A stretch of DNA of 64,000 nucleotides, from NCBI GenBank assembly GCA_016218065.1, contig JACRFA010000113.1, positions 6,458-70,457 of the forward strand. Direction: 5' to 3'. The position numbers were made by a program, and so were the translations under genes. A model generated the notes under the pieces. The model ran no database searches and was not told the origin of the DNA. It saw only the letters and a program-made list of their open reading frames with translations. This document shows positions 1 through 64,000 of this stretch, one piece after another. Numbering within the stretch: position 1 is the stretch's first letter; every line of letters starts with the position of its first letter. The stretch comes from Ignavibacteriota bacterium. GTDB lineage: Bacteria; Bacteroidota; Ignavibacteria; UBA10030; UBA6906.

Positions 1-499
1 TTCCAGCGAGATACGTAATAAGATCGCGATTGTATTGACGACTCTCGTCGCCATATTGAGCATTGATGAGAAGAGCATTTGTATTTCCGACGCGTTCGGA
101 CGGCGAAAGCAAACAATTGGGTTCGCCACTGTCGGGTCCGGTGGGGCTGTCGTATGGAGGAACAGCAAGGCTCGATGGAACAGTCCAGTTCATCGTTCCA
201 CCATTTCTAAATTTTACGAAGAGTGAATTACCTGTAATCCAGGCAGTCTCAACATTTGGATTTGCCTGATACGTTGCGAGACGTGATTGCAAACCGGTTA
301 GCGGATTGCTTGACAAGAGTACAGTATCTGCTGTAGAAGCGACTGCTGCATAGCCCGAACGGATAGCCGCTTTCTGTGCTTCGGTCAGCGTTCCCCCTCC
401 GCTGCCTCCCCCACCTCCCGGATCGGACGGCGTACTATCTTTCTTGCAGGAGAGTGAAAGCAAAGACATAAGAAGAAAGATTTGGATAAAATGTATCAT
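1..499 (-). CDS. putative lipoprotein, N-terminal part (gene runs off the left window edge)
   Basis: Own translation of the minus strand from ATG at 499-497: MIHFIQIFLLMSLLSLSCKKDSTPSDPGGGGGSGGG... It has a signal peptide plus lipobox (LSLSC). The frame stays open to position 1, so it is absent from the ORF track (no stop inside the window). Its motif ETAWITGNSLFVKFRNGGTMNWT resembles DSAWVEGTTFFVKYRDGGTLMWT in ORF 502-810. Confidence 0.5.
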   Translation of the reverse strand, partial: MIHFIQIFLLMSLLSLSCKKDSTPSDPGGGGGSGGGTLTEAQKAAIRSGYAAVASTADTVLLSSNPLTGLQSRLATYQANPNVETAWITGNSLFVKFRNGGTMNWTVPSSLAVPPYDSPTGPDSGEPNCLLSPSERVGNTNALLINAQYGDESRQYNRDLITYLAG

Positions 500-501
500 C
501 T

Positions 502-810
502 TCATGGTTGTTGTTCCCCCTTTGATGGTGATTCGTTGATTGGTGGAGGTGCTGTCCACATGAGAGTGCCTCCATCCCTGTACTTGACAAAAAACGTCGT
601 CCCTTCAACCCAGGCACTATCCACAGATGGAAACGATCCAACAGTATCGATCAGAGCCGTGAACGACAACTTTGGCTCTTTGCTGAGAAGCGCCGCATCG
701 AGCATGGCCGAGATCCTTGCGTGATCGCGCTTTACGCTATCGTATGAGTCGCGCACCGCGCACCCTCCCCAGAAGAATAACATAGCCGATAGAACAACGG
801 TGTGTTTCAT
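502..810 (-). CDS. small putative lipoprotein, paralogous to the N-terminal region of the downstream gene
   Basis: 102-aa ORF with a signal peptide and lipobox-like FWGGC. It shares the W-x-G-x-x-F-V-K-[FY]-R-x-GG-T motif with the ORF at 1-499. Only 2 nt separate its stop from the next start. Confidence 0.45.
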   Translation of the reverse strand: MKHTVVLSAMLFFWGGCAVRDSYDSVKRDHARISAMLDAALLSKEPKLSFTALIDTVGSFPSVDSAWVEGTTFFVKYRDGGTLMWTAPPPINESPSKGEQQP

Positions 811-1172
811 TTTCTTCCTCGCATCGTTTCACTCGTGAATCTCCATTCCTGATGTACACAGAAAGCTCTTGTGTTTGTCGACGCCCCTCTTCTTGTTGTG
901 ATAGAAAAAAAAATGGCTTACGCGTTCACAACGAATGCGGAGCCAGTATTTTTTTGAGAACCAGTTTACAAGTATTGCCACAATCAGTATAGCGATACGG
1001 CAAAGAACATTCAATATCGTGTGACGCACATCGCAGGGACTTTCTTAGGGGTTGATGAAGAAAACCGTACGCTAATTCACGTATGCTTTCTGTTCTCGGA
1101 AAGATCTCCGACGGACGCGGGAACAGGAGCGACCTATTGAGATGTTGAAAGGATGCAGGAGAGGGGTGAGAA

Positions 1173-1550
1173 ATGAAACGAGCTGCAGCTATTGCTTTCT
1201 TCGTTGTCCTTCTGGCTTCATGCCGCGACAACGATTCACCGACAAACTTTGGCGGAACGTACCAGTACATTGCGCGAGACTCCGTCGGGACGATCCACGA
1301 ATCCGGAGTTCTCAATCTGACATCCAATGGCCACATGGCAGAGGGAGAGCTGCTCTTGAGCGACCAGGAACAGATTCTACTCGCGGGCATGATCACCAGC
1401 GGAACAATCCACCTCGAGCGCTCAGTCGGATGTCACAACTGCTTCTACACAATCGACGGAACGCTAGACGTAGATGGAATTCTTGGCACCTGGAGTAGAG
1501 GGCGGCTGATTGTCGAGGCGAAGGGGACGTTCACTGCCCGAAGATTCTGA
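1173..1550 (+). CDS. hypothetical lipoprotein
   Basis: 125-aa ORF. N-terminus MKRAAAIAFFVVLLASC is a typical lipoprotein signal peptide. No family recognised. Confidence 0.5.
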   Translation: MKRAAAIAFFVVLLASCRDNDSPTNFGGTYQYIARDSVGTIHESGVLNLTSNGHMAEGELLLSDQEQILLAGMITSGTIHLERSVGCHNCFYTIDGTLDVDGILGTWSRGRLIVEAKGTFTARRF

Positions 1551-2687
1551 TCAGGACTGGAACCACTCTTTGCTTGGCTGGTACGCAGTTCTCAACGCGT
1601 TCTTCTGTGCATGTCGCTCAAGCGCGAGACCGATAAGCCGGTCGAGCAGATCACTGTACGAGATTCCGGTTGCCTCCCAGAGTTTCGGGTACATGCTGAT
1701 CGACGTGAAGCCGGGAATAGTGTTGATCTCGTTCAGGACAATCCTGTTGCTCTTCTTCGTGACAAAGAAATCGACGCGTGCCATGCCGGCCGCATCGAGT
1801 ACAGTGAATGCTTTCACAGCGAGCGCTCGAATTGTTTTGACGACAGCAGCCGGGAGCTTCGCGGGAATAACCGCAACCGACTTCCCATCGACATACTTTG
1901 CATCGTAGTCGTAGAACTCGTTCGAAGGAATGATCTCTCCCGGAAGTGATGCGATCGGCGTCTCGTTCCCCAACACACTCACTTCGATCTCCCGCGCATT
2001 CTTTACTCCCTCTTCCACAATCACTTTGCGGTCGTATCCCGCAGCGACGTCAAGCGCGACGAGCAGTTCCTTGCGTGTGTGCGCCTTCGAAATGCCGACG
2101 CTCGAACCTGTGTTCGACGGCTTGACGAACACCGGATAGCGCAGCGCCTTTTCGACGGATGCTGCAAGTTTTTTCGGAACGGATCGACACTCGGCGGAAT
2201 GAAACCACACGTACTTCACAACCGGAAGTCCGGCGTGCTTGTGCAATTGCTTCTGGATGATTTTGTCCATGCCCACAGCGGATGCAAGAACGCCAGCGCC
2301 GACATACGGAATGTTTGCCAGCTCCAACAAACCCTGCAGCGTTCCATCCTCGCCGCAGGTCCCGTGCACGACGGGAAACACCACGTCGAGTCGTGCGCCT
2401 GCATTTACATCGCCATTCAGCGACATTAGCGCGCGGCGATTCGGTTCCGGGATGAGAAAGCGTTCCGGCTCAGTTTCAAGTCCGCTGCGCGACTTCAACA
2501 TGTCGAGTGAGCGCTCGGAGCTGATCCATCGGCCATCCGGCGTGATGCCTATCGGCACGACATCGTACTTGTTTGTGTCGAGCGCGTGGATGATGGACGT
2601 TGCGGAGACGAGCGAGACTTCATGCTCGCCCGACCGGCCTCCGAAAATCACGCCGACGCGAAGCTTCTTTTCCGTAGAGTCAGACAT
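1551..2687 (-). CDS. ddl: D-alanine--D-alanine ligase
   Basis: 378 aa. N-terminal VGVIFGGRSGEHEVSLVSA and an ATP-grasp C-terminal half (VFVKPSNTGSSVGISK ... EINTIPGFTSISMYPKLW) are characteristic of Ddl. Confidence 0.93.
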   Translation of the reverse strand: MSDSTEKKLRVGVIFGGRSGEHEVSLVSATSIIHALDTNKYDVVPIGITPDGRWISSERSLDMLKSRSGLETEPERFLIPEPNRRALMSLNGDVNAGARLDVVFPVVHGTCGEDGTLQGLLELANIPYVGAGVLASAVGMDKIIQKQLHKHAGLPVVKYVWFHSAECRSVPKKLAASVEKALRYPVFVKPSNTGSSVGISKAHTRKELLVALDVAAGYDRKVIVEEGVKNAREIEVSVLGNETPIASLPGEIIPSNEFYDYDAKYVDGKSVAVIPAKLPAAVVKTIRALAVKAFTVLDAAGMARVDFFVTKKSNRIVLNEINTIPGFTSISMYPKLWEATGISYSDLLDRLIGLALERHAQKNALRTAYQPSKEWFQS

Positions 2688-2695
2688 TGTTCTGT

Positions 2696-3448
2696 TCAGG
2701 TGATGCCGTGTTTGCGCAGTGATTCTAGAACATACGTGCGCAGCGTCGTCTCGGAGATTTCATCATCGCGGCTGTCGGGAATGGTGCACGCGATTTTGTC
2801 GGAGAAGTCCTTGCCGTAGCTCTGCACGCTCACGGTGCGCAGCTTCTCCAGGTCGTCGGACGAAAGCGGTTTTGCGCCGCCGAGCATCCGCGCGACAAAG
2901 GTAATGTGCGCGGCGTGCTCGACCTTCTCCATTTTGAAATACGCATCGTACAACGTCGCGGCATACGTTACCGCCCCATGATTGGCGAGCAGAATCGCAT
3001 CGCTGTTTTTGATAAACGGCGCCAGCGACTCCGGCACTTCCATCGTTGATGGCGTTGCATACTCGGCCAGCGGAATCGCGCCCAACCCGACGATCACTTC
3101 GGGAAACGTACACTGTGTCAATGGAATGCGCGCTGTCGCGAATCCGGTCGCGTATGTCGGGTGCGCGTGAACGACGGCGTTCACATCCGGGCGATGGTGA
3201 TAGACGTAGAGATGCATCGCCACTTCCGTCGACGCCTTTCCGTTGCCGCCCACTTTTTCACCGGCTAGCGTGACTTCGACGAAATCGTTTTGCGTGATCA
3301 TTCCCTTGTTGATGCCCGAGCGCGTGGTGAGAATGTTGCCGTTGGAAAGCCGCACACTCACATTGCCGTCAGTCGCCGTCACCATGTTGCGTGCATACAG
3401 GCGGTGGCAGACATCGACAAGCTGTGTCGTTATTTCGCTGCTGATCAT
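2696..3448 (-). CDS. class II aldolase/adducin-family protein
   Basis: 250 aa. It has the class II aldolase fold signature TATDGNVSVR ... VVHAHPTYATGFA (metal-binding His cluster). Substrate not assignable. Confidence 0.8.
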   Translation of the reverse strand: MISSEITTQLVDVCHRLYARNMVTATDGNVSVRLSNGNILTTRSGINKGMITQNDFVEVTLAGEKVGGNGKASTEVAMHLYVYHHRPDVNAVVHAHPTYATGFATARIPLTQCTFPEVIVGLGAIPLAEYATPSTMEVPESLAPFIKNSDAILLANHGAVTYAATLYDAYFKMEKVEHAAHITFVARMLGGAKPLSSDDLEKLRTVSVQSYGKDFSDKIACTIPDSRDDEISETTLRTYVLESLRKHGIT

Positions 3449-3749
3449 TCTTGATGTGGGAAGCTGTGCGTTTCATGATAGAGAAAACGCGGGTGAGTTT
3501 CAAACGGAGCGGTAGGGAGATAGGGATTTGTCATTGGGGATGAGGCATACGGATCATTGCGGATTGGTGGTAGGATGGATTAGTGGATGATGGAGTGTTG
3601 GAGCCGTGGATTGTGGAGCCACTGACCTCGGACCTCGGACCTTCTCGGTCTTCCGTCTTCGGAAAGGGCGACATTCCTTGCGCCGAGGTAGAGTGTCCGC
3701 ACAAAGAGCGTGCGGAATCACACTTGTCCAAGATAATCATGCGGCAATC

Positions 3750-4130
3750 AGAGCCAGCACTCTGGTTGCAAGCACCGTTGCGCATAACCCTCGTGCTTTT
3801 GTAGGCGGATTCGAAATCGTACGGCGATGTGCGTGGGGGAGATTCACTCTCACGAAGTGATCCCGTCGGGAGAAGGGGTCAAGTTTCGGTGAAGCTGTAG
3901 TGCCCTACTCGACGGTAGATCGTTTCCGCACCGAAACTTGTGGCATGCGGGTGGAGAGTGAATCGTGCCTGCACGCCGAAGTGCGGCGTTTCGGCACGCA
4001 GGCGCGCCGCGGCGGAATCCAGAGTGCGGGACTTTGCCCTTCAAAGAAAGTAACAGCACACCATGCCGATTCTCCTTGCGCGCAAACATGGAATAAAGAA
4101 CAATTCCCGAATTGCGAAAAGCTGGTTGGC
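3750..4130 (-). ncRNA. candidate structured RNA (possibly RNase P RNA; identity unverified)
   Basis: It lies in a 791-bp gap without credible ORFs. There are perfect long-range helices at 3841-3851/3954-3964 (11 bp) and 3880-3891/3929-3940 (12 bp), nested GC helices at 3964-4003, and GAAA and UUCG loops. The minus strand carries AAAGUCC (4029-4035) and CUCCACCCG (3948-3956), both reminiscent of bacterial RNase P RNA. I could not confirm a canonical P4 pairing, and the boundaries are approximate. Confidence 0.3.
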
Positions 4131-4239
4131 AAGAGTAGTGATTTGTCCTGCTGATTAACATAAGAGAGGCTTGCGCTGCACGCAAAGACCAATTTCATTT
4201 CTCCCGGAAGTATTTTTGGACAGCAATGCCATCTCCCCG

Positions 4240-4731
4240 CTACAGAAGCGGTTTCACTCTCTTTTCTAATTCCTTGAACGTTGTCTCTTCGACAATTGTC
4301 TCCACCAGCCTTCCGGATTTGTCAAAGACAAATGTCGCAGGTAACGCGCCGCTCCACGCCGGATCGACGGCGTTGATGAAACGTTCGTCATCGGAGCTTG
4401 ATTTCAGGTAGGAGGGAAACGAAACCTTCATCTTCTTCAAAAACGCGAGAACCTTTTGTCGTGCGCGGGCATCATCATCAATCGAAACGAAAACCAGTTG
4501 CACTCCTCGCGCAGCATACGTTTGCCGCAGCTTCAGCAGCTCGGGAAATTCTTCGACGCAGGGTTTGCACCACGTGGCCCAAAAGTTCAGCACGAGTACA
4601 CTTCCCTTCGACTTCGCCTTCAGCTCCGCCAACCCCTTTTCGTCGATCGGATGCAAAACAGGCGCAGCGGATGTTTGTCCCTGCGCCTGAAGAACGACAA
4701 GGGCGGCGAATACCGTCAACAGCATGCGCAT
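4240..4731 (-). CDS. TlpA-like periplasmic thiol:disulfide oxidoreductase (thioredoxin fold)
   Basis: 163 aa with a signal peptide and the redox motif WATWCKPC. Confidence 0.85.
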   Translation of the reverse strand: MRMLLTVFAALVVLQAQGQTSAAPVLHPIDEKGLAELKAKSKGSVLVLNFWATWCKPCVEEFPELLKLRQTYAARGVQLVFVSIDDDARARQKVLAFLKKMKVSFPSYLKSSSDDERFINAVDPAWSGALPATFVFDKSGRLVETIVEETTFKELEKRVKPLL

Positions 4732-5336
4732 CAGCTTTCCTTCTTGATGCGCTTAATCGTGCAGCCGAACGCTTTTGTTTCCGGCTTCGGCACGGACTTG
4801 CCGGCCAGCAACGCATCGAGTGTCACGCTCAAATCTTGTGTCTTGATCTTCTCTTCGTTGCGCGAGTCGTCAATGCGCCCGTGATACAGAACCGTCGCCT
4901 GCTGATCGAGCACGAACACTTCCGGCGTGACCTGCGCGCCATACGCATCGGCCACGACGTTGTTCCAATCCTTCAGCACCGGAAACGCGAAGCCGTTCTC
5001 CGCAGCGTGTTCCTTCACTTCTTCCGCACTCTCCTGCTTGTTCGAGTTGATGCCGACGAACGCGATGTCCTTGCTCGCGTAGTCCTTGTTCAGCGCCGCC
5101 ATGCGTTCGTTGTATGCATTCGAGATCGGACACTGCGTCGCGATGAACATCACTACCGTATATTTTGCGGAAAGAAAACTGTTGAGCGAGCGTTCCTTCC
5201 CATCAGCATCCTTCAACGTAAACGCCGGCGCCTTCTTGCCGATCTCCACGCTCGGCATCGACGCCGAACCGGACTGCCGGCAAATAACAAAAGCCCCGAC
5301 AAGAATCAACGCGGCGGCAATCAGAAACTTCTTCAT
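4731..5336 (-). CDS. thioredoxin-fold redoxin family protein
   Basis: 201 aa with a signal peptide. Redoxin-like core VVMFIATQCPISNAYNERM, and a C-terminal region that matches redoxin-family members with a conserved GC pair. It overlaps the downstream TlpA-like gene by 1 nt. Confidence 0.75.
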   Translation of the reverse strand: MKKFLIAAALILVGAFVICRQSGSASMPSVEIGKKAPAFTLKDADGKERSLNSFLSAKYTVVMFIATQCPISNAYNERMAALNKDYASKDIAFVGINSNKQESAEEVKEHAAENGFAFPVLKDWNNVVADAYGAQVTPEVFVLDQQATVLYHGRIDDSRNEEKIKTQDLSVTLDALLAGKSVPKPETKAFGCTIKRIKKES

Positions 5337-5568
5337 ACGACTCCTCCCATAGTTGTTGTGACGTTGGATGTGGATGGTGATTGAGTTCAGTTGACCGGTG
5401 CGCCCGCTCTGTGCAACGGCTGTTCGGCGGTTTTGTTGCGATCTACAGCAGATGGTCGAACGACACTCCCCGCTCTTTTCACGTGCGGCGAAGGATTCAG
5501 CTTCCTCAACGGTCTGCTAACTTAACCAAAGTAATCGGCAAATAATTCCAGCTTTGCTCCACCATCCA

Positions 5569-6837
5569 TCAATCCAATAACTTGTCCAACGTTTCCCGCT
5601 CGCGAATGCGCGTCCACGAAGCGCCATCGACCAGAACCTCTGCCGCGCGAAGTCGTGCGTTGTAGTTGGATGAGAGCACAAAGCCGTACGCGCCCGCACA
5701 CATCACGGCCAGCAAATCGCCGCGCCCGACGTGAGGCAGTGCGCGATCCTGCGCAAAGAAATCGCCGGACTCACAGCAGGGACCGACAACATCAACGCTC
5801 GACGACGAAGCGTTCGTCAATTCGAGAGGAACGATCTGGTGATACGCATGATAGAGACTTGGCCGGATGAGATCATTCATGCCGCCATCGACAATCACAA
5901 ACGTCTTGTCGCTGCTCTCCTTGCGGTACAAGACCTCCGTCAAGAGCACGCCGGCTGTCGCTACGATGGTGCGCCCGGGCTGGATGGCGAGATTGCATTC
6001 TGTTTCTTTGAGAATCGGCAGAACCGCGCCGATGAACCCCGACGGCGTGAGGTGCTTGCCTTCACTGCTCTCGGTCGGGAGTTGTGAGTGCGTGATGAAG
6101 CCGTGGTAGTTCACTCCGAAGCCGCCGCCGAAATCAAGATCGTGAACGGGAATGTTGTTCGCGCGCAGTCGCTCGATAATAACCTTCAACGCTTTGGCTG
6201 CAGCGACGAACGCCTCCACGTTCGTGATCTGCGATCCGAGATGGCTATGGATTCCGCGCACCTCAATGTTCGGCAGGCGCTGTGCGCGGTCGAGCACCTC
6301 GACAGCGCGGGACGAGGCAACGCCGAATTTGTTTTGCTTCTTGCTCGTGGAGATGTACGCATGCGTGCCCGCGTCGATATCAAGATTCAGCCGCAACAAG
6401 ATCTTCGCTTTCAGTCCCATGCGCCCTGCAATCGAGTTGAGCACGTCAATCTCCTGCTCCGACTCGACGTTGAAGGCGGAGACGTTATTCTCCAGCGCAT
6501 ACTCAATCTCGTCGTCGCGTTTCCCCACGCCGCTCACGGAAATCTTGTCCGGAGCAATACCGGCCTGTAACGCGAGGAACAGTTCGCCTTTTGAGCCAAC
6601 GTCAGCGCCAAGTCCTTGAGCGGCGATGATTTTCAGCAGATGAACGTTGCTGTTTGCCTTGACGGCGTAGGTTGTGAGATGCGGGATGTCGCCGAACGCA
6701 GACTCGATTGCGCGGCAGTTTTCAATGAGCGCTTGCTTGCTGTAAACATAGAGCGGTGTTCCGCATTCGAGAGCAAGCGACTTCAGCGATCGCTGCTCGC
6801 AATGCAGCGATTGGTGGATGTAGGTGAATGCACTCAT
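5569..6837 (-). CDS. lysA: diaminopimelate decarboxylase
   Basis: 422 aa. PLP fold-type III signature YAVKANSN; GGGFGV and CESGD motifs typical of LysA. Confidence 0.9.
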   Translation of the reverse strand: MSAFTYIHQSLHCEQRSLKSLALECGTPLYVYSKQALIENCRAIESAFGDIPHLTTYAVKANSNVHLLKIIAAQGLGADVGSKGELFLALQAGIAPDKISVSGVGKRDDEIEYALENNVSAFNVESEQEIDVLNSIAGRMGLKAKILLRLNLDIDAGTHAYISTSKKQNKFGVASSRAVEVLDRAQRLPNIEVRGIHSHLGSQITNVEAFVAAAKALKVIIERLRANNIPVHDLDFGGGFGVNYHGFITHSQLPTESSEGKHLTPSGFIGAVLPILKETECNLAIQPGRTIVATAGVLLTEVLYRKESSDKTFVIVDGGMNDLIRPSLYHAYHQIVPLELTNASSSSVDVVGPCCESGDFFAQDRALPHVGRGDLLAVMCAGAYGFVLSSNYNARLRAAEVLVDGASWTRIRERETLDKLLD

Positions 6838-6839
6838 GG

Positions 6840-8300
6840 TTACGACGCCTCCGAATACATCCGCTTCTTGACCGGGCGGTTGGCGTCGATGAACGAGAAA
6901 TATTTGTGGAAGGGAATTTCGTATCCCTCGGCATGGAACGCGCCCGAACAGGTATCCTGCACGTAGCGGCCGTTGAATTCCTTCCGTGCAATCCGCTCCA
7001 GAATCTCCAGCAGCGCGTCGACATCATCTTCATTGTTGTAACACCCGAAGCTTGCCCGTACCATGCCCGGCATGTTCGACTTGTTGCCTGCGAGAACTTC
7101 CGCCGTGAACTTCCGGTCTTCCTCGGGAGAAACGTTCAGCAACTGCTTCACATACGGATGCGCGCAGAAGCATCCGTTGCGAACGCCAATGCCGGCTTCT
7201 GTTCCAATAATCGCTGCGACGAGTGAGTTGTGCATGCCTTCGATGTTGAACGTTACCACGCCGACTTTTTCGGCAAGGTTGTCGGTGGGACCGTAGAGTT
7301 GAATGCCATCGATCGTGCGAATGCGGCCGTATGCATATTCAAGCAAGCGAAGTTCGTGCTCGGCGATCGCGTCCATCCCGACATTTTCGAGAATGCGGAT
7401 CGCCTCGGCAACAGCAACGCCGCCAACCACGTTCGGACTTCCGGCCTCTTCTTTGTGCGGCGGATCGTTCCACGCAACGCTCTCGAGCGACACGACATCC
7501 ACCACCCCGCCGCCAACCATGTCGGGCACTCCCTCCTCAAAAAATTTCTTCGGCCCAATCAATACCCCGGTACCGAACGGTGCGTACATCTTGTGCCCCG
7601 AATAGGCGATGAAGTCGATATGGTGAGGATGATCGTCGGGAAGAACATCAATCTCGCGATGCGGCGCGAGCTGGGCTGCGTCAACAAATATGCGCGCACC
7701 GGCGTCGTGTACCCATCCGGCGATCTCGTGAATAGGGGAAACGATGCCGGTAATATTCGACGCGCCGTTGACCGCAACGAGTTTGAGCTTTCCGCGATGT
7801 TGCCTGATCGCCGCTTTCAACGCCACGAGGTCAAGATGCCCATCCGCGGTGATGCCGACATGAATCACCTTCGCGTTCTTGCGCCAGGGAAGATCATTTG
7901 AATGGTGCTCCATCACTGTCGTGATCACCACATCATCTGTTTGAAAGCCGAATCGATTCGACAGTTTGTTGACACACTCCGTGGTGTTCTTACCAAGAAT
8001 GACGCAGTTTGTGTCGGGATCGGCGCCAACAAACTCGCCGCAAATCTCATGCGCCCGATCGAACACTTCCGTCGCCACCAACGATTTGAATCCGGTGCCG
8101 CGATGAACGCCCGAGTACCACGGCAAAAATTCCTCAACACACTTCATCACCGTTCTGAAGGTAGGGGTGCTTGCGGCATTATCGAGAAAGATGTAGGGCC
8201 GCGATGAGCCATCGAGCAGCGGCACGATGGTATCGATCCCGACAATTTCCGAGCGAAGATCGTTGATGCTGAACTGTTGCTGGTGCGTAATCATGTACAT
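6840..8300 (-). CDS. aminotransferase class V-fold PLP-dependent enzyme (cysteine-desulfurase-like)
   Basis: 486 aa. The SGHKMYAPFGTGVLIG PLP-lysine motif is typical of class V aminotransferases/desulfurases. Confidence 0.8.
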   Translation of the reverse strand: MYMITHQQQFSINDLRSEIVGIDTIVPLLDGSSRPYIFLDNAASTPTFRTVMKCVEEFLPWYSGVHRGTGFKSLVATEVFDRAHEICGEFVGADPDTNCVILGKNTTECVNKLSNRFGFQTDDVVITTVMEHHSNDLPWRKNAKVIHVGITADGHLDLVALKAAIRQHRGKLKLVAVNGASNITGIVSPIHEIAGWVHDAGARIFVDAAQLAPHREIDVLPDDHPHHIDFIAYSGHKMYAPFGTGVLIGPKKFFEEGVPDMVGGGVVDVVSLESVAWNDPPHKEEAGSPNVVGGVAVAEAIRILENVGMDAIAEHELRLLEYAYGRIRTIDGIQLYGPTDNLAEKVGVVTFNIEGMHNSLVAAIIGTEAGIGVRNGCFCAHPYVKQLLNVSPEEDRKFTAEVLAGNKSNMPGMVRASFGCYNNEDDVDALLEILERIARKEFNGRYVQDTCSGAFHAEGYEIPFHKYFSFIDANRPVKKRMYSEAS

Positions 8301-8318
8301 GACTCCGTTGGCTGAATT

Positions 8319-9221
8319 TCAACTGCGTGGATGAAACGTTTTATGCACTTCCTTCAGGTATTCACGATCGATGTGCGTGTAGATTTGTGTCGTAGCGATG
8401 TCAACATGCCCGAGCATTTCCTGCACCGCGCGCAGGTCGGCGCCGCCTTCCAGCAAATGCGTCGCAAACGAATGCCGCAGAGTGTGCGGATGCACTTGCT
8501 TGTGTATGGCCGCCTTTGCGGCCGCCCTCTGAACAATTTTCCAGACGGCCATGCGACTCATCGGAGTTCCGCGTGCGTTCAGAAACAATGCATCGTCCGA
8601 GCGTCCTTTCGCGGCGAGCAACGAGCGGCATTCCCTCTTGTAGCGCTCGATCCATCGAAGCGCCGAGCCGCCGACCGGAACAATCCGCTCTTTTGATCCT
8701 TTGCCGAAGACGCGGACCAACATCTCGTCTGCGAGCAGGCCTGACTGCTTCAGGCTCACAACTTCGGAAACACGAAGGCCGCTCGCATACATCGTCTCCA
8801 GCAACGCCTTGTCGCGCAACCAGAGATGTTTCTTATCCTTTTCAGTGGCGCTCGGTTGATCGAGTATTCGCTCAATCTCGGGCTGCGTGAGAACATCGGG
8901 CAATGAGCGCGGCAACTTCGGCGCATCGATCAGCTCTGTCGGATCGTTGCGCGTAACGCCATCGCCGATGAGAAACTTGTGAAATCCTCTGATCGCAGAG
9001 AGCGCCCGCGTAACGGACCGGGGCGAAAGGCCATCGCGATGCAGCGTTCCCAGAAACTCGGATGCATGCGTTTCGCTGATGGCATTGACGTTATGGATTT
9101 TTCTTTTTTCAAGAAAGGCGAGATAGCGATTCAGGTCGAGACGATACGAAGCGATCGTGTTGCGCGAAGCATTCTTCTCAAGTTCAAGATAGTGGAGATA
9201 GCTCCGACAATGTTCATTCAT
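8319..9221 (-). CDS. xerD: tyrosine site-specific recombinase, XerC/XerD type
   Basis: 300 aa. N-terminal SAM-like domain (YLELEKNASRNTIASYRLDL); catalytic R...HxxR...Y pattern (GLRVSE, HTLRHSFATHLL, THIDREY). It sits in a housekeeping operon context. XerC and XerD cannot be told apart with certainty. Confidence 0.8.
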   Translation of the reverse strand: MNEHCRSYLHYLELEKNASRNTIASYRLDLNRYLAFLEKRKIHNVNAISETHASEFLGTLHRDGLSPRSVTRALSAIRGFHKFLIGDGVTRNDPTELIDAPKLPRSLPDVLTQPEIERILDQPSATEKDKKHLWLRDKALLETMYASGLRVSEVVSLKQSGLLADEMLVRVFGKGSKERIVPVGGSALRWIERYKRECRSLLAAKGRSDDALFLNARGTPMSRMAVWKIVQRAAAKAAIHKQVHPHTLRHSFATHLLEGGADLRAVQEMLGHVDIATTQIYTHIDREYLKEVHKTFHPRS

Positions 9222-11614
9222 TGGTTGTCGATCGTTTTGATTGTCCGGGTCAGACGCTGCTCGTTCGATTCCTCACCGTCGGTTGTCTGCGAAGGAGCAG
9301 TTCCCTCGGCAGGCTTTGCCTCCCGCGCCCGTTCTTGCTTCTGGCGCTCCGCGTCGCCGTCGTCTGGCCGCGTCTCTTCACGCGCCTCGCTTCCCGGATA
9401 TTTCACACGGGCATGATACACGCCGACGAGCACGCCGAGGAACGCCTTCTTGATCTTGGTCAGATCTTTCAGCGTCAGCGGACACTCGTCCAGCTCTCCT
9501 TCCTCAAAGCGCTTCTTGATCAGATCGTCGATCAACACTTCAAGTTTTTGTGGCGATGGATCTTCGAGTGTTCGCGCTGCTGCTTCGATGGAATCGGCGA
9601 GCATGAGGATGCCGGTTTCCTTCGTCTGCGGCCGCGGGCCGGGGTACCGGTAATCTTCCTCGTTGATCTCGTCGATCTTCGTCTCGTCGTCGGAGCTTTC
9701 AGCAAGCTTGAGAGCTTTGCGGTAGAAGTAGTCGATGCGCGTCGTGCCGTGATGTTGCGGAATGAAATCAATCACTTCTTCCGGAAGATTATAGTCGCGG
9801 GCAATCGCCATTCCCTGCTTCACATGATTCTGGATGATCAACGAGCTCATGCGCGGAGAGAGCTTGTCGTGCCGGTTGCGTGTTCCTTTCTGGTTCTCCA
9901 CAAAGTAGTTGGGCTTCTCGATCTTGCCGATATCATGGAAGAGCGCTCCCACACGCGCGAGCACTTCATTTGCGCCAACCGCCGCGGCGCCGGCCTCGGC
10001 GAGACTCGCCATCGAGACGCTATGATGGTACGTCCCCGGCGCCTTTTCAGATAAGAGCTTGAGCAGCGGATGTTTGAAATGCGCAAGCTCGATCAGCGTC
10101 AGGTCGGTCGTTACTTTGGCTGAACGCTCGAAAAAGATCAGCAGACCGAAGGTCAGTACCGGCGAGATGATGGAGTTTGCCAGCGCGTAGGTCATCTCTT
10201 CCGCCATGACGGTCCAGGGCGCAATGCGTTCCATGCCGAGCGCGAAAATTGTCAGAACGTACCCGAGGAAAATGAATCCGAAGGAACGAATGATCTGCGT
10301 GCGATTGCGAACGTCGCGGACCGTGTACACGGAAAGCGCGCCGGCCACGAGCGCCGCGAGCCCGATCGCATAATCGTTGCCGCGAATCCCGGCGACAAGG
10401 TAGGCAATCGTGACGGTACCGTAGAACCCCACGCGCGAATCGAAGATAATCGTCAGCAGCATCGACGCCGCGGGCACGACGATGAGATACTCGACCGGCC
10501 CGGAGACCGGAATGACGCGCGTGAGATGCGCGAAGAATCCCTCCATCAAAATCAGCAGCGCGACAATCGCCAATCGTCGATCGTTGGAAAAAATTCTTGG
10601 GCGGAAGAGGGAGAGATACAATCCAAACAAGAACACCACGATCGCCACGTGCAGGATAATGCCGACATACTGGAACGGCCCCGATGACGCGCCGCCTTGT
10701 TCAACTCTTGCCTTGCGGAGTGAGTCCAGCTTTTGTTTGATGTCGGTCGTGATGCGCTCGTTCTTGCTCACGATACGGTCGGCTTCCTGCACAAATCCCG
10801 ATGTGCGCGGAACAGAGGCGATCGCCGCTTTCTCCGCGACTTCTGTGGCAGCTTCCTGATATCGGATGTTCGGCACCAAATGAATCACGCCGATCTTGTG
10901 CGCCACATCCACTGTATCGTTGTCACGCCCGTAGAAGGCGATCAGGTCGTTGTCGAGCCGCGTCGCGACTTCATTGAGATCCAGAAATTTGTCGGGCGAG
11001 ATGAGCTCCTCGACCGTTCCCTTGCGCAAAGCAAGTTGCGGACGCGAAAGAGTCCGTTTTTCAGTATCGAGAATCCCGGATTCGAGATACGATCGCGTCA
11101 GGCGAAGCAGCTCATCACGCATCGCGTTGATCTGGCGATCGGTCAGCCCGGCGAGCAGGCTCCATTCGCGTTCGAACAGCCGAACTTGGAGCTGCGAGGC
11201 AAGCTGAACGAACCGTGCGGAGTCCGCGGCGGCAGCGGTGCGAGCGACATCCTTCCGCACTCGCAACGCCTCGTCGAGCCTCGCGAAGAACTTCTCCAAC
11301 TCCAGTTGCTGGACTTTCATGAGCGAGTCGATCCGTTCGAACACAGGATAGACGTTCTTCTTCGCGTCGTCAACTTCTTTCAAATACTCTTGCTGGTCGC
11401 GCAGAATGGGAAACGAGAAGGGTGCGTACAAATCATCCTGCGCCCACACACCGCCGACTTTGTATTCAAACTCGATGGCTTCGCCGCGCGGAAACATCAA
11501 TCCCAGCAGAACCACCAGCGTCAGCGCAATGGCGCCTTTCACGGCAATCTCCTTCGTCGGCCCGATGCTTCTGATGCGCGACCAGGGGCTTGTACGTCGT
11601 CTCTCTTCAGTCAT
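9218..11614 (-). CDS. 7TM-receptor HDIG-domain phosphohydrolase (PgpH-like)
   Basis: 798 aa. An extracytoplasmic N-domain is followed by about 7 TM helices and a C-terminal HD domain (LFHDIGK, HHGT). This architecture matches the PgpH family. Confidence 0.85.
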   Translation of the reverse strand: MTEERRRTSPWSRIRSIGPTKEIAVKGAIALTLVVLLGLMFPRGEAIEFEYKVGGVWAQDDLYAPFSFPILRDQQEYLKEVDDAKKNVYPVFERIDSLMKVQQLELEKFFARLDEALRVRKDVARTAAAADSARFVQLASQLQVRLFEREWSLLAGLTDRQINAMRDELLRLTRSYLESGILDTEKRTLSRPQLALRKGTVEELISPDKFLDLNEVATRLDNDLIAFYGRDNDTVDVAHKIGVIHLVPNIRYQEAATEVAEKAAIASVPRTSGFVQEADRIVSKNERITTDIKQKLDSLRKARVEQGGASSGPFQYVGIILHVAIVVFLFGLYLSLFRPRIFSNDRRLAIVALLILMEGFFAHLTRVIPVSGPVEYLIVVPAASMLLTIIFDSRVGFYGTVTIAYLVAGIRGNDYAIGLAALVAGALSVYTVRDVRNRTQIIRSFGFIFLGYVLTIFALGMERIAPWTVMAEEMTYALANSIISPVLTFGLLIFFERSAKVTTDLTLIELAHFKHPLLKLLSEKAPGTYHHSVSMASLAEAGAAAVGANEVLARVGALFHDIGKIEKPNYFVENQKGTRNRHDKLSPRMSSLIIQNHVKQGMAIARDYNLPEEVIDFIPQHHGTTRIDYFYRKALKLAESSDDETKIDEINEEDYRYPGPRPQTKETGILMLADSIEAAARTLEDPSPQKLEVLIDDLIKKRFEEGELDECPLTLKDLTKIKKAFLGVLVGVYHARVKYPGSEAREETRPDDGDAERQKQERAREAKPAEGTAPSQTTDGEESNEQRLTRTIKTIDNQ

Positions 11615-11688
11615 AGAATCAAATTTTCGTTTGAAATATCGGGAGAATGCCTAAGATAAGCAACGCGCATAATTGCGATCTGGTGCCG

Positions 11689-11730
11689 CAAAAAACAGAA
11701 AAGCCTCGACTGCATTCACAGGCGAGGCTT
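11689..11730 (-). terminator. intrinsic terminator after the cytochrome-like cluster
   Basis: 8-bp stem AAGCCTCG/CGAGGCTT (11701-11708 / 11723-11730). On the minus strand it is followed by TTTCTGTTTTTTG. Confidence 0.75.
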
Positions 11731-11747
11731 GCGGTGAGTTCGATGCA

Positions 11748-12161
11748 CTAATTGTTCTTTGCGCCCTGATCAATCCATGTCGCGATGGTCTTGATTTGCT
11801 CCGCGTTGAGCCAGACAGCTTTCCCTTCACGAATCTTCTTCTTCGAATTGAGCGGCATCCGATCGCCAAACGGCGGATCCTCACTCAGCTTCTGAATCAT
11901 CAGACTCTCTTTCGAATTCCCCGGCTTGAACGGGACGCCATTCTTTCCGCCTTTTGCGATCTGATCATAGGAGTCCATCGAGAGCTCGCTGGGATTGAAG
12001 TTGTCCTCCGAATGACAGGGCAAACATCGCGCCTTGATGATCGGAAATACCGAAGCCTTGAATGAAACCTTTTCGTCCTTTTCCTGTCCGATGGTAGCAA
12101 GTTGGACAATCAGAACAGTTGCACCCATCATCAACCATAGTCGCGTCTTCATCAGTCTCAA
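11748..12161 (-). CDS. PSCyt1-type cytochrome-c-like protein
   Basis: 137 aa with a signal peptide. It has a single CXXCH (CLPCH) and a C-terminal ATWIDQGA motif, as in Planctomycete-type cytochrome C (PSCyt1) domains. Confidence 0.6.
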   Translation of the reverse strand: MRLMKTRLWLMMGATVLIVQLATIGQEKDEKVSFKASVFPIIKARCLPCHSEDNFNPSELSMDSYDQIAKGGKNGVPFKPGNSKESLMIQKLSEDPPFGDRMPLNSKKKIREGKAVWLNAEQIKTIATWIDQGAKNN

Positions 12162-12215
12162 TCTCCTTAGAACCTACACTACATTATAAGAATGTTCGGA
12201 ACAAAACGGCGGCGC

Positions 12216-12632
12216 TCAGTTATCCGCCGCGCCCTCATCGATCCAATTCTTGACTATGTCGATGGATGTTTGGCTGAGCGGCGATCCACCCCGCGGCATG
12301 CGAGTGCCGCACGATGTGCCGGAGATCTTCTTGTAGAGTACACTCGATCCCGAATTTCCCGGATTCACTCTCTTCTCCGACGTACAGCTCGATGTCGCCT
12401 GCACATTCACGATGTTTCCGCGGCTTACGCCTGCCTCAAGTGAAAATGGGGCGCTGCCTCCGGCTGAATGACAACCGGTGCAGTTGCCCGAGAAAATCGG
12501 TTGTACGTGTGATGCGAACGAGATAGGTCCTGCCGGCGGAGCAACAGTCGGCTCATCTCCTTCATCCTTGCAGCTGTACGCAAAAGCTCCCAACGTCAGA
12601 AGCACGATCCCTACCCTCACGTTCGCTCTCAT
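12216..12632 (-). CDS. PSCyt1-type cytochrome-c-like lipoprotein
   Basis: 138 aa. Lipobox AYSC; HVQPIFSGNCTGCHS followed by ...RMPRGGSPLSQTSIDIVKNWIDEGA, the PSCyt1 pattern. Confidence 0.6.
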   Translation of the reverse strand: MRANVRVGIVLLTLGAFAYSCKDEGDEPTVAPPAGPISFASHVQPIFSGNCTGCHSAGGSAPFSLEAGVSRGNIVNVQATSSCTSEKRVNPGNSGSSVLYKKISGTSCGTRMPRGGSPLSQTSIDIVKNWIDEGAADN

Positions 12633-12641
12633 CCTTCCCTC

Positions 12642-13727
12642 CTATAAATAGAAATGAACTAGCATGTGGAACTCGTTATTCTTCGTATCAACCGGATCTT
12701 CTTTGATGATGCGATACATCGGGCGAACTTCAACTCCGCTGATCGGGAAGAATTCAAAACCAAGACTCAATCTCCACATCGCTCCGGTCTTGAAATCTTT
12801 GTTCGGATCATAGAAGTCGTAGATGACCTTTGCATCAAAGCCGGGGACGATGACGTAATCGGCTTCGACATAGGCAACAACAGCCGTTGTGTCGCCGGCG
12901 CTCTTGTCCTTGACAAAATCTCCCTCCATCATCACCGTGAAGTCGCCAAAACTCAGGCCGCCGAAACCGCCGAACATCGTTGTCTTCACGCCGCCCGTAT
13001 TTTTGTGGAAGACGTTTGCTCCCGCCCAAAAGTTTACAGACTCGCTCGCTTTGAAAATTCCTTCCAGCCTGCCGAGGAACGCCTTGTTACTGGAGATCAC
13101 CGGCGCCCGCCCTTCCGAGGAATTATAGATTCCACCCGTCAGCGAGATCGGTCCGGGTGAGAAGCCAATCTCGCCGCCGGTGAAAAACGGGGAGCCCGTC
13201 TCGGGACTGAAGCCGGTGAACTCGCGCGTATAAACGCGATGCTCATCGACTTTGATGCCGTAGTTTGGAATGAAGCGACCGACTTTCAGATAGCCGTTGG
13301 CCGGAAGAATGTCGAGCTTGCCGAAGATCTCATAGTTCGACAGGCCACGATCGATGTAGATGTTGATCTTCTTCGCGAGCTTGAAATTCAAATACACATC
13401 ACCCTGCATCTGAAAGAACGCATTCGAGCTGCCCCCGGGGCTATCGATGTAGTAGTAGAGCGTGCGGAAATCGGCGCCGACCGAGATCGTCTCGCTCAGC
13501 TTCGTCGAGAATTCGTCGAAGTCAAAGTCCTCGCTCCAGGTTGGTACCGGCAGCGTCTCTCGTCCGTACTGCACGCCGAACGCTTGCCGCATGCCTCCAC
13601 CGGACGGATTCACATGACACGACTGACATTTCGCTCCGGTGCGCATCGCAAATCTGGGAAGTGCAGTCGAGGTTTCGGCGGCAACCATGAGCAGAGCGAG
13701 AAGGGCAACAGAAAACTGGTTCTTCAT
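12642..13727 (-). CDS. putative outer-membrane beta-barrel protein with an N-terminal CXXCH motif
   Basis: 361 aa with a signal peptide. The motif RFAMRTGAKCQSCHVNPSGGGMR is followed by alternating amphipathic beta-strand-like segments rich in G/Y/F, ending ...MLVHFYL. Confidence 0.55.
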   Translation of the reverse strand: MKNQFSVALLALLMVAAETSTALPRFAMRTGAKCQSCHVNPSGGGMRQAFGVQYGRETLPVPTWSEDFDFDEFSTKLSETISVGADFRTLYYYIDSPGGSSNAFFQMQGDVYLNFKLAKKINIYIDRGLSNYEIFGKLDILPANGYLKVGRFIPNYGIKVDEHRVYTREFTGFSPETGSPFFTGGEIGFSPGPISLTGGIYNSSEGRAPVISSNKAFLGRLEGIFKASESVNFWAGANVFHKNTGGVKTTMFGGFGGLSFGDFTVMMEGDFVKDKSAGDTTAVVAYVEADYVIVPGFDAKVIYDFYDPNKDFKTGAMWRLSLGFEFFPISGVEVRPMYRIIKEDPVDTKNNEFHMLVHFYL

Positions 13728-13871
13728 AAGCGGGCCTCATTGGAAGGTTGATGGTATCGATTAGCTTCAAAAAGCGAGCGCAGGAATATACCAACGCCCT
13801 CCATCTGAGTCAATGAAGTCGAGGCCAATGAAGGACAGAACAGATGAACCGGTGCCGGACTCATGTCAGTT

Positions 13872-14450
13872 TCATGACGCATAGGAGAACAACGATGGAC
13901 CGTAACCCTGTTTCGTTGCGTACGCCTGAAGCTGCTCCGCCAACATTTTTCGCGCACGATGAATGCGCGAACGAATTGTGCCGATCGGCGTCTTCGAAAA
14001 CTCTGCGATCTCCTCGTAGGTGTAGCCTTCGATGTCGCTGAGGATGATCGCGGTTTGATACTCTGCCGGAAGCGCATCAAGCGCCCGCTCCACTTCGTCT
14101 CCCACCATCGCTTCATGCGCCTCAGCAGAAGTATTGTCTGTCAACAGAACCCGCGTCCCGCGGCGGCCGTCATCATCATTGACGCTCGAGCCATCCTCGG
14201 AAAAATCTACCGCAATTGTCTCGTACTGCTTCCGACGGTAGTCGTTGATGTACGAGTTCTTGCAAATCTGAAAGAGCCATGCGCGACAGTTCGTGCCCTC
14301 CTGATACAAGTGACAAGACTTGCATGCGCGCAGCATTGTCTCCTGCACAAGGTCGTTCGTGTAATGCTGATCGCGACAAAGTTTGAAGGCAAAGTTTCGC
14401 AGGGCGTCGAGGTGTTGAAGAGCCTCTCGCGAAAACACGTCACTGGGCAT
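13872..14450 (-). CDS. ECF-type RNA polymerase sigma-70 family factor
   Basis: 192 aa. Region 2 (DLVQETMLRA ... WLFQICKNSYIND) and region 4 (ILSDIEGYTYEEIAEFSKTPIGTIRSRIHRARK) motifs. Confidence 0.85.
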   Translation of the reverse strand: MPSDVFSREALQHLDALRNFAFKLCRDQHYTNDLVQETMLRACKSCHLYQEGTNCRAWLFQICKNSYINDYRRKQYETIAVDFSEDGSSVNDDDGRRGTRVLLTDNTSAEAHEAMVGDEVERALDALPAEYQTAIILSDIEGYTYEEIAEFSKTPIGTIRSRIHRARKMLAEQLQAYATKQGYGPSLFSYAS

Positions 14451-15013
14451 AGTCGGCTCACGTTGTGGTGTTTGATTGACGAATAGGAATCCAAAGCGTG
14501 TGCCAGCGAGCCAACGCGGCCGAACGTTCTTTTTTCTTTCGGATTAGTGGATTATTGGATTTGTGGATGGAGGCGTGGGGAGTGAACGCCACAGCGAAAA
14601 GCAATCGTGCAGGAATCCTCTGTGGCAAACACGCTACACAGAGCATTGGGCGACGAGTCTCGTCGCCCTACACGCAGTACACTTCTCAGCAAAACAGAAA
14701 AGGTCTGACCAGCAGCGTCATGCGTTCCAGTTCGACTTCGTTGTTTCTGAGAAGATCGTGTTCCCACGTACCGGTGGCATGACTTGGATAGCTCGACTCT
14801 CAAGACTCGGATTCTGTATGAGCCCGTTAGCTATCTGTCGATTAGCGTCGTCTTCCGGCAGCACGTGAGCGTGAGGACGATAGTTATTCGTACTCAATGT
14901 GTGATGTCTCCCCGAATCAAGGCATCTACGAGATCACCGGAAGGTGCGATTGCGCCATTTCAACAATTAACTTTCAATGATGCAATGCTGCAATGATCCA
15001 ATGACTCAATCTT

Positions 15014-15724
15014 TCATGTGGCTTTTCTCTCAAGCGATCGAAATTTCAAAGCGAGCGTCGGCGGACTTTGTTCGGTGTTCTCGTGCTTGAAATACACGAA
15101 GGCGGAGTTCCACTTCTGATCGTGAATCCGCTTCATCCATTTCTTCAGGTCGGGGCCCGTGTATCCTTCGCGTCGCAAACGAAGGTAACCCCAATTCGCC
15201 GTGCTGACGAACGGCACTTCGAGCTTCTCATCAAAGTCAGCGATGCACAGGGAGCTGTTGTTCTCCTTCAATACTGTGTAGGTGTCGTCATCGAACCATG
15301 AAGTATTACGGAACTCCAGCGCGACTTTGATGTCGCCGGAGAGCAGCTTGAAGAATTGCCTTAGTCGCTCGATGTCTTTCTTCATGTTCGGTGGAAGCTG
15401 AAAAAGGAGGACGCCCAATCTATCGCCCATGATGCGCGCCGTTCGTATCAGATATTCCGTTTCGTCGCCAACATCCTTCAGCCGCTTGATGTGCGTGATC
15501 TTCTGAGATGCTTTCACGGAGAAGCGAAACTCTGCCGGCACGTGCTCGCTCCACGATTTCATGACGCTCTCTTTCGGCAAACGGTAGAATGTATTATTGA
15601 TCTCGACGGAATTCAGCTTCGTGGCGTAGAATTTTAGGAACTCCTTGTCCGAAAGATCTTCGGGATAGAAGTCGCCTTTCCATTCCTTGTAGCTGTAGCC
15701 GCTGGTGCCGATGTAGAGGTTCAT
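15014..15724 (-). CDS. DUF72 (UPF0759) family protein
   Basis: The N-terminus MNLYIGTSGYSYKEWKGDFYP is the canonical DUF72 start. The ORF track extends upstream to 15808, but the internal ATG at 15724 fits family length. Confidence 0.8.
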   Translation of the reverse strand: MNLYIGTSGYSYKEWKGDFYPEDLSDKEFLKFYATKLNSVEINNTFYRLPKESVMKSWSEHVPAEFRFSVKASQKITHIKRLKDVGDETEYLIRTARIMGDRLGVLLFQLPPNMKKDIERLRQFFKLLSGDIKVALEFRNTSWFDDDTYTVLKENNSSLCIADFDEKLEVPFVSTANWGYLRLRREGYTGPDLKKWMKRIHDQKWNSAFVYFKHENTEQSPPTLALKFRSLERKAT

Positions 15725-15828
15725 GCGTGGTTTCTTCTTTCCTTCAACCCTGAGCGTTCTTTGCGAAAGGGTCTGGTTGCTTGATTCATGTTTTGGGGTG
15801 AGGTTCAAGCATCATTTCTTCCGTTCTT

Positions 15829-16623
15829 CTATTTGGTTGCAAACACTTTCTTGAAGAACGCTTTCAGATCATTCCACGATGCCTTGTCGGCCTTGGCGTT
15901 GTAGGCGAGCGGAAGATTGAACTTCTTCCCCGCTTCTGTTGCAGCCGGATTCGTAAAAGAGTGCTTCGCGCCGGAATATGATTTGAATGTGAGATCGGCT
16001 TTGGCCTGCTCCATCTCGTTCTTGAATTTAGCAATGTCTTCTTGTGTCACGAACGGATCAGCCGCTCCGTTGCAGACGAGGATGTTCGCCTTGATGTCCC
16101 CTTCTTCCGCGGGCGTTTGCGTTGCGAGGCTTCCGTGAAAGCTCGCGACGCCATTCAGATCAACGCCCATGCGCGCCATGTGCAGCACGATTCCTCCGCC
16201 GAAGCAGTACCCGATTGCCGCCACTCGCTCCGGATCGACGGTCTCTTGTTCTTTCAGCAAATCGAGCGCCGCCGTGAAGCGCGCCTTCGCAACCGGCATG
16301 TTCTTGAACAATTCACCCGAGAATTTTGATGCATCTTCCGGATGTGTTGCCATCTTGCCATCGCCGTACATATCGATTGCGAGCGCGGTGTAGCCCATTT
16401 GCGCGAGCATGCGAGCGCGCTTCCGGGCGTAGTCATTCAATCCCCACCACTCATGCACGACCAGCACTCCGGGACGTTTCTCTTTCACCGCATCATCATA
16501 AACAAGAAACCCTCTCATCACGACGCCGTCGGAAGTGTATTCAATTTCTTCTCCTTTGATTTCGGCAAATGATGAAAGGGCAGCACAAGACAACAGAAGT
16601 GCAACCATCGCAAATCGTGTCAT
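15829..16623 (-). CDS. dienelactone hydrolase family protein (secreted)
   Basis: Start chosen at MTRFAMVALLLSCAALSSFA (signal peptide); the ORF track extends to 16728. Alpha/beta-hydrolase motifs GYCFGGG and GAKHSF are typical of DLH. Confidence 0.8.
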   Translation of the reverse strand: MTRFAMVALLLSCAALSSFAEIKGEEIEYTSDGVVMRGFLVYDDAVKEKRPGVLVVHEWWGLNDYARKRARMLAQMGYTALAIDMYGDGKMATHPEDASKFSGELFKNMPVAKARFTAALDLLKEQETVDPERVAAIGYCFGGGIVLHMARMGVDLNGVASFHGSLATQTPAEEGDIKANILVCNGAADPFVTQEDIAKFKNEMEQAKADLTFKSYSGAKHSFTNPAATEAGKKFNLPLAYNAKADKASWNDLKAFFKKVFATK

Positions 16624-16724
16624 GGATCCTCCGTTATGTTGAGAATGAACAGGCCAAGTGTTCGCGTGAAATTGTAATAAAAATGAAACTGCTATACAAG
16701 TGCCGCAATACGTTTTTGCAGGCA

Positions 16725-19436
16725 TCAATACGAGTCTACAGTTTCAACTCCTCCCTCCACCGCGCCCGATTCATCGGCGGACAGTAACGTGTTGTAGGCA
16801 AACGTCGCGCATAGCACAGTAAACGGATATGCAATGAGATAGCCGATACCGAGGAACAATAGACCTACGATGTTCACGAACGCGCACGTGATCGCCAGTA
16901 CGATGAGGCTTGCTTCGACCTTTCTGGTATGAACAAAGCTTGCCTTCAATGATTCGATCGGGCCCATGTGTTGATCGATGATGAACAACGAGTAGAACTG
17001 CAATTTCACGGCGAGAATAATGCCCGGAACAACAAGCATCACCAATCCAAGGAGCATCGCACTAAAGTAAACGACGGTTGCAACCACGTACGTGAAGAAC
17101 TCGCGCACATCAGGAAAGAAGTGGAGCAGAGTCTCTTGCCGCTTTTCGCACGATGCAAGCGACGCTTTCATCACTACGAGTCCGGCTGCGGTGGCGATCA
17201 GGTTCGCGGCGATCATCATAGCGACCAACGCCGCAGTATCATGCGGCCTGAAAAACTCCACCACAATAATCGCGACCAGCATCACGAGCGAAGCGCCCAC
17301 CGACACCGGAAGATTAAGCCTCAGCAGAGCGAACGAGTTCCGCAATACCTGCTGCACAGAAATGGTTTTGCTCGCAGCAGTGAAATGGAGAATAGCCGCA
17401 AGAAGGATCGTCGCTGCAAGAAGGACAACAGCAACGCCGGCAACGACGAACATCCAAATAGCACGGGAGATGTCGGGCTTCGATGTTCGTTTCGTATACG
17501 TCAGCCTGTACCCAAGCTGATCTCGCGCATCATCAATGTGTGCAATGTACGCCGGAACATCGGCAGCCGACACCGCATCGCGAAGCGTACGATAGGTATA
17601 CCGCAAAACGATTCGGTCACCATTTGTAACTTGTGAATAGTCGAATGTAAAACTTGAATCGCGAATGACTTTGCTCTCCGTAGAGGTCGGCCAATCCTCC
17701 GGCAACTTTATGTCGATCGTGTGGCGAGTGTACGTCGGGTGCGAGATTCCGTACGGTGCCAAGCGCGAACTCACATCCGGCTTGTGCAGCAGATCGCGGG
17801 TGTATTGTGCGTAGAACCCTGCCTTCAACCGGGTGCTGTCAGTCATGCGCGCCCAGAAGTGCGGAATCTTGTAATACTCGGTAGTCTGCACAAGGTTGAG
17901 CGAATCGATATCTTCAACGCGCAACGGCGCGCTGACAACGACTTCCGGATACTGCGTTCCATAGAAACCCTGATACCTTTTTTCCATGGCCGGACGGCTT
18001 ACGTCGGCAAAGTCTGAACGGGCGGCATCGGCTTTCTGGTGATAGAATTTCGTGATGACGAGTAATTCGGCTGGCTTCTCAAAATCCGTGATGCTATAGT
18101 ACTCGGCAATATCTACAAGCAGATCATTGTTTGGCGGTTGCACGATGGGCGCGAGTTCCTTTGTCCCCGGCGCCAACGGCAATCCGTACCCATAGTCAGG
18201 GATAAACGTGTGTTGCAACGTGCTTCGTTGGTGGGAATAGGTCGCGTCGAGCCAGTATGTTGTATCGTTCACAACAGCTCCCGCGATCACGTGGTCAAAC
18301 ACCGTCGGCGAAGGAAGTCTATGTCGCACAGCAAGCCTAAGATCCGTATCCACCAACACAGGAAAGGCTTCAACGCCCATCGCCTTCAACAACGTGCACA
18401 GCAATAACGACTTGTCTTTGCAATCGCCAAACCGACGTCGAAACACTTGGTCGGGCGGAGACGGTTTGTGCGAGCTCTCGCCAATCTCCATTCCGAGATA
18501 GCGAATCTCATCCTGCACAAACCGCACTGCAGCGGTTACCCGCTTGTCGACACTACTGAACCGTTGTTCCCACTCGCTCACTTTCTTCCGCATTGGCAGC
18601 GACAACCCAGATGAGTACGCGTACACTTCCGATCCCCATGCCGCGACTTCGGACCACGATGCATATTCGGAGATTTCAATTGCTGCGTACATATCGAACC
18701 AACCGGGGACGCCTGACTCATACGGTTTGCCGGGGATCGTATCCAATTCCCATCGGTACTCGCGCAGATGATCGTGCACACTGATCGACGGTTTGACAGA
18801 CGTGCTTCTGTTCTTGAAATGGAGCGTGCGTTCTTCACGGGAGAGAATTCGAAATTGCAGATGCGTCACCGGTTGACTCCATTCCAACCAAACTATTCTG
18901 GTAAACTTGCCGTGGAAGATCGGATTGCTCCCCTTGAGCGTGTATGAAAACTCGATGATATCTCCAACCCTGACATCCTCGAGAAATGTCAGGACCGTGA
19001 GCCTGCCATCATACAGACGCCGATCAAGACTTGTTTCGCGTTGGAGTGTTTTGAATTTGGATGTGTTCAACCTGTTCTGGCGACGCCCAGCGCGAATCAG
19101 ATCTAGCGTATGAAGAGTGAGTTGCTCATAGGAGGGATCGATGACGAACTCCAACTGCGATGCATTCTCAAGTCCTGCCTCGGTCTCAACTCGGTTTGCA
19201 TAGTGATGATAGAATTCCTCCGTCTCAAGATTCACTTGGTCATCCACGAGCAGGTAGCTCACGCCGTCCGTAATAGATTTGGATGTGTCAACGGCGCGCG
19301 CCGGGATCAACGCGGGGACAGTCCATGACGACGCCTTTGCTCTTGCAAAATGTTCTCCGGCAAAGGCGCCACGCGTGATTGCAGCACAGAGCAGAATGCC
19401 ACTGAAAACGGAAAGAGTGTACACACGCATCGCCAT
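16725..19436 (-). CDS. DUF3857 + transglutaminase-like domain protein with a C-terminal polytopic membrane region
   Basis: Transglutaminase core Cys motif GDCKDKSLLL, followed by His and Asp downstream. The last ~250 aa form several hydrophobic helices. The start is uncertain (ATG at 19436, 19430 or 19505). Confidence 0.7.
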   Translation of the reverse strand: MAMRVYTLSVFSGILLCAAITRGAFAGEHFARAKASSWTVPALIPARAVDTSKSITDGVSYLLVDDQVNLETEEFYHHYANRVETEAGLENASQLEFVIDPSYEQLTLHTLDLIRAGRRQNRLNTSKFKTLQRETSLDRRLYDGRLTVLTFLEDVRVGDIIEFSYTLKGSNPIFHGKFTRIVWLEWSQPVTHLQFRILSREERTLHFKNRSTSVKPSISVHDHLREYRWELDTIPGKPYESGVPGWFDMYAAIEISEYASWSEVAAWGSEVYAYSSGLSLPMRKKVSEWEQRFSSVDKRVTAAVRFVQDEIRYLGMEIGESSHKPSPPDQVFRRRFGDCKDKSLLLCTLLKAMGVEAFPVLVDTDLRLAVRHRLPSPTVFDHVIAGAVVNDTTYWLDATYSHQRSTLQHTFIPDYGYGLPLAPGTKELAPIVQPPNNDLLVDIAEYYSITDFEKPAELLVITKFYHQKADAARSDFADVSRPAMEKRYQGFYGTQYPEVVVSAPLRVEDIDSLNLVQTTEYYKIPHFWARMTDSTRLKAGFYAQYTRDLLHKPDVSSRLAPYGISHPTYTRHTIDIKLPEDWPTSTESKVIRDSSFTFDYSQVTNGDRIVLRYTYRTLRDAVSAADVPAYIAHIDDARDQLGYRLTYTKRTSKPDISRAIWMFVVAGVAVVLLAATILLAAILHFTAASKTISVQQVLRNSFALLRLNLPVSVGASLVMLVAIIVVEFFRPHDTAALVAMMIAANLIATAAGLVVMKASLASCEKRQETLLHFFPDVREFFTYVVATVVYFSAMLLGLVMLVVPGIILAVKLQFYSLFIIDQHMGPIESLKASFVHTRKVEASLIVLAITCAFVNIVGLLFLGIGYLIAYPFTVLCATFAYNTLLSADESGAVEGGVETVDSY

Positions 19437-19883
19437 CTGGCGAGCCGGCGTAGTTGTCGGCAAGCGGTGTAACACCCAACTGAGCACAAGTATCTTGTTG
19501 CGCAAAACGTACCTTCACACACTTTGAAACAAAAGAAATTCGGGCGCCACTTAATAGCAACCCGACGAGACCATCAGTCTGCAACATTGATTCTCTTCGC
19601 CTTGGCCGCGACCAGTCCTACGCGAGCGATTGATCGGATATCATTTCTCAATGAGATGATCTGCTGAAGGAGAACCTGGAGGAAAGAACAACGTCTGTGC
19701 AAAGCTACGCCAAGTTTTCTCCTTTTGCAATAGTAATTTCGATCCTCGAAAGATCAGCCAAGTTCTGCACTGTGGCTGTGCGCTCAGGAATCGCATTCAC
19801 CCCTGTTGCTCAATCGATTTGACAACGAAAATCCAAATGCTAATCTTGTACGCAAATCCCTATTCCGAAGTGATGATTACTCC

Positions 19884-22205
19884 ATGGCACGCACCGCACA
19901 CATAGTGCAGGTTGGCAAACGAACCATCGAACTCTCCAATCTTCAGAAAGTCCTCTATCCCGCCGATCATATCGTGAAGGCGGAGTTGATCGAGTACTAC
20001 CACACACTGGCCCCGACGATTCTCGCGCATCTCAAGGGGCGTCCGCTCTCGCTGGTGCGCTTTCCCGACGGCATTGAGGGAGAAAAGTTCTTTCAGAAGA
20101 ATCGCCCCGAGTGGGCGCCCGAATGGCTTGAGTACATCACGATGGGCGAAGGCGACGAACGGAAGGATTACATTCTCGCGACCGAACCCGCCTCGCTCGT
20201 GTGGCTCGCAAATCTCGCGTGCATCGAGTTGCATCAGATGCAGGTTCGTGCGCCGAAGTTCGACATTGCCGACTACTTTGTGATCGATCTTGATCCGCCC
20301 GAAGGCATGAAGTTTCCACAGGTCGCTGAGCTTGCGCTCGAACTGAAGGAACATGTTGAGACGTTCGGCTATCATCCGTTCGTCAAGACGACGGGGAGAC
20401 GCGGACTGCATGTTGTTGTTCCGGTCGAACCGAAGTGGACTATCGACAAAGTGTTCGAAGCCGCAGAGGCTATCGCAAAACCGTTTGTTGCTGCACGGGA
20501 GAAGACGACGACGCTGCACATCAAAAAAGAGTATCGCAAGGGTCGCATCTTCATCGACATCTTCCGCAATCGCAATCATCAAACAATCGTTGCGGCGTAC
20601 AGCGTGCGCGGGTTCGCCGGCGCGACCGTTTCGGCGCCGCTGACGTGGGATGATCTTCCGAACATCAAGAGCATCGCGGAACTGAACATCAAATCGGTTG
20701 TCGAGCGCGTGCAGCAGAATGGCGATCCGTGGGAAGGCATCGGCGCGTACGCAGAGCCGCTGCACACCGAACGAAAATCCATCAGCAAGAAGAAATTGCC
20801 ACCTTCCGCAAAACATAAAACGCCTGAGACTCTGGAGACGTACAAGGAGAAGCGGAGCTTCGACAAAACTCCCGAACCAGTTCCACAGGTCGCGTTGGGC
20901 GAAGGCAACGCGTTCGTCGTCCATCGACATCATGCGACGCGACTTCACTACGATTTGCGTTTGGAGAAAGACGGCGTGCTGAAATCGTGGGCGGTGCCGA
21001 AGGGTTTGCCGCCGCGCCCCGGCATCAAACGACTTGCCGTTCATACGGAAGATCATCCGCTCGAGTACATCAACTTTGAAGGGAATATCCCCAAAGGCGA
21101 ATACGGCGGCGGCGAGATGTGGATTTTTGCGCGCGGCAAATATCAAATCACCAAAGACAAAAAGGACGGATTCTACTTCCGTCTGCAGAGCAAGGAAGTG
21201 AACGGCGAGTACCGGACGTACAACACGAAAGAGAATGAATGGCTACTCGAACGTCTCGATACGCCGCAGGTAGATTGGCTGCACGACGAGATCGAACCGA
21301 TGTTGGCCGGAAACGCTGAGAAGCCTCCACAATCAGAGAACTTTTTGTTTGAGGTGAAGTGGGATGGCATACGGGCGCTGATCTCCGTTGATGAAGGCGT
21401 GATGCGGATTCGCACACGCAATCATCTCGACATCACGCACCGGTTTCCTGAGCTGCTGATTCCCGAGCAAGCGTTTCGCGCAGCCGCGGCTGTGTTCGAC
21501 GCGGAGATCGTGTGTTTGGATGAAGCGGGGAAGCCCGTGTTCAAGCATGTCATCCATCGCATGCAACAAACAGCGGAAGGCGCAATTCAACGAGCGAAGG
21601 CTAAGTATCCTGCTGTGTGCTACGTGTTCGATTGCCTCTATCTTGACGGTCGCTCGATTGTCAATGAGCCACTCATCCGCCGCCGCGCATGGCTGGCGGA
21701 CGCGATCAAACGCGATACGCCCTACCGCGTAAGCGAAGTGTTCGACAACGGCGACGAATTGTTCAGCGCCGCAGCGGCGATGCAGCTTGAAGGCATCATG
21801 GCGAAGGAGAAGAACAGTACCTACCAAGTCAACAAGCGCTCGCCATCATGGCTGAAAATCAAAACGCGGCAAACGACGGAGTGCCTCATCATCGGCTACA
21901 CCAAAGGGAAAGGGAGCCGCGAGTCGGAGTTCGGCGCGTTGCACTTGGCTCAACGATCGAATGGCGATCTGAAGTACATTGGAAAGGTCGGAACCGGCTT
22001 CGACACGAAAATGATGAAAGAGGTTTTCGGAGAACTGAAATCGCTCAAAGAAATCAAGCGGCCCATCAGAGAGAAGCCGCTCGACGATGCGGTATCCACG
22101 TGGCTTGAACCGAAACTGATCTGCGAGGTACAGTACTCCTCATGGACGAAGGACAACATGCTGCGCGAGCCGGTGTTCCTCAGGATGCGACCGGATTTAG
22201 CGTAA
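19884..22205 (+). CDS. ligD: multidomain ATP-dependent DNA ligase LigD (polymerase/primase - 3'-phosphoesterase - ligase)
   Basis: N-terminal LigD-Pol domain (IDLDP...). Middle phosphoesterase domain (FVVHRHHATRLHYDLRLE). C-terminal ligase domain with the adenylation motif EVKWDGIR. An ATG at 19884 is preferred over the TTG at 19806. Confidence 0.88.
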   Translation: MARTAHIVQVGKRTIELSNLQKVLYPADHIVKAELIEYYHTLAPTILAHLKGRPLSLVRFPDGIEGEKFFQKNRPEWAPEWLEYITMGEGDERKDYILATEPASLVWLANLACIELHQMQVRAPKFDIADYFVIDLDPPEGMKFPQVAELALELKEHVETFGYHPFVKTTGRRGLHVVVPVEPKWTIDKVFEAAEAIAKPFVAAREKTTTLHIKKEYRKGRIFIDIFRNRNHQTIVAAYSVRGFAGATVSAPLTWDDLPNIKSIAELNIKSVVERVQQNGDPWEGIGAYAEPLHTERKSISKKKLPPSAKHKTPETLETYKEKRSFDKTPEPVPQVALGEGNAFVVHRHHATRLHYDLRLEKDGVLKSWAVPKGLPPRPGIKRLAVHTEDHPLEYINFEGNIPKGEYGGGEMWIFARGKYQITKDKKDGFYFRLQSKEVNGEYRTYNTKENEWLLERLDTPQVDWLHDEIEPMLAGNAEKPPQSENFLFEVKWDGIRALISVDEGVMRIRTRNHLDITHRFPELLIPEQAFRAAAAVFDAEIVCLDEAGKPVFKHVIHRMQQTAEGAIQRAKAKYPAVCYVFDCLYLDGRSIVNEPLIRRRAWLADAIKRDTPYRVSEVFDNGDELFSAAAAMQLEGIMAKEKNSTYQVNKRSPSWLKIKTRQTTECLIIGYTKGKGSRESEFGALHLAQRSNGDLKYIGKVGTGFDTKMMKEVFGELKSLKEIKRPIREKPLDDAVSTWLEPKLICEVQYSSWTKDNMLREPVFLRMRPDLA

Positions 22206-22330
22206 AATCCTGAACGAAGCGAATGGGCGCGAAGGCTCTTCTGATGCAAGCCAAAATCAATTCTTCGTGGATAAAAGAAGTAATGGTTTTTCAACAATCT
22301 GTTAGGAGTGATGGAGTGGTGGATGTTTGG

Positions 22331-22364
22331 GCAAAAAACTAAACGCAAGTAGATTTGCGTTTAG
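22331..22364 (-). terminator. intrinsic terminator of the ABC transporter genes
   Basis: Perfect 10-bp stem CTAAACGCAA/TTGCGTTTAG (22339-22348 / 22355-22364) with a 6-nt loop. On the minus strand it is followed by TTTTTTGCCC. A third arm copy (CTAAACGC, 22370-22377) allows an alternative hairpin. Confidence 0.75.
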
Positions 22365-22384
22365 TAGCACTAAACGCTAACGCG

Positions 22385-23179
22385 TTATCCCTTCCCATTC
22401 ATCACGCGCCGAAACGCGTCGCCCACCACTTCAACCGCTTTCTTGAACTCTGCTGAATCCTGAATCGTCAGCGGGTCCTCGCCGACAGTCGGCGGGATGC
22501 AATCACGGATGTCGTACGCGATCTGCCCGGGCGCTTTCGTCATAATCCAGACGCGGTCGGCAAGATACACAGCTTCGCTGATGCTGTGTGTGACCGCGAA
22601 GATGGTCGGTTGGGTTTCGTGCCACAGCTCGACGATCAACTTCTGCATGTCGATGCGTGTCGGCTCATCGAGGGCGGAGAATGGTTCGTCCATGAGGATG
22701 ATGCGCGGCTTCAGCACAAGCGTGCGAGCAATCGCGACGCGCTGCTGCTGTCCGCCTGAAAGTTGATGCGGGTATTTGGTGTCGTGTCCCTTCAAGCCGA
22801 CGCGCTCAATCATCGCCATCGCGCGATCAACGCGACCCTTCGCCGTCGTTCCATTCTTCTGCAACTTCATGCCGAAGAGTACGTTTTGCAGCACCGTGAG
22901 ATGCGGGAACGAACTGTACTTCTGAAATATCATTCCGCGGTCGCTGCCCGGAGCCTCGACATCCTTTCCACCAACGAGGACATGACCTTCCGTCGGCGTC
23001 AGAAATCCGGCGATGAGATTCATGATGGTGGATTTGCCGCAGCCCGAAGGTCCGATGATCGCGATGAATTCTCCCTTGTTCGGCGCATCCTCGATTGCGA
23101 AGCTCACCTTCCGCAGCGCAGTGAATGACCCGAACCGGACGGTGACATCCGTGAACACGACAACATTCTCAGCCGCCAT
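22385..23179 (-). CDS. ABC transporter ATP-binding protein (NitT/TauT family)
   Basis: Walker [13 protein letters not shown] signature LSGGQQQR, Walker B ILMDEP. Confidence 0.92.
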
Positions 23180-23181
23180 CG

Positions 23182-23985
23182 TCAGACCTTTCGCTTGTAA
23201 GGAAACAGAAAACGACCGATGAAACCGAAGAGCAGATCAGTGAGCCATGCCAGCAGCGCGATAATGATAATGACGAGATACATATACTCCCGCGGTCCGC
23301 GCCGTTGCGCGATGATGATGATCTGCCCAAGCCCGGCTTCCGAGAAAATGATTTCGGCAAGAATGATATACGTCCACCCGACGCCGAACGCGAGACGCGC
23401 TGCATTCCAAATATCATAGAATGCAATGGGACAAAGAACCTTCGCTACAATGTGAAGCCGCGATGCGCCGAGCGTGTACGCGGTCTGGATATACACGTCG
23501 TCGACCTTGTCCATCGACTTTACGATCAGCGGAAGCAGGTATACGAAGAACGCGATGGCGAGAAACATTGCCTTCTGCTCTTCTCCCGTTCCGAACCAAC
23601 TCAACGTCAGCGGCACGAGCGCGGCAATGGGCAGGTAGCCGCTCATCACGGCGACCGGCTGAAACATTTGCTTGAACTTGCCGAAACTTCCCATGAGAAT
23701 GCCGAGCGGAAGCGCAGCAGCAACAGCGATGAGGAACCCGATGGCAACGCGCTGGAAGCTCGCGGCAATTCCTTCGAAGAGTTTTCCCTTCGTGATGAGC
23801 GAGGGAATGGATTGAAGTACTTCCCACGGACTCGGCAGCGTCACCGGCGAAACGATCCGCTCCTCAACAACATCACCCGCCGTGATGTACCACCAGACAC
23901 CGATGAGCAGAATAATCGGAATCGTTCCCAGAACGATTGACCACGTGTGCGACGTGGTGCCGCGGATTTCAAAAAAGTTTTTCAT
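23182..23985 (-). CDS. ABC transporter permease (NitT/TauT family)
   Basis: 267 aa with about 6 TM helices and an EAA-like loop ([19 protein letters not shown]). It lies 2 nt upstream of the ATPase gene. Confidence 0.88.
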
Positions 23986-24178
23986 GAATTGTAAGAGATT
24001 TGTTGTGTCATCACGTACCTAAAGGATTCTCCGTCAGTCTTCATTTTTCACTTGCGAATCGAACACGTTTAATGCATATTTAGGCCAGCTAACAGCGCCA
24101 ATGTGAGCAACATTGGTTTAACGGTCACTCTGGAAACGGAGTGACCGTTTGTCGTTTCATTTCTTCCGAAAAACATCC

Positions 24179-24345
24179 ACCCCGCTTCCGACGGCACCAC
24201 TTTGATTTCAACGCGTCGGTTGAGCGCCTGATTCACATGCGCAACACGCTCCAGCGTCGCATCGACACCCGGATCATAGAGTTTCTTTTCGATGACATTC
24301 CCGAATTCATCACGCGCAGATTTGTGCAGGTGTGGCATTAGTATT
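24179..24345 (-). pseudogene. decayed fragment of the OmpA-like C-terminal region of the ABC substrate-binding protein gene
   Basis: ORF 24069-24359 reads ...ARDEFGNVIEKKLYDPGVDATLERVAHVNQALNRRVEIKVVPSEAGW... The intact gene reads ...ARDEFGNIIEKKLYDPGVDATLERVARV[~70 aa]NQALNRRVEIKVVPPEAG*. The fragment therefore has an internal in-frame deletion, lacks the 5' part, and has its stop codon changed to TGG. Confidence 0.8.
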
Positions 24346-24551
24346 CCGTCCGCCCACAACCGCTGCTGATTGAAAATATGTTGGTAGAGATTGATTTGCT
24401 ATTTTATTCTACTTGCATACATATACCAATTCCATTCCCAAGTTTTTCCATTGTCGGTTGAAAACGCTTGGCTCCAAATAGGAAGTATGTTCACCTGTTT
24501 GCTAGGATTCCAGATGGCACGGCCCGCTCAGTCATCATGCGAGCGTTGCGA

Positions 24552-25406
24552 TCAAGCATCCATTGGCACGTTGGAAGCACCGCGCGCCGAACCGAAACTT
24601 GCCGTCATAACGGCGCCTATTGCAATGCACTGCCAGAGCGTCAAGCGCTCACCGAGCAGCAGAAAACCTACCACCGCCGCACAGGCCGGCTCCATGCTCA
24701 TCAAAATGCCGAATACTTTGGTCGGCATGCGGCGCAAGGCTTCGATTTCAAGACTATAAGGAATGACGGAAGAGAGTAGCGCAACCGCAGCGGCAATCGG
24801 TAGCGCGGGCAGAATATTCAACCACTGCGGCGCATCAATAATTTTCAGCGGTACCAATACCAAACTGCCTATGCTCATCGCGATGGTTAAACCGAGTGCG
24901 CCCGGCGTCGCACTACCTAGTTTCTCGCCGAGGATAATGTAAAGTCCCCAGCAAGCACCGGCAATTAACGCGAGTACAAATCCGATCGCATCGACATGGC
25001 CGCTAAATGGATTAAGTAGCGCAATACCAAGTGCAGCAAGTGCTACCCAGACAAAATCGAGCGCACGATGACTGTGCCAAATCGCTACGGCTAATGGTCC
25101 AACAAATTCGATGGTCACGCACAAGCCGAGCGGCAAGCGTTGCAAAGAAAAATAATACGTGGCATTCATACTGACGAGCACGATGCCAAAAATCATGCTG
25201 GTCTGCCACTGCTGGCGACTTAATGCACGCAGTGCCGGACGCACGATAATCAGCAGCATGATCGCGGCAAGTGCAACGCGCCAGAATACGGCCGTCATGG
25301 CGCCAAATTCGGCAAACAGGGATTTCGCGAGTGCAGCGCCCCATTGCACGCTGACCATACCGATGACGACCAATAAAATCGGATGAATGCGCTGCAGTAT
25401 TTTCAT
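24552..25406 (-). CDS. EamA/DMT-family transporter (RhtA-like exporter)
   Basis: 284 aa with 10 predicted TM helices in two EamA-like repeats. Confidence 0.8.
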   Translation of the reverse strand: MKILQRIHPILLVVIGMVSVQWGAALAKSLFAEFGAMTAVFWRVALAAIMLLIIVRPALRALSRQQWQTSMIFGIVLVSMNATYYFSLQRLPLGLCVTIEFVGPLAVAIWHSHRALDFVWVALAALGIALLNPFSGHVDAIGFVLALIAGACWGLYIILGEKLGSATPGALGLTIAMSIGSLVLVPLKIIDAPQWLNILPALPIAAAVALLSSVIPYSLEIEALRRMPTKVFGILMSMEPACAAVVGFLLLGERLTLWQCIAIGAVMTASFGSARGASNVPMDA

Positions 25407-25571
25407 TTTGTTTCCGTGCTCGTAGAGTGCGCTACGCGCACCGGATCAGCACGATGCAAACTAAATAAGGCGCGTAGCGACATCATGCACTCCTCCCGCT
25501 TTGCAAACATCCGCCTTTGAAATTAAATCTATTTCTAAGTCCTAAAGTATTCGAGTCGCTGTCGCATGACG

Positions 25572-25727
25572 TATAAACGTCTCGGCAAACAACGCCGCCG
25601 TTTTGCGAACTATTCAACGACAAATTCTCCGTGAGCAAAAACGGTGGAACGAGCACAACTGATCTTTTTATCGAGCTTCAACGTAACCATATCAAATGAG
25701 CGAGTGTCGTTGTTTGCTGTGTTAGCT
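25572..25727 (+). repeat. attC-like imperfect palindrome, copy a
   Basis: TATAAAC-gtctcg-GCAAACAACG ... CGTTGTTTGC-tgt-GTTAGCT. It has an inner stem CCGCCGTTTTGC/GCAAAAACGGTGG and a conserved core GAGCACAACTGA...TGAGCGAGTGTCG shared with copies b-d. Confidence 0.6.
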
Positions 25728-25850
25728 GCAGTGCACGGGCTGGCTCGAGCTCCGTGAAGTACCACCGACCAGGGTGTGGTTAATGCATCTTGACTGTCAT
25801 TGGAATTGAACCGCCTCAACTGCCAGAGAATTATACGGAAAATCGTATCA

Positions 25851-26949
<1,099 letters not shown>

Positions 26950-27024
26950 CCTGAACTGAAAATGAACAGAGCGCAACGAGTGGTAAGAAGATATGAACGA
27001 TAATGGCGAAAGAGAGAATTGAAC

Positions 27025-28065
27025 ATGAAAGCAACTGTAATGTACAGCGCCGGGGATGTTCGTGTTGAGAGCGTTCCCGATCCTCGCCTGCTGGAACCAA
27101 CCGATGCGATCGTCCGCATCACCCACGCCTGCATCTGTGGCAGCGATCTCTGGCCATACAAAGAAATGCAATCCAGCGAGCATGGCCGCCAGATGGGTCA
27201 CGAGTTTGTTGGTGTCGTCGACGCTGTCGGCGCTGATGTCCGCACGGTAAAGCGAGGCGACCTTGTCGTTGCGCCGTTTGCCTTCTCGGATGGCACTTGC
27301 GAATTTTGCCACGAGGGAATTCATACGTCGTGTGTGCACGGTGGGTTCTTTGGGGTCGGCATGGAGAATGTCGGAGGCGGACAAGCTGAAGCTGTGCGCG
27401 TGCCGTTGGCTGATGGAACTCTATTCAAGCTGCCGGTCGGGAAGGATGATGCGCTGATGCCGTCGTTGCTCACGCTTACCGACGTGATGGGCACAGGTCA
27501 TCATGCGGCTGTCACCGCAAGGGTCAGGCCCGGCAAGAAAGTGGCCGTCATCGGTGATGGTGCAGTCGGCTTGTGCGGAGTGATTGCTGCCCGGCGTCTT
27601 GGTGCCGAGCAGATCATCATATTGGGTCGTCATCCAGGCCGGATTGCACTGGCAAGGGAGTTCGGCGCAACAGATGTTGTAGGCGAACGCGGCAACGAGG
27701 CAATTGAATGTGTGCGGGAGTTGACGGGCAGTTTTGGCGTTCACTCTGTGCTTGAGTGCGTAGGTACCGACCAGGCCATGCGGACAGCAATTGGCATTGC
27801 CCGCCCTGGCGGCGCCATCGGTCGCGTGGGTGTGCCGCACTACGAGGAGATTCCGAACGCGCAACCGTCGTTTTACGGGAACATAACCGTAAGCGGCGGT
27901 CCTGCACCTGTCCGCTCCTACATCGAAGAACTTCTGCCCGACATTCTTGAAGGCAGGATTGAGCCGGGTCGCGTGTTCGATCTGGTTACGGGGATCGACT
28001 GCGTACCCACAGGCTACCAGGCGATGAACGAGCGCAAGGCGATCAAGGTCATGATCACATTCTGA
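27025..28065 (+). CDS. zinc-dependent alcohol dehydrogenase (MDR family)
   Basis: Catalytic zinc motif CGSDLW...GHEFVG, structural zinc Cys cluster (C..C..C), Rossmann motif VIGDGAVG. Confidence 0.88.
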   Translation: MKATVMYSAGDVRVESVPDPRLLEPTDAIVRITHACICGSDLWPYKEMQSSEHGRQMGHEFVGVVDAVGADVRTVKRGDLVVAPFAFSDGTCEFCHEGIHTSCVHGGFFGVGMENVGGGQAEAVRVPLADGTLFKLPVGKDDALMPSLLTLTDVMGTGHHAAVTARVRPGKKVAVIGDGAVGLCGVIAARRLGAEQIIILGRHPGRIALAREFGATDVVGERGNEAIECVRELTGSFGVHSVLECVGTDQAMRTAIGIARPGGAIGRVGVPHYEEIPNAQPSFYGNITVSGGPAPVRSYIEELLPDILEGRIEPGRVFDLVTGIDCVPTGYQAMNERKAIKVMITF

Positions 28066-28080
28066 GGACTTGTCTGAACA

Positions 28081-28659
28081 ATGAGAAACGTCATCATACT
28101 CGGTGCAAGCGGCAACATAGCGAAACATGTCGCTGATACTCTAGTACTGGAGAATAACATCGCCCTGACCCTATTCGTTCGCAGCAAGCAGAGGCTAAGG
28201 AATAAGGATGTCTCCAAGTGCCGGATCGTTGAAGGTGATGTCCTGAACTTCAACCAACTCAAGGAAGTCATCAAAGGTCAGGACATTGTGTACGCGAACC
28301 TTGCGGGAGATCTGGAGGCAATGGCAAAGAACATTGTGAAAGCGATGAACGAAACAGGAGTGAAGAAACTGATCTTTATCAGTTCCATAGGAATCTATGG
28401 TGTTCCCTTACGACCAGTGTTGAAACCTTACCGGAAAGCTGCTGATGTGATCGAAGCATCTGATCTTGAATACACTATTCTGAGACCAACCTGGTTTACC
28501 ACTGCTGATGAAGTGGATTATGAGATAACGAGAAAGGGTGAACCGGAGAAAGGATCAGTCATTTCACAAAAAGGCCTGGCGACATTCATTGCAGCAATCA
28601 TAAGATCTCCCGAGAAATATGTCCGTGAAAATCTTGGAGTGAACAAACCGAATTCCTAA
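28081..28659 (+). CDS. NAD(P)-binding atypical SDR / NmrA-like protein
   Basis: 192 aa with the N-terminal Rossmann motif VIILGASGNIAKH. Visibly AT-richer than the neighbouring genes. Confidence 0.7.
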   Translation: MRNVIILGASGNIAKHVADTLVLENNIALTLFVRSKQRLRNKDVSKCRIVEGDVLNFNQLKEVIKGQDIVYANLAGDLEAMAKNIVKAMNETGVKKLIFISSIGIYGVPLRPVLKPYRKAADVIEASDLEYTILRPTWFTTADEVDYEITRKGEPEKGSVISQKGLATFIAAIIRSPEKYVRENLGVNKPNS

Positions 28660-28686
28660 AGCGGCCTTACTGAAGGAGTCTCTGAC

Positions 28687-29871
<1,185 letters not shown>

Positions 29872-29993
29872 GGTGGTAATTCCGGAAATGATTGTGATAA
29901 GTTGTAATCGTTCCGTATCATGTATTTGTCGGCAGGACGAAAAGCTTGTTCTACATTGCAGAAGACACATATACATTCCTAAGTTCAATCGAC

Positions 29994-30887
29994 ATGAAAC
30001 GCTTTGAATCAATCAGCGAGTACTATCAGTTTGGCGGGTATCCACCGCCTGAGAACCCCCTATTGAGTTTAAGAATTCTGGATGTGACAACTCCAATTAC
30101 AGAAGACATTGAGTTTGTCTGTGATTTCTATTGCATCGGTTTCAAAAAAATCAAATCCGGTGAACTTATTTATGGGAAAACGAGATACGATCACGATAGA
30201 GGCTGGATGTACTTCGTTAAGCCCGGTCAAATACTTAAAGCAAGGAAATTACAATTTGCTGAAAAGGGTTTTGCTATTCACCTTCACGAAGACTTCTTGA
30301 TGGGGCATCCCCTGTTCTCAGAAATCAAGAAGTACAACTTCTTCGACTACGAGACACATGAGGCCCTTCACCTTTCACCAAGGGAAAAAGAAATCATGTG
30401 GTCGCTGTACCACAAAATGGAGAGGGAGTACCACGACAATCCCGATGAGTTCAGCAAGTCTATCATCCTCTCACACCTCGATTCAATGCTGAAGTATGCG
30501 CAGCGATTCTACAAGAGACAGTTCATCGACCGGAAGCCGATCTCGGGCGTAACGGTGACAAAATTCAATGCGACTCTGGACGGACACTTTGCGAAGGGAA
30601 ACGCAGAAGAAAAAAGACTGCCGACAGTGAATGCATTGGCATCGCAACTGAATCTATCGCCGAAATATTTGAGTGACCTACTGAAACAGGAGACCGGCAA
30701 AACAGCATTGGAGTTGATACATCTGTACGTGATTGCTGAAGCCAAGAACTTGCTCGTTGCCGGTGACCGAAGCATTTCTGAAATCGCGTACTCTCTGGGT
30801 TTTGAAAATCCTCCTTACTTCTCGCGTCTGTTCAGAAAGGAAGTGGGGATGAGTCCTAAGGAATACAATAACCAACCTCTAAATTGA
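29994..30887 (+). CDS. AraC-family transcriptional regulator
   Basis: C-terminal double HTH (LNLSPKYLSDLLKQETGKT ... ISEIAYSLGFENPPYFSRLFRKEVGMSPKEY). An ATG at 29994 is preferred over the TTG at 29946. Confidence 0.88.
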   Translation: MKRFESISEYYQFGGYPPPENPLLSLRILDVTTPITEDIEFVCDFYCIGFKKIKSGELIYGKTRYDHDRGWMYFVKPGQILKARKLQFAEKGFAIHLHEDFLMGHPLFSEIKKYNFFDYETHEALHLSPREKEIMWSLYHKMEREYHDNPDEFSKSIILSHLDSMLKYAQRFYKRQFIDRKPISGVTVTKFNATLDGHFAKGNAEEKRLPTVNALASQLNLSPKYLSDLLKQETGKTALELIHLYVIAEAKNLLVAGDRSISEIAYSLGFENPPYFSRLFRKEVGMSPKEYNNQPLN

Positions 30888-30972
30888 CTCAATCTCTCCA
30901 CGCACCATTCTCTTTAATTTTTGGGCCACGCCGACCATATGTGTGTAACCCGATTATCCCGACGTGCATTGC

Positions 30973-30991
30973 AGCTAACTACCGTAACCAC
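30973..30991 (+). repeat. left half-site of an attC-like element (truncated)
   Basis: GCTAAC-taccgt-AACCACG has the same box/spacer/box layout as the left arms of copies a-d. No convincing right arm is present, and it abuts the OmpA-tail fragment. Confidence 0.35.
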
Positions 30992-31007
30992 GCCACACCC
31001 AATTCAG

Positions 31008-31094
31008 TTACCCAGCTTCCTGCGACACGACTTTGATTTCGACGCGACGGTTCGGCGCTTGATTCTGCGGGTCGTGGTCGGCTTGGACGAATGG
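31008..31094 (-). pseudogene. orphan 3'-terminal fragment of an OmpA-like domain gene
   Basis: Own translation of the minus strand: PFVQADHDPQNQAPNRRVEIKVVSQEAG followed by TAA. This is homologous to the last ~28 codons of 37376-39088. There is no upstream coding continuation, because the RibD_C-like ORF stop lies at 31095. Confidence 0.65.
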
Positions 31095-31436
31095 TTACGC
31101 GATACCTGTGGCCTTGCTTCGCGGAACTTGGTAGCGTAACTCCGCGAAGCCTGTGCCCACCTGATGGACAGATATCAACTGCAATGGAGGGCTTGTGATG
31201 CGACGCGGGAATAGTGGCTTGCCTCTGCCCAGAGTGACTGAACCAATCTGCACGATAACCTCGTCCAACAAGTTCGCATCATAGAACTGCCCCGCCAGGT
31301 CGCCACCACCAACAATCCAGATGTTCTTTTCACCTGTCGCTGCGTAGTACTGAGTTCTCATTCCGTACCTACACCAATGGATGTGATTCGTGCCGCGGGC
31401 GGCAACCCCGCTCATTGGCCGGCAGGCGGTTGCCAC
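31095..31436 (-). pseudogene. truncated dihydrofolate-reductase-like (RibD C-terminal domain) gene remnant
   Basis: Only the C-terminal ~70 aa (NIWIVGGGDLAGQFYDANLLDEVIVQIGSVTLGRGKPLF...) match the RibD_C/DHFR-like family. The N-terminal ~100 aa are missing, and the 5' part of the ORF overlaps the VOC gene end. Confidence 0.55.
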
Positions 31437-31798
31437 AGTTCTATTTTGTTTCCTTCCGGATCGATGACCCAGGCAAACTTTCCAAACTCGGATTCATCGA
31501 TCTTTTCGAGCACGTTGCAGCCTTCTTCCCGCAAGACTTTGACCAATCCGTGAAGGTCTTCAACTCTGTAGTTGATCATGAAGGAAGCAGAGCTCGGAGC
31601 AAAGTGATCGCTCTCCTGCGGATCGATTAACCAGGCAGTTGTACCTGCAACCGGCTTGCCCTCGGCGTCGGTCCAATCAAAAGCCGCTCCGCCCCAGACT
31701 TGGACATCGATTCCCAAATGCCGCTTGTACCAAGTCTGCAGTGATGGAGCATCTTTGGCCTTGAAGAAGATGCCTCCAATGCCAGTGACTCGCCTCAT
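31412..31798 (-). CDS. VOC-family (glyoxalase/bleomycin-resistance fold) protein
   Basis: Start chosen at MRRVTGIGGIFFKAKD; the ORF track extends to 31876, into the repeat. The C-terminal FAWVIDPEGNKIELWQP is typical of VOC proteins. Confidence 0.8.
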   Translation of the reverse strand: MRRVTGIGGIFFKAKDAPSLQTWYKRHLGIDVQVWGGAAFDWTDAEGKPVAGTTAWLIDPQESDHFAPSSASFMINYRVEDLHGLVKVLREEGCNVLEKIDESEFGKFAWVIDPEGNKIELWQPPAGQ

Positions 31799-31836
31799 GA
31801 AACCTCCTCTGTGGGTGATGATGTCGTTGAACATGG

Positions 31837-31982
31837 CTGCTAACGTGTGCACAAACCACGCCGTGCCGCACTCCATGCTTTTCTACCAAATGAGTGCGGC
31901 ATGGAACGAGCACAACTGAGTTTGAACTGAGCTTCAACATTGCCTTTCAAATGAGCGAGTGTCGTGGTTTGTGCTGTCAGGC
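31837..31982 (+). repeat. attC-like imperfect palindrome, copy b
   Basis: CTGCTAAC-gtgt-GCACAAACCACG ... CGTGGTTTGTGC-t-GTCAGGC, with perfect 12-bp inner boxes at 31849-31860 / 31963-31974. Inner 12/13 stem CCGTGCCGCACTC/GAGTGCGGCATGG; conserved core GAGCACAACTGA...TGAGCGAGTGTCG. Confidence 0.6.
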
Positions 31983-31995
31983 GAAGTGCGAAAAG

Positions 31996-33072
31996 TCACT
32001 TCAACTGTTGTCCCCTTCCTATGCTTGCTGATACACTTCCAAACGAGCCCTCTGCGAGCGCTGATAACAATGAAATCTCACCAGCAAGGCAGACGGATGC
32101 AACAATTTCACCTAACCGAGACACAGCATATCCTCGTCTAGTTTCATCTGGGTTGCACCCCAATCGATCTAGATTCTCTCTGCAAGGCTTGTAGTCAGTG
32201 CCGCCGCCAACGACGCCAAGTTCCATACACGGTAAAGTTAGCACGAATCGTACTCCCTCGTCGACACGGCTGCCAACTAGCGTTGCACTACTTGACTCGA
32301 CGATCTCAGCGACATCTTGACCAAAGGGGATAAACATCGCAGCTAACGAATTCGCAACATGTGCGTTTTGATGATAAGGAGCGCCCGCAAGGCTTGAGCC
32401 CAATTGTAGCTTGGCCACAGCCAGATCCAAAAGTGGTTCAACACCAACATGAAGCACATGCTTCAGGATGTCGGAAGTGAGGATGACTTCTGCAATAACA
32501 CCCAAACCTCTGCCATCCAAGACGTTGATAGCAGCAGGCTTCTTGTCAGAACACAGGTTTCCAGAAACCCCCAGACATTTTGTTTGGGTCACCTTGCACA
32601 CACGACGCACGATTGAATCTGAAAGTATCGTGACTGCATTGCCCCCTAGCGCATCGCCGACATCAAAGCGTAGCCTAAGATAAATGTACTGTCCAAGAAT
32701 GTATGGTCTTGATTCGATTAGCCTGACATGCTTGCTCTGTCCCTCTGGCCATTCGTTGATTTCCAACTGAATCTCCTGCAGTTTCCGAAAAGCCCTGACG
32801 GCATCCTTGACGTTCGTTGCGGCGAATACTGGCGCCCGCGTCATGGACTTGCGATAAACACAAGTTGTAGAACCGCCAGAGAGGGTTATAGCCTTGCAGC
32901 CGCGGTTGATCCCTGCAACCAAGCCTCGTTCGGTCGTAGCCAGTGGTACCTCTACTGTCGCATCGATATTTTCCCCGTGAATAACAATGGGTGATGAAAG
33001 AGAATACGGTACAGGATGAACGCCCTTTTGGCGCTCAATGAACGATTGTATTCTTCTGCTTCGTATTGTCAT
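31996..33072 (-). CDS. HMG-CoA reductase class-I homologue (short form, atypical C-terminus)
   Basis: By-eye alignment to the class-I catalytic domain: [21 protein letters not shown] (cf. [20 protein letters not shown]), GDALGGN (GDAMGMN), [20 protein letters not shown] ([20 protein letters not shown]), [18 protein letters not shown] (NAHAANIVTAIYIACGQD), GVVGGGT. The start is set at the ATG at 33072, which forms an ATGA overlap with the kinase stop; the ORF track start is 33111. Confidence 0.75.
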   Translation of the reverse strand: [358 protein letters not shown]

Positions 33073-33944
33073 GTCCAGAGACCTTGCTTCATCTCCACTG
33101 GATTTGCCCATCTAGCATTAGGGTCAGGCATTATTGCTTTGCATAGTACTGTCGGCAACGAACAAGATGGCGCGAATTGCCTTAGTTGGTTACTCAACCC
33201 ATCGAAATCCACCGAGTACCTTGCCGCGACAGGATCGTCTGAACTCAGCACGAATTCGGGCAATGATCCTGTAAGTAGTTGTATTCCGACTATCCCGAGC
33301 GAGTACAAATCTGCACGGATGTCAACATCTCCAGCATGACAAAATTGTTCAGGGGCCATGTATGGTATTGTTCCAGCCCAGTAGGCAGGTCGATGCTCAA
33401 GATGCGCCCCGAATTTTGCTAGGCCAAAATCAGCAACTAGGTAGACTTTTCGGCTATCATCAATAAGGATGTTATCTGGTTTGAGATCCCTATGCACGAT
33501 CTCATTATCCCACAAGTGACCAAGCGCAGACAGCAACTGACTTAGGACTATTCTGACTTCAGAGGAATCGAATCGCTCGGTTTGGCGCAGTACCGATGAC
33601 AATGAACCTCCTTCCACCCAGTCCATTGTGAAATATGAAAATCCTGATTTTGTCCCAGAGTCGTGGACGCGAACAATGTTTTTATGTCTGAGCCTAGCAA
33701 GTAGCTCGAATTCGCGTTCAAACCTGATCCGCGCGTCATTGTCAGGCACGAACTCTGACTTCAAAATCTTCAGTGCGAAGTAATCTCCATCGCGCAGATT
33801 TGAGACTTTGTAAACCGCCCCAAATGTTCCTTGTCCAACGAAATCTAGGACTCTGTACAAATCCTGAAAAGCTATCATGACTGAACGCACCAGAACATGA
33901 TGGTTTCCTCTCGTAACCATTACTGTAACATCACTTGCGCTCAT
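33069..33944 (-). CDS. Hanks-type Ser/Thr protein kinase, stand-alone catalytic domain
   Basis: GQGTFGAVYKV (Gly loop), FALKILK (catalytic Lys), HRDLKPDNILID, DFGLAKF, YMAPEQ. ATGA overlap with the upstream permease-like gene. Confidence 0.88.
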   Translation of the reverse strand: MSASDVTVMVTRGNHHVLVRSVMIAFQDLYRVLDFVGQGTFGAVYKVSNLRDGDYFALKILKSEFVPDNDARIRFEREFELLARLRHKNIVRVHDSGTKSGFSYFTMDWVEGGSLSSVLRQTERFDSSEVRIVLSQLLSALGHLWDNEIVHRDLKPDNILIDDSRKVYLVADFGLAKFGAHLEHRPAYWAGTIPYMAPEQFCHAGDVDIRADLYSLGIVGIQLLTGSLPEFVLSSDDPVAARYSVDFDGLSNQLRQFAPSCSLPTVLCKAIMPDPNARWANPVEMKQGLWT

Positions 33945-35326
33945 GGGGCAACTCCTATACCACGCAGAAAGTCTCCGACGGCCGGTATTATCTTGCCTGT
34001 AACTGCTGCTGATGCATAAAAAGACATGTAGAGCACGCCGAGTTCGACGCGAAGAAACCTGTTCATGAACCCGGCCAGAAGAGCCATCGCGAATGTTGCC
34101 AAGATACCTACCACACCAGCCTCATTGTAAGCCAGTACAATCGCTAAACCAACAAATGCGCTTATCAATGTTTCCATGGAGATGAAGCGCAACGTCCACG
34201 TGCACCAAGTCCTCGCCCTTCTAAACGCGAGAAAATAGGAAATTGAAATCCCTACGAGGGCGCCAAGAACGGAGAACATGGCAATTGCATTTGTTGAGAG
34301 AAGTGTATGAATGTTGTTCACAGGCTCTATTGTGAACCTCGGGGGAGCATTAAAAAGGGGAGCTGCTGGCCCAAGAGCCATTGGACTAAGCGGCAGCCCA
34401 ACTGCTATCAGAGGAATGAGCGTTTCGGCTATGTACGTCGAGTTATTAACTGCGTCCATGGCTACAATCTTATCGAGCAACCTCTTCAGTGCCGAACCTC
34501 TGATTTTTTCTGCAAGTCCCCCCACAAGCACCGTCATACCAACAGGGCTCAAAACAAAGAAGAAGCTCGTGATAGCCGCGGCAACTGAAGTCAGACCTAA
34601 CTGCCTTCGACCTAGAACGCGCATAGGATTCATACTTTGGAGCTCAGTCCCCTCTCGAACAATATTTACAGATGAAGCGCTGTTGCTACGAAGTGATCGT
34701 GATACCGGCGGCGAGAGAAGAACGAAAATGTCTATTATCATCGGCCCGAGGGCAATGCCCATGAAGAAAGAGATGAACATTGAATGACCCACAAGCTTAG
34801 ACGACAACTCCTGTGTTGCTCCAATAAAGGTTGCAAACGGAAGAACAGCGAGAACCGCCGCCCACCTAGCTTTGGAGAAGAGTGCGATTAGCAATGCCCC
34901 CAGAAGGAATGCCCATGGCGCATAACTCCGAATCACATTCCCGAACGGTTGAAGAATGCTACCGAAGACCAGTGCAATTGGTAAAGCAATGACAACACCA
35001 ACTACGGATGCAGCAAGCATCTTCCGTAGCAAGATGTGCGGTATGCCGTATCGTCTCCCGACCTCGCAGGCATCGAGGAACGGGACAGTCATCGTGCTAC
35101 CGGGAATGATCGCGATGGCCGACGGTACTGAATTTGAAGTTTCCATTGCAGCGATTGCTGCCATGAAGAAGCAAAGGATGACCTCTGGTGGGATATTTGC
35201 CAAGACAAGCAAAAGAATAATTGGAGCAATGCTCGCAGTCTCGTCAGTGCCGGGAATTAGACCGATGATAAAATAGAGTAACGACGCCACTACTGCGGCC
35301 AAGAGCGCGAAGACAATGAGTTCCAT
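33941..35326 (-). CDS. polytopic membrane protein, TctA/DUF112-like (tentative)
   Basis: 461 aa with at least 10 hydrophobic helices. The motifs IGLIPGTDETASIAPIILLLV and AIAIIPGSTMTVPFLDA resemble the repeated G-x-(L/I)-PG motifs of TctA large subunits. Assignment is from memory of the family, not a search. Confidence 0.5.
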   Translation of the reverse strand: MELIVFALLAAVVASLLYFIIGLIPGTDETASIAPIILLLVLANIPPEVILCFFMAAIAAMETSNSVPSAIAIIPGSTMTVPFLDACEVGRRYGIPHILLRKMLAASVVGVVIALPIALVFGSILQPFGNVIRSYAPWAFLLGALLIALFSKARWAAVLAVLPFATFIGATQELSSKLVGHSMFISFFMGIALGPMIIDIFVLLSPPVSRSLRSNSASSVNIVREGTELQSMNPMRVLGRRQLGLTSVAAAITSFFFVLSPVGMTVLVGGLAEKIRGSALKRLLDKIVAMDAVNNSTYIAETLIPLIAVGLPLSPMALGPAAPLFNAPPRFTIEPVNNIHTLLSTNAIAMFSVLGALVGISISYFLAFRRARTWCTWTLRFISMETLISAFVGLAIVLAYNEAGVVGILATFAMALLAGFMNRFLRVELGVLYMSFYASAAVTGKIIPAVGDFLRGIGVAP

Positions 35327-35327
35327 A

Positions 35328-35762
35328 TCAGATCGTCCTTTCTGCTTCTGATGAAGCTGCGTCAGCTAGTGCTATCTGGGCCAACTGCTCGGAAATGCCG
35401 GCATGCTCGGCTATGTAAAGGACATCTACAGGTCCACCCTTTAGATTCTTTAGCTCGCTGGAGGCATCCGTATCGAATGCAGCAAGAACGTTGCGTAGAT
35501 CGGAACTAGAAGGAACATCTTCATTTACTTCGCGGTGAGTGCCGAAACGACGATTTATCATGAATGAAAATGCGAGGATTGTGATAAGGGCAAGTCCTAG
35601 TGCTGTGGCTACTCTAGTTTGGGGAGTGAATTCAAGTAAAGCCCCAAGTTTGAGCACACCACCGTAGACAACTAGGCCAAAAAACGCAGTTAGAGTGATT
35701 CCGATGCCAAGCGAACGACCGTTTACAGTCTCCTGCATTACTTTGTAAGTCCTTCCTTTCAT
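35328..35762 (-). CDS. small membrane protein (two TM helices plus a soluble acidic tail), first gene of the four-gene operon
   Basis: 144 aa. TM segments are LGIGITLTAFFGLVVYGGVL and VATALGLALITILAFSFMI. Its stop lies 1 nt before the next ATG. No family recognised; it may play a TctB-like role. Confidence 0.5.
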   Translation of the reverse strand: MKGRTYKVMQETVNGRSLGIGITLTAFFGLVVYGGVLKLGALLEFTPQTRVATALGLALITILAFSFMINRRFGTHREVNEDVPSSSDLRNVLAAFDTDASSELKNLKGGPVDVLYIAEHAGISEQLAQIALADAASSEAERTI

Positions 35763-35920
35763 ATCGTTTGTCCCTTTCTGTCGTTGATGGAGTTTTCAGT
35801 CGCTACTCGTTAGGCTTGTATGAAGCCACCAGTTGGTGATCAGGGGTAGCGACTCGAGCCCCGTGTTTATTCCTGTCGGCTTTTGTTGAAATCTTGTTCA
35901 ACATGACTTTGGGCGTTTTG

Positions 35921-36124
35921 GCTAACGTCTTCGCAAACTACGTCCTCGCTTTTTCATAACCGAGTGAGGCGTGGAGTGAACACAACTACACTGAGCGAGC
36001 GTCGGCCTGCCCGCCATGCTTCACCTTTTGGCGGGCATGTGTGCGAGCCTTACCAAATTCGCTTTCTGAATCCCGATGTTTCTCATCGGGATGTGTGAAC
36101 GCCGATGCTTGCATTTGTAATGTG
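35921..36124 (+). repeat. attC-like imperfect palindrome, copy c (expanded, right arm decayed)
   Basis: GCTAAC-gtcttcgc-AAACTACG ... CGATGCTT-gcattt-GTAATGTG. It is collinear with copy d apart from two inserted hairpins (GCCCGCC/GGCGGGC at 36009-36036; CCCGATG/CATCGGG at 36072-36090). Confidence 0.55.
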
Positions 36125-36170
36125 CAGTTGTTTTTCCGCCGAAACTCGGGTTGGCAAAACCTTATTGCTG

Positions 36171-36947
36171 TCATCGTGATTGGACTGGGTTTGTTTCCAT
36201 TGTACAAAGCCTGACAAACTTGACACCAAGTTCAGTCATGAGAATAGACCTTGGCTCAGACACATTGACATCGACATCGAATTCGCTTCCATCGTAATCG
36301 CGAGTATGCATATGGCTCCTCGACGGAGATACGTCAACTTCCACATCCGGAACATCCCATTTGATGGTGCCGAGAGCTAACAGACTGGAAATGAAAGCAT
36401 TCAGACTCTCTTCCGCGTGACCTGTACTTGTTTGGATGTCAATGATTCGTAAGGAGAATGTGGTGAGCTTAGTTTCGTCGCGTTTCCTTTCTCCTGAATA
36501 CTTCTCATCGTAAGACTGCCGCTTCTTTTCAAGCGCCTTGAATATGGACTCGAGTAGTTGAGCTTCGGCTGCCGTGATAGTTTTCAATATTTCGATGGCA
36601 TTCTGTTCGAGGAGTACTCTACTGTCCGTTGTCACAATATTTGCGATGAGCCGAGCCCATTTGTCTTGAAGATACTCGTCTTCTTCCAATGAACTGTACT
36701 CGATGAGCGGCGCCAATGTTCTAAGTGAGATTCTCTTTGGGTCAAGGTTATGCTTGCTAAGATATACCTGAGCACTAGAAAATATTTTTACTTGGTTCTT
36801 GAATCTCCGAAGCCTGACTTGGTCCGCGATTAAGCCGCTTGTTTCGTCAAGAGAGGGTCCAAAAAGTGCCTTGAGAAGAGCCTCGCTCTTGTCAAGCAGT
36901 TGTTTTGGGATATTGAGGCTATCGATTACTTTACCCAGGCTTTCCAT
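36171..36947 (-). CDS. Abi-alpha / DUF4393-family protein (abortive-infection-associated family)
   Basis: 258 aa. The pattern ...LKALFGPSLDETSGLIADQVRLRRFKN...LAPLIEYSSLEEDEYLQDKWARLIANIV... matches the Abi_alpha family hallmark (acidic stretch followed by LQxxWAxLLAN). Assignment is from memory of the family. Confidence 0.65.
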   Translation of the reverse strand: MESLGKVIDSLNIPKQLLDKSEALLKALFGPSLDETSGLIADQVRLRRFKNQVKIFSSAQVYLSKHNLDPKRISLRTLAPLIEYSSLEEDEYLQDKWARLIANIVTTDSRVLLEQNAIEILKTITAAEAQLLESIFKALEKKRQSYDEKYSGERKRDETKLTTFSLRIIDIQTSTGHAEESLNAFISSLLALGTIKWDVPDVEVDVSPSRSHMHTRDYDGSEFDVDVNVSEPRSILMTELGVKFVRLCTMETNPVQSR

Positions 36948-36994
36948 TTTCGTCTCGGCACCGATTGTCAGAGATTAGATGGCAAAAACAATTG

Positions 36995-37146
36995 CACATA
37001 ACGTCTTCGCAAACTACGCCACGCCGAAATCCTCGCTTTTTACAACTGAGTGAGGCGTGGAGTGAAGACAACTAAAGTGAGCGAGCGTCGGCTTGTGTGC
37101 GAGCTTTACCAAATGTGTGAACGCCGTAGTTTGACGTTGTTATGTG
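36995..37146 (+). repeat. attC-like imperfect palindrome, copy d (best preserved)
   Basis: CACATAAC-gtcttcgc-AAACTACG (36995-37018) ... CGTAGTTT-gacgtt-GTTATGTG (37125-37146). The outer AAC/GTT triplets are intact, and the core GAAGACAACTA...GTGAGCGAGCGTCGGC is shared with copy c. Confidence 0.6.
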
Positions 37147-37375
37147 TTCGTACACGCCAGCTTGTACACACTCGATAAGTTACGCGCCGGAGTTGGTCGC
37201 CGAATGCTCACGACTTCCACTCATGCAAACTGCTTCTTGATGCAAACGACTTTTTGGCAACCACAACACTCGATTCACTTCTCTCAAAAAACAATTCGCG
37301 AGTAGACGGGCAAACTGTTTTGTGGCTGGCGCGTATGACATCATAACTACAGTACGTACGCCACCCCCAACTCTC

Positions 37376-39088
37376 TTATCCCGCTTCCGGCGGCACCACT
37401 TTAATTTCCACGCGACGATTCAACGCCTGATTCATCGGATCGTCAGAGTTCGCAGGCTCGTCCCATGCTCGTCCTTCAATCACAAACTTGTTCGGATCGA
37501 ATTTGTATTTCTCAATCAGCGCCTTCTTCACGGCTGCGGCTCGATCGGTGCTGAGTTGCTTCACGGCATCGTAGGGAACTCTTCCCTTCATGGAATTATC
37601 CGTATGACCCTCCACGATGATCACGCATTTTTCAAACTGACCGGCAACACGCGCAACACGCTCCAGCGTTGCATCCACGCCCGGATCATAGAGTTTCTTT
37701 TCGATGATATTCCCGAATTCATCGCGCGCTGCTTCGTGCAAGTTTGCACTGTTCGGATAGAAGTTGATTCTGATCGTCTGCGTGAGAATCGGAGACTCGG
37801 CGCTGACTTTTTCGTACGATTGCGGCGTGAAGGACGTCCCGCTTTCGTACTTCTGATGCGCGAATGTTCCCTTCGCCTGCAGGTCTTTGATGAACGAAAA
37901 GTCCATCACGCGATCGAATTCCACCGGCGCGTCGATGCGGCCAAGTTCGCGATACACAAGCGATGCGCTCTTCCACGAGCGCTCGAAGTTGGTCGGGTTG
38001 CTTTGATTCAGGAAGAACTGCACGTTCTCGCCGAAGTTCGTCGAGTGCGCGTCGCCCATCATGCCTTTGATGTCCTCCGGCTTCATGCCGAATGCATCCG
38101 CCATCCATTGCGCGGCCTGTTCCGCATTTTGCTTGACGTAATCCATTCCTTCAAACACACCGGCGACAAATCCTTTGACGATGTCCGGATGGTCGCGGGC
38201 AAAATCGGCGCGAAACGCGTACACGTCAGCGATGACTTTGTTCGCTTCCGCCGTTGTGCTGAGAATTCGCGTTTTGGGCAATCGCTTTGGAATATTGTAA
38301 ATGTCCGGCGCCCAGCTCACGACCGCATCGATCTTCCGGTCGGCAACAAAAGCGGCGGCGGCTTCAAACGCAGTCGTCGTATATTTCATCTTCACATCGC
38401 CAACATTCAACCCGGCGCTCAGCAACAGCGTGGTGATGAAGTACTCGCTCGGGCTATTCTGCGCGCACACTATGGTTTTCCCTTTGAGGTCGCGCACCGT
38501 TTTGATTGCGTCACGTGACACAATCCCATCGCCTCCGCTTGACCAATCGATTTGCTGCACGATGCGCGGCGCCGTTCTACTGTCGCGCATCAACTCCGGT
38601 GCAAACAGCACCATCATATCTTCTGTACCCCACAACGCGTGAACGTTGCCCGATGTGTACGCGTCGCGTGCAGTGATCGGGTCGTCGATCAACACCATCT
38701 CCACCATGAATCCGTATTTCTTGTAGAAGATCGATTCCTTGTTCGGCTTCGTGCCGTGGTTCGCCGCGATGATTGGCAGCCATCCAATCCAAACATTGTA
38801 GCTGAACTTGACCGTCTTGTCTTTCCATGCGTAGCTGCTCACGCCTTTTACCGGCGGCAGCTTGTCCGCGGGAATGTACTTGTACTCCTTCACCGTCGTC
38901 ACGTTCGTGAGGTCTGTCGCTTCGACTTCGCTCTCCGTGTCCGTCGATGATGTTCCGAACGGCAACTTGGCTCCATCCTTCCCCATCAAGAGCCACACAC
39001 CCAACCCGATGAGTCCAAGGACGAGAATGATGGAAATGAAAATGCCGAACGGCGTAAGTTTCGCTCGTGAACCTTGTTCGTCTGCCAT
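37376..39088 (-). CDS. membrane-anchored NitT/TauT (NMT1/SsuA-like) substrate-binding protein fused to a C-terminal OmpA-like domain
   Basis: 570 aa. An N-terminal TM anchor (FGIFISIILVLGLIGLGVWLL) is followed by a periplasmic binding-protein fold (VWIGWLPIIAANHG ... GKTIVCAQNSPSEYF). The C-terminal OmpA-like module reads IIVEGHTDNS...LSTDRAAAVKKAL...NRRVEIKV. Confidence 0.8.
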   Translation of the reverse strand: MADEQGSRAKLTPFGIFISIILVLGLIGLGVWLLMGKDGAKLPFGTSSTDTESEVEATDLTNVTTVKEYKYIPADKLPPVKGVSSYAWKDKTVKFSYNVWIGWLPIIAANHGTKPNKESIFYKKYGFMVEMVLIDDPITARDAYTSGNVHALWGTEDMMVLFAPELMRDSRTAPRIVQQIDWSSGGDGIVSRDAIKTVRDLKGKTIVCAQNSPSEYFITTLLLSAGLNVGDVKMKYTTTAFEAAAAFVADRKIDAVVSWAPDIYNIPKRLPKTRILSTTAEANKVIADVYAFRADFARDHPDIVKGFVAGVFEGMDYVKQNAEQAAQWMADAFGMKPEDIKGMMGDAHSTNFGENVQFFLNQSNPTNFERSWKSASLVYRELGRIDAPVEFDRVMDFSFIKDLQAKGTFAHQKYESGTSFTPQSYEKVSAESPILTQTIRINFYPNSANLHEAARDEFGNIIEKKLYDPGVDATLERVARVAGQFEKCVIIVEGHTDNSMKGRVPYDAVKQLSTDRAAAVKKALIEKYKFDPNKFVIEGRAWDEPANSDDPMNQALNRRVEIKVVPPEAG

Positions 39089-39112
39089 GTTCTGTCTCCT
39101 TCAGAAATGATG

Positions 39113-39862
39113 TTATTGCGCTTGAGGTTTTTCTTTCGGACCAATTTCTTTCGTTCCGGGCTGCGGTGCAGTCGATTCAATCTGCACACCCTGCGTAGCG
39201 AGAAACTCTGCGAGCGCCTGTTGCTCGAGCGCTTTGCGCTCCGCTTCCTTTTCCTTCGCCTGCTCAAGCTCGCCGAGGTCTTGCGAGACGCGAGCCTTGC
39301 CCGCCGCCTTTTCGTACTTCTTGTTCAACACTTCTTCAACACTCTTCAGCGTATCTCCCACATCCCCCACTTTGAACGCGACGCCGCTGAGCGCAGCCGC
39401 AGCCTCCGCCTGCGCTTCCTTCACGCGTACCTGACTCAATTGTCGCTCGATCCGCCGGACTTTCTCTTCAAAATCTTTTTGCGCAACCTTCGCGTTGCGA
39501 ACATTGCTGGTATAGCCTTCTTCGGTTTCCTTCAACTCGATGGAGTCGTGTTCCAGATCCACTTTCACGTCCTGCAATTCACGCGCGAGCGAGCCGGCAA
39601 GTTCGGAGTTCCCTGCTTTGTAGTTGGCAAGAATGCGTCGCTCAAGCTCCAGCGCTTTCGTCGTCTTCGTTTTGATCTGTACCTTCAGTCGCTCGGCAAT
39701 GCCTGCGAGACGCGCGAGCGCTTCGTTATACTGCGCCATCTTGTCGCGGAAATCGCTTCGCGCAACTTCGAGCAGCGCTTCCGGGTTCTGTTCTTCAAGT
39801 CCGCTGATAAACAGACCAAGGAATCCGCGAAACAGACGTGAGATGCGTGCAAAGAGTGCCAT
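39113..39862 (-). CDS. PspA/IM30 (Vipp1) family protein
   Basis: 249 aa. N-terminal amphipathic helix MALFARISRLFRGFLGLF, then an EEQNPEALLE motif and long heptad-rich helices, as in PspA. Confidence 0.82.
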   Translation of the reverse strand: MALFARISRLFRGFLGLFISGLEEQNPEALLEVARSDFRDKMAQYNEALARLAGIAERLKVQIKTKTTKALELERRILANYKAGNSELAGSLARELQDVKVDLEHDSIELKETEEGYTSNVRNAKVAQKDFEEKVRRIERQLSQVRVKEAQAEAAAALSGVAFKVGDVGDTLKSVEEVLNKKYEKAAGKARVSQDLGELEQAKEKEAERKALEQQALAEFLATQGVQIESTAPQPGTKEIGPKEKPQAQ

Positions 39863-39885
39863 GCTGTTCTCCTTTGAGAGATGAG

Positions 39886-40539
39886 TTACTTCGTTTCTTT
39901 TCTGTTGTTGATAGATCCGACCGAAATTTTGTTTTCATCGGTGATGATCGCGACCGCTTTGACGAGCTGCTCCTCTTCATCGATTTTCTTCTTCAACCAA
40001 TCCTCGTACTCATCGGCGTCGTTCTTCTGCTGCTTCTTGAGTTCGCGCATGTGTTCTTCGATGACGCCGATTTTCTGTTCGAGGGAAGCGATCTCATTGT
40101 CTCGCTTGATTGTTCGTTCGCGCAGTTTCTTCTGAACAAACTCCTCATACACATCGAGCGCCCGGTCACGATTGACTGCATCGGTGAGAATATCTTCCAG
40201 CGGGATTTTGTTCTCGTGAAGAACGCGCACCAGCGCTTCTTTTGCCTCACGTTTGCTCAACCGGGCGATGTCCTCGGACTGCATGTACGTTGCAACGGAT
40301 TTTGCGCTCCAGCCATGCGCGAACGCCGGAACGTTCATCGTCTCAAAGATCTTCTCGAACGAAACTGAGCGCTCAGGCGCGGATTCGCCCGACGTCAGAC
40401 CCTTGGTCTCGGCAAGCAGCGCTTGAAGCGAAATCGTTCGCGTTTGGATAACATCGACTTCGGGAATGTTCGTTGCGTCCGCAAAGACGATGAGGCCCGT
40501 GCTTGAGACAACCTTCTTGAGCAGCTCGCCAACTCTCAC
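39886..40539 (-). CDS. hypothetical protein with a charged C-terminal coiled coil (PspA-operon member)
   Basis: 217 aa. It overlaps the upstream AAA+ gene by 4 nt. The C-terminal half is rich in E/K heptads (EEHMRELKKQQKNDADEYEDWLKKKIDEEEQL). No family recognised. Confidence 0.55.
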   Translation of the reverse strand: MRVGELLKKVVSSTGLIVFADATNIPEVDVIQTRTISLQALLAETKGLTSGESAPERSVSFEKIFETMNVPAFAHGWSAKSVATYMQSEDIARLSKREAKEALVRVLHENKIPLEDILTDAVNRDRALDVYEEFVQKKLRERTIKRDNEIASLEQKIGVIEEHMRELKKQQKNDADEYEDWLKKKIDEEEQLVKAVAIITDENKISVGSINNRKETK

Positions 40540-42281
40540 ATGTACCTCCGCAATTCATCGATCCGCGTTTCAATCTCTTCCGGCGAAAGATCGGCGTACG
40601 CTGTCGGGAGAAAACTCGCGTCGGTGCATTCCTTGACCGCAACCAGGTCCATGTACTCCAGCTTCTTTGTTTGCGCATTCGGCTTCGCCAAACGCACAAC
40701 TTCCGCGAGCACTTCGGCAAGAGGGCGCGACCCTTGCGAGTCGAGCTCATGCAGGCGCACCGCGCGTATCAGCATCGCCTCGATTTCGTTTCCGCCAAAC
40801 ACCGCTTTCGCGGGGAGCGACGGAATGTCCTCCGGCTTCACCGGGAACTTCAGCTTCTTCGCAATCGCAACAAACATCTCTTTATACTCCTGCGGCGACT
40901 GCGGAGGAAAAAGCGGAACGTGAACATCCAATCGTCCTTGCCGTTTCAAATCGACTTCGAGCAGATCAGGACGCGACGTCGCAAACACCCAGATGATCTT
41001 TCCGCGATTGAGCGTGTTGGACATTTCTTTCGCAAGCATCGCGTACACGCGGCCCGATAATCCCTGATCGCCGCCGCCCGACTCGCGCTTTCCCGTCATC
41101 TGATCTGCTTCGTCAACAAACACCAGCACTTGCCCGAGCGCCCGCAGTATGGCAAAAATACGTTCCAGGTTTCCTTCTGTTGCGCCGACCCACTTGTCGC
41201 GGAAATTTTTCAGCACAACGCACGGAATGCCAAGCTCGCCCGCCCAGCATTGCACGACGAACGTCTTTCCTGTTCCGATGCGTCCGGTGAACAGGTAACC
41301 CATCGGCAACGCGTGCGATTTTCCTTCGCGAATGAGCTTCGCATCCTGACGCAGCCACGTCTTCACCGCCTCATGCCCGGACACAAGATCGAGCGTGAAC
41401 GGCGACTCCATGAACTCCAGCAGTCCCTGACATTCTTTCTCGATGAGATCCTTCTTCATCGATCTCACAAACTGATCGGTCACTCGCTGGCCGTTGTTGA
41501 CAAGAGTTGAGATTGCCGTGCGGGCGCCGATGCGGCTGAGGCCCGTCATGCGTTTCGCGAGAACATCCATGCTCATGTCGCATTGTTCCGTCAGACTCGG
41601 CAACGATGTGCGTTGCAGCCATCGAATGTACTCGCCCATTTCGATTTCACTCGGCAACGGAATTTCAATCTTCGCGCTGTGAGGATTTTCGGCGATGAGT
41701 GAATTGATGTCCGTGAGCTTCTCGGTGATGAGAAACGTCGCGATGTTGCTGCCGAGAATTGTCGGATCGTTGGCCCAGCTCAGCACTTTCACGACATGCG
41801 AGCCGAGTTCGCCGGAGAGATTCAGCGGGTCGCCGCGCGGGACAATGAACTGCGCAAAATCGAGAATCACCGCGACCTTGAGCTTGAAGTCTTTCTCCTG
41901 CTTACTCTTGATCGCTTCGAGGTTGAGCGTGCGCAGCAAGTACAGATCGATCAACTCCAGCGCCTTCGCAGGCTCGCGTGTATTGAATGTTGCCGGTCTG
42001 ATGGCTTCCGGTCCGGCGAGCGACGACAACCACTCGGACCAATCCTTGTCTCCCTGCGTCACGCGAATGCCTTTACCGCGATCGTACGTGATGACGGTGT
42101 CGTATCCTTCCAACATCACCTCCTGAAGAAATTTCTTCAGCGGAAGAAACGAGGGTTCAACCGACGCGTTGCGCGTCGGAACAACATCGAACGTGTTACC
42201 GAAGAGAACAAACTGTGCGACGGAACCCGAACGGAAGAGTTCTCTGAGTTTTTGCGCCCACAAAGGGAGAGTTGATGGCAT
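40536..42281 (-). CDS. AAA+ ATPase (classic-clade AAA domain in the C-terminal half)
   Basis: 581 aa. Walker A GRIGTGKT, Walker B LVFVDEAD, and second region of homology ATSRPDLLEVDLKRQGRLD. The N-terminal ~300 aa have no Walker motifs. Confidence 0.85.
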   Translation of the reverse strand: MPSTLPLWAQKLRELFRSGSVAQFVLFGNTFDVVPTRNASVEPSFLPLKKFLQEVMLEGYDTVITYDRGKGIRVTQGDKDWSEWLSSLAGPEAIRPATFNTREPAKALELIDLYLLRTLNLEAIKSKQEKDFKLKVAVILDFAQFIVPRGDPLNLSGELGSHVVKVLSWANDPTILGSNIATFLITEKLTDINSLIAENPHSAKIEIPLPSEIEMGEYIRWLQRTSLPSLTEQCDMSMDVLAKRMTGLSRIGARTAISTLVNNGQRVTDQFVRSMKKDLIEKECQGLLEFMESPFTLDLVSGHEAVKTWLRQDAKLIREGKSHALPMGYLFTGRIGTGKTFVVQCWAGELGIPCVVLKNFRDKWVGATEGNLERIFAILRALGQVLVFVDEADQMTGKRESGGGDQGLSGRVYAMLAKEMSNTLNRGKIIWVFATSRPDLLEVDLKRQGRLDVHVPLFPPQSPQEYKEMFVAIAKKLKFPVKPEDIPSLPAKAVFGGNEIEAMLIRAVRLHELDSQGSRPLAEVLAEVVRLAKPNAQTKKLEYMDLVAVKECTDASFLPTAYADLSPEEIETRIDELRRYM

Positions 42282-42287
42282 GCGTTC

Positions 42288-43172
42288 CTATGCCGATTCT
42301 GATTGCGACGATCGTACGATTGGTTGTCCCAGAACGGAAGGTGGTTCCTCAACAACATCCTTCACCGCGCCGAAGATGTTCTGCTGCTCCTTGATCCACT
42401 CAGTCGTTTCGCCGAGGCTCGAGCTAACGCTGTCGATGCGAACGGCAATTGCTTGCGAGTCTTTACTGACCGCCGCCTGCTCGCGCAGCAATTCAATCTG
42501 CTGTTCTATTCTATCCAGCTCCGCGTCGATGTAGAGAAGCTTCGATTCCGCTTCGCCAAGAACCGCGAGCCGCTGTTTGAGAATATCGCGCTGGCTTTCG
42601 AGAGACTTCTGCAGCTCAGGCGCAATCTTGTCGGCCTTCACTCGCGCGTCAAGCTGCTGAATTTCTGTTTCCAACTTACCGCGAAACTCCGGCGTGAAGC
42701 TCGACTGCTTGATCATCTGCACGATGCCTTCTTTCGTGAAAAGAAGCTGCAGAAAAATCCAGGCGAAGCGATTCAGGCTTTGTGCATGCTGATCGACGAT
42801 GCCGGGACCGACGTTCAATTGATGCGCATAGAATTCCATGATCGAGCGGCAGCGTTGCTGAAGCGCTTCGAATCGCGTGCGTGCCGGCGGAGTAAGTTTG
42901 CTGATGAGAGAAGACAGCTCGACGTGCTTGTTTGCGGAATCTTGCGCGCGCTGGTGCGCTTGCACCACTTTCTGAAAGCGTTCATTCGTGCCGAGCGAGA
43001 GAAGATACGCCAGTTCAGCGCCGGCGCCGAGTAACAAAAAAGCAGGACTGACGAGAATTCCGAGCATGCCGAACGCCGCCAGCCCGATCCAGTTCGGACT
43101 GACCAGCATTCCTTTCGGCTTCGCATTAAATGCGGAGACTAGATAATCGCTGAGACCGGGAGATTTCGGCAT
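42288..43172 (-). CDS. membrane-anchored coiled-coil protein (first gene of the PspA/AAA+ operon)
   Basis: Start set at MPKSPGLSDYL (ATG at 43172). Two TM helices (WIGLAAFGMLGILVSPAFLLLGAGAELAYLL) are followed by ~200 aa of helical/coiled-coil sequence. The upstream 95 codons of the tracked ORF run through a tandem repeat and are rejected. Confidence 0.6.
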   Translation of the reverse strand: MPKSPGLSDYLVSAFNAKPKGMLVSPNWIGLAAFGMLGILVSPAFLLLGAGAELAYLLSLGTNERFQKVVQAHQRAQDSANKHVELSSLISKLTPPARTRFEALQQRCRSIMEFYAHQLNVGPGIVDQHAQSLNRFAWIFLQLLFTKEGIVQMIKQSSFTPEFRGKLETEIQQLDARVKADKIAPELQKSLESQRDILKQRLAVLGEAESKLLYIDAELDRIEQQIELLREQAAVSKDSQAIAVRIDSVSSSLGETTEWIKEQQNIFGAVKDVVEEPPSVLGQPIVRSSQSESA

Positions 43173-43411
43173 CGTGTGTGCGTGAGGATACTTGTGCCTG
43201 CACATAATATCAAAAAGCGATCTGAGAATCAAAAGCATTGCGGATTGTCGGTTTCCGATTTCTGATTTTTGCCCTCCGACGTCAGACCACTGACCTCTCG
43301 TTGTTATGGGCTTCAGACTGGCCTGCCTGCTCAACGAGTCGAGTCTTCGACCGGCAGGCAGGTGTTCCACGTCCAGATTGCATTCAGTGCCATCACTCCA
43401 ACACTCCATTA

Positions 43412-43459
43412 CTCCACCATTCCACGGCTCCACCATTCCACGGCTCCACCACTCCACGA
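43412..43459 (+). repeat. 16-bp tandem repeat (3 units) within a longer C/A-rich degenerate repeat tract
   Basis: CTCCACCATTCCACGG occurs twice, followed by CTCCACCACTCCACGA. It is embedded in a 43391-43485 tract of CTCCA/ATCCA-type units, in the divergent intergenic region. Confidence 0.85.
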
Positions 43460-43544
43460 CTCTATCACTCCATCACTCTACTCCGGGATTGTTGGATTCC
43501 CTGCTCTTTCTCATTATCTTTCACACGCGAACGACTTATCCTCC

Positions 43545-44537
43545 ATGCACTCTCAATCAGATTTTCATCTCAAAAAACAAGCGGCCACAATTTCGTTGTC
43601 GGTAGGCTTGCTTATGCTTGTGATGAAAACGTCCGCGTACTTTCTCACGCATTCCACCGCGATTCTCTCCGATGCACTGGAATCGATTGTCCATGTTGCT
43701 GCGACGGCGATGGCGTTGTACAGCGTAGTGCTCAGCGCCCGCCCCGCCGACGAATCGCATCCCTACGGACATGGCAAGATTGAATTCTTCTCCGCCGGCA
43801 CGGAAGGCGGACTGATTGTTGTTGCCGCGCTCGTGATCATCTTCGAAGCGGTGCGCGGCATTCTCTTCGGCAGAGAACTCGCGCAGCTTGATCTCGGCCT
43901 CATGCTGACGCTGATCGCGTCGCTCGTCAACCTTTGGCTCGGCTGGTTCCTCATCAAGCGCGGCAGACGCACAAAGTCGCTCACGCTCATCGCCGATGGC
44001 AAGCATGTGCTCACGGACTCGTGGACAAGCTTCGGCGTCGTGGTCGGCTTGGTGCTCGTGCGACTTACCGGCATCGAACTGTTCGACCCGCTTGTTGCCA
44101 TCGGCGTTGCAGTGAACATTCTGTTTTCGGGCTACACGCTGGTCCGACTCTCCGTCGGCGGGCTGATGGATGAATCGGATCGCACAACGCTTGAGCATGT
44201 GGTGGATATTATCAACACGCGGCGAACGCCTGAATGGATCAACGTGCACCATCTGCGCGTCATGCGCTCGGGTCAACTCGCCCACGTCGATTTTCATTTG
44301 ACCATTCCCTTCTACTGGAACGTAAAGCAGGCCGATGCTTTCGCGCACGCTATCGATGCACACCTCGCCGGCGGATTGGAGAGTCAGGCAAAAGTCTTGA
44401 CGCATCTCGATCCCTGCGTTCCCGCATGTTGCCCGATGTGCGGTGTTGCTCAGTGCGATCATCGAACGATGGAGTTCGCGGCGGCCCCGCGATGGGATGT
44501 TCAGGCGCTCGTCGGAAAACCGCCGTACCGCCAATGA
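43545..44537 (+). CDS. cation diffusion facilitator (CDF) family transporter
   Basis: Start at MHSQSDFHLKK (ATG at 43545). Six TM helices with the CDF signature (HVAATAM ... HPYGHGKIEF ... DSWTS). Cys-rich C-terminal tail. Confidence 0.85.
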   Translation: MHSQSDFHLKKQAATISLSVGLLMLVMKTSAYFLTHSTAILSDALESIVHVAATAMALYSVVLSARPADESHPYGHGKIEFFSAGTEGGLIVVAALVIIFEAVRGILFGRELAQLDLGLMLTLIASLVNLWLGWFLIKRGRRTKSLTLIADGKHVLTDSWTSFGVVVGLVLVRLTGIELFDPLVAIGVAVNILFSGYTLVRLSVGGLMDESDRTTLEHVVDIINTRRTPEWINVHHLRVMRSGQLAHVDFHLTIPFYWNVKQADAFAHAIDAHLAGGLESQAKVLTHLDPCVPACCPMCGVAQCDHRTMEFAAAPRWDVQALVGKPPYRQ

Positions 44538-44601
44538 CTGTGCCGAGCATCAACCCAACTCATTCGTGACGCATGTATGTTGCACCGCATTTCTTCGCGA
44601 C

Positions 44602-44904
44602 ATGAGCCCACAACTGTTATCTACGAGCACGCTGATTATGGACGAACGAATAACGCATTTCATCTCGGAAGCTGAAAAGAATATCGAATCGCGACAGTAC
44701 GGTGCGGCGCTTGAAGCATTGGCTGCAGCCGAGACCATCGATCCCGAGAACAAGTCGGTAGAGATGATCAAGAATTTGGTGAAGTCGCTTCAGGTTGATG
44801 TCGGATCTCTGACGAAGCATCCTACAACGGCGGCAACGGTGAGCGCCAACGTTATCCCCGGCTCGTTCTTCGACAAGTTGAGGAACGGAAAATTTCTGAA
44901 GTAG
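44602..44904 (+). CDS. hypothetical small protein
   Basis: Only the downstream part of ORF 44443-44904 is free of overlap with the CDF gene. Start uncertain (ATG at 44602 or 44638). No family recognised. Confidence 0.3.
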   Translation: MSPQLLSTSTLIMDERITHFISEAEKNIESRQYGAALEALAAAETIDPENKSVEMIKNLVKSLQVDVGSLTKHPTTAATVSANVIPGSFFDKLRNGKFLK

Positions 44905-45022
44905 GTCGGCGCAACTTTTTCTTCGGGCGTCTTTGCTATTTGCAGGGACGCCCATTATTTTAGGTGCGGAACTTAATTGCGCTCGATGCGTATTTGAAGC
45001 CACACGACCACACCTTCTGAAC

Positions 45023-47359
45023 ATGAAACGACTTTATCTGCTTCTTCTCACACTTATCAGCACACACGCCGGAGCGCAGGAACTCTTCACGCTGCGCGGA
45101 ACCATCAAGAATGCGGCGACACGCGAGCAGCTGCCGGCTGCGAACATCCGTCTTGCCGGCACGTCGCATGGCACAGTAGCAAACGCCGATGGAGAATTCC
45201 GGCTGTTGTTGAGAGAAGGAACCTACACTCTCATTGTCAGCAGTCTCGCATACAAGCCGGACACATCAACGGTCGCAGTGCACGCCGACACACGACACGA
45301 CATCGCCCTCACCCCCGCCGATATCGTTCTCCCCGAAGTTGTCGTCACGTCCGAAGATCCTGCGGTCGAGATCATGCGCCGCGCAATCGCCAACAAGAAG
45401 AAATGGATGGATCGCCTGCAGTCGTTCACGTTCGAGGCGTTTACGCGTCAGGTTCTGAAACGTGACACGGCCATCGCCAGCATCACCGAGTCGTTCACGA
45501 CCGGATACTGGCAACAGAGCGACACGCTTCGTGAAATCGTCAAGCAGAAAAGGCAAACGAAGAATGTGAAGTCGGAATTCAATTTTGCCTCCGTCGGAAG
45601 AATCCTGAATTTCAATGAAGACGAGATCCGGTTCATCGGGTACACATTCGTCGGCCCGACCGCCGCGGAAGCGTTGGACTATTACGACTACAAGCTGCTG
45701 CGCACACTCTCAAGTCACGGCAAAGACGTGTACGAAATCAGCATGACTCCACGATCGCGGACCGCGCCCCTGTTCGAAGGAACGATTAACATCGCCGGAG
45801 ATTCCTACGCGTTGATGGGCGTTGATGTTCACCCGAACGAATCATTTTCCATCCCGTTCGTCAAAGAGCAATTCCTCCGCTACCGCCAACAGTTTGGTTT
45901 GTACGAACAATCGTTCTGGATGCCGACCGATATTCGGATCGACGTCAGCGCCACAATTGGCATCATCGGCTTCTCGATTCCGCCGATTACATTTTCACAA
46001 ACGTCCGTCATAACAGATTACGCTCTCAATGCGCCGATTCCGGACAGCGTCTTTCAGAAACCGCGACTCACCATCGATACGATTGCGGTCGCGACCATCG
46101 ACTCTGGGTACTGGCATCAGAACAACGTCCTGCCGCTCACCGTGGAAGAAACACAGGCGTACACATCGCTCGACAGCACACAAACGCTTGACGTCCAGTT
46201 TCGTCCGCGCGGAATTTCTTTTCAAGTCGGGATGGGCGATGGAAGCGCACTCGCCTACGGCAATTTTCTTGATGTGTCCTTCAACCGCGTCGAGGGTTTT
46301 CATGGAGGCTTGAAGGCAGAGTTCGACAGTCTCATCAACCAAACCGAGTTTCGCGCAAACATCGCTTACGGTTTTTCAGACAAGCGATGGAAGTACAATT
46401 TCGGAGCAACAGTCTTTGCGACTCGCGACCGCAGGTTTGGAATCGGCATCGACGTGTATCGCAAAATCGATCACCGACCGGATGCGGGATTCTACGGCGA
46501 CATCTACAATTCGCTAACGTCGATCTTCGTCAAGAACGATTACCGAGACTACTATCAAGCCGAAGGGGGAAAACTGTTTTTGACGGCGCGCCCTTCGGAG
46601 ATCGCCCGGTTTGAAATTGCGTTTCTTCAGGAGGAACACGTCTCCGTTTCGCAGCGAAGCGATTTCAGCATCTTTGCGCGCTCGCGATCCTACCGGCCCA
46701 ATCCGCCTGTCAGGATGTTCAAAGAACTGAAGAGTATTCTGCTCGAAGGACGAATCGGGCGAGAGGAAGCGCCGCTCGGAATCGTTTCCTCAAACTCGTT
46801 CGACTTTGCAGTTGAGTCTGGCGACGATGGCAGCCCGTTCGCGCGATATTCCGGCGCGGCGACCTTTTCAGTGCCTACTCTTGGCAGGAGCCGTCTCATT
46901 CCAGCGGCGCTCAGAATGCGCGTCGCCGCAGGAACATCATCCGGTCAACTCCCGCCGCAACGTAAGTTCGATCTCGAATCTGCATCAAGCAACGTCGCGC
47001 CGTTCGGCGTGTTCAAAGCAATGAATGTGAAAGAGTTCGGCGGAACAAGCTTCTTCGCGATCACCATGGAACACAATTTCCGCAGCCTGCCATTCCTTGC
47101 GGTCGGCATTCCATTTCTCTACAAGAACAATATCGAGTTCATTGTCCACGGCGGAGTCGCAAGAACCTGGGATCGCGATCATCTTGACGGCTACATTTAT
47201 GTTTACGGCCAGCCGCCGCTCCAAACAACAGGCGGATGGTACAGCGAGGCGGGATTTGGATTCAGCCGCATCTTCGAATTCCTGCGCGCAGATTTCACGT
47301 GGCGACTCAGTTCGCCTTCGAACTTCCGGTTCACGCTCGGCGTTGCCAATCTCTTTTGA
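45023..47359 (+). CDS. CarboxypepD_reg-domain outer-membrane protein (DUF5686-like)
   Basis: Signal peptide MKRLYLLLLTLISTHAGAQ. The N-terminal carboxypeptidase-regulatory-like domain (LRGTIKNAATREQLPAANIRLAGTSHGTVANADGEF) is followed by a large beta-rich region ending in ...FTLGVANLF. Confidence 0.75.
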   Translation: MKRLYLLLLTLISTHAGAQELFTLRGTIKNAATREQLPAANIRLAGTSHGTVANADGEFRLLLREGTYTLIVSSLAYKPDTSTVAVHADTRHDIALTPADIVLPEVVVTSEDPAVEIMRRAIANKKKWMDRLQSFTFEAFTRQVLKRDTAIASITESFTTGYWQQSDTLREIVKQKRQTKNVKSEFNFASVGRILNFNEDEIRFIGYTFVGPTAAEALDYYDYKLLRTLSSHGKDVYEISMTPRSRTAPLFEGTINIAGDSYALMGVDVHPNESFSIPFVKEQFLRYRQQFGLYEQSFWMPTDIRIDVSATIGIIGFSIPPITFSQTSVITDYALNAPIPDSVFQKPRLTIDTIAVATIDSGYWHQNNVLPLTVEETQAYTSLDSTQTLDVQFRPRGISFQVGMGDGSALAYGNFLDVSFNRVEGFHGGLKAEFDSLINQTEFRANIAYGFSDKRWKYNFGATVFATRDRRFGIGIDVYRKIDHRPDAGFYGDIYNSLTSIFVKNDYRDYYQAEGGKLFLTARPSEIARFEIAFLQEEHVSVSQRSDFSIFARSRSYRPNPPVRMFKELKSILLEGRIGREEAPLGIVSSNSFDFAVESGDDGSPFARYSGAATFSVPTLGRSRLIPAALRMRVAAGTSSGQLPPQRKFDLESASSNVAPFGVFKAMNVKEFGGTSFFAITMEHNFRSLPFLAVGIPFLYKNNIEFIVHGGVARTWDRDHLDGYIYVYGQPPLQTTGGWYSEAGFGFSRIFEFLRADFTWRLSSPSNFRFTLGVANLF

Positions 47360-47461
47360 TTATCGGAAAGCGCGGCAACATCATCGCGAACTCATTCGAC
47401 GCATTTTCTGTTATGAGAGGCAACCAGTCTTCGTTCACATAATCAGGACTCAGTCACTCTT

Positions 47462-48652
47462 ATGCGCTTCATTATTTTTTTCGTCGTCTGGTCAAGCATT
47501 CTCGGACTTGGATATTGGTACGTAGGCAAACGCGTCATCAATGCGGCTCAGTTTACGCACCGGCGCAGAGCCGTTGCATGGGCAGTTGTGGGTCTCTTCT
47601 TCATCGTTCCGCAGGCGCCGTTTCTTTTCTTCCTCAACAGAATTCAGACGACATGGGTTGACGAACTTTCCTTGATAGGGTATCTCGTTCTCGGATTCTT
47701 CACGCTCGTCGTAACGTTTTTCGTCCTGCGCGATCTTGTTCTGCTCATTACGAGAGGAGTTGATTCACTCCACGTCCGTATTCGCAGCGACAAATCACCA
47801 TCCCCCACGTTCAGCAAAGATCGCCGGCGCTTTCTCGTTCACGCGTCCAACATCGGGATCGTCGCCGCATCGGCAGCAATGACCGGTTACGGTCTCATGC
47901 AGGCAAAGCGCACGCCGGCGCTGGAGACAGTGGAGATTCCGCTTGCAGATTTGCCTGAGGAGTTCGACGGATTCCGCATTCTTCAGTTTTCCGATCTGCA
48001 CGTTGGGCCAACGATCAAGCGCGACTACGTCGAGCATGTGGCGCAACAGATTCATGCCGTCAATGCCGACATGATTGCCTTCACCGGCGATCTGGTGGAT
48101 GGAAGTGTTTCCTGGCTGGCCGACGATGTTGCCCCGCTCAAAGAGCTGCATGCACCGTTCGGCAAATTCTTCGTCACCGGCAATCACGAGTATTACTCGG
48201 GAGTCGAAGAATGGGTCGTCGAAGCGGGCCGTCTCGGCTTCGATGTGCTGAACAACGAACATCGCATCATCACGAAAGGCAACGCGCGGGTGATTCTCGC
48301 CGGCGTCACGGATTACGGTGGCGAAGATTTCCTTCGCTCGCATCGATCTGATCCTGCCGCTGCCATTGCCACCGCCCCTCAGCACGTGAAGAAAATTCTT
48401 CTCGCCCATCAACCTCGCAGCATCTTCGCCGCCGAGCAATGCGGATACGATGTACAACTCTCAGGGCACACGCACGGCGGACAATACTTCCCGGGAAATT
48501 ATCTCGCTCGACTCAATCAACCTTACATCACCGGTTTGCATCGGCGCAAGAACACCTCCGTGTATGTCAACCGCGGCGTCGGTTATTGGGGGCCGCCGCT
48601 TCGTCTCGGCGCTCCTCCCGAATTGACGCTGGTGACGCTCAAGAAAGCGTAA
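47462..48652 (+). CDS. membrane-anchored metallophosphoesterase (YkuE/YaeI-like)
   Basis: N-terminal TM helices, then calcineurin-like motifs QFSDLHVG, GDLVDG, GNHEY and SGHTHGGQ. Confidence 0.85.
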   Translation: MRFIIFFVVWSSILGLGYWYVGKRVINAAQFTHRRRAVAWAVVGLFFIVPQAPFLFFLNRIQTTWVDELSLIGYLVLGFFTLVVTFFVLRDLVLLITRGVDSLHVRIRSDKSPSPTFSKDRRRFLVHASNIGIVAASAAMTGYGLMQAKRTPALETVEIPLADLPEEFDGFRILQFSDLHVGPTIKRDYVEHVAQQIHAVNADMIAFTGDLVDGSVSWLADDVAPLKELHAPFGKFFVTGNHEYYSGVEEWVVEAGRLGFDVLNNEHRIITKGNARVILAGVTDYGGEDFLRSHRSDPAAAIATAPQHVKKILLAHQPRSIFAAEQCGYDVQLSGHTHGGQYFPGNYLARLNQPYITGLHRRKNTSVYVNRGVGYWGPPLRLGAPPELTLVTLKKA

Positions 48653-48753
48653 GTCTCGCGATCTGCGGTATTTCCTTAGGAATCTGATCAGTTTCGCGTG
48701 ACAATTAAGATTCATTAAGTTGGAATTCTGAAGATCAAAACCTATATTTGTAC

Positions 48754-48797
48754 CGCTTCGAGCAGTTTGTGTAATGCTTGAGGCGTTTTTTTTCTTT
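48754..48797 (+). terminator. putative intrinsic terminator (or leader hairpin upstream of typA)
   Basis: 11-bp stem CGCTTCGAGCA/TGCTTGAGGCG, including two G-U pairs, followed by TTTTTTTTCTTT. It lies ~100 nt after the phosphoesterase stop and ~35 nt before the typA start. Confidence 0.5.
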
Positions 48798-48828
48798 GGG
48801 GAATGAAGCTTAACGAGCAGAGGTAGCA

Positions 48829-50670
48829 TTGTCAACGCAACGCAGGGAAGATGTTCGCAACATAGCAATTATCGCTCACGTCGATCACGGTAAGACGACG
48901 CTTGTCGATCACATGTTGCGGCAGACGGGAACGTTCCGCGCAAATCAGCAACTCGTGACGCGCGTGATGGATTCAAACGATCTTGAACGAGAACGCGGCA
49001 TTACCATTCTCGCCAAGAACACCGCGATCCATTACAAGGGAACGAAGATCAACATTGTTGACACGCCGGGCCACGCGGATTTTGGCGGCGAAGTTGAACG
49101 CACGCTCACGATGGTCGATGGCGTACTGCTGTTGGTGGACGCCGCAGAAGGTCCGCTGCCGGGCACGAAGTTCGTTCTCAAGAAATCGCTCGACCTCAAC
49201 CTCAAACCGATCGTCGTCATCAATAAGATTGACCGGAAGGATGCGCGGGCGCATGAAGTGCTCGACATGATCTTCGAGCTGTTCCTGTCGCTTGGCGCCA
49301 ATGACTCGCAGCTGGACTTTCCGACCGTGTACGCGATTGCAAAGCAAGGCATCGCGAAAACCGAGTTGGACGATCCGAGCACGACGCTGGAACCGCTGTT
49401 TGACGCGATCATCAAGAATGTTCCGCCGCCGGAAGGCGACACGCACTCTCCGTTCCAGATGCTCGTCACGACAATCGACTACAACGATTATCTCGGGCGA
49501 CTCGGCATCGGACGCATTCATCGCGGCATTATTCGTCTCGGCGCTCCGATGAAGATCATTCATCGCGACGGCCTGACAGAAGATGCACGCGTCACGAAGA
49601 TTTATTCATTCGAAGGATTGAAGCGCGTCGAAGTTGCAGAGGCCGGCGCGGGCGACGTGATTGCGATTGCAGGAATGGAAGATGTCGATATCGGCGAAAC
49701 GATTGTCGATGCCGCCGACCCGACGCCGCTGCCGTTCGTCGCCATCGAAGAGCCAACTCTGTCGATGAATTTCATTGTCAACAATTCCCCGTTTGCCGGA
49801 CTCGAAGGAAAGTACGTCACGACGCGCAATCTCGCCGAACGCCTGACTCGTGAACTTCGCTCCAACGTCAGCTTACGCATTGAGCTGACTGACTCACCGG
49901 ACGTTTTCAAAGTCAGCGGACGCGGCGAACTCCATCTCGCCATTCTCATTGAGAATATGCGGCGTGAGGGCTACGAGATGCAAGTCTCGCGCCCCGAAGT
50001 GATCTTCAAGCGCATCGACGATGTGCTCGCCGAGCCGATTGAGCACGTGATCATCGACGTGCCCGAAGAGCATGTTGGGGTTGTGATTGAAAATCTCGGA
50101 CGCCGCAAGGGTGAGATGAAGAACATGATCACCGCGAACGGCAACTCGCGGCTCGAGTTCTACGTCCCGGCACGCGGACTGATTGGGTTCCGCGGCGAGT
50201 TCATGACGCAGACGAAAGGCACGGGCATTCTCCACCACAATTTCGCCGGCTACGAGCCGTACAAGGGCGACATGGCGCATCGGACAAAAGGCGCATTGGT
50301 CGCGATGGAAACGGGCGACGCCACAGCATACGCCATGTGGAAGCTTGGCGAGCGGTCGACGTTCTTCATCGAGCCGGGCACACGCATTTATAGCGGCATG
50401 GTGGTTGGCGAGAATTCACGCGAACAGGATATGCTCGTCAACGTGTGCAAGACAAAGCAGCTCACCAACATGCGCGCATCCGGCGCCGACGAAGCAATCC
50501 GGCTGGAGCCGCCGCATCTGCATACGCTCGAACAGGCAATCGAATGGATTGGCGACGACGAATACGTCGAGATTACGCCGCAGAGTATTCGCATCCGCAA
50601 AAAATATCTCGACGCGAACGAGCGCAACAGAATGTTTAAGAAGAAACCGGAAGCGCTTGAAGTCGCCTGA
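48829..50670 (+). CDS. typA: translational GTPase TypA/BipA
   Basis: 613 aa. G1 [10 protein letters not shown]3 DTPGHADF, G4 NKIDR, and overall BipA domain order. TTG start with the purine-rich tract GCAGAGG upstream. Confidence 0.93.
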
Positions 50671-50722
50671 CCTTCTACATGAATTTTGCATTCGCACACA
50701 CAACCGTAGCTTTGCTGCGTGG

Positions 50723-50755
50723 ATCCCTCGACGCACCGTCAGGGATTTTTGTTTT
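50723..50755 (+). terminator. intrinsic terminator after typA
   Basis: Stem ATCCCTCGACG/CGTCAGGGAT with one bulge, followed by TTTTTGTTTT. Confidence 0.7.
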
Positions 50756-50825
50756 GCGTGAATTTCAGTGAACCAGAATTTTGCGACCCTCGTATCAAAA
50801 CATTCTTTGAGGAGGCACCATCAAC

Positions 50826-52964
50826 GTGGCTACCAAACGCATCTCTGAAAAACAAATCGACGCGGCAATTGCAGGCCTGCGCGAACTCGCGCATAACCTC
50901 TGGTGGTCGTGGAGTCCGTCGGCGCAGCAAATCTTTCAGGAGCTTTCTCCATTCTTCTGGGAACACAGCAACCACAATCCTGTCGAGGTGATGAATTGGA
51001 TTTCGGGAACCGAGCTGCGCGGCAGGCTGAAGGATTCCGAATTCTTTGAGCACGTGAACGCTGTCTGCGCGACATTTCGTTCGTATCTGAATGAGAAATC
51101 GACGTGGGCAGCGAAGAACGCGGCTTCGCTTAAGAAAGCGCCGGTTGCTTACTTCAGCGCCGAGTTTGGCTTGCACGAAAGTCTGCGTATCTACTCCGGC
51201 GGTCTTGGCATTCTTTCCGGCGATCATGCCAAGAGCGCCAGCGACCTGGGCCTCCCGTTCGTCGGCATCAGCCTCTTCTATCGCAACGGATATTTCTCGC
51301 AGCAGATTTCGAATGACGGCTGGCAGCAGGAACTCTATCCGCTCTACGATCCGCTGAAGCTCCCTCTCTCGCTCGTGAAGGATAAGCGCGGCAATGCCGT
51401 GGTCTGTTCGGTGCAGATCGGCGGAACACTTGTGTACTTCCAGGCATGGGCGGTCCACGTGGGACGCGTGAACGTGTACTTGCTCGACACGAATCTTCCC
51501 CAGAACGACGATCGCTCGCGTGAGATCACCGCTCATGTGTACGGCGGCGACCAGAGCACACGCATCGCGCAAGAAGTTATTCTCGGCATCGGCGGCGTGC
51601 GCATGCTGCGCGCCATCGGCATCACCCCATCCGTCTTTCACATGAACGAAGGACACAGCGCATTCCTGACGCTGGAACTGTTGCGCGAACAGATTGTCGC
51701 GAAGAGGCCGATCGAGAAGGCGCAGGAGTTTGTGAAGTCGCGTTGCGTCTTCACAACGCACACGCCGGTCCCCGCAGGCCACGACCGGTTCAGCCGTGAT
51801 CTCATGAACGCGTCGTTCAACAGATACGTCGAGGGACTCGGCATCGATGTCGAAGCGCTGATGGGATATGGCCGCATCCGACCGGCAGACATCAACGAAA
51901 CATTCTGCATGACCGTGCTTGCGCTGAAGATGTCGCGCGATGCAAACGGCGTCAGCGAGCTGCACGGCAAAACCAGCGTGCAGATGTGGAAAGATCTCTA
52001 TCCGACATGGACGAAGAAGGAAGACCCGATCGGCGCAATCACGAACGGCGTGCACATCAACGGCTGGGCATCACCCTCGGCGTCGCAGTGGTGGAGCAGA
52101 CAGCTCGGCGAGCATTGGTACGAGCACATCCGCGATGCAAATTATTGGAAGAGGGCGATTGAGTCGAACAAAATCTCCGATCAGGATCTCTGGGCGCTGC
52201 GAACCACGTTGCGCCGCGAGCTTGTCGAGTTTGCGCGCAAGCGACTGCGCGAACAGCATCTCCGTCACGGCGGCGACGGCATCGGGGTGTACGAGAAAAT
52301 GTTGTCGCCCGACGTGTTGACGGTTGGCTTTGCGCGCCGGTTCGCGACCTACAAACGTGCGCCGCTCTTCTTCCGCGACATGGACTGGGCAATTCGCATG
52401 CTCAATAGCGCCGATCGTCCCGTGCAGTTGATCTTCGCCGGCAAAGCGCATCCGCGCGACGATGCGGGCAAGCACTTCATTCAGGAAATCATCAACATGA
52501 CCAAACGGCTCGATCTGTTTGGCAAAGTGATGTTCATCGAGAATTACGACATCAACGTTGCGCGCTACCTGGTTTCAGGCGCCGACGTGTGGTTGAACAC
52601 GCCGCGCCGCCCGATGGAAGCATGCGGCACCAGCGGCGAGAAGACGATTCTGCATGGCGGCTTGAACGTGAGTACGATGGATGGCTGGTGGCGTGAAGCT
52701 TACGACGGAAAGAACGGCTGGCAAGTTGGCGAAGATTCTACCGCGCCCACCGAGCGTGAGCAGGACGACAAGGACGCCTACTCACTCCGCACGGTTCTCG
52801 AAACAGACGTGCTTCCGTTGTTCTATGACCGGGGCAAGGATGGCATTCCGCACAAATGGCTGAAGCGAGTCCGGCACTCGATGGCTTCACTGATTCCCAT
52901 CTACAACACCGACCGGATGGTCGTCGATTACACGAAGAAGTACTACTTGCCGAAAAAGAGATAA
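50826..52964 (+). CDS. glgP: alpha-glucan phosphorylase (GT35, maltodextrin/glycogen phosphorylase type)
   Basis: 712 aa. The alpha-glucan phosphorylase family layout (SAEFGLHESLRIYSGGLGILSGDH ... EACGTSGEK PLP-Lys region). GTG start 10 nt after GAGGAGG. Confidence 0.88.
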   Translation: MATKRISEKQIDAAIAGLRELAHNLWWSWSPSAQQIFQELSPFFWEHSNHNPVEVMNWISGTELRGRLKDSEFFEHVNAVCATFRSYLNEKSTWAAKNAASLKKAPVAYFSAEFGLHESLRIYSGGLGILSGDHAKSASDLGLPFVGISLFYRNGYFSQQISNDGWQQELYPLYDPLKLPLSLVKDKRGNAVVCSVQIGGTLVYFQAWAVHVGRVNVYLLDTNLPQNDDRSREITAHVYGGDQSTRIAQEVILGIGGVRMLRAIGITPSVFHMNEGHSAFLTLELLREQIVAKRPIEKAQEFVKSRCVFTTHTPVPAGHDRFSRDLMNASFNRYVEGLGIDVEALMGYGRIRPADINETFCMTVLALKMSRDANGVSELHGKTSVQMWKDLYPTWTKKEDPIGAITNGVHINGWASPSASQWWSRQLGEHWYEHIRDANYWKRAIESNKISDQDLWALRTTLRRELVEFARKRLREQHLRHGGDGIGVYEKMLSPDVLTVGFARRFATYKRAPLFFRDMDWAIRMLNSADRPVQLIFAGKAHPRDDAGKHFIQEIINMTKRLDLFGKVMFIENYDINVARYLVSGADVWLNTPRRPMEACGTSGEKTILHGGLNVSTMDGWWREAYDGKNGWQVGEDSTAPTEREQDDKDAYSLRTVLETDVLPLFYDRGKDGIPHKWLKRVRHSMASLIPIYNTDRMVVDYTKKYYLPKKR

Positions 52965-52980
52965 CTCGATCTTGCGCGCG

Positions 52981-53015
52981 AAAAAGGCCGGATCTCCTCC
53001 GGCCTTTCTCTTTCC
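52981..53015. terminator. bidirectional intrinsic terminator between convergent genes
   Basis: AAAAA-GGCCGGA-tctcc-TCCGGCC-TTTCTCTTT. It has an A-tract on one side and a T-tract on the other, and lies between the glgP stop (52964) and the stop of 53030-53455. Confidence 0.8.
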
Positions 53016-53029
53016 CACCAATTCACCGA

Positions 53030-53455
53030 CTATCGTACCGCTATTGCTTGGCTCATCCTACTGGCGATTGCGCCCAACCACTGATCTGCATTGTCGTAGC
53101 GAGCGTACGCGATCTCGTCGAACATCTCCGGCTCTTCAAAGACTGCCTTCACCAAGAACGCCTTGTATCGTACTTCGAGAGAGCTTGCGCCTGTTGCCAT
53201 CTCGTCCACTTTTGATTTCAGTCGTTTCAGATTACAAGTCGGCAACATCACTTTCATCATGGCCACATGCGCCAACGCCGACTCGACCACGCCCTGATTC
53301 TCAGACGAGAGCGCTGCGAGATATTGAACTGAGACCCGCTGCAAATCCGCGCACCGATACTGCGCCGCCGTCGGGAAGTACGGGTACTCCTTGTTTACAT
53401 CCTGCGCAAATCCTGTTGTAGCAACTAAGAGCATCACCACTGCTGCGATCTTCAT
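53030..53455 (-). CDS. hypothetical secreted protein
   Basis: 141 aa with signal peptide MKIAAVVMLLVATTGFAQ. The helical sequence has no recognised motif. Confidence 0.5.
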   Translation of the reverse strand: MKIAAVVMLLVATTGFAQDVNKEYPYFPTAAQYRCADLQRVSVQYLAALSSENQGVVESALAHVAMMKVMLPTCNLKRLKSKVDEMATGASSLEVRYKAFLVKAVFEEPEMFDEIAYARYDNADQWLGAIASRMSQAIAVR

Positions 53456-53592
53456 GACATCCTCCTTGGGTAAGTTTCGTATTCGATGAGCCTGACTTCT
53501 GACTCATGGTACGAGCACTACTTGCAAGAGATGTCTCCCGCGCGTCAAGCAATTGTAAAGAATTGTCACCGCAATAAACCTGTGCGATGCCG

Positions 53593-54594
53593 TCATTTCA
53601 TTGCTGCAGTATGCTGGTGCTCGGTGAATTTCTCCACCTGATGTTTCACCGGCTTGAGCGTTCTGAGGAAGGCATAGATCGAACCCAGGTCCTCGTCCGT
53701 CATGCCTGCGTACATGATCCACGGCATCGGCGTGTTGAATTCGTTCATCGTCACCGAAACATTTCTTGATGATGAATCGGCAAACGCTTTGAACCGCGCG
53801 ATGAAATCCTCCTTCGTCCATGTGCCGATACCGGTCTCTTCGTCCGGAGTAATATTGAGAGAGCGAACGGTTCCGCTGGGGAATGTAAATTCCATTCCAC
53901 CGGCAAACTCCATTCCTGGAATGCGTTCACCTTTCACCGCAGGAGTATGACAATCGCCGCACGCCGCAATCGTGCTGAGGTAGCGCCCGTACTCAATCGT
54001 ATTGGATTTCTCCGGTGCGGGCTTTGGTTGATATGATTTTGGCGGGATGGTTCTGACGATGAGATTGACAGGAAAGTTGAGCTTCGATTCTTTGATGGTG
54101 TTTTCGATGGGAGGGAGACTGCGAAGATACGCCACTATGGAATAGGCGTCTTCCTGGCTCAGGTTGTTGTAGCCGAGATACGGCATCAACGGAAAGATTG
54201 CTCGCTTCTCTCGCGTGACGCCAACGGTGAACACACGAAGCAGTTCTCCGTCCGTGTACTGCCCGATGCCGGCGGGAGTGATGTTCGCGCTGAAGAGCGT
54301 GCCGGGAATTCCACCAATCTGCTCGTTGAACTCCTCGCCTCCCTTGCCTTCCGTTCCTGCAATGATCGGGCCGGCGAACTTTGTCCAATCACGAGTCGAG
54401 TGACAGTCGATGCAAATCGTGACGTGGTTGGCGAGATACTTGCCGCGCGCAATGCGCTCCGGGGTTCGCTCAACTGTCACGGCGGGAGGCGGATCGACAT
54501 CAGGATATTTCAGAACAAAGAATGCCAACGCGCCGACAAGCACGAGCAGCAAAACCCCGACAACGATACCAACGAACTTCAGAGCTTTCTTCAT
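53593..54594 (-). CDS. membrane-anchored dihaem c-type cytochrome
   Basis: 333 aa with an N-terminal TM helix and two haem-binding motifs, CIDCH and CGDCH. Confidence 0.8.
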   Translation of the reverse strand: MKKALKFVGIVVGVLLLVLVGALAFFVLKYPDVDPPPAVTVERTPERIARGKYLANHVTICIDCHSTRDWTKFAGPIIAGTEGKGGEEFNEQIGGIPGTLFSANITPAGIGQYTDGELLRVFTVGVTREKRAIFPLMPYLGYNNLSQEDAYSIVAYLRSLPPIENTIKESKLNFPVNLIVRTIPPKSYQPKPAPEKSNTIEYGRYLSTIAACGDCHTPAVKGERIPGMEFAGGMEFTFPSGTVRSLNITPDEETGIGTWTKEDFIARFKAFADSSSRNVSVTMNEFNTPMPWIMYAGMTDEDLGSIYAFLRTLKPVKHQVEKFTEHQHTAAMK

Positions 54595-54752
54595 GAAACC
54601 TCCATTGTGATGTGTATGTGAAAGAACGATGACAAGTCGAGACCTGGCCTAGTGATCACCCTTCAGTTGAGAATCTCTGGTCGCGGTAGTAGTCAGACGC
54701 GGCAGTTCAACTTCGGCGTTAACGTAACAAAGTCCAGTCTTTTCCGCAACAC

Positions 54753-55706
54753 TCATTTGGCCGTCTCCTTCCAGACCAACGCGCTTGCGCCAAGTATCGC
54801 GGCATTGTCCGTCAACCCTGAAGGCAGCAGCTGCACTTTGTTCCTGAAGATGTTCAGCAAATAATTCTCCATGTGGCGCTTCGTTGGCGCGAAGATGAAC
54901 TCGCCCGCGTTCGCGAGTCCGCCGAAGAGAAAGATCGCCGACGGACTTGTATGTGCAACTGCATCGGCAAGCTTGAGGCCGAGAACTCTGCCCGTGCGCT
55001 CGTACGCTTCGAGCGCAAGCGCATCGCCGCTCTTCGCTGCGTCGGTAATCATCGCGGCGGTGAGATCATCAAAGGCAACCGACCGCAGACTGCTGGGCGT
55101 CGTTGTTTCGGCGATCAGTTCGAACACTGTACGCGTAATGCCGGGAGCGGACGCGTACGTTTCCAGGCAACCTCGTCGTCCGCAGCCGCACACGCGTCCG
55201 CTCGGATCGACGATCGTGTGGCCGATCTCTCCCGCAAAGCCATCATGACCGTACACAAGCTCGCCGTTCGCAACAATGCCGCTTCCCAATCCGGTGCCGA
55301 GCGTAATCACAATGAAGTCGCGCATTCCTTTCGCGCCGCCGTACACCATCTCGCCAATCGCCGCAGCGTTCGCATCGTTCGTCAGAATCACCGGCAACGC
55401 GTAGAACTGCTTCACGAGATCGACAAGTCGAATCACGCCGCGCCAACGAAGATTCGGCGCAAACTCGATTGTGCCGTTGTAGTAGTTGCCGTTCGGCGCG
55501 CCGATGCCAATACCTTTAAGCTGCCAGTCAGCAGCATTGCTCAACAGCGATTGAATGCACGCGTGCACTGCGCGAACAAATTCTTCGGGCGTGGGAAAAC
55601 TATTCGTGCTGATCGTTGAGAGTGCGAGACAGCGTCCGTCTTTGTCGACGAGCCCGATGGCAGTGTTCGTGCCGCCGACATCAATTCCGATTGCGACTTC
55701 TTTCAT
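54753..55706 (-). CDS. ROK-family sugar kinase (glucokinase-like)
   Basis: 317 aa. N-terminal GIDVGGTNT ATP-binding motif and the ROK zinc motif GHTIVDPSGRVCGCGRRGCLE. Confidence 0.85.
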   Translation of the reverse strand: MKEVAIGIDVGGTNTAIGLVDKDGRCLALSTISTNSFPTPEEFVRAVHACIQSLLSNAADWQLKGIGIGAPNGNYYNGTIEFAPNLRWRGVIRLVDLVKQFYALPVILTNDANAAAIGEMVYGGAKGMRDFIVITLGTGLGSGIVANGELVYGHDGFAGEIGHTIVDPSGRVCGCGRRGCLETYASAPGITRTVFELIAETTTPSSLRSVAFDDLTAAMITDAAKSGDALALEAYERTGRVLGLKLADAVAHTSPSAIFLFGGLANAGEFIFAPTKRHMENYLLNIFRNKVQLLPSGLTDNAAILGASALVWKETAK

Positions 55707-55855
55707 TGATCGTGTCCACTGTGGTGATGGAGAGAAGTAGATAAGTAACCTTCATGAGTCTGTCGTAGATTCGACTCATAAAAATGTAGAGAAAGGAAGG
55801 TACAGAAGAAAGAGAGGGAGACATTTCCGAGCAGGCTTGTCCCGGCAGAGGAATC

Positions 55856-58351
55856 TCACATCCGTGTTTTCGTTCTCTTCGTTGGTGCGGCTTCGAGCGG
55901 ATTTTCGGGCCAGTAATGCTTGGGATAGCGCCCGCGCATTTCTTTTCTGACATCGGCATACGCGTTCGCCCAGAAGCTCGCAAGGTCTTGTGTCACCGCC
56001 AGCGGACGGCGTGCAGGCGACAGCAGATGCAGCAACACGGCTACGCGTCCATCAGCAACGCGGGGTGAACTCGCTTCGCCGAACATCTCTTGCATCCGAA
56101 CCGCAAGCACCGGCTGCTCGCCGGAATAGTCCACCGGAATCTTCGAACCTGTCGGCGCAACGAGATGCGTCGGCGCGAGTCGGTCGAGCAACGACAACTG
56201 ATGGTACGTGAAGAGGGAGCGAAGAATCTGCGCGAGATTCAATCCGGCAAGCTGCGATCGTTTCGTCATGCCGCGAAGAAACGGGCCGAGCCAATGATCG
56301 AGCGTCGCGAGCAAGTGCTCGTAATCGAGCGCCGGCCACTCGTCATCGACAAACTGCTTCCGCCGCAGCCACTCACTCCGGTTCGCAAATGCCGTCGCAT
56401 CGGTCGTCCAAGGGAGGCATTCCAAGCCCAATGATCTGACGCCTTCAAGCATCGCTGCGCTTACAGCGTCGGCATCGGCAGTGAGGCGAGATTCTGCAAG
56501 CTCAATCGCCCCGAGGCGCGTCACGCGCCTCGCCTTCACCGCTTCTTCTCGTGCATCCCACCGTACCTCCTCATCATGGTGAAGTCGATCTTCAAAGACA
56601 GAACGCAAATCTGCTTCGTCGAGCGGAGCCGCGAGGAATACCTTCACCTCACTCCCGACGCCATCAACTTCGCCGATAGCAATATACTTTTCACGGACGA
56701 GAAGACTGCGTTGCGGCATGACGGCGTGCGGCCCGCCGGAAAGCTGGTAGCGTTCGCCGCGCCGCTGCCCGATGCGTTCCGGGTACGCGAGCGCGAGCAG
56801 AACGCCGGCTCTGTTGTCTGCGGAGGCTGCCTGCTTCACATCGAGCACCGATCGCAATCTCTTCGCCTGGTCGAGAGCACGCCGCCGCGCCGATGAATCC
56901 GCGACGCCGCCGTTTCGCAGTGCGTGCAATCGCGACTCCAGATCGATGTCTGCATCGCGCTCGCCGCGCAGGAGATCGCGCTCATCGAGCACGGCAGCGA
57001 CATCGCATGCAAGCGATCCAAGCCCAAGCTCTTTCCCTTTGATAAGCATATGTGCAAGTCGTGGATGAACGGGGGGTCGCGACATTGCGCGGCCATGAGG
57101 CATGAGTGTTCCTGCATCGCTCAGAGCGCCGAGATCGCGCAGCAACGACTGAGCCTGTCGCAGATGCGCCGCCGGCGGCGGATCGATGAAGCGCAGCCCT
57201 TCGCCGTTAGGCGTTCCCCAGCATGCCAGATCCAACGCCAACGGGGCGAGATCGGCGGAGACAATCTCGGGTGCGGAAAAGCGCGGCAGCGTTGAATGCT
57301 GCTCCACCGTCCACAATCGGTAGCAGACGCCTGCCGCTTCTCGGCCTGCGCGCCCCCGCCGTTGATCTGCCGATGCCTGCGAAACGGGCGTCGTGATCAA
57401 GCCGGACATCCCTCGCCGTGGATCGAACCGCGACATTCTGGACAATCCCGAATCGATCACCACCCGCACGCCTTCAATCGTTACGCTGGTTTCCGCGATG
57501 CTCGTTGAGAGAATCACCTTACGTTGTCCCGGGCGCACAGGGCGCAATGCGGCTTGCTGTTTGCCGGGCGGCAGATCGCCGAAGAGTGTGTGAACCGCAA
57601 CGGCAGCCGGAAGCTTTGCATCGCGCAGAAGGCTTTCGACTTTTCTGATCTCGCGTTGGCCGGGAAGAAAGACCAGCAGGTCGCCGTCGTGGTAGTTCAA
57701 CGCGGAGAGAACGGAGGAAACAACGGCGGATTCAATTCCTCTCTCGTGCGTGCGTGCGAGGTAATGCGTTTCGACGGGAAACATTCTGCCGCTGCTTTGC
57801 ACAAGGGGCGCATCGCCGAGCAGCCGCGAGATCGCAAGCCCGTCGAGTGTCGCCGACATGACCAGAAGCCGGAGATCGGCGCGAAGATTGCGCTGCACAT
57901 CGAGCGTGAACGCAAGTCCAAGATCGGCATGAATGCTTCGCTCATGGAACTCATCGAACATCACAACGCCGACATCGGGAAGATCGGGCGAGTCTTGCAT
58001 GAGGCGCGTGAGAATGCCTTCCGTTACAATCTCGATGCGCGTGTCGGGCGAGACCCGCGCATCTCCTCGAATCCGGTAGCCGACCGTCTTGCCGACAGGC
58101 TCGCCGAGTTGAGCGGCCATGAACTGCGCGGCTCGCTGCGCCGCAAGCCGGCGCGGCTCAAGCATCATCACCTTCTTACCGGCAAGCCAATCGGCCTCTA
58201 GCAACGCCACGGGTACCCGCGTGGTTTTTCCTGCGCCGGGGTCGGAGCTGAACACAACCGCAGTGCTGACGGAAAATGCATGCATCAACTCCGGAAGAAT
58301 TTCGTCAACAGGCAGTTTTGTCATCGTGAGGTATTCACTTATGCTACGCAC
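55856..58351 (-). CDS. hrpB: ATP-dependent DEAH-box helicase HrpB
   Basis: 831 aa. Motif I GAGKTT, motif II DEFHER, and an HrpB-type C-terminal domain. Confidence 0.9.
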   Translation of the reverse strand: MRSISEYLTMTKLPVDEILPELMHAFSVSTAVVFSSDPGAGKTTRVPVALLEADWLAGKKVMMLEPRRLAAQRAAQFMAAQLGEPVGKTVGYRIRGDARVSPDTRIEIVTEGILTRLMQDSPDLPDVGVVMFDEFHERSIHADLGLAFTLDVQRNLRADLRLLVMSATLDGLAISRLLGDAPLVQSSGRMFPVETHYLARTHERGIESAVVSSVLSALNYHDGDLLVFLPGQREIRKVESLLRDAKLPAAVAVHTLFGDLPPGKQQAALRPVRPGQRKVILSTSIAETSVTIEGVRVVIDSGLSRMSRFDPRRGMSGLITTPVSQASADQRRGRAGREAAGVCYRLWTVEQHSTLPRFSAPEIVSADLAPLALDLACWGTPNGEGLRFIDPPPAAHLRQAQSLLRDLGALSDAGTLMPHGRAMSRPPVHPRLAHMLIKGKELGLGSLACDVAAVLDERDLLRGERDADIDLESRLHALRNGGVADSSARRRALDQAKRLRSVLDVKQAASADNRAGVLLALAYPERIGQRRGERYQLSGGPHAVMPQRSLLVREKYIAIGEVDGVGSEVKVFLAAPLDEADLRSVFEDRLHHDEEVRWDAREEAVKARRVTRLGAIELAESRLTADADAVSAAMLEGVRSLGLECLPWTTDATAFANRSEWLRRKQFVDDEWPALDYEHLLATLDHWLGPFLRGMTKRSQLAGLNLAQILRSLFTYHQLSLLDRLAPTHLVAPTGSKIPVDYSGEQPVLAVRMQEMFGEASSPRVADGRVAVLLHLLSPARRPLAVTQDLASFWANAYADVRKEMRGRYPKHYWPENPLEAAPTKRTKTRM

Positions 58352-58652
58352 GAGCCGGTTTGCACATCGATTCGCGCTGGAGTCACCTCGTCACTACGTG
58401 ACGAGCTTGCCCTTGCGGTTTCTGTTAGCCGACCGTAAACGGTCTGCCTAATATCGTATCGTCCCTACAGGACGAGCGTAGCGAACCACGTAGTGGCAAT
58501 CTGAACATAGCCCGACCTCTTAAAGGTCGGGTGAAGAAACCATGAAATGAAATCCGTCGCGTAGCGACGGAATGGAATTGCGTTTCTTGAATAATATCAG
58601 TTATTCATCATTGAGAGAAGATACGAAATGCGGAGACGGGGCGGGAGAAATG

Positions 58653-59462
58653 TTAGAATTGAAAATCCTTCTTCAAGAAGAAGCCGATGCTCCAGTTCTC
58701 GCTCGATTCAAACGCTGTGGCGTAATCCCGATTGTTGCCGAACACTCGCACGCTCCCGAAGATACTCCACGACAAGAACTCCAGCTTCGACGACACGCCG
58801 AGTCGCGTCACCATCTTCGCGTCATCGCGAAAGTAGCCGTTGAACCCGCAACACTCCGCAAAGAGTGTCGCCGCATTGGTGAGCGGGAGAAGAAACGCCG
58901 CGCTGTACATGAACAAGTCATTCTGCTTTCCTGTACCGATGGGATCGCTGACGATGCCGACGCCGACGTTCGCGCGCACTTCAAACGATTCCGTGACTGC
59001 CGACGCAAGCACGTGAAAGAAGTAATCCGTCTGATCGCTGCCGAGCTTGTAAGGTTTGTACGATGTGTTGGGCAGCTTGACCGCGCTGCGAACACCGACG
59101 CTGTACAGACTCTCCGCCTTGCTGAAGAGATTGATTTTTGTCGCGACAGTCAGATCGCCCCAGTCCGCCGCTGTTGCACCGCCCGGATAGGTTGCAAAGA
59201 TCTTGCCGCGCCAATCGAGATCGATATCCACATTACTCGAGACGCCGATGCGCGTCGAGGCAATCAACGCCCGAATTTCCGTCTCAGGAAAGTCCGGCGC
59301 CGGCGCCTGATGTTTTTCCAGATACTCAACACCAATGCCGGATTCGACGCGGTGCATCCCGACCGTCAACGGACTTTCGGTGAGCAGAACAGGCTTCTGC
59401 GCCCAGGACGTGAACAGCGGAATAAGCACCACGAACAGCGCTTTGCTATTTCTTCTAAACAT
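58653..59462 (-). CDS. putative outer-membrane beta-barrel protein
   Basis: Start chosen at MFRRNSKALFVVLIPLFTSWAQ (signal peptide). The body shows an alternating beta-strand pattern and ends in ...FLKKDFQF (aromatic C-terminus). Confidence 0.55.
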   Translation of the reverse strand: MFRRNSKALFVVLIPLFTSWAQKPVLLTESPLTVGMHRVESGIGVEYLEKHQAPAPDFPETEIRALIASTRIGVSSNVDIDLDWRGKIFATYPGGATAADWGDLTVATKINLFSKAESLYSVGVRSAVKLPNTSYKPYKLGSDQTDYFFHVLASAVTESFEVRANVGVGIVSDPIGTGKQNDLFMYSAAFLLPLTNAATLFAECCGFNGYFRDDAKMVTRLGVSSKLEFLSWSIFGSVRVFGNNRDYATAFESSENWSIGFFLKKDFQF

Positions 59463-59661
59463 CAATGCCGGAGAACCCAGAAACTTGTTATTGATTTGGA
59501 CGATAACTCTTCGCAGCAACCGGAGCAGGGAGAAGTGCTACCGTAGTATACAGCTTCGCGAGGTAGGAGGCAATCATGGAAATCACAATTTCACGAGAAG
59601 CAATCACCCAAGAAGGGCCGAGCCGTGATAACCTTGTTGTTATCCTTGCGTTATCCTACCA

Positions 59662-59694
59662 CAAAAAAAAGGCTCCCGATCTCTCAAGAGCCTT
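59662..59694 (-). terminator. intrinsic terminator after msrA
   Basis: Stem AAGGCTC/GAGCCTT (59669-59675 / 59688-59694). On the minus strand it is followed by TTTTTTTTGTGG. Confidence 0.75.
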
Positions 59695-59718
59695 CTTCAC
59701 AATGATGCGACTGATCAG

Positions 59719-60291
59719 CTACTCCAGCTTCAACTTCTTCAGTTTTGGTCTGATTACAAACTGGCAGTAGGGCTGCATCTTGTTGTTGTTGTAATAATTG
59801 TGATGATAGTCTTCGGCGACATAAAACTTCGTCAGCGGCTGAATCTCCGTGACGATGGGAGAATCGAATTCCTTTTGCGCAGCCTTCCTGGATTTTTCGG
59901 CGATGTGCTTTTGCGCGTCGTTCTGATAGAAGATCGCTGAGCGGTATTGCGTGCCGACATCGGCGCCTTGCCGGTTCATCGTCGTGGGGTCGTGCGCCGC
60001 CCAGAAGACTTCGAGAATTTTGTCGAAGCTAACTTTTGCCGGATCGAACGTAATGCGCGCAACCTCTGCGTGTCCCGTCGTGCCGGCGCAAACTTCTTTG
60101 TACGTGGGATTCTCCTTCGCTCCGCCGGCGTATCCCGGCTCGACCGACTTCACGCCGTCGATCCGTTGAAACACAGCCTCAACACACCAAAAGCATCCTG
60201 CGCCCAATGTCGCGTGTTCCAAACGTTCTGCCTCCTTCCCTTTCTGTTGTAGTCCGAACAACATCATTACAGCAAGTGAGAGTGTAAACAC
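59719..60291 (-). CDS. msrA: peptide-methionine (S)-S-oxide reductase
   Basis: 190 aa. It has the active-site motif GAGCFWC and conserved MsrA core motifs (GYAGG, HDPT). Confidence 0.92.
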
Positions 60292-60383
60292 GGCTCCTCC
60301 TTTTTCTCTGAATCTAACGAAAGAGTGTCACGAAACGTTCACACACTCATTACGATATGAGCACAATGAAAGATTGTCCGCCC

Positions 60384-61145
60384 TCAACGAGTTCTGCCGA
60401 CAAACACGCCCGGTTCGCGTTTTCCAGCGTCAAAGACCTTGACGAGGATGAGTCCCGCGATGAATCCGCCGATGTGCGCAGCGTAGGCCACGCCGCCTCC
60501 CGCTCCGCTGATGGATCCGAATCCTCCGAGAAGCTGGAACGCGAACCAAAGTCCGATGGCAACAATCGACGGAACTTCGGTGAGCATAGTGAACATCAGC
60601 ACTTTGACACGCTTCCCCGGGAAGAGCAGCAGGTAGCCGCCGAGCACGCCCGAAATCGCGCCCGACGCGCCGAGACTGGGAATGAGCGGATTGCCGTTGA
60701 ACGCGTACGTCGAGAACACGTGCGCGAGCGACGCAAGCACGCCGGTGAGAAGATAGAACACGAGATAGCGTGCATGCCCCATCCGGTCTTCGATGTTGTC
60801 GCCGAAAATCCAGAGGTACAACATGTTGCCGAAGATGTGTCCCAACCCTCCGTGCATGAACATCGACGTCAGCAGTGTGATGTACACCGTAATGGGCGTG
60901 GGTTCGAGTCCCGGCAGCTCGAACGTTTGTCCTGTTTGCGGGTCCTGCGCGATCTGATCTTCCGTGATGATGTCGTTGCCCGAAACAATTTCCGCGGGCA
61001 CGGTCGAAAACGCCATCGTGAACGAGTTGTTCGAGCCGAGTCCCTGGAATAGAACAAACACCACGATGTTGATGGCGATGAGTGTGTACGTGACGATCGG
61101 TCTCGTTGTGCGATCGGTATTGTCATCGCCTAAGGGCATGATCAT
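60384..61145 (-). CDS. rhomboid-family intramembrane serine protease
   Basis: Catalytic Ser motif GASGAISGVLG and the His in AHIGGFIAG, with 6 TM helices. Start chosen at the ATG at 61145; the ORF track start is 61226. Confidence 0.85.
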   Translation of the reverse strand: MIMPLGDDNTDRTTRPIVTYTLIAINIVVFVLFQGLGSNNSFTMAFSTVPAEIVSGNDIITEDQIAQDPQTGQTFELPGLEPTPITVYITLLTSMFMHGGLGHIFGNMLYLWIFGDNIEDRMGHARYLVFYLLTGVLASLAHVFSTYAFNGNPLIPSLGASGAISGVLGGYLLLFPGKRVKVLMFTMLTEVPSIVAIGLWFAFQLLGGFGSISGAGGGVAYAAHIGGFIAGLILVKVFDAGKREPGVFVGRTR

Positions 61146-61269
61146 GGTGACCTCGTTCTGTGGATGGAGTTGATGGCGTTCCGCACCAAAGTAGCCATCA
61201 CACCGGAGGAATGCAAGAACTGTCACGGCGGTCGGAAGTTGCTAAGTTGCCGTAACAGCCGGAAAAGTG

Positions 61270-61557
61270 TCAAATGACAACCTTGGTCGCTGGATGTTCA
61301 TTTAACGCGGAGTAGATGCCGATACGGTCTTCATCGCTTTGCACGACGACGAGAATTTTCTGGGTCGTCACGGCATCGAGGATCAACTGAGCGCCGTGAC
61401 GGACTCGCGAAGCAGTGTAGCGCTGTAGTGTCACGGCACTGAGATTGACCTTAGTTGCCGTGACAGCCAAGGAAAGAAACTTCGCGCCTTCGCGTCTTCG
61501 CGGTTTGCTTGTGGCCGGTTCTTTACCCGTAGAACGAGCGTTCATAGGTTTCCCCAA
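61270..61557 (-). CDS. hypothetical small ORF (weak)
   Basis: 95-aa ORF with no recognised family. It contains one copy of a ~40-nt imperfect direct repeat whose other copy lies just downstream. Coding status is uncertain. Confidence 0.25.
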   Translation of the reverse strand: MGKPMNARSTGKEPATSKPRRREGAKFLSLAVTATKVNLSAVTLQRYTASRVRHGAQLILDAVTTQKILVVVQSDEDRIGIYSALNEHPATKVVI

Positions 61558-61747
61558 AAAAGATTCGAGACAACGTGATGCGGTAACGATGGTGTGCTAT
61601 CGCGGTGTGGATACAACAGGAACAGAATGAGTGACATCGGGTTTCCTGTATCAACAAATCCTTTTGCTGCTGCTTCAAAGATAACGAAAAAGCGGCGCGA
61701 AGCGCATCGCTCAATGGCGCATGATGCTGCACATGCGGGTTCTTCTG

Positions 61748-63235
61748 CTAATCCATTCTATCGTAGTTCTCAGCAGCGCCGTACAACTCGTTCAGGGGGA
61801 CACGCCGCAGGTTGCGCTGGTTCCGGGGATTCAAAATATAGCGCGACAGAATTTTGTACGCATCGTAATCAAACCGGTGAATACCCTTGAACAGCTCGGT
61901 CTGCCCGAACTCCGTAAACCGATAGCTCGCAAGCAAGCACCAGTTGTCGATGACGAACGCCTCGCCGCTGTTCGTCACCGGATCGCGCTCCTCGATGACG
62001 ATGCCTCCCGTATAGGGCCACGCTTTGATTCTGCGGCCGGCAAACGCCTGCTCGACGCGCTCGTTGTACAGCAACGGTTCTTCCTCGTTCATGCACGCGC
62101 CTTTGCAGCTGTGCAGGTGATACGCGAAGCAGTACGAGTTTGTCTGCTGCAGCCCGAGCAGCTTTTGGCACAATCCGAACTCCTTCGAGATTGTCGCGAG
62201 ATATTCTTTTGCCTGCTTGAAATTCTTGAAGATTGCCATGATCGGCGCTTCGAGGTCGATCTCGATGTCGTGCGTTTTCTCCAGCGCAATGCTCGCATGC
62301 CCCGTTTCGGTCAGCACGCGACGGGCAAGGATAAGATCGTGCTGTCGACGCGCCGCAACATTGTACATCGGGCGAAGCTCCTTGATCAGCTGCGACTCGA
62401 GCAGCAACGCGCCCAACTCCGAGGTGGTTTGGCGTGTGTCGATGCGGGAGACTTGCTGCGCGATCTCCATCTCCTTTCCCGACCGATTGTCGCCGGAGAA
62501 ATGCGACATCACGCGGTCGCGAATGCACACGCTCTTGCCCACGTACAACAACTCGCCTTGCTTGCCATAGAAGAGGTATACGCCGGGCGTTTCCGGAAGT
62601 GCGTCGATTGTCTCTTTGTCCAAGTGGGGCGGAACGCTGCTCGTTTTCAAAATTGCGTTCACGGCAAGCGTCAGCAATTCGTGCGTTGTTTGCTGTTGCA
62701 CGATGGAAAGGAAATCGAGAACAGCCTGCGCATCCCCCATGGCCCGATGGCGCTCTGCGCAGACAATTGCATGGCGGGTAAGGATGCTGCTCAGATCGTG
62801 ATTCCGGTGCTGCGGATAGAGTTTGCGCGACAGCTTGACGGTGCAGAGGCACTTCGCCGAAAAATCCTTGCTGAGTCTGCGAAATTCATTCTTGATGAAG
62901 CCGTAATCGAAGCGGGCGTTGTGCGCCACGAAGATTGCGCCGTCGAGCGCTTTGTACAGTTCGCGCGCAATCGAATGAAACATCGGCGCATGCGCGATCG
63001 CTTCGTTCGTGATTCCGGTGAGATGCTCGATCTCGTGGGGAATGAAACGATCTGGATTCACGAGCGTCTGAAACCGCTTGACGATCTTTCCGCGCTCAAT
63101 GCGAATCACCGCAATGTCGATGATGCGGCCATACATCGCGTTGCCGCCCGTGGTCTCAATATCGACGATGGCAAGCGGCTTCTCCACGGGAAAATTCAAA
63201 GCAGATCTACAGTTTGAATTCTGAGTCTCAAGCAT
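61748..63235 (-). CDS. DEDDh 3'-5' exonuclease (DnaQ-like) fused to a GIY-YIG nuclease domain (Cho/UvrC-N-like)
   Basis: Exo motifs VDIETTGG, HNARFDYGF and HRAMGDAQA are followed by GVYLFYGKQGELLYVGKSVCIRDRVMSHF (GIY-YIG). Confidence 0.85.
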   Translation of the reverse strand: MLETQNSNCRSALNFPVEKPLAIVDIETTGGNAMYGRIIDIAVIRIERGKIVKRFQTLVNPDRFIPHEIEHLTGITNEAIAHAPMFHSIARELYKALDGAIFVAHNARFDYGFIKNEFRRLSKDFSAKCLCTVKLSRKLYPQHRNHDLSSILTRHAIVCAERHRAMGDAQAVLDFLSIVQQQTTHELLTLAVNAILKTSSVPPHLDKETIDALPETPGVYLFYGKQGELLYVGKSVCIRDRVMSHFSGDNRSGKEMEIAQQVSRIDTRQTTSELGALLLESQLIKELRPMYNVAARRQHDLILARRVLTETGHASIALEKTHDIEIDLEAPIMAIFKNFKQAKEYLATISKEFGLCQKLLGLQQTNSYCFAYHLHSCKGACMNEEEPLLYNERVEQAFAGRRIKAWPYTGGIVIEERDPVTNSGEAFVIDNWCLLASYRFTEFGQTELFKGIHRFDYDAYKILSRYILNPRNQRNLRRVPLNELYGAAENYDRMD

Positions 63236-63398
63236 AGAGCTGTTTAGCGTTAATCGTTATTTCTTAGGGACCGGGAACTTCACGTGACAAGATAGAAGAT
63301 TTTGCCAGGATGAACAAGCAGATGCGTTGTTGACTCTCTCTTTCATGCTTCCTACCTTGGACACACATTATCACACAAAAAGATTCTACGAGGTAACC

Positions 63399-64000
63399 AT
63401 GTCAACCGCCATTGCAGACGAGCTGCAGCTCGCAGTCAAGCCGACAATCGGCACACACACGCTAATGAATTTCATCGGCGGCAAGTGGGTTGAGTCGGGA
63501 GCCAAAACAACATCGCCCGTCATGAACCCATCAATTGGCAAGCAGATTGCGAGCGTTCCCCTATCGGGAATGAACGAGGTCGACGCGGCTGTCCGTTCTG
63601 CAAGAGGCTCGCTTACCTCGTGGTCGAACACGCCAATCAAAGAGAGGGCGCAGGTGTTCTTCCGCTACAAATCACTGATGGAAAAACATACGCAGGCACT
63701 CGCGGCGCTTGTTCACGAAGAGAATGGCAAGACCATGAGCGAATCGATTGCGGAAGTGGAAAAGTCAATAGAGGTCACGGAGTTTGCCTGTTCGATGCCG
63801 CAGTTGAGCGCAGGCGAAATCCTCGAAGTAAGTAAGGGCGTCGAGTGCAGAATCGACCGCCACCCTGTTGGAGTCGTGGCGTCGATCACGCCGTTCAACT
63901 TTCCCAACATGGTACCCAACTGGACGATTCCGAACGCGCTTGTCCTCGGCAACACGATGATCCTCAAGCCGTCGGAACTTGTGCCGTTGAGTTCGATTCG
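63399..64000 (+). CDS. mmsA: aldehyde dehydrogenase, methylmalonate-semialdehyde dehydrogenase-like (5' part; continues past the window end)
   Basis: Own translation from the ATG at 63399: MSTAIADELQ...NFIGGKWVESG...ITPFNFPNMVPNWTIPNALVLGNTMILKPSE. This is the ALDH superfamily, with the FNFP..M.P.W pattern typical of MMSDH. The frame is open to 64000. Confidence 0.7.
   Translation, partial: MSTAIADELQLAVKPTIGTHTLMNFIGGKWVESGAKTTSPVMNPSIGKQIASVPLSGMNEVDAAVRSARGSLTSWSNTPIKERAQVFFRYKSLMEKHTQALAALVHEENGKTMSESIAEVEKSIEVTEFACSMPQLSAGEILEVSKGVECRIDRHPVGVVASITPFNFPNMVPNWTIPNALVLGNTMILKPSELVPLSSI

Follow-up and report, generated by a model that had tools for sequence, protein, structure and literature searches.

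Described systems related to the locus

The mvaAB genes of Pseudomonas mevalonii form a mevalonate-catabolism operon, in which a degradative HMG-CoA reductase (HMGR) is encoded together with HMG-CoA lyase. The TctA family, for its part, is classified among the permeases of uptake transporters. Integron cassettes have been documented to carry defence systems (10.1101/2024.07.02.601719), and human HMGR is regulated by phosphorylation next to its catalytic histidine (PMC7503714). The following sections compare with these systems a four-gene operon located in the middle of a 64-kb stretch of DNA from an Ignavibacteriota bacterium (the window).

Anatomy of the operon

The sequence-only reading of this DNA had described four minus-strand open reading frames packed with overlaps or a 1-nt spacer, and inspection of the sequence confirms both their positions and their junctions. 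A small membrane subunit of 144 residues (35328-35762) is followed by a TctA-like polytopic permease of 461 residues (33941-35326), a stand-alone Hanks-type Ser/Thr protein kinase of 291 residues (33069-33944) and a short class-I-type HMGR homologue of 358 residues (31996-33072), the junctions being, in that order, TGA-T-ATG, ATGA and ATGA. An alternative in-frame ATG lies upstream of the HMGR start, at 33111, and is the less likely start because of the N-termini of the homologues. In the 160-nt upstream leader (35763-35922, minus strand), an Rfam scan found no RNA element, and no convincing promoter was seen, the promoter-like sites not exceeding shuffle expectation.

The small subunit, which is the partner of the permease, has hydrophobic segments at approximately residues 17-37 and 51-71 and an acidic C-terminal tail (12 D/E vs 4 K/R), so that hydropathy and tail charge agree with the two transmembrane helices and acidic tail proposed earlier. 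It has no match in Pfam, NCBIfam or PADLOC, and it is homologous to the small proteins encoded upstream of TctA-like genes in HMGR/HMG-CoA-lyase operons (hhalign 98.9%, E 2.8e-17). The permease scores 61.2 bits against PF01970 (cut-off 28.9), carries the motifs GLIPGTDET and IIPGST that had suggested its family, is 40-48% identical to a large subfamily of approximately 450 residues, and retains every one of the 65 columns that are invariant across a 20-sequence alignment. Its AF2 model is all-helical (pLDDT 84.6), and no solved structure matches it by sequence or by fold. As in the TctABC tripartite tricarboxylate transporters, a permease above the Pfam TctA gathering score is preceded by the gene of a small membrane subunit; in contrast to them, the window subunit combines two transmembrane helices with a soluble acidic domain of no matching family, and no TctC was found with the pair among the window ORFs scanned. 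The absence of TctC, phosphatase (PP2C) and FHA partners, as claimed beforehand, holds for the approximately 28 larger window ORFs scanned, which cover 1-15 kb and 53-64 kb in part.

The kinase matches PF00069 with 158.8 bits, and every motif attributed to it was located: the Gly loop at 37, K59, D153 of HRD, D172 of DFG, and APE at 197. Its matches to the structures of PknB and RSK are generic, and it is conserved in the three sister operons described below.

The HMG-CoA-reductase homologue

The product of the last gene matches PF00368 with 282 bits, so all three Pfam families that had been put forward for profile searches are recovered. It was aligned to 6hr7 and 1dq8, and it is approximately 40% identical to archaeal enzymes. 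The earlier assignment to class I stands as to type, but it missed that the TIGR00533 score (278.8 bits) falls under the equivalog cut-off of 441.8 and that the catalytic His is absent. Like the NADPH-dependent class I reductases of archaea and eukaryotes, the protein keeps the fold family, the DAxGxN and GGGT motifs, and the Glu, Lys, Asp and HMG-binding residues; E559, R590, S684, D690, K691, K692, K735, H752, N755, D767 and L853 (human numbering) are all conserved, their roles being taken from PMC7503714. Unlike them, it lies outside any isoprenoid context, and it lacks approximately 50-70 N-terminal residues corresponding to the N-domain, including the region of the CoA-stacking Tyr479. 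The only residue of the HMG pocket and catalytic set that is lost is His866, the His of the CoA thiol, which is replaced by Ser348 (codon at 32029-32031, minus strand).

This loss is a feature of the family, in which it affects eight of the nine members. The position is occupied by S/S/T/S in the four kinase-type operons and by T/T/T/V in loci with a cyclase fusion (see below), and it is His in locus L169 and in each of the 12 canonical comparators. Since Ser or Thr also stands here in loci that have no Hanks kinase, the residue is not specifically a phospho-site.

A widespread relative of the membrane pair

The operon had been considered to have no described counterpart. This is correct for the exact four-gene set, which is undescribed and conserved, but it overlooks the fact that the small subunit and the TctA-like permease form a widespread two-protein module, of which the window copy is a divergent member. 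HMGR adjoins this pair in 61 of approximately 80 genome loci, and the reductase is there of the degradative class-II type, often accompanied by HMG-CoA lyase (representatives of the neighbour clusters score 467 bits against TIGR00532 and 464 bits as lyase). The same arrangement occurs on annotated plasmids (Rhizobium etli pRsp8C3a and Roseomonas mucosa p2), and no paper was found in which the TctA-like pair is assigned to HMGR/HMG-CoA-lyase operons. The neighbourhood of the widespread pair thus points to mevalonate catabolism. The sequence-only reading had set metabolic contexts with a TctC partner against a role in defence; metabolic contexts do exist, in this distant branch only, and no conserved TctC gene was found there among the recurrent neighbour clusters of the approximately 80 loci.

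The window operon shares with the mevalonate-catabolism operons a homologous small subunit and TctA-like permease directly beside an HMGR-family gene, as well as a conserved HMG pocket. It differs in that its enzyme is of class-I type, N-terminally short and His-less, in that it includes a Hanks kinase and follows another gene order, and in that lyase and substrate-responsive regulator are missing. Searches of the 64-kb window for HMG-CoA lyase, HMG-CoA synthase, class-II HMGR, AtuA and the cyclase-GHMP homologue were empty, in keeping with the claim that it holds no other mevalonate-pathway gene.

Sister loci

The identical four-gene order, kinase included, is found on three unrelated metagenome contigs (L001, L003 and L004), and because it recurs on independent contigs the grouping is more than chance. 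Between the window and L001, amino-acid identity ranges from 40 to 76% per gene, and in three of the four genes synonymous sites have reached saturation. The family has a patchy distribution and is extremely rare, with only two clusters at 50% identity matching out of 1.84 billion representatives, and no viral contig was found to carry a sister locus.

The small-subunit gene is present in all sister loci, and what varies is the slot between permease and HMGR, which holds the Hanks kinase in the window and, in L168, L174 and L176, a fusion of a class-III cyclase with a mevalonate-kinase-like domain. Foldseek supports the fold of the cyclase half (E 2e-10, TM 0.7-0.8), and the other half of the fusion matches TIGR00549 with 45-60 bits. 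Sister loci also encode HMG-CoA-synthase-like proteins.

Several loci of this branch have neighbours of defence type, an association that extends to only about five loci and includes some weak matches. A PycTM-like gene belongs to the L175 operon (PADLOC E 1.6e-10; the match is not reproduced by Pfam), a CapP-like gene (53.6 bits) and HTH regulators adjoin L170, DpdB-like genes (84 bits) stand beside L005, and a LmuB/Ppl-like ATPase with weak matches (LmuB 34 bits, Ppl 29 bits) stands beside L168. Together with the Abi_alpha gene of the window, these contexts look conflict-like. The class-III cyclase domain, the PycTM-like membrane protein and the CapP-like protease with its HTH partner recall Pycsar/CBASS-type systems with CapH/CapP; however, the window operon has no cyclase, cNMP-binding effector or CapHP genes, and the sister cyclase, joined as it is to a mevalonate-kinase-like domain, gives no match to the PADLOC PycC models.

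The cassette and its insertion

The framing of the operon by two attC-like repeats proved to be real. One repeat (31841-31989, minus strand; hairpin dG -30.5, z = -4.0 against shuffles) closes the four-gene cassette on its 3' side, and another (35923-36124, minus strand; z = -3.3) marks its upstream boundary; the start-to-start spacing of 4082 nt gives the cassette length. Further copies lie at 36999-37146 and 25575-25734. The label attC-like is fair because the repeats have common ends (AAAC-NCG...CGN-GTTTG...ACGTTA) and form long, imperfect hairpins, of which three fold clearly better than shuffles (the third with z = -2.2) and the fourth does not (z = -1.25). Between the repeats at 36999-37146 and 35923-36124 lies a single-gene Abi_alpha cassette (36171-36947, minus strand; PF14337 67.8 bits), as had been noticed.

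Both cassettes belong to a 13-kb insertion (24181-37376) that carries the array and other cargo and whose GC content, 0.45-0.50 in the block against approximately 0.52-0.58 elsewhere, is mildly lower, as the earlier reading had it. The insertion splits an ABC-transporter operon, cutting off the SBP-OmpA gene (37376-39088) from its own permease (23182-23985) and ATPase (22385-23179), and partial copies of the 3' end of the SBP gene lie at 24181-24334 and 31012-31066. Its remaining cargo is metabolic or detoxifying (aldo-keto reductases, ADH, glyoxalase and EamA). The only tyrosine recombinase seen in the window is XerD-like (8319-9221), and the array is considered CALIN-like because neither an integron integrase nor an attI site was found. 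As in integrons that carry phage-resistance cassettes (BRiCs; 10.1101/2024.07.02.601719), the unit lies between attC-like hairpin repeats and its co-oriented array includes an Abi_alpha cassette; it departs from them in its unusual size (4.1 kb, four genes), in the lack of an identified integrase or attI, and in its position inside an ABC-transporter operon. Taken together, the four genes make up one operon, conserved and horizontally mobile, and this operon is a single cassette, 4.1 kb long, in an array of attC type.

Possible roles of the operon

Two hypotheses had been offered, a defence module and a module for uptake plus reduction, and both survive, since the former gains from association and the latter from homology. 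We tentatively favour, with a probability of about 0.4, a metabolite-coupled signalling or switch module that is probably conflict-related. The membrane pair would transport mevalonate or a closely similar hydroxy acid; the HMGR homologue would bind this ligand with NAD(P)(H), either as a sensor or as an enzyme restricted to the aldehyde/alcohol half-reaction, which is independent of CoA; and the kinase would link the state of the metabolite to protein phosphorylation. The conflict-related role, which might be anti-phage, abortive-infection-like or a stress switch, is proposed by association only. Judged from sequence, the module may represent a new type of metabolite-coupled signalling or defence.

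The strongest homology evidence, that of the pair with degradative HMGR/HMG-CoA-lyase operons, points to ordinary metabolite transport, and this counts against the conflict-related reading, as do the metabolic or detoxifying cargo of the insertion, the empty search for phosphatase and FHA partners among the ORFs scanned, and the failure to find sister loci on viral contigs. The main rival is plain accessory metabolism, which corresponds to the uptake hypothesis of the earlier reading. Here the pair would take up mevalonate or a hydroxy-carboxylate related to it, the HMGR homologue would oxidise or reduce this compound without CoA (for example, mevalonate to mevaldehyde or free HMG), and the kinase would only tune activity, as AMPK/SnRK1 does on eukaryotic HMGR. 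The homology of the pair, the intact substrate-pocket and hydride-transfer residues, the redox and detoxification enzymes of the insertion, the regulation of human HMGR by phosphorylation near its catalytic His (PMC7503714), and the coherent chemistry of the HMG-CoA-synthase-like and mevalonate-kinase-like enzymes of sister loci all speak for it. We nevertheless hold it to be rather unlikely: the window branch lacks the lyase and the XRE-cupin, sigma-54/PAS and MocR-type regulators typical of catabolic operons, the loss of His argues against canonical HMG-CoA/mevalonate conversion, the family is extremely rare and patchy, and cyclase, PycTM-like and CapP-like partners with defence neighbours are unexpected for nutrient catabolism. 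The same sister enzymes, HMG-CoA-synthase-like, HMGR-like and mevalonate-kinase-like, are encoded within a single operon and follow the order of mevalonate-pathway biosynthesis, and a membrane transporter is present in every locus, so that the operon could instead make a mevalonate-derived signal or chemical weapon under control of the kinase, the pair being its exporter. This is improbable, given that the window operon has neither synthase nor small-molecule kinase, that tailoring enzymes are absent, that a His-less HMGR is expected to be poor at HMG-CoA reduction, and that TctA-family proteins are annotated as permeases for uptake.

Classical abortive infection of the PD-T4-6/Stk2 type would make the kinase alone both sensor and effector, with the other three genes as passengers. 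PADLOC, which has no match for those three proteins, matches the kinase to mad6 and to PD-T4-6 (191.6 bits), the 292 positions of model PDLC04042 being matched near full length, and the neighbouring gene is Abi_alpha; however, this match is what any Hanks kinase gives, PknB and eukaryotic kinases being matched as well. As translational coupling ties the four genes together and their order is jointly conserved on three further contigs, and as the cyclase fusion can replace the kinase while the other three persist, a kinase acting alone is very improbable.

For the signalling module that we favour, the kinase would have as candidate targets the flap of the HMGR homologue, the acidic tail of the small subunit or host proteins. 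The combination of a Ser/Thr protein kinase with an HMGR of class-I type, Ser-rich in its C-terminal flap around the place normally taken by the catalytic His, recalls the AMPK/SnRK1 control of the eukaryotic enzyme (PMC7503714), but it is a resemblance only, the equivalent of Ser872 being Gly in the window protein.

Organisation and conservation of the operon

The operon is made up of four minus-strand genes, which encode a small membrane protein (35328-35762), a TctA-like permease (33941-35326), a Hanks-type Ser/Thr kinase (33069-33944) and a homologue of HMG-CoA reductase (HMGR; 31996-33072), joined in that order by TGA-T-ATG, ATGA and ATGA. These reading frames, junctions and domain assignments had been proposed in a sequence-only reading and are borne out; in profile searches TctA (PF01970) scores 61.2 bits, Pkinase 158.8 bits and HMG-CoA_red (PF00368; cut-off 27) 282 bits. 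The small protein was found by ORF scanning and has no match in the family scans, and its two hydrophobic segments and acidic tail agree with the two TM helices and acidic tail described earlier. The kinase (291 aa), which had been called intact, has a complete set of catalytic motifs: the glycine loop (G37), the VAIK lysine (K59), HRD (D153), DFG (D172) and APE at 197. An Rfam scan of the 24-38 kb region gave no credible RNA, and promoter- and terminator-like sites are no more frequent than expected from shuffled sequence.

With the HMGR homologue as query, 5.8 billion proteins yielded just three close relatives, at 59, 52 and 50% identity, after which the next matches are ordinary archaeal HMGRs at about 42%. 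The sequence-only reading had proposed a search for co-occurrence of the four genes, and the metagenome contigs of all three relatives (L001, L003 and L004), which are unrelated to one another, indeed have the same order: small protein, TctA-like permease, Hanks kinase, HMGR homologue. Between the window and L001, identity is 40% for the small protein, 76% for the permease, 56% for the kinase and 59% for the HMGR homologue, and synonymous sites are saturated in three of the four genes. Comparison of a profile of this clade with the representatives of 1.84 billion clusters set just two clusters, at 614 and 493 bits, apart from the rest, of which the best reached 352 bits. An exact look-up of the window HMGR product gave no record, a scan of metagenome contigs with the clade alignment yielded, among the matches listed, only canonical archaeal HMGRs of at most 42% identity, and a scan of viral contigs for the permease found nothing. 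By these comparisons, the four genes form a genuine operon that selection maintains and that is extremely rare.

The membrane pair and its catabolic relatives

The permease matches PF01970 (cut-off 28.9) over profile positions 1-414 of 423 and belongs to a large TctA subfamily of about 450 aa, with 40-48% identity, that is found in Firmicutes, Actinobacteria, Planctomycetes and Proteobacteria; none of the 65 columns that are invariant in a mixed alignment is changed in it. Among the clustered neighbours of about 80 genome loci of this subfamily, a small protein of about 150 aa lies directly upstream in 69 and an HMG-CoA reductase is a neighbour in 61, followed by HMG-CoA lyase (26), a sigma-54/PAS regulator (26), AtuA (20) and an XRE-cupin regulator (18). 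The small protein of the window is homologous to the small proteins of these loci (hhalign probability 98.9%, E 2.8e-17). Representatives of the widespread group identify its reductase as the degradative class-II enzyme (TIGR00532, 466.9 bits; cut-off 259.95) and its lyase as HMG-CoA lyase (464 bits). From the counts and the homology together, the two membrane proteins form a conserved module, and its dominant association is with the chemistry of mevalonate catabolism.

The widespread operon (L009-L087, with annotated plasmids L177, 5102-9300, and L178, 5150-9227) combines the class-II HMGR, the two-TM protein of about 150 aa and the TctA-like permease, with HMG-CoA lyase, AtuA and regulators as optional genes, and its hosts include Bacillales, Clostridia, Negativicutes, Actinobacteria, Planctomycetes, Pseudomonas and alphaproteobacterial plasmids. 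On plasmids of Rhizobium etli and Roseomonas mucosa the annotated order is degradative HMG-CoA reductase, hypothetical protein and tripartite tricarboxylate transporter permease, and in both an HMG-CoA lyase gene and a gene of the PLP-dependent aminotransferase family adjoin or lie close by; the latter is probably a MocR-type regulator.

Pseudomonas mevalonii grows on mevalonate by means of its class-II enzyme (PMC7503714), and the simplest inference from gene context is that the membrane pair transports mevalonate or a close analogue. Literature searches returned nothing relevant on TctA with mevalonate or on bacterial mevalonate transporters, and no paper describing the association of the TctA-like pair with HMGR. 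This strong and apparently undescribed genomic link extends across Firmicutes, Actinobacteria, Proteobacteria and Planctomycetes and, if confirmed, would make the pair a candidate for the long-unidentified bacterial mevalonate transporter.

The pair differs from tripartite tricarboxylate transporters, which have a TctC binding protein: as had been noted from the sequence, there is none among the scanned ORFs of the window, and TctC is likewise absent from the conserved neighbours of the roughly 80 homologous loci. The comparison with TctB is that of a small membrane protein directly upstream, with two TM helices and a soluble tail but no family match. The window also differs from the mevalonate-catabolic operons, with which it shares the small subunit and a TctA-like permease of the same subfamily, in that its HMGR homologue scores only 24.4 bits against the degradative model (cut-off 259.95), and it contains no HMG-CoA lyase homologue. 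Thus, of the earlier claim that the operon has no described counterpart, the novelty of the exact four-gene set stands, but its membrane pair has a widespread metabolic relative, with the class-II HMGR in 61 of about 80 loci. A fold search with a confident permease model gave the citrate symporter CitS as the best PDB match, which is not significant (probability 0.63, TM 0.22), so that no structure-based assignment to a transporter superfamily is made.

An HMGR homologue without the CoA-handling histidine

The HMGR homologue is of class-I type, as the sequence-only reading had it, and about 40% identical to archaeal enzymes, with an N-terminus 50-70 residues shorter and a score of 278.8 bits against the class-I equivalog TIGR00533, which is below the cut-off of 441.8. 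What had gone unnoticed is that it lacks the catalytic histidine. Aligned with 12 canonical HMGRs, and with residue roles taken from PMC7503714, it conserves, apart from the histidine, every residue of the HMG pocket and catalytic site (human numbering): E559, R590, S684, D690, K691, K692, K735, H752, N755, D767 and L853. Of the class-I catalytic set Glu559/Lys691/Asp767/His866, the window protein has E48, K177 and D253, and the histidine position is occupied by Ser348. In the canonical enzyme, His866 hydrogen-bonds and protonates the CoA thiol (PMC7503714). At this position, the four operons with a kinase have S, S, T and S, and four related loci with a cyclase fusion instead of the kinase have T, T, T and V; H was found only in L169, an archaeal locus, and in all 12 canonical comparators.

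HMGR mutants of this histidine (His381/His865) lose the CoA-dependent steps and retain mevaldehyde reduction. The strict conservation of the remaining residues argues for a ligand site that would still be working. Given the missing histidine in an otherwise conserved site, we infer that the protein either acts on a mevalonate-like acid in an aldehyde/alcohol reaction that does without CoA, or serves as a ligand sensor. HMGR is among the best-studied enzyme folds and, if confirmed, homologues that lack the CoA-handling histidine alone would be predicted to carry out such a reaction or to act as sensors.

Two other interpretations of this protein were considered. The notion of a canonical lone HMGR serving isoprenoid synthesis was rejected, as the histidine is missing, the score is below threshold and the pathway genes are absent. 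The possibility that the Ser/Thr at the histidine position is a phospho-site of the kinase was downgraded, and a phospho-acceptor role is not claimed, because Thr occurs there also in loci that have no Hanks kinase.

Sister loci and the exchange of the signalling enzyme

Neighbour joining of the permeases places the window together with L001, L004 and L005. This group is close to L168, L170 and L172 and separate from the large catabolic clade; this branch has neither the lyase nor a substrate-responsive regulator. Its sister loci vary in their partner genes. In L005, from a Gemmatimonadaceae MAG, the order is small protein, TctA, HMGR homologue and a 724-aa protein, and in L168/L169, from a Hodarchaeota MAG, it is small protein, TctA, a 706-aa protein, HMGR homologue and an HMG-CoA-synthase-like (HMGS-like) protein. 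The others are metagenomic: L174 has TctA, a 715-aa protein and the HMGR homologue, L176 a 671-aa protein and the HMGR homologue, L172 the small protein, TctA and a 738-aa protein, L175 the HMGR homologue, an HMGS-like protein and a 189-aa PycTM-like protein, and L170 has HTH and CapP-like regulators followed by the small protein, TctA and a 459-aa protein.

The proteins of 670-740 aa (L168, 5506-7626; L172, 2889-5105; L005, 8996-11170; L174, 991-3138; L176, 3-2018) are mutually homologous in the loci compared (L005, L168, L172 and L174), and that of L176 has the same motifs and a weak GHMP match. The family is tiny, with four matches in 5.8 billion proteins and about seven members seen. Its N-terminal domain folds like a class-III nucleotide cyclase (Foldseek E 2e-10, TM 0.7-0.8), with matches that include the uridylate and cytidylate cyclases of Pycsar; this domain alone was used, as the AF2 model is poor past residue ~400. 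The remainder is mevalonate-kinase-like (TIGR00549, 45-60 bits, below the cut-off). In L168, L174 and L176 this cyclase-GHMP fusion occupies the exact slot of the Hanks kinase of the window, and the system can therefore take one nucleotide-using signalling enzyme in place of another. Pycsar itself pairs a nucleotide cyclase with a cNMP-responsive effector, whereas a cyclase fold and a PycTM-like protein occur only in the sister loci, and family, PADLOC and homologue scans found neither component in the window operon.

The genes for the fusion always adjoin the TctA-like pair and/or a short class-I-like HMGR homologue. In L175, the PycTM-like membrane protein (2832-3401) is encoded 3' of the HMGR-like and HMGS-like genes in one operon; in L170, a CapP-like protease with an HTH partner (5569-6668) is divergent and upstream of the operon of the small protein, TctA-like permease and 459-aa protein.

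Possible roles of the operon

The reading that we favour, with a probability of about 40%, is that the operon is a metabolite-coupled signalling or switch module, probably conflict-related. The evidence for a conflict role is of an associative kind: an Abi_alpha cassette adjoins the operon, the L175 operon has the PycTM-like gene (PADLOC E 1.6e-10; a precomputed "PycTM (weak)" match was not reproduced by the current Pfam scan), CapP-like (53.6 bits) and HTH regulators lie beside L170, DpdB-like genes (84 bits) beside L005 and an LmuB/Ppl-like ATPase beside L168. In addition, partner genes shuffle among loci, the distribution is rare and patchy, and integron cassettes are known carriers of defence systems (10.1101/2024.07.02.601719). 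Against it, three of the four operon proteins have no PADLOC match, redox and detoxification genes are present in the rest of the insertion, the viral-contig scan found no viral copies, and the permease pair and enzyme pocket look fully functional for ordinary metabolite handling. Literature searches returned nothing relevant on anti-phage defence by HMGR or GHMP kinases. The reading ranked next, doubtful as it is, is metabolic: a mevalonate-like acid would be taken up and oxidised or reduced under the tuning of the kinase. Ranked lower, and improbable, is that a mevalonate-derived compound is made and exported. Last, and very improbable, comes an abortive-infection system of the kinase only, with the other genes as passengers. 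The window kinase does match the PADLOC model of PD-T4-6 (PDLC04042, 191.6 bits), but this match is generic, since the protein fits PknB_PASTA_kin (177.9 bits) and eukaryotic RSK structures as well; furthermore, PD-T4-6/Stk2 is a single-gene defence, whereas this kinase belongs to a conserved operon of four translationally coupled genes.

In the boldest reading, which is less likely than not, the operon would belong to a class of conflict or immune systems that has so far escaped notice and that is assembled from components of the mevalonate pathway. The dedicated permease pair and the histidine-less HMGR-derived protein would handle a mevalonate-type small molecule, which may act as a signal or alarm metabolite or serve as a metabolic sink, and an interchangeable nucleotide-using signalling enzyme (the Hanks kinase in the window, the fusion of class-III cyclase and mevalonate-kinase-like domains in sister loci) would turn the state of this metabolite into a response of the cell, for example growth arrest or abortive infection, with PycTM-like effectors in some sister loci. 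Mevalonate-type proteins are here wired to a protein kinase, or in the sisters to the fusion, in a cassette-borne setting near defence genes; if this were a defence or switch system, its metabolite-based logic would be without precedent among known bacterial immune systems.

The cassette array and the surrounding insertion

Four related repeats (25575-25734, 31841-31989, 35923-36124 and 36999-37146) have common inverted ends, such as ACATAAC...GTTATGT, with an inner AAAC-NCG/CGN-GTTTG pair, and inverted ...AAC/GTT... cores in all four. They form long imperfect hairpins, three of which are more stable than shuffled sequences (z = -4.0, -3.3 and -2.2) and one of which is not (z = -1.25). The units between them, namely Abi_alpha (36171-36947, minus strand, 67.8 bits), the four-gene block (4082 nt) and a glyoxalase unit, are co-oriented. 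Judged by inverted cores, hairpin folding and co-orientation, the repeats and their units can fairly be described as an attC-like cassette array, and the framing of the operon by attC-like repeats, proposed from the sequence, is upheld by the copies at 31841-31989 and 35923-36124. The four-gene unit resembles integron cassettes in being bounded by such repeats and in its shared orientation. No integron integrase or attI was found beside the array among the scanned ORFs of the window, where the sole tyrosine recombinase is XerD-like (8319-9221) and 15 kb away, and for want of an integrase the array is CALIN-like. A crude R''/R' hairpin scan for attC in L001, L003, L004 and L005 gave non-specific matches. 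The interval from 31841 to 25575 (6.3 kb) contains plus-strand AraC, two aldo-keto reductase, ADH and NmrA-like genes, which is atypical for a cassette.

The array directly adjoins an SBP-OmpA fusion gene (37376-39088), and the whole insertion separates this gene from its partners, an ABC permease (23182-23985) and an ABC ATPase (22385-23179). The 3' end of the SBP-OmpA gene recurs in partial copies, 80-89% identical to the gene's own segment at 37380-37746, at 24181-24334 and 31012-31066, that is, 13 and 6 kb from the gene, which suggests repeated insertion or recombination at this 3' end. The abutting array, the distant partners and the partial copies thus place the block within a 13-kb insertion that splits an ABC operon. 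The insertion is mildly AT-richer, which fits the earlier description of an Abi-alpha cassette beside the operon in AT-richer DNA, and its other cargo comprises EamA, two aldo-keto reductases, Zn-ADH, an NmrA-like protein, AraC, glyoxalase and a RibD_C fragment. The truncated RibD_C ORF (31095-31436) retains only the final ~65 residues of the domain and overlaps the end of the glyoxalase-family gene (31412-31876). The longest glyoxalase ORF begins within an attC-like repeat, and for this reason the true start is probably an internal Met (MRRVTGIGG...).

On the SBP-OmpA side, the minus-strand stretch 39886-44534, 3' of a PspA/IM30 gene, encodes a weakly DUF5677-like protein, a 581-aa AAA ATPase and proteins of 389 and 325 aa without a family match. 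Just beyond the insertion lies a full-length LigD (19806-22205), with primase-polymerase, phosphoesterase and ligase domains, which is ordinary chromosomal NHEJ equipment.

Follow-up and report, generated by a model that had tools for sequence, protein, structure and literature searches.

HMG-CoA reductase (HMGR) is among the best-studied enzymes, and a gene in a contig from an Ignavibacteriota bacterium raises the question of what a member of this family does when it has no catalytic flap histidine and is encoded directly beside a Ser/Thr protein kinase. The gene lies in a stretch of 64,000 nucleotides, referred to here as the window, and closes a four-gene operon on the reverse strand. The features of this region are as follows.

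31841–31989, no strand assigned: repeat element b, an imperfect palindrome with outer arms CACAAACCACG / CGTGGTTTGTG that forms the 3' border of the operon (DNA fold z −3.4)
31996–33072, reverse strand: HMGR-like gene (358 aa, P0007), class-I fold without the N-domain and without the catalytic His
32029–32031, reverse strand: codon for Ser348, aligned with human catalytic His866
33069–33944, reverse strand: bare Hanks-type Ser/Thr protein kinase (291 aa, P0002)
33941–35326, reverse strand: TctA-like permease, large subunit (461 aa, P0003)
35328–35762, reverse strand: small permease subunit (144 aa, P0004), two TM helices and a cytoplasmic helical tail
35923–36124, no strand assigned: repeat element c, of the same family as element b, forming the 5' border between the operon and the Abi_alpha gene
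36171–36947: Abi_alpha gene, the neighbour of the operon beyond element c
33111: alternative upstream ATG of the HMGR-like gene (371 aa, P0001)

Organisation of the operon

The genes are arranged in the order small membrane subunit, TctA-like permease, kinase and HMGR-like gene, and abut or overlap one another. The ATG at 33072, which is also the start in the database gene call (P0007), overlaps the stop codon of the kinase gene as ATGA. The same four-gene order was found in three metagenome contigs (L001, L003 and L004), where the proteins are 50–59% identical. Translational coupling of the reductase homologue to a kinase, as proposed in the original prediction, is therefore upheld and extends beyond the window. 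A promoter/terminator scan performed no better than on shuffled sequences.

Fold and relatives of the HMGR-like protein

The HMGR-like protein matches Pfam PF00368 (E 9.1e-84), and a sequence search of the PDB returned the archaeal 6hr7 (E 4e-62) and human 1dq8 (E 3e-52) structures. The AF2 model (pLDDT 89.9), superposed on 6hr7 and 1hwi with Foldseek, gave TM scores of 0.87–0.89 and an rmsd of 1.6–2.3 Å, and this structural comparison confirmed the fold. The L- and S-domains are thus those of class-I HMGR (EC 1.1.1.34; Methanothermococcus thermolithotrophicus 6HR7 and human 1DQ8/1DQA), with 33–37% sequence identity. However, in line with the short N-terminus that had been noticed, an N-domain of ~65–80 residues is absent; the alignment with 6hr7 begins at residue 82 of 427, and the proteins of the clade have 358–366 aa, as compared with ~410–430 aa in canonical HMGR. 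The score against the NCBIfam equivalog TIGR00533 was 278.8 bits, far under the cut-off of 441.8 bits.

Only three relatives of the protein with >45% identity were found in a word-index search of 5.8e9 proteins, and an exhaustive profile search gave a single 50% cluster at 636 bits, the next score dropping to 365 bits. The clade thus comprises four genes in the protein collections searched, counting that of the window. It is tiny, and known here from sequences and predicted structure; this kinase-linked clade was recovered as monophyletic (SH-aLRT 96). The GTDB species genomes contained only canonical HMGRs (up to 41% identity), and matches in the plasmid collection reached 36% identity only.

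Active site and pockets

Residues of P0007 were mapped onto human HMGR using the pocket lists of an HMGR review (PMC7503714), and the clade was compared with the 264 other nearest class-I homologues; as the clade has four members only, its conservation statistics are thin. Glu48, Asp176-Lys177-Lys178, Asn241 and Asp253 align with human E559, D690-K692, N755 and D767, respectively, hence the Glu of TTE(G/R), the DKK triplet, the Asn of NAHxAN and the Asp of GQD had all been recognised correctly. Glu48, Lys177, Asn241 and Asp253 are invariant across the clade, and the cis-loop DKK and GGGT motifs of class-I HMGR are shared. The missing flap histidine was likewise borne out by a proper alignment, which places Ser348 opposite His866. 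In the three relatives the position is taken by Ser, Thr and Ser, whereas 254 of the 264 other homologues retain the His, which the review names as a key catalytic residue (PMC7503714). The flap His is treated as one of four such residues in HMGR.

In the HMG pocket, S684, D690, K691, K692, D767, E559, K735, N755 and L853 are kept and H866 is the sole loss. Human Lys735 corresponds to the conserved Lys221 of P0007, and the Lys missing from 'GRGK' to human Lys704, a residue without an assigned role. The NADPH pocket retains S626, D653, G656, N658, V805 and R871, while M655 and M657 are altered, the DAMGMN motif of class-I HMGR being DA(L/S/M)G(G/S)N in the clade. The CoA pocket is changed at S565 (to Gly/Ala), S865 (to Val/Ala) and H866 (to Ser/Thr), and Tyr479 is gone along with the N-domain, leaving three of the seven listed residues, namely N567, R568 and a basic residue at K722. 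Apart from His866 the HMG/mevalonate pocket is thus intact, and the losses concern the CoA-specific contacts, a pattern that the original prediction missed.

The clade has also gained residues. Arg49, directly after the catalytic Glu, is invariant in its members, and the position is occupied by Gly or Ala in 255 of the 264 other homologues and by Arg in none. His234, before the NAH motif, is invariant as well, replacing a Gly present in 221 of the 264. Both residues lie near the active site. These invariant gains point to remodelling rather than decay, and the comparison supports the assignment of the protein as a remodelled or repurposed, non-canonical class-I HMGR homologue.

Two details had to be revised. 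The ENVIG-type strand, described as not evident, is present though diverged (FIERQKG aligns with ENVIG and its Glu is retained). The Ser-rich tail had been placed at the equivalent of human Ser872, the AMPK site; in the alignment, Gly354 stands opposite Ser872 and Arg353 opposite Arg871, and the Ser-rich stretch spans human positions 861–868.

The permease and its genomic partners

The strongest functional clue for the HMGR-like protein is provided by the permease genes, which the original prediction missed. P0003 matches Pfam TctA (E 9e-17) and is 38–76% identical to members of a permease family; no other gene of the operon is as well conserved as the permease (76% and 57% identity). P0004 has homologues in the other module types, where they likewise precede a TctA-like gene. 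In TctCBA systems (TTT family), a large subunit with a Pfam TctA match is also preceded by a small membrane subunit. However, the system in the window has no TctC binding protein, its small subunit consists of two TM helices with a soluble tail and has no TctB match, and the family is tied to HMGR genes and not to citrate or tricarboxylate use.

Among 80 metagenome loci encoding permease relatives at 38–48% identity, an HMGR gene lies ≤2.5 kb from the permease in 61, and HMGR is missing from 4 of the 65 loci with enough flank. An HMG-CoA lyase gene is also present at 25 loci and AtuA at 23; in Lysinibacillus (L029) the order is HMGR-small-TctA-HMGL. These usual partners suggest mevalonate uptake, and the gene neighbourhoods thus suggest that the permease pair is a candidate mevalonate importer. 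The literature search found no published gene for a bacterial mevalonate transporter, and no relevant paper on mevalonate catabolism with a transporter or on mevalonate with TctA.

The operon shares the two-subunit permease family (38–48% identity) and an adjoining HMGR-family gene with mevalonate-catabolic modules, which follow the Pseudomonas mevalonii mvaA/mvaB logic and occur as HMGR-small-TctA(-HMGL/AtuA) in metagenomes and Lysinibacillus. Those modules encode a full-length class-II-like HMGR with the His, together with a lyase or AtuA, whereas the operon in the window has a His-less form derived from class I, an inserted Hanks kinase and no lyase gene.

Host metabolism and a CoA-dependent activity

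In the host genome (97.5% complete), the window gene is the sole HMGR match. A PF01154 search found no HMG-CoA synthase and no protein exceeded the TIGR00549 cut-off for mevalonate kinase, while DXR is present; unlike the usual setting of class-I HMGR, the host has no mevalonate pathway. An HMG-CoA lyase homologue is encoded on another contig (36% identity, E 3.5e-54).

The lyase gene bears on the reading in which the protein is a working CoA-dependent HMG-CoA reductase/mevalonate dehydrogenase, another residue such as His234 replacing the flap His. The operon would then import mevalonate and oxidise it to HMG-CoA, which the lyase of the host would split. Consistent with this are the invariance of all hydride-transfer and HMG-pocket residues, the persistence of N567, R568 and the basic residue at K722, and the typical occurrence of the permease family in mevalonate-catabolic operons. 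A CoA substrate is also still conceivable because a His-less cousin (P0253, locus L027) is encoded directly before an HMG-CoA synthase-like gene. The reading is nevertheless considered unlikely, given that the missing His is so widely kept among the nearest homologues, that S565, S865 and the Tyr479-bearing N-domain were lost with it, that the equivalog score is low, and that the operon includes neither a lyase nor an AtuA gene.

The kinase

P0002 contains the G-loop, the VAIK Lys, and the HRD, DFG, GT..YMAPE and DxYSxG motifs, and consists of the catalytic domain alone, without a sensor domain. It matches the PADLOC PD-T4-6 profile PDLC04042 (E 5.5e-57) and, about equally, the PknB model (E 4.4e-52), and its closest kinases outside the clade are ordinary Hanks kinases (34–44% identity). 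A role as a small-molecule, acyl-phosphate-forming kinase is unlikely because of the full activation segment, the P+1 loop (GT..YMAPE) and DxYSxG. Prediction of a complex between the kinase and the HMGR-like protein (alignments A4 and A2) gave a score of 0.00, which counts neither way on binding.

The control of eukaryotic HMGR by AMPK also involves a Ser/Thr kinase, and here such a kinase is tied genetically to an HMGR-family protein with a Ser/Thr-rich C-terminal flap. However, the window protein has Gly354 at the position of Ser872, the conserved hydroxyl residue lies at the His866 position itself, and the kinase is of the bacterial Hanks type, with a regulation unrelated to that of AMPK. 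Thus, of the kinase-controlled, repurposed enzyme proposed originally, the remodelled homologue and the genetic linkage to the kinase hold, and the specific analogy with AMPK is weak.

With no sensor domain of its own and translational coupling to the HMGR-like gene, the kinase could be served by a protein without turnover that senses mevalonate or NAD(P)H, the two forming a mevalonate-responsive signalling cassette. In a variant that follows the original model, the kinase would gate the protein by phosphorylating its Ser/Thr-rich flap, the Ser/Thr opposite His866 included. An intact ligand pocket, the missing leaving-group machinery and the hydroxyl residue that all four members have precisely where the His belongs are in keeping with this, but Glu, Lys, Asp, Asn and GGGT do not vary at 50–59% identity, which suggests selection on catalysis, and the Ser872 equivalent is Gly; the sensing role is accordingly rated as rather improbable. 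A comparably low probability is given to the proposal that the Ser/Thr replacing the catalytic His is a phospho-acceptor written by the coupled kinase, making the protein, with the mevalonate importer, a mevalonate-responsive switch or a CoA-independent mevalonate oxidoreductase. If this were true, bacteria would have an independent counterpart of the control of HMGR by a kinase, and the fold would have a new chemistry.

Borders and distribution of the operon

The operon is absent from 40 of 40 relatives of the host, hence it is accessory, and it was probably acquired horizontally. It forms a low-GC stretch (0.49 versus 0.54–0.56), and the contigs that carry it are of very different GC, with an extremely patchy distribution. 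Four repeats of ~150–200 nt each, with compensating AAAC/GTTT outer arms and including elements b and c, delimit three units. In the rest of the genome one further match was found at up to 1 mismatch, and matches with 2 mismatches were about as frequent as in the control. No recombinase exceeded the TIGR02249 cut-off for integron integrase (the best gave 118 + 103 bits in two stretches, contig C263), no convincing attC-like palindromes were seen beside the operon in L001, L003 and L004, and Rfam had no match in the window.

Stk2 and PD-T4-6 kinases are thought to sense infection, and the operon might by analogy be an anti-phage or conflict cassette, in which the kinase would sense infection and the effectors would be the HMGR-like and membrane proteins, working for instance by cofactor depletion or membrane leakage. 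The Hanks domain with strong PADLOC profile matches and the island setting are common to both; the low GC, the small repeat family at the borders, the adjoining Abi_alpha gene, the absence from the 40 relatives and the patchy occurrence also speak for such a cassette. However, the PD-T4-6 match may be generic to Hanks kinases, and none of the HMGR-like, TctA-like and small proteins has a counterpart among the PADLOC profiles. In addition, the family of the permease pair is a component of metabolic operons, the pair includes the operon's most conserved gene, and no relatives were found among viral contigs. Defence is rated the least probable of the functions considered. The literature search found nothing relevant on HMGR with integrons, defence or kinases, nor on TctA with defence.

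Proposed function

The tentatively preferred reading, given a little less than an even chance, is that of a repurposed oxidoreductase with an eroded CoA pocket that acts on an imported mevalonate-type substrate, with the kinase as its partner. The protein would represent a very small subfamily of NAD(P)(H) oxidoreductases with the class-I HMGR fold that still binds a mevalonate- or HMG-type ligand and has lost the parts handling the CoA thioester (the catalytic His, Ser565, Ser865 and the Tyr479-bearing N-domain). As the first two genes of this putatively transferred, coupled operon encode the permease that elsewhere accompanies mevalonate-degrading HMGRs, the substrate would most likely be imported mevalonate or a close analogue. 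The chemistry would probably be CoA-independent or otherwise altered, for example interconversion of mevalonate and mevaldehyde or an oxidation that involves no thioester intermediate. The dedicated Hanks kinase would be a regulatory partner, either phosphorylating one of the operon's proteins or passing a signal onward. The analysis shows the fold, the residue pattern, the conservation of the operon, the linkage of permease and HMGR genes and the accessory status, whereas we infer the substrate, the altered chemistry, and the kinase's role and the direction in which it acts. Against the oxidoreductase reading, His234 could assume the role of proton donor, the three CoA-pocket residues persist, and a low-GC, repeat-bounded unit beside Abi_alpha also fits defence.

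On the gene content, the operon looks like a repurposed mevalonate-handling module. Loss of the His and the CoA contacts, together with the kept mevalonate pocket and the gained Arg and His, would suggest that the HMGR fold has a second chemistry or serves in sensing. The fixed kinase pairing would offer a simple bacterial system for kinase–HMGR coupling, and through its link with the HMGR-dedicated permease the operon provides one more, independent setting in which the candidate bacterial mevalonate transporter occurs.

A sister module

The HMGR-like gene of L019 is the sister of the kinase-linked clade (support 99). It adjoins the same permease and a mevalonate-kinase-like protein, and it also has Arg49, His234 and a Thr at the His position. 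A His-to-Thr replacement was seen as well in a full-length HMGR (P0254), encoded on a contig of only 2 kb. In the module type found at L019, L022, L026 and L030, the permease is accompanied by a cyclase-like/mevalonate-kinase-like fusion of ~700 aa and a short HMGR-like protein, and in some cases by an archaeal-type HMG-CoA synthase. Unlike in the clade, some members have the His, and HMG-CoA synthase is often present. The module shares with the operon in the window the permease, the HMGR-like lineage without the N-domain and a phosphotransferase gene in the neighbouring slot; however, its phosphotransferase is a relative of GHMP (small-molecule) kinases, whereas that in the window is a protein kinase.

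Gene organisation and conservation

The HMGR homologue P0007 is encoded in a set of four ORFs that are tightly packed head to tail on the minus strand:

35328-35762, minus strand: small membrane protein P0004, 144 aa
33941-35326, minus strand: TctA-like protein P0003, 461 aa
33069-33944, minus strand: kinase P0002, 291 aa
31996-33072, minus strand: HMGR homologue P0007, 358 aa

P0004 and P0003 are separated by a 1-nt gap. The P0003/P0002 and P0002/P0007 junctions are ATGA overlaps, the TGA stop of the kinase gene overlapping the ATG of the HMGR-like gene. An HMGR-like reading of 371 aa that starts at 33111 is improbable; both the database call and every relative begin just before the FIERQ motif. 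P0002 consists of a catalytic domain alone and has the complete set of Hanks motifs, including the protein-kinase activation segment and P+1 loop, and its nearest relatives outside the operon are ordinary kinases (34–44% identity).

A word-index search of 5.8 billion clusters revealed only three relatives of P0007 sharing >45% identity, namely P0008 (59%), P0009 (50%) and P0010 (50%), all of ~360 aa; the next tier comprised canonical enzymes (~425 aa, ~42% identity). When 1.84 billion representatives were searched exhaustively with a profile, one cluster scored 636 bits and the next 365 bits. The three relatives are located on metagenome contigs differing strongly in base composition, and all three contigs have the gene order small protein, TctA-like protein, Hanks kinase, HMGR-like protein. 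Across the operon copies, conservation is highest for the TctA-like protein (76% and 57% identity), compared with 56% and 28% for the kinase and 41% and 33% for the small protein. P0007 and its relatives form a very small HMGR subfamily that is remodelled and always partnered by the kinase and the permease. In one metagenome copy (L003:1129-3475), both the TctA-like gene and the kinase gene are divided over two frames, due to either assembly error or decay, and the HMGR-like gene is whole.

Residue map of the HMGR-like protein

P0007 matches Pfam PF00368 (E 9.1e-84), and the closest solved structures are archaeal 6hr7 (E 4e-62), plant HMG1 and human HMGR (E 3e-52). An AlphaFold2 model (mean pLDDT 89.9; input alignment of 51 sequences) superimposes on 6hr7 and the human structures with TM 0.87–0.89 and rmsd 1.6–2.3 Å. 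P0007 is firmly identified as a class-I HMGR catalytic portion.

Residues were mapped by HMMER alignment of P0007 to the human chain, calibrated on D767, and lists for the HMG, NADPH and CoA pockets were taken from a review (PMC7503714). The catalytic residues Glu559, Lys691 and Asp767 of the human enzyme are present as Glu48, Lys177 and Asp253, and the HMG pocket is intact at S684, D690, K692, K735, N755 and L853 (human numbering). The NADPH pocket is mostly retained, with Met655 and Met657 of DAMGMN altered. In the CoA pocket, Ser565 is replaced by Gly or Ala, Ser865 by Val or Ala, and His866 by Ser348 in P0007 (codon 32029-32031), and Tyr479 is missing together with the entire N-domain. Three positions of this pocket are conserved: Asn567, Arg568 and Lys722, the last as a basic residue.

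The absence of the catalytic flap His noted in the original prediction is therefore confirmed and placed at Ser348. The interpretation offered with it holds only in part. The ENVIG motif, described as not evident, exists as a diverged strand in which FIERQKG aligns to ENVIG, and the Ser-rich tail does not lie at the place of human Ser872, which aligns with Gly354; the Ser/Thr run occupies positions 861–868. What survives of the proposed kinase control is contained in a reading in which P0007 is a non-catalytic sensor or its flap is phosphorylated by the kinase, which we consider distinctly unlikely.

The His column contains Ser, Ser, Thr and Ser in the four clade proteins, and His is kept in 254 of 264 other nearest class-I homologues. 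Arg directly follows the catalytic Glu in all four, a position held by Gly or Ala in 255 of the 264 others and by Arg in none. All four also have His at human position 748 (His234 in P0007), where 221 of the 264 have Gly. Both gains are missing or very rare elsewhere. Since catalytic and ligand-pocket residues are invariant across 50–59% identity and are accompanied by lineage-specific gains, the active site looks remodelled rather than decayed. A full-length archaeal-type class-I HMGR of 417 aa (P0254, L111:209-1462) likewise carries Thr in place of the catalytic His.

Permease family and sister module

The permease is the key clue to the function of the operon. P0003 falls in a large TctA-like subfamily with members of ~455 aa, some of which share a locus with short class-I-like HMGRs (L019 and the Hodarchaeota MAG locus L022), AtuA and a long HMGR (L024, Planctomycetaceae), or lie in the order HMGR, small protein, TctA-like protein, HMG-CoA lyase (L029, Lysinibacillus). 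For a survey of this linkage, 80 metagenome loci were retrieved with a 20-sequence subfamily alignment, and their six-frame ORFs were scanned with purpose-built HMMs and reference proteins. HMGR was found ≤2.5 kb from the permease gene in 61 of the 80 loci and was absent in only 4 of the 65 having enough flank to judge. The commonest order was class-II-like HMGR, small subunit, TctA-like protein. HMG-CoA lyase was present in 25/80 loci and AtuA in 23/80, the latter beside HMGR and permease in the place of the lyase (L024, L038, L039, L046 and ~20 more). In L024, a small AtuA_ferredoxin gene accompanies AtuA. The small subunit is homologous in all module types and has two TM helices and a helical cytoplasmic tail.

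By their gene content, the HMGR-permease-lyase/AtuA modules would be mevalonate-catabolic units of the mvaA/mvaB type that bring their own uptake system. Hence, the permease is a candidate importer, the cargo of which is likely mevalonate or a very close hydroxy-acid. A literature search for such a mevalonate-type transporter found no paper.

In a maximum-likelihood tree (54 rows, 52 distinct, with P0251 and P0253 twice each; class II outgroup), the four kinase-linked HMGR-like proteins formed a single clade (SH-aLRT 96). Its sister (support 99) is the protein from L019, which shares Arg49 and His234, carries Thr in the His column and occurs with the same permease. The sister module, in which a ~700-aa protein neighbours a short HMGR-like protein, was found at:

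L019: 3301-8485
L022: 2862-10241
L026: 2-4245
L030: 1029-5105
L027 and L028: in part

It also carries the small subunit and TctA-like permease. The C-terminal two thirds of the ~700-aa protein best match mevalonate kinase (TIGR00549, E 1e-11 to 1e-16 in 4/4, below the cut-off), and its N-terminal 200 residues faintly resemble class-III nucleotide cyclases; the protein is a fusion, with a mevalonate-kinase-like GHMP domain as its C-terminal part. Both of these rare modules thus combine the permease, a phosphotransferase and an HMGR-like protein lacking the N-domain; the phosphotransferase is a Hanks kinase in one and GHMP-like in the other, and the two may be functional equivalents. The sister-module genes of L027 are followed by a gene for a 189-aa protein that matches PycTM weakly.

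The His column of the sister-module proteins has Thr, Thr, Thr, Val or His, and an archaeal-type HMG-CoA synthase is frequently the next gene. This proximity to His-less cousins, and the three CoA-pocket residues retained in P0007, favour an enzyme that is still CoA-dependent, with another residue such as His234 replacing the flap His; we regard this as unlikely. We tentatively prefer, at somewhat under even chances, an accessory module built around a mevalonate-type permease. Its HMGR-fold enzyme has retained the pocket for mevalonate/HMG and the residues for hydride transfer, as well as the site for the nicotinamide cofactor, and would have abandoned thioester leaving-group chemistry; because of this combination, it probably acts either CoA-independently or on some other activated form. 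The kinase P0002 would be its regulatory partner. The residue pattern, the conservation of the operon, the link between permease and HMGR and the accessory nature of the module are established by the analysis; the cargo, the chemistry and the part played by the kinase are inferred. The subfamily is of interest in two respects, the enzymology of HMGR and the candidate mevalonate transporter.

Host genome and island setting

The operon is accessory. The host genome (97.5% complete) gave no further HMGR match, no HMG-CoA synthase match and no mevalonate kinase above the cut-off; an HMG-CoA lyase homologue is present elsewhere in it. The presence of DXR points to the MEP route for host isoprenoids. 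Among 40 relatives (same genus, 11; same family, 13; same order, 16), none had any HMGR at E 1e-10 or better.

The operon lies in a ~13-kb stretch with a GC content of 0.49 versus 0.54–0.56 in the surroundings. Three 3'-end copies (80–89% identical) of the minus-strand gene 37376-39088 flank this stretch and break it up, which suggests repeated insertion at the end of this gene:

24181-24334: 3'-end copy
31012-31066: 3'-end copy
37380-37746: 3'-end copy

Four imperfect palindromes of ~150–200 nt partition the island into three units, one of which is exactly the operon:

25575-25734: palindrome
31841-31989: palindrome
35923-36124: palindrome
36999-37146: palindrome

Their compensating outer arms are GCAAAC-N-ACG and CGT-N-GTTTGC, with the variants AACAACG/CGTTGTT, AACCACG/CGTGGTT and AACTACG/CGTAGTT. 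The unit directly upstream of the operon contains a sole ORF between two repeats:

36171-36947, minus strand: Abi_alpha gene, 258 aa (PF14337, E 1.7e-18)

The island location and this neighbour would fit an anti-phage cassette, a reading made very doubtful by three points: the permease has a metabolic ancestry, three of the four operon proteins have no PADLOC match, and the PD-T4-6 match of the kinase appears generic.

The palindromes look similar to attC sites but are long. Elsewhere in the genome, there is one further match at ≤1 mismatch, and the number of matches with 2 mismatches is close to that of the control. As, in addition, no host recombinase scored above the integron-integrase cut-off (TIGR02249, 265 bits), the operon unit is termed cassette-like and not an integron cassette. 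A 344-aa tyrosine recombinase on a short contig of the host genome (C263:3127-3933) aligns to TIGR02249 over two separate segments (118 and 103 bits) with the IntI-specific insert region unaligned, and may be a diverged integron integrase.
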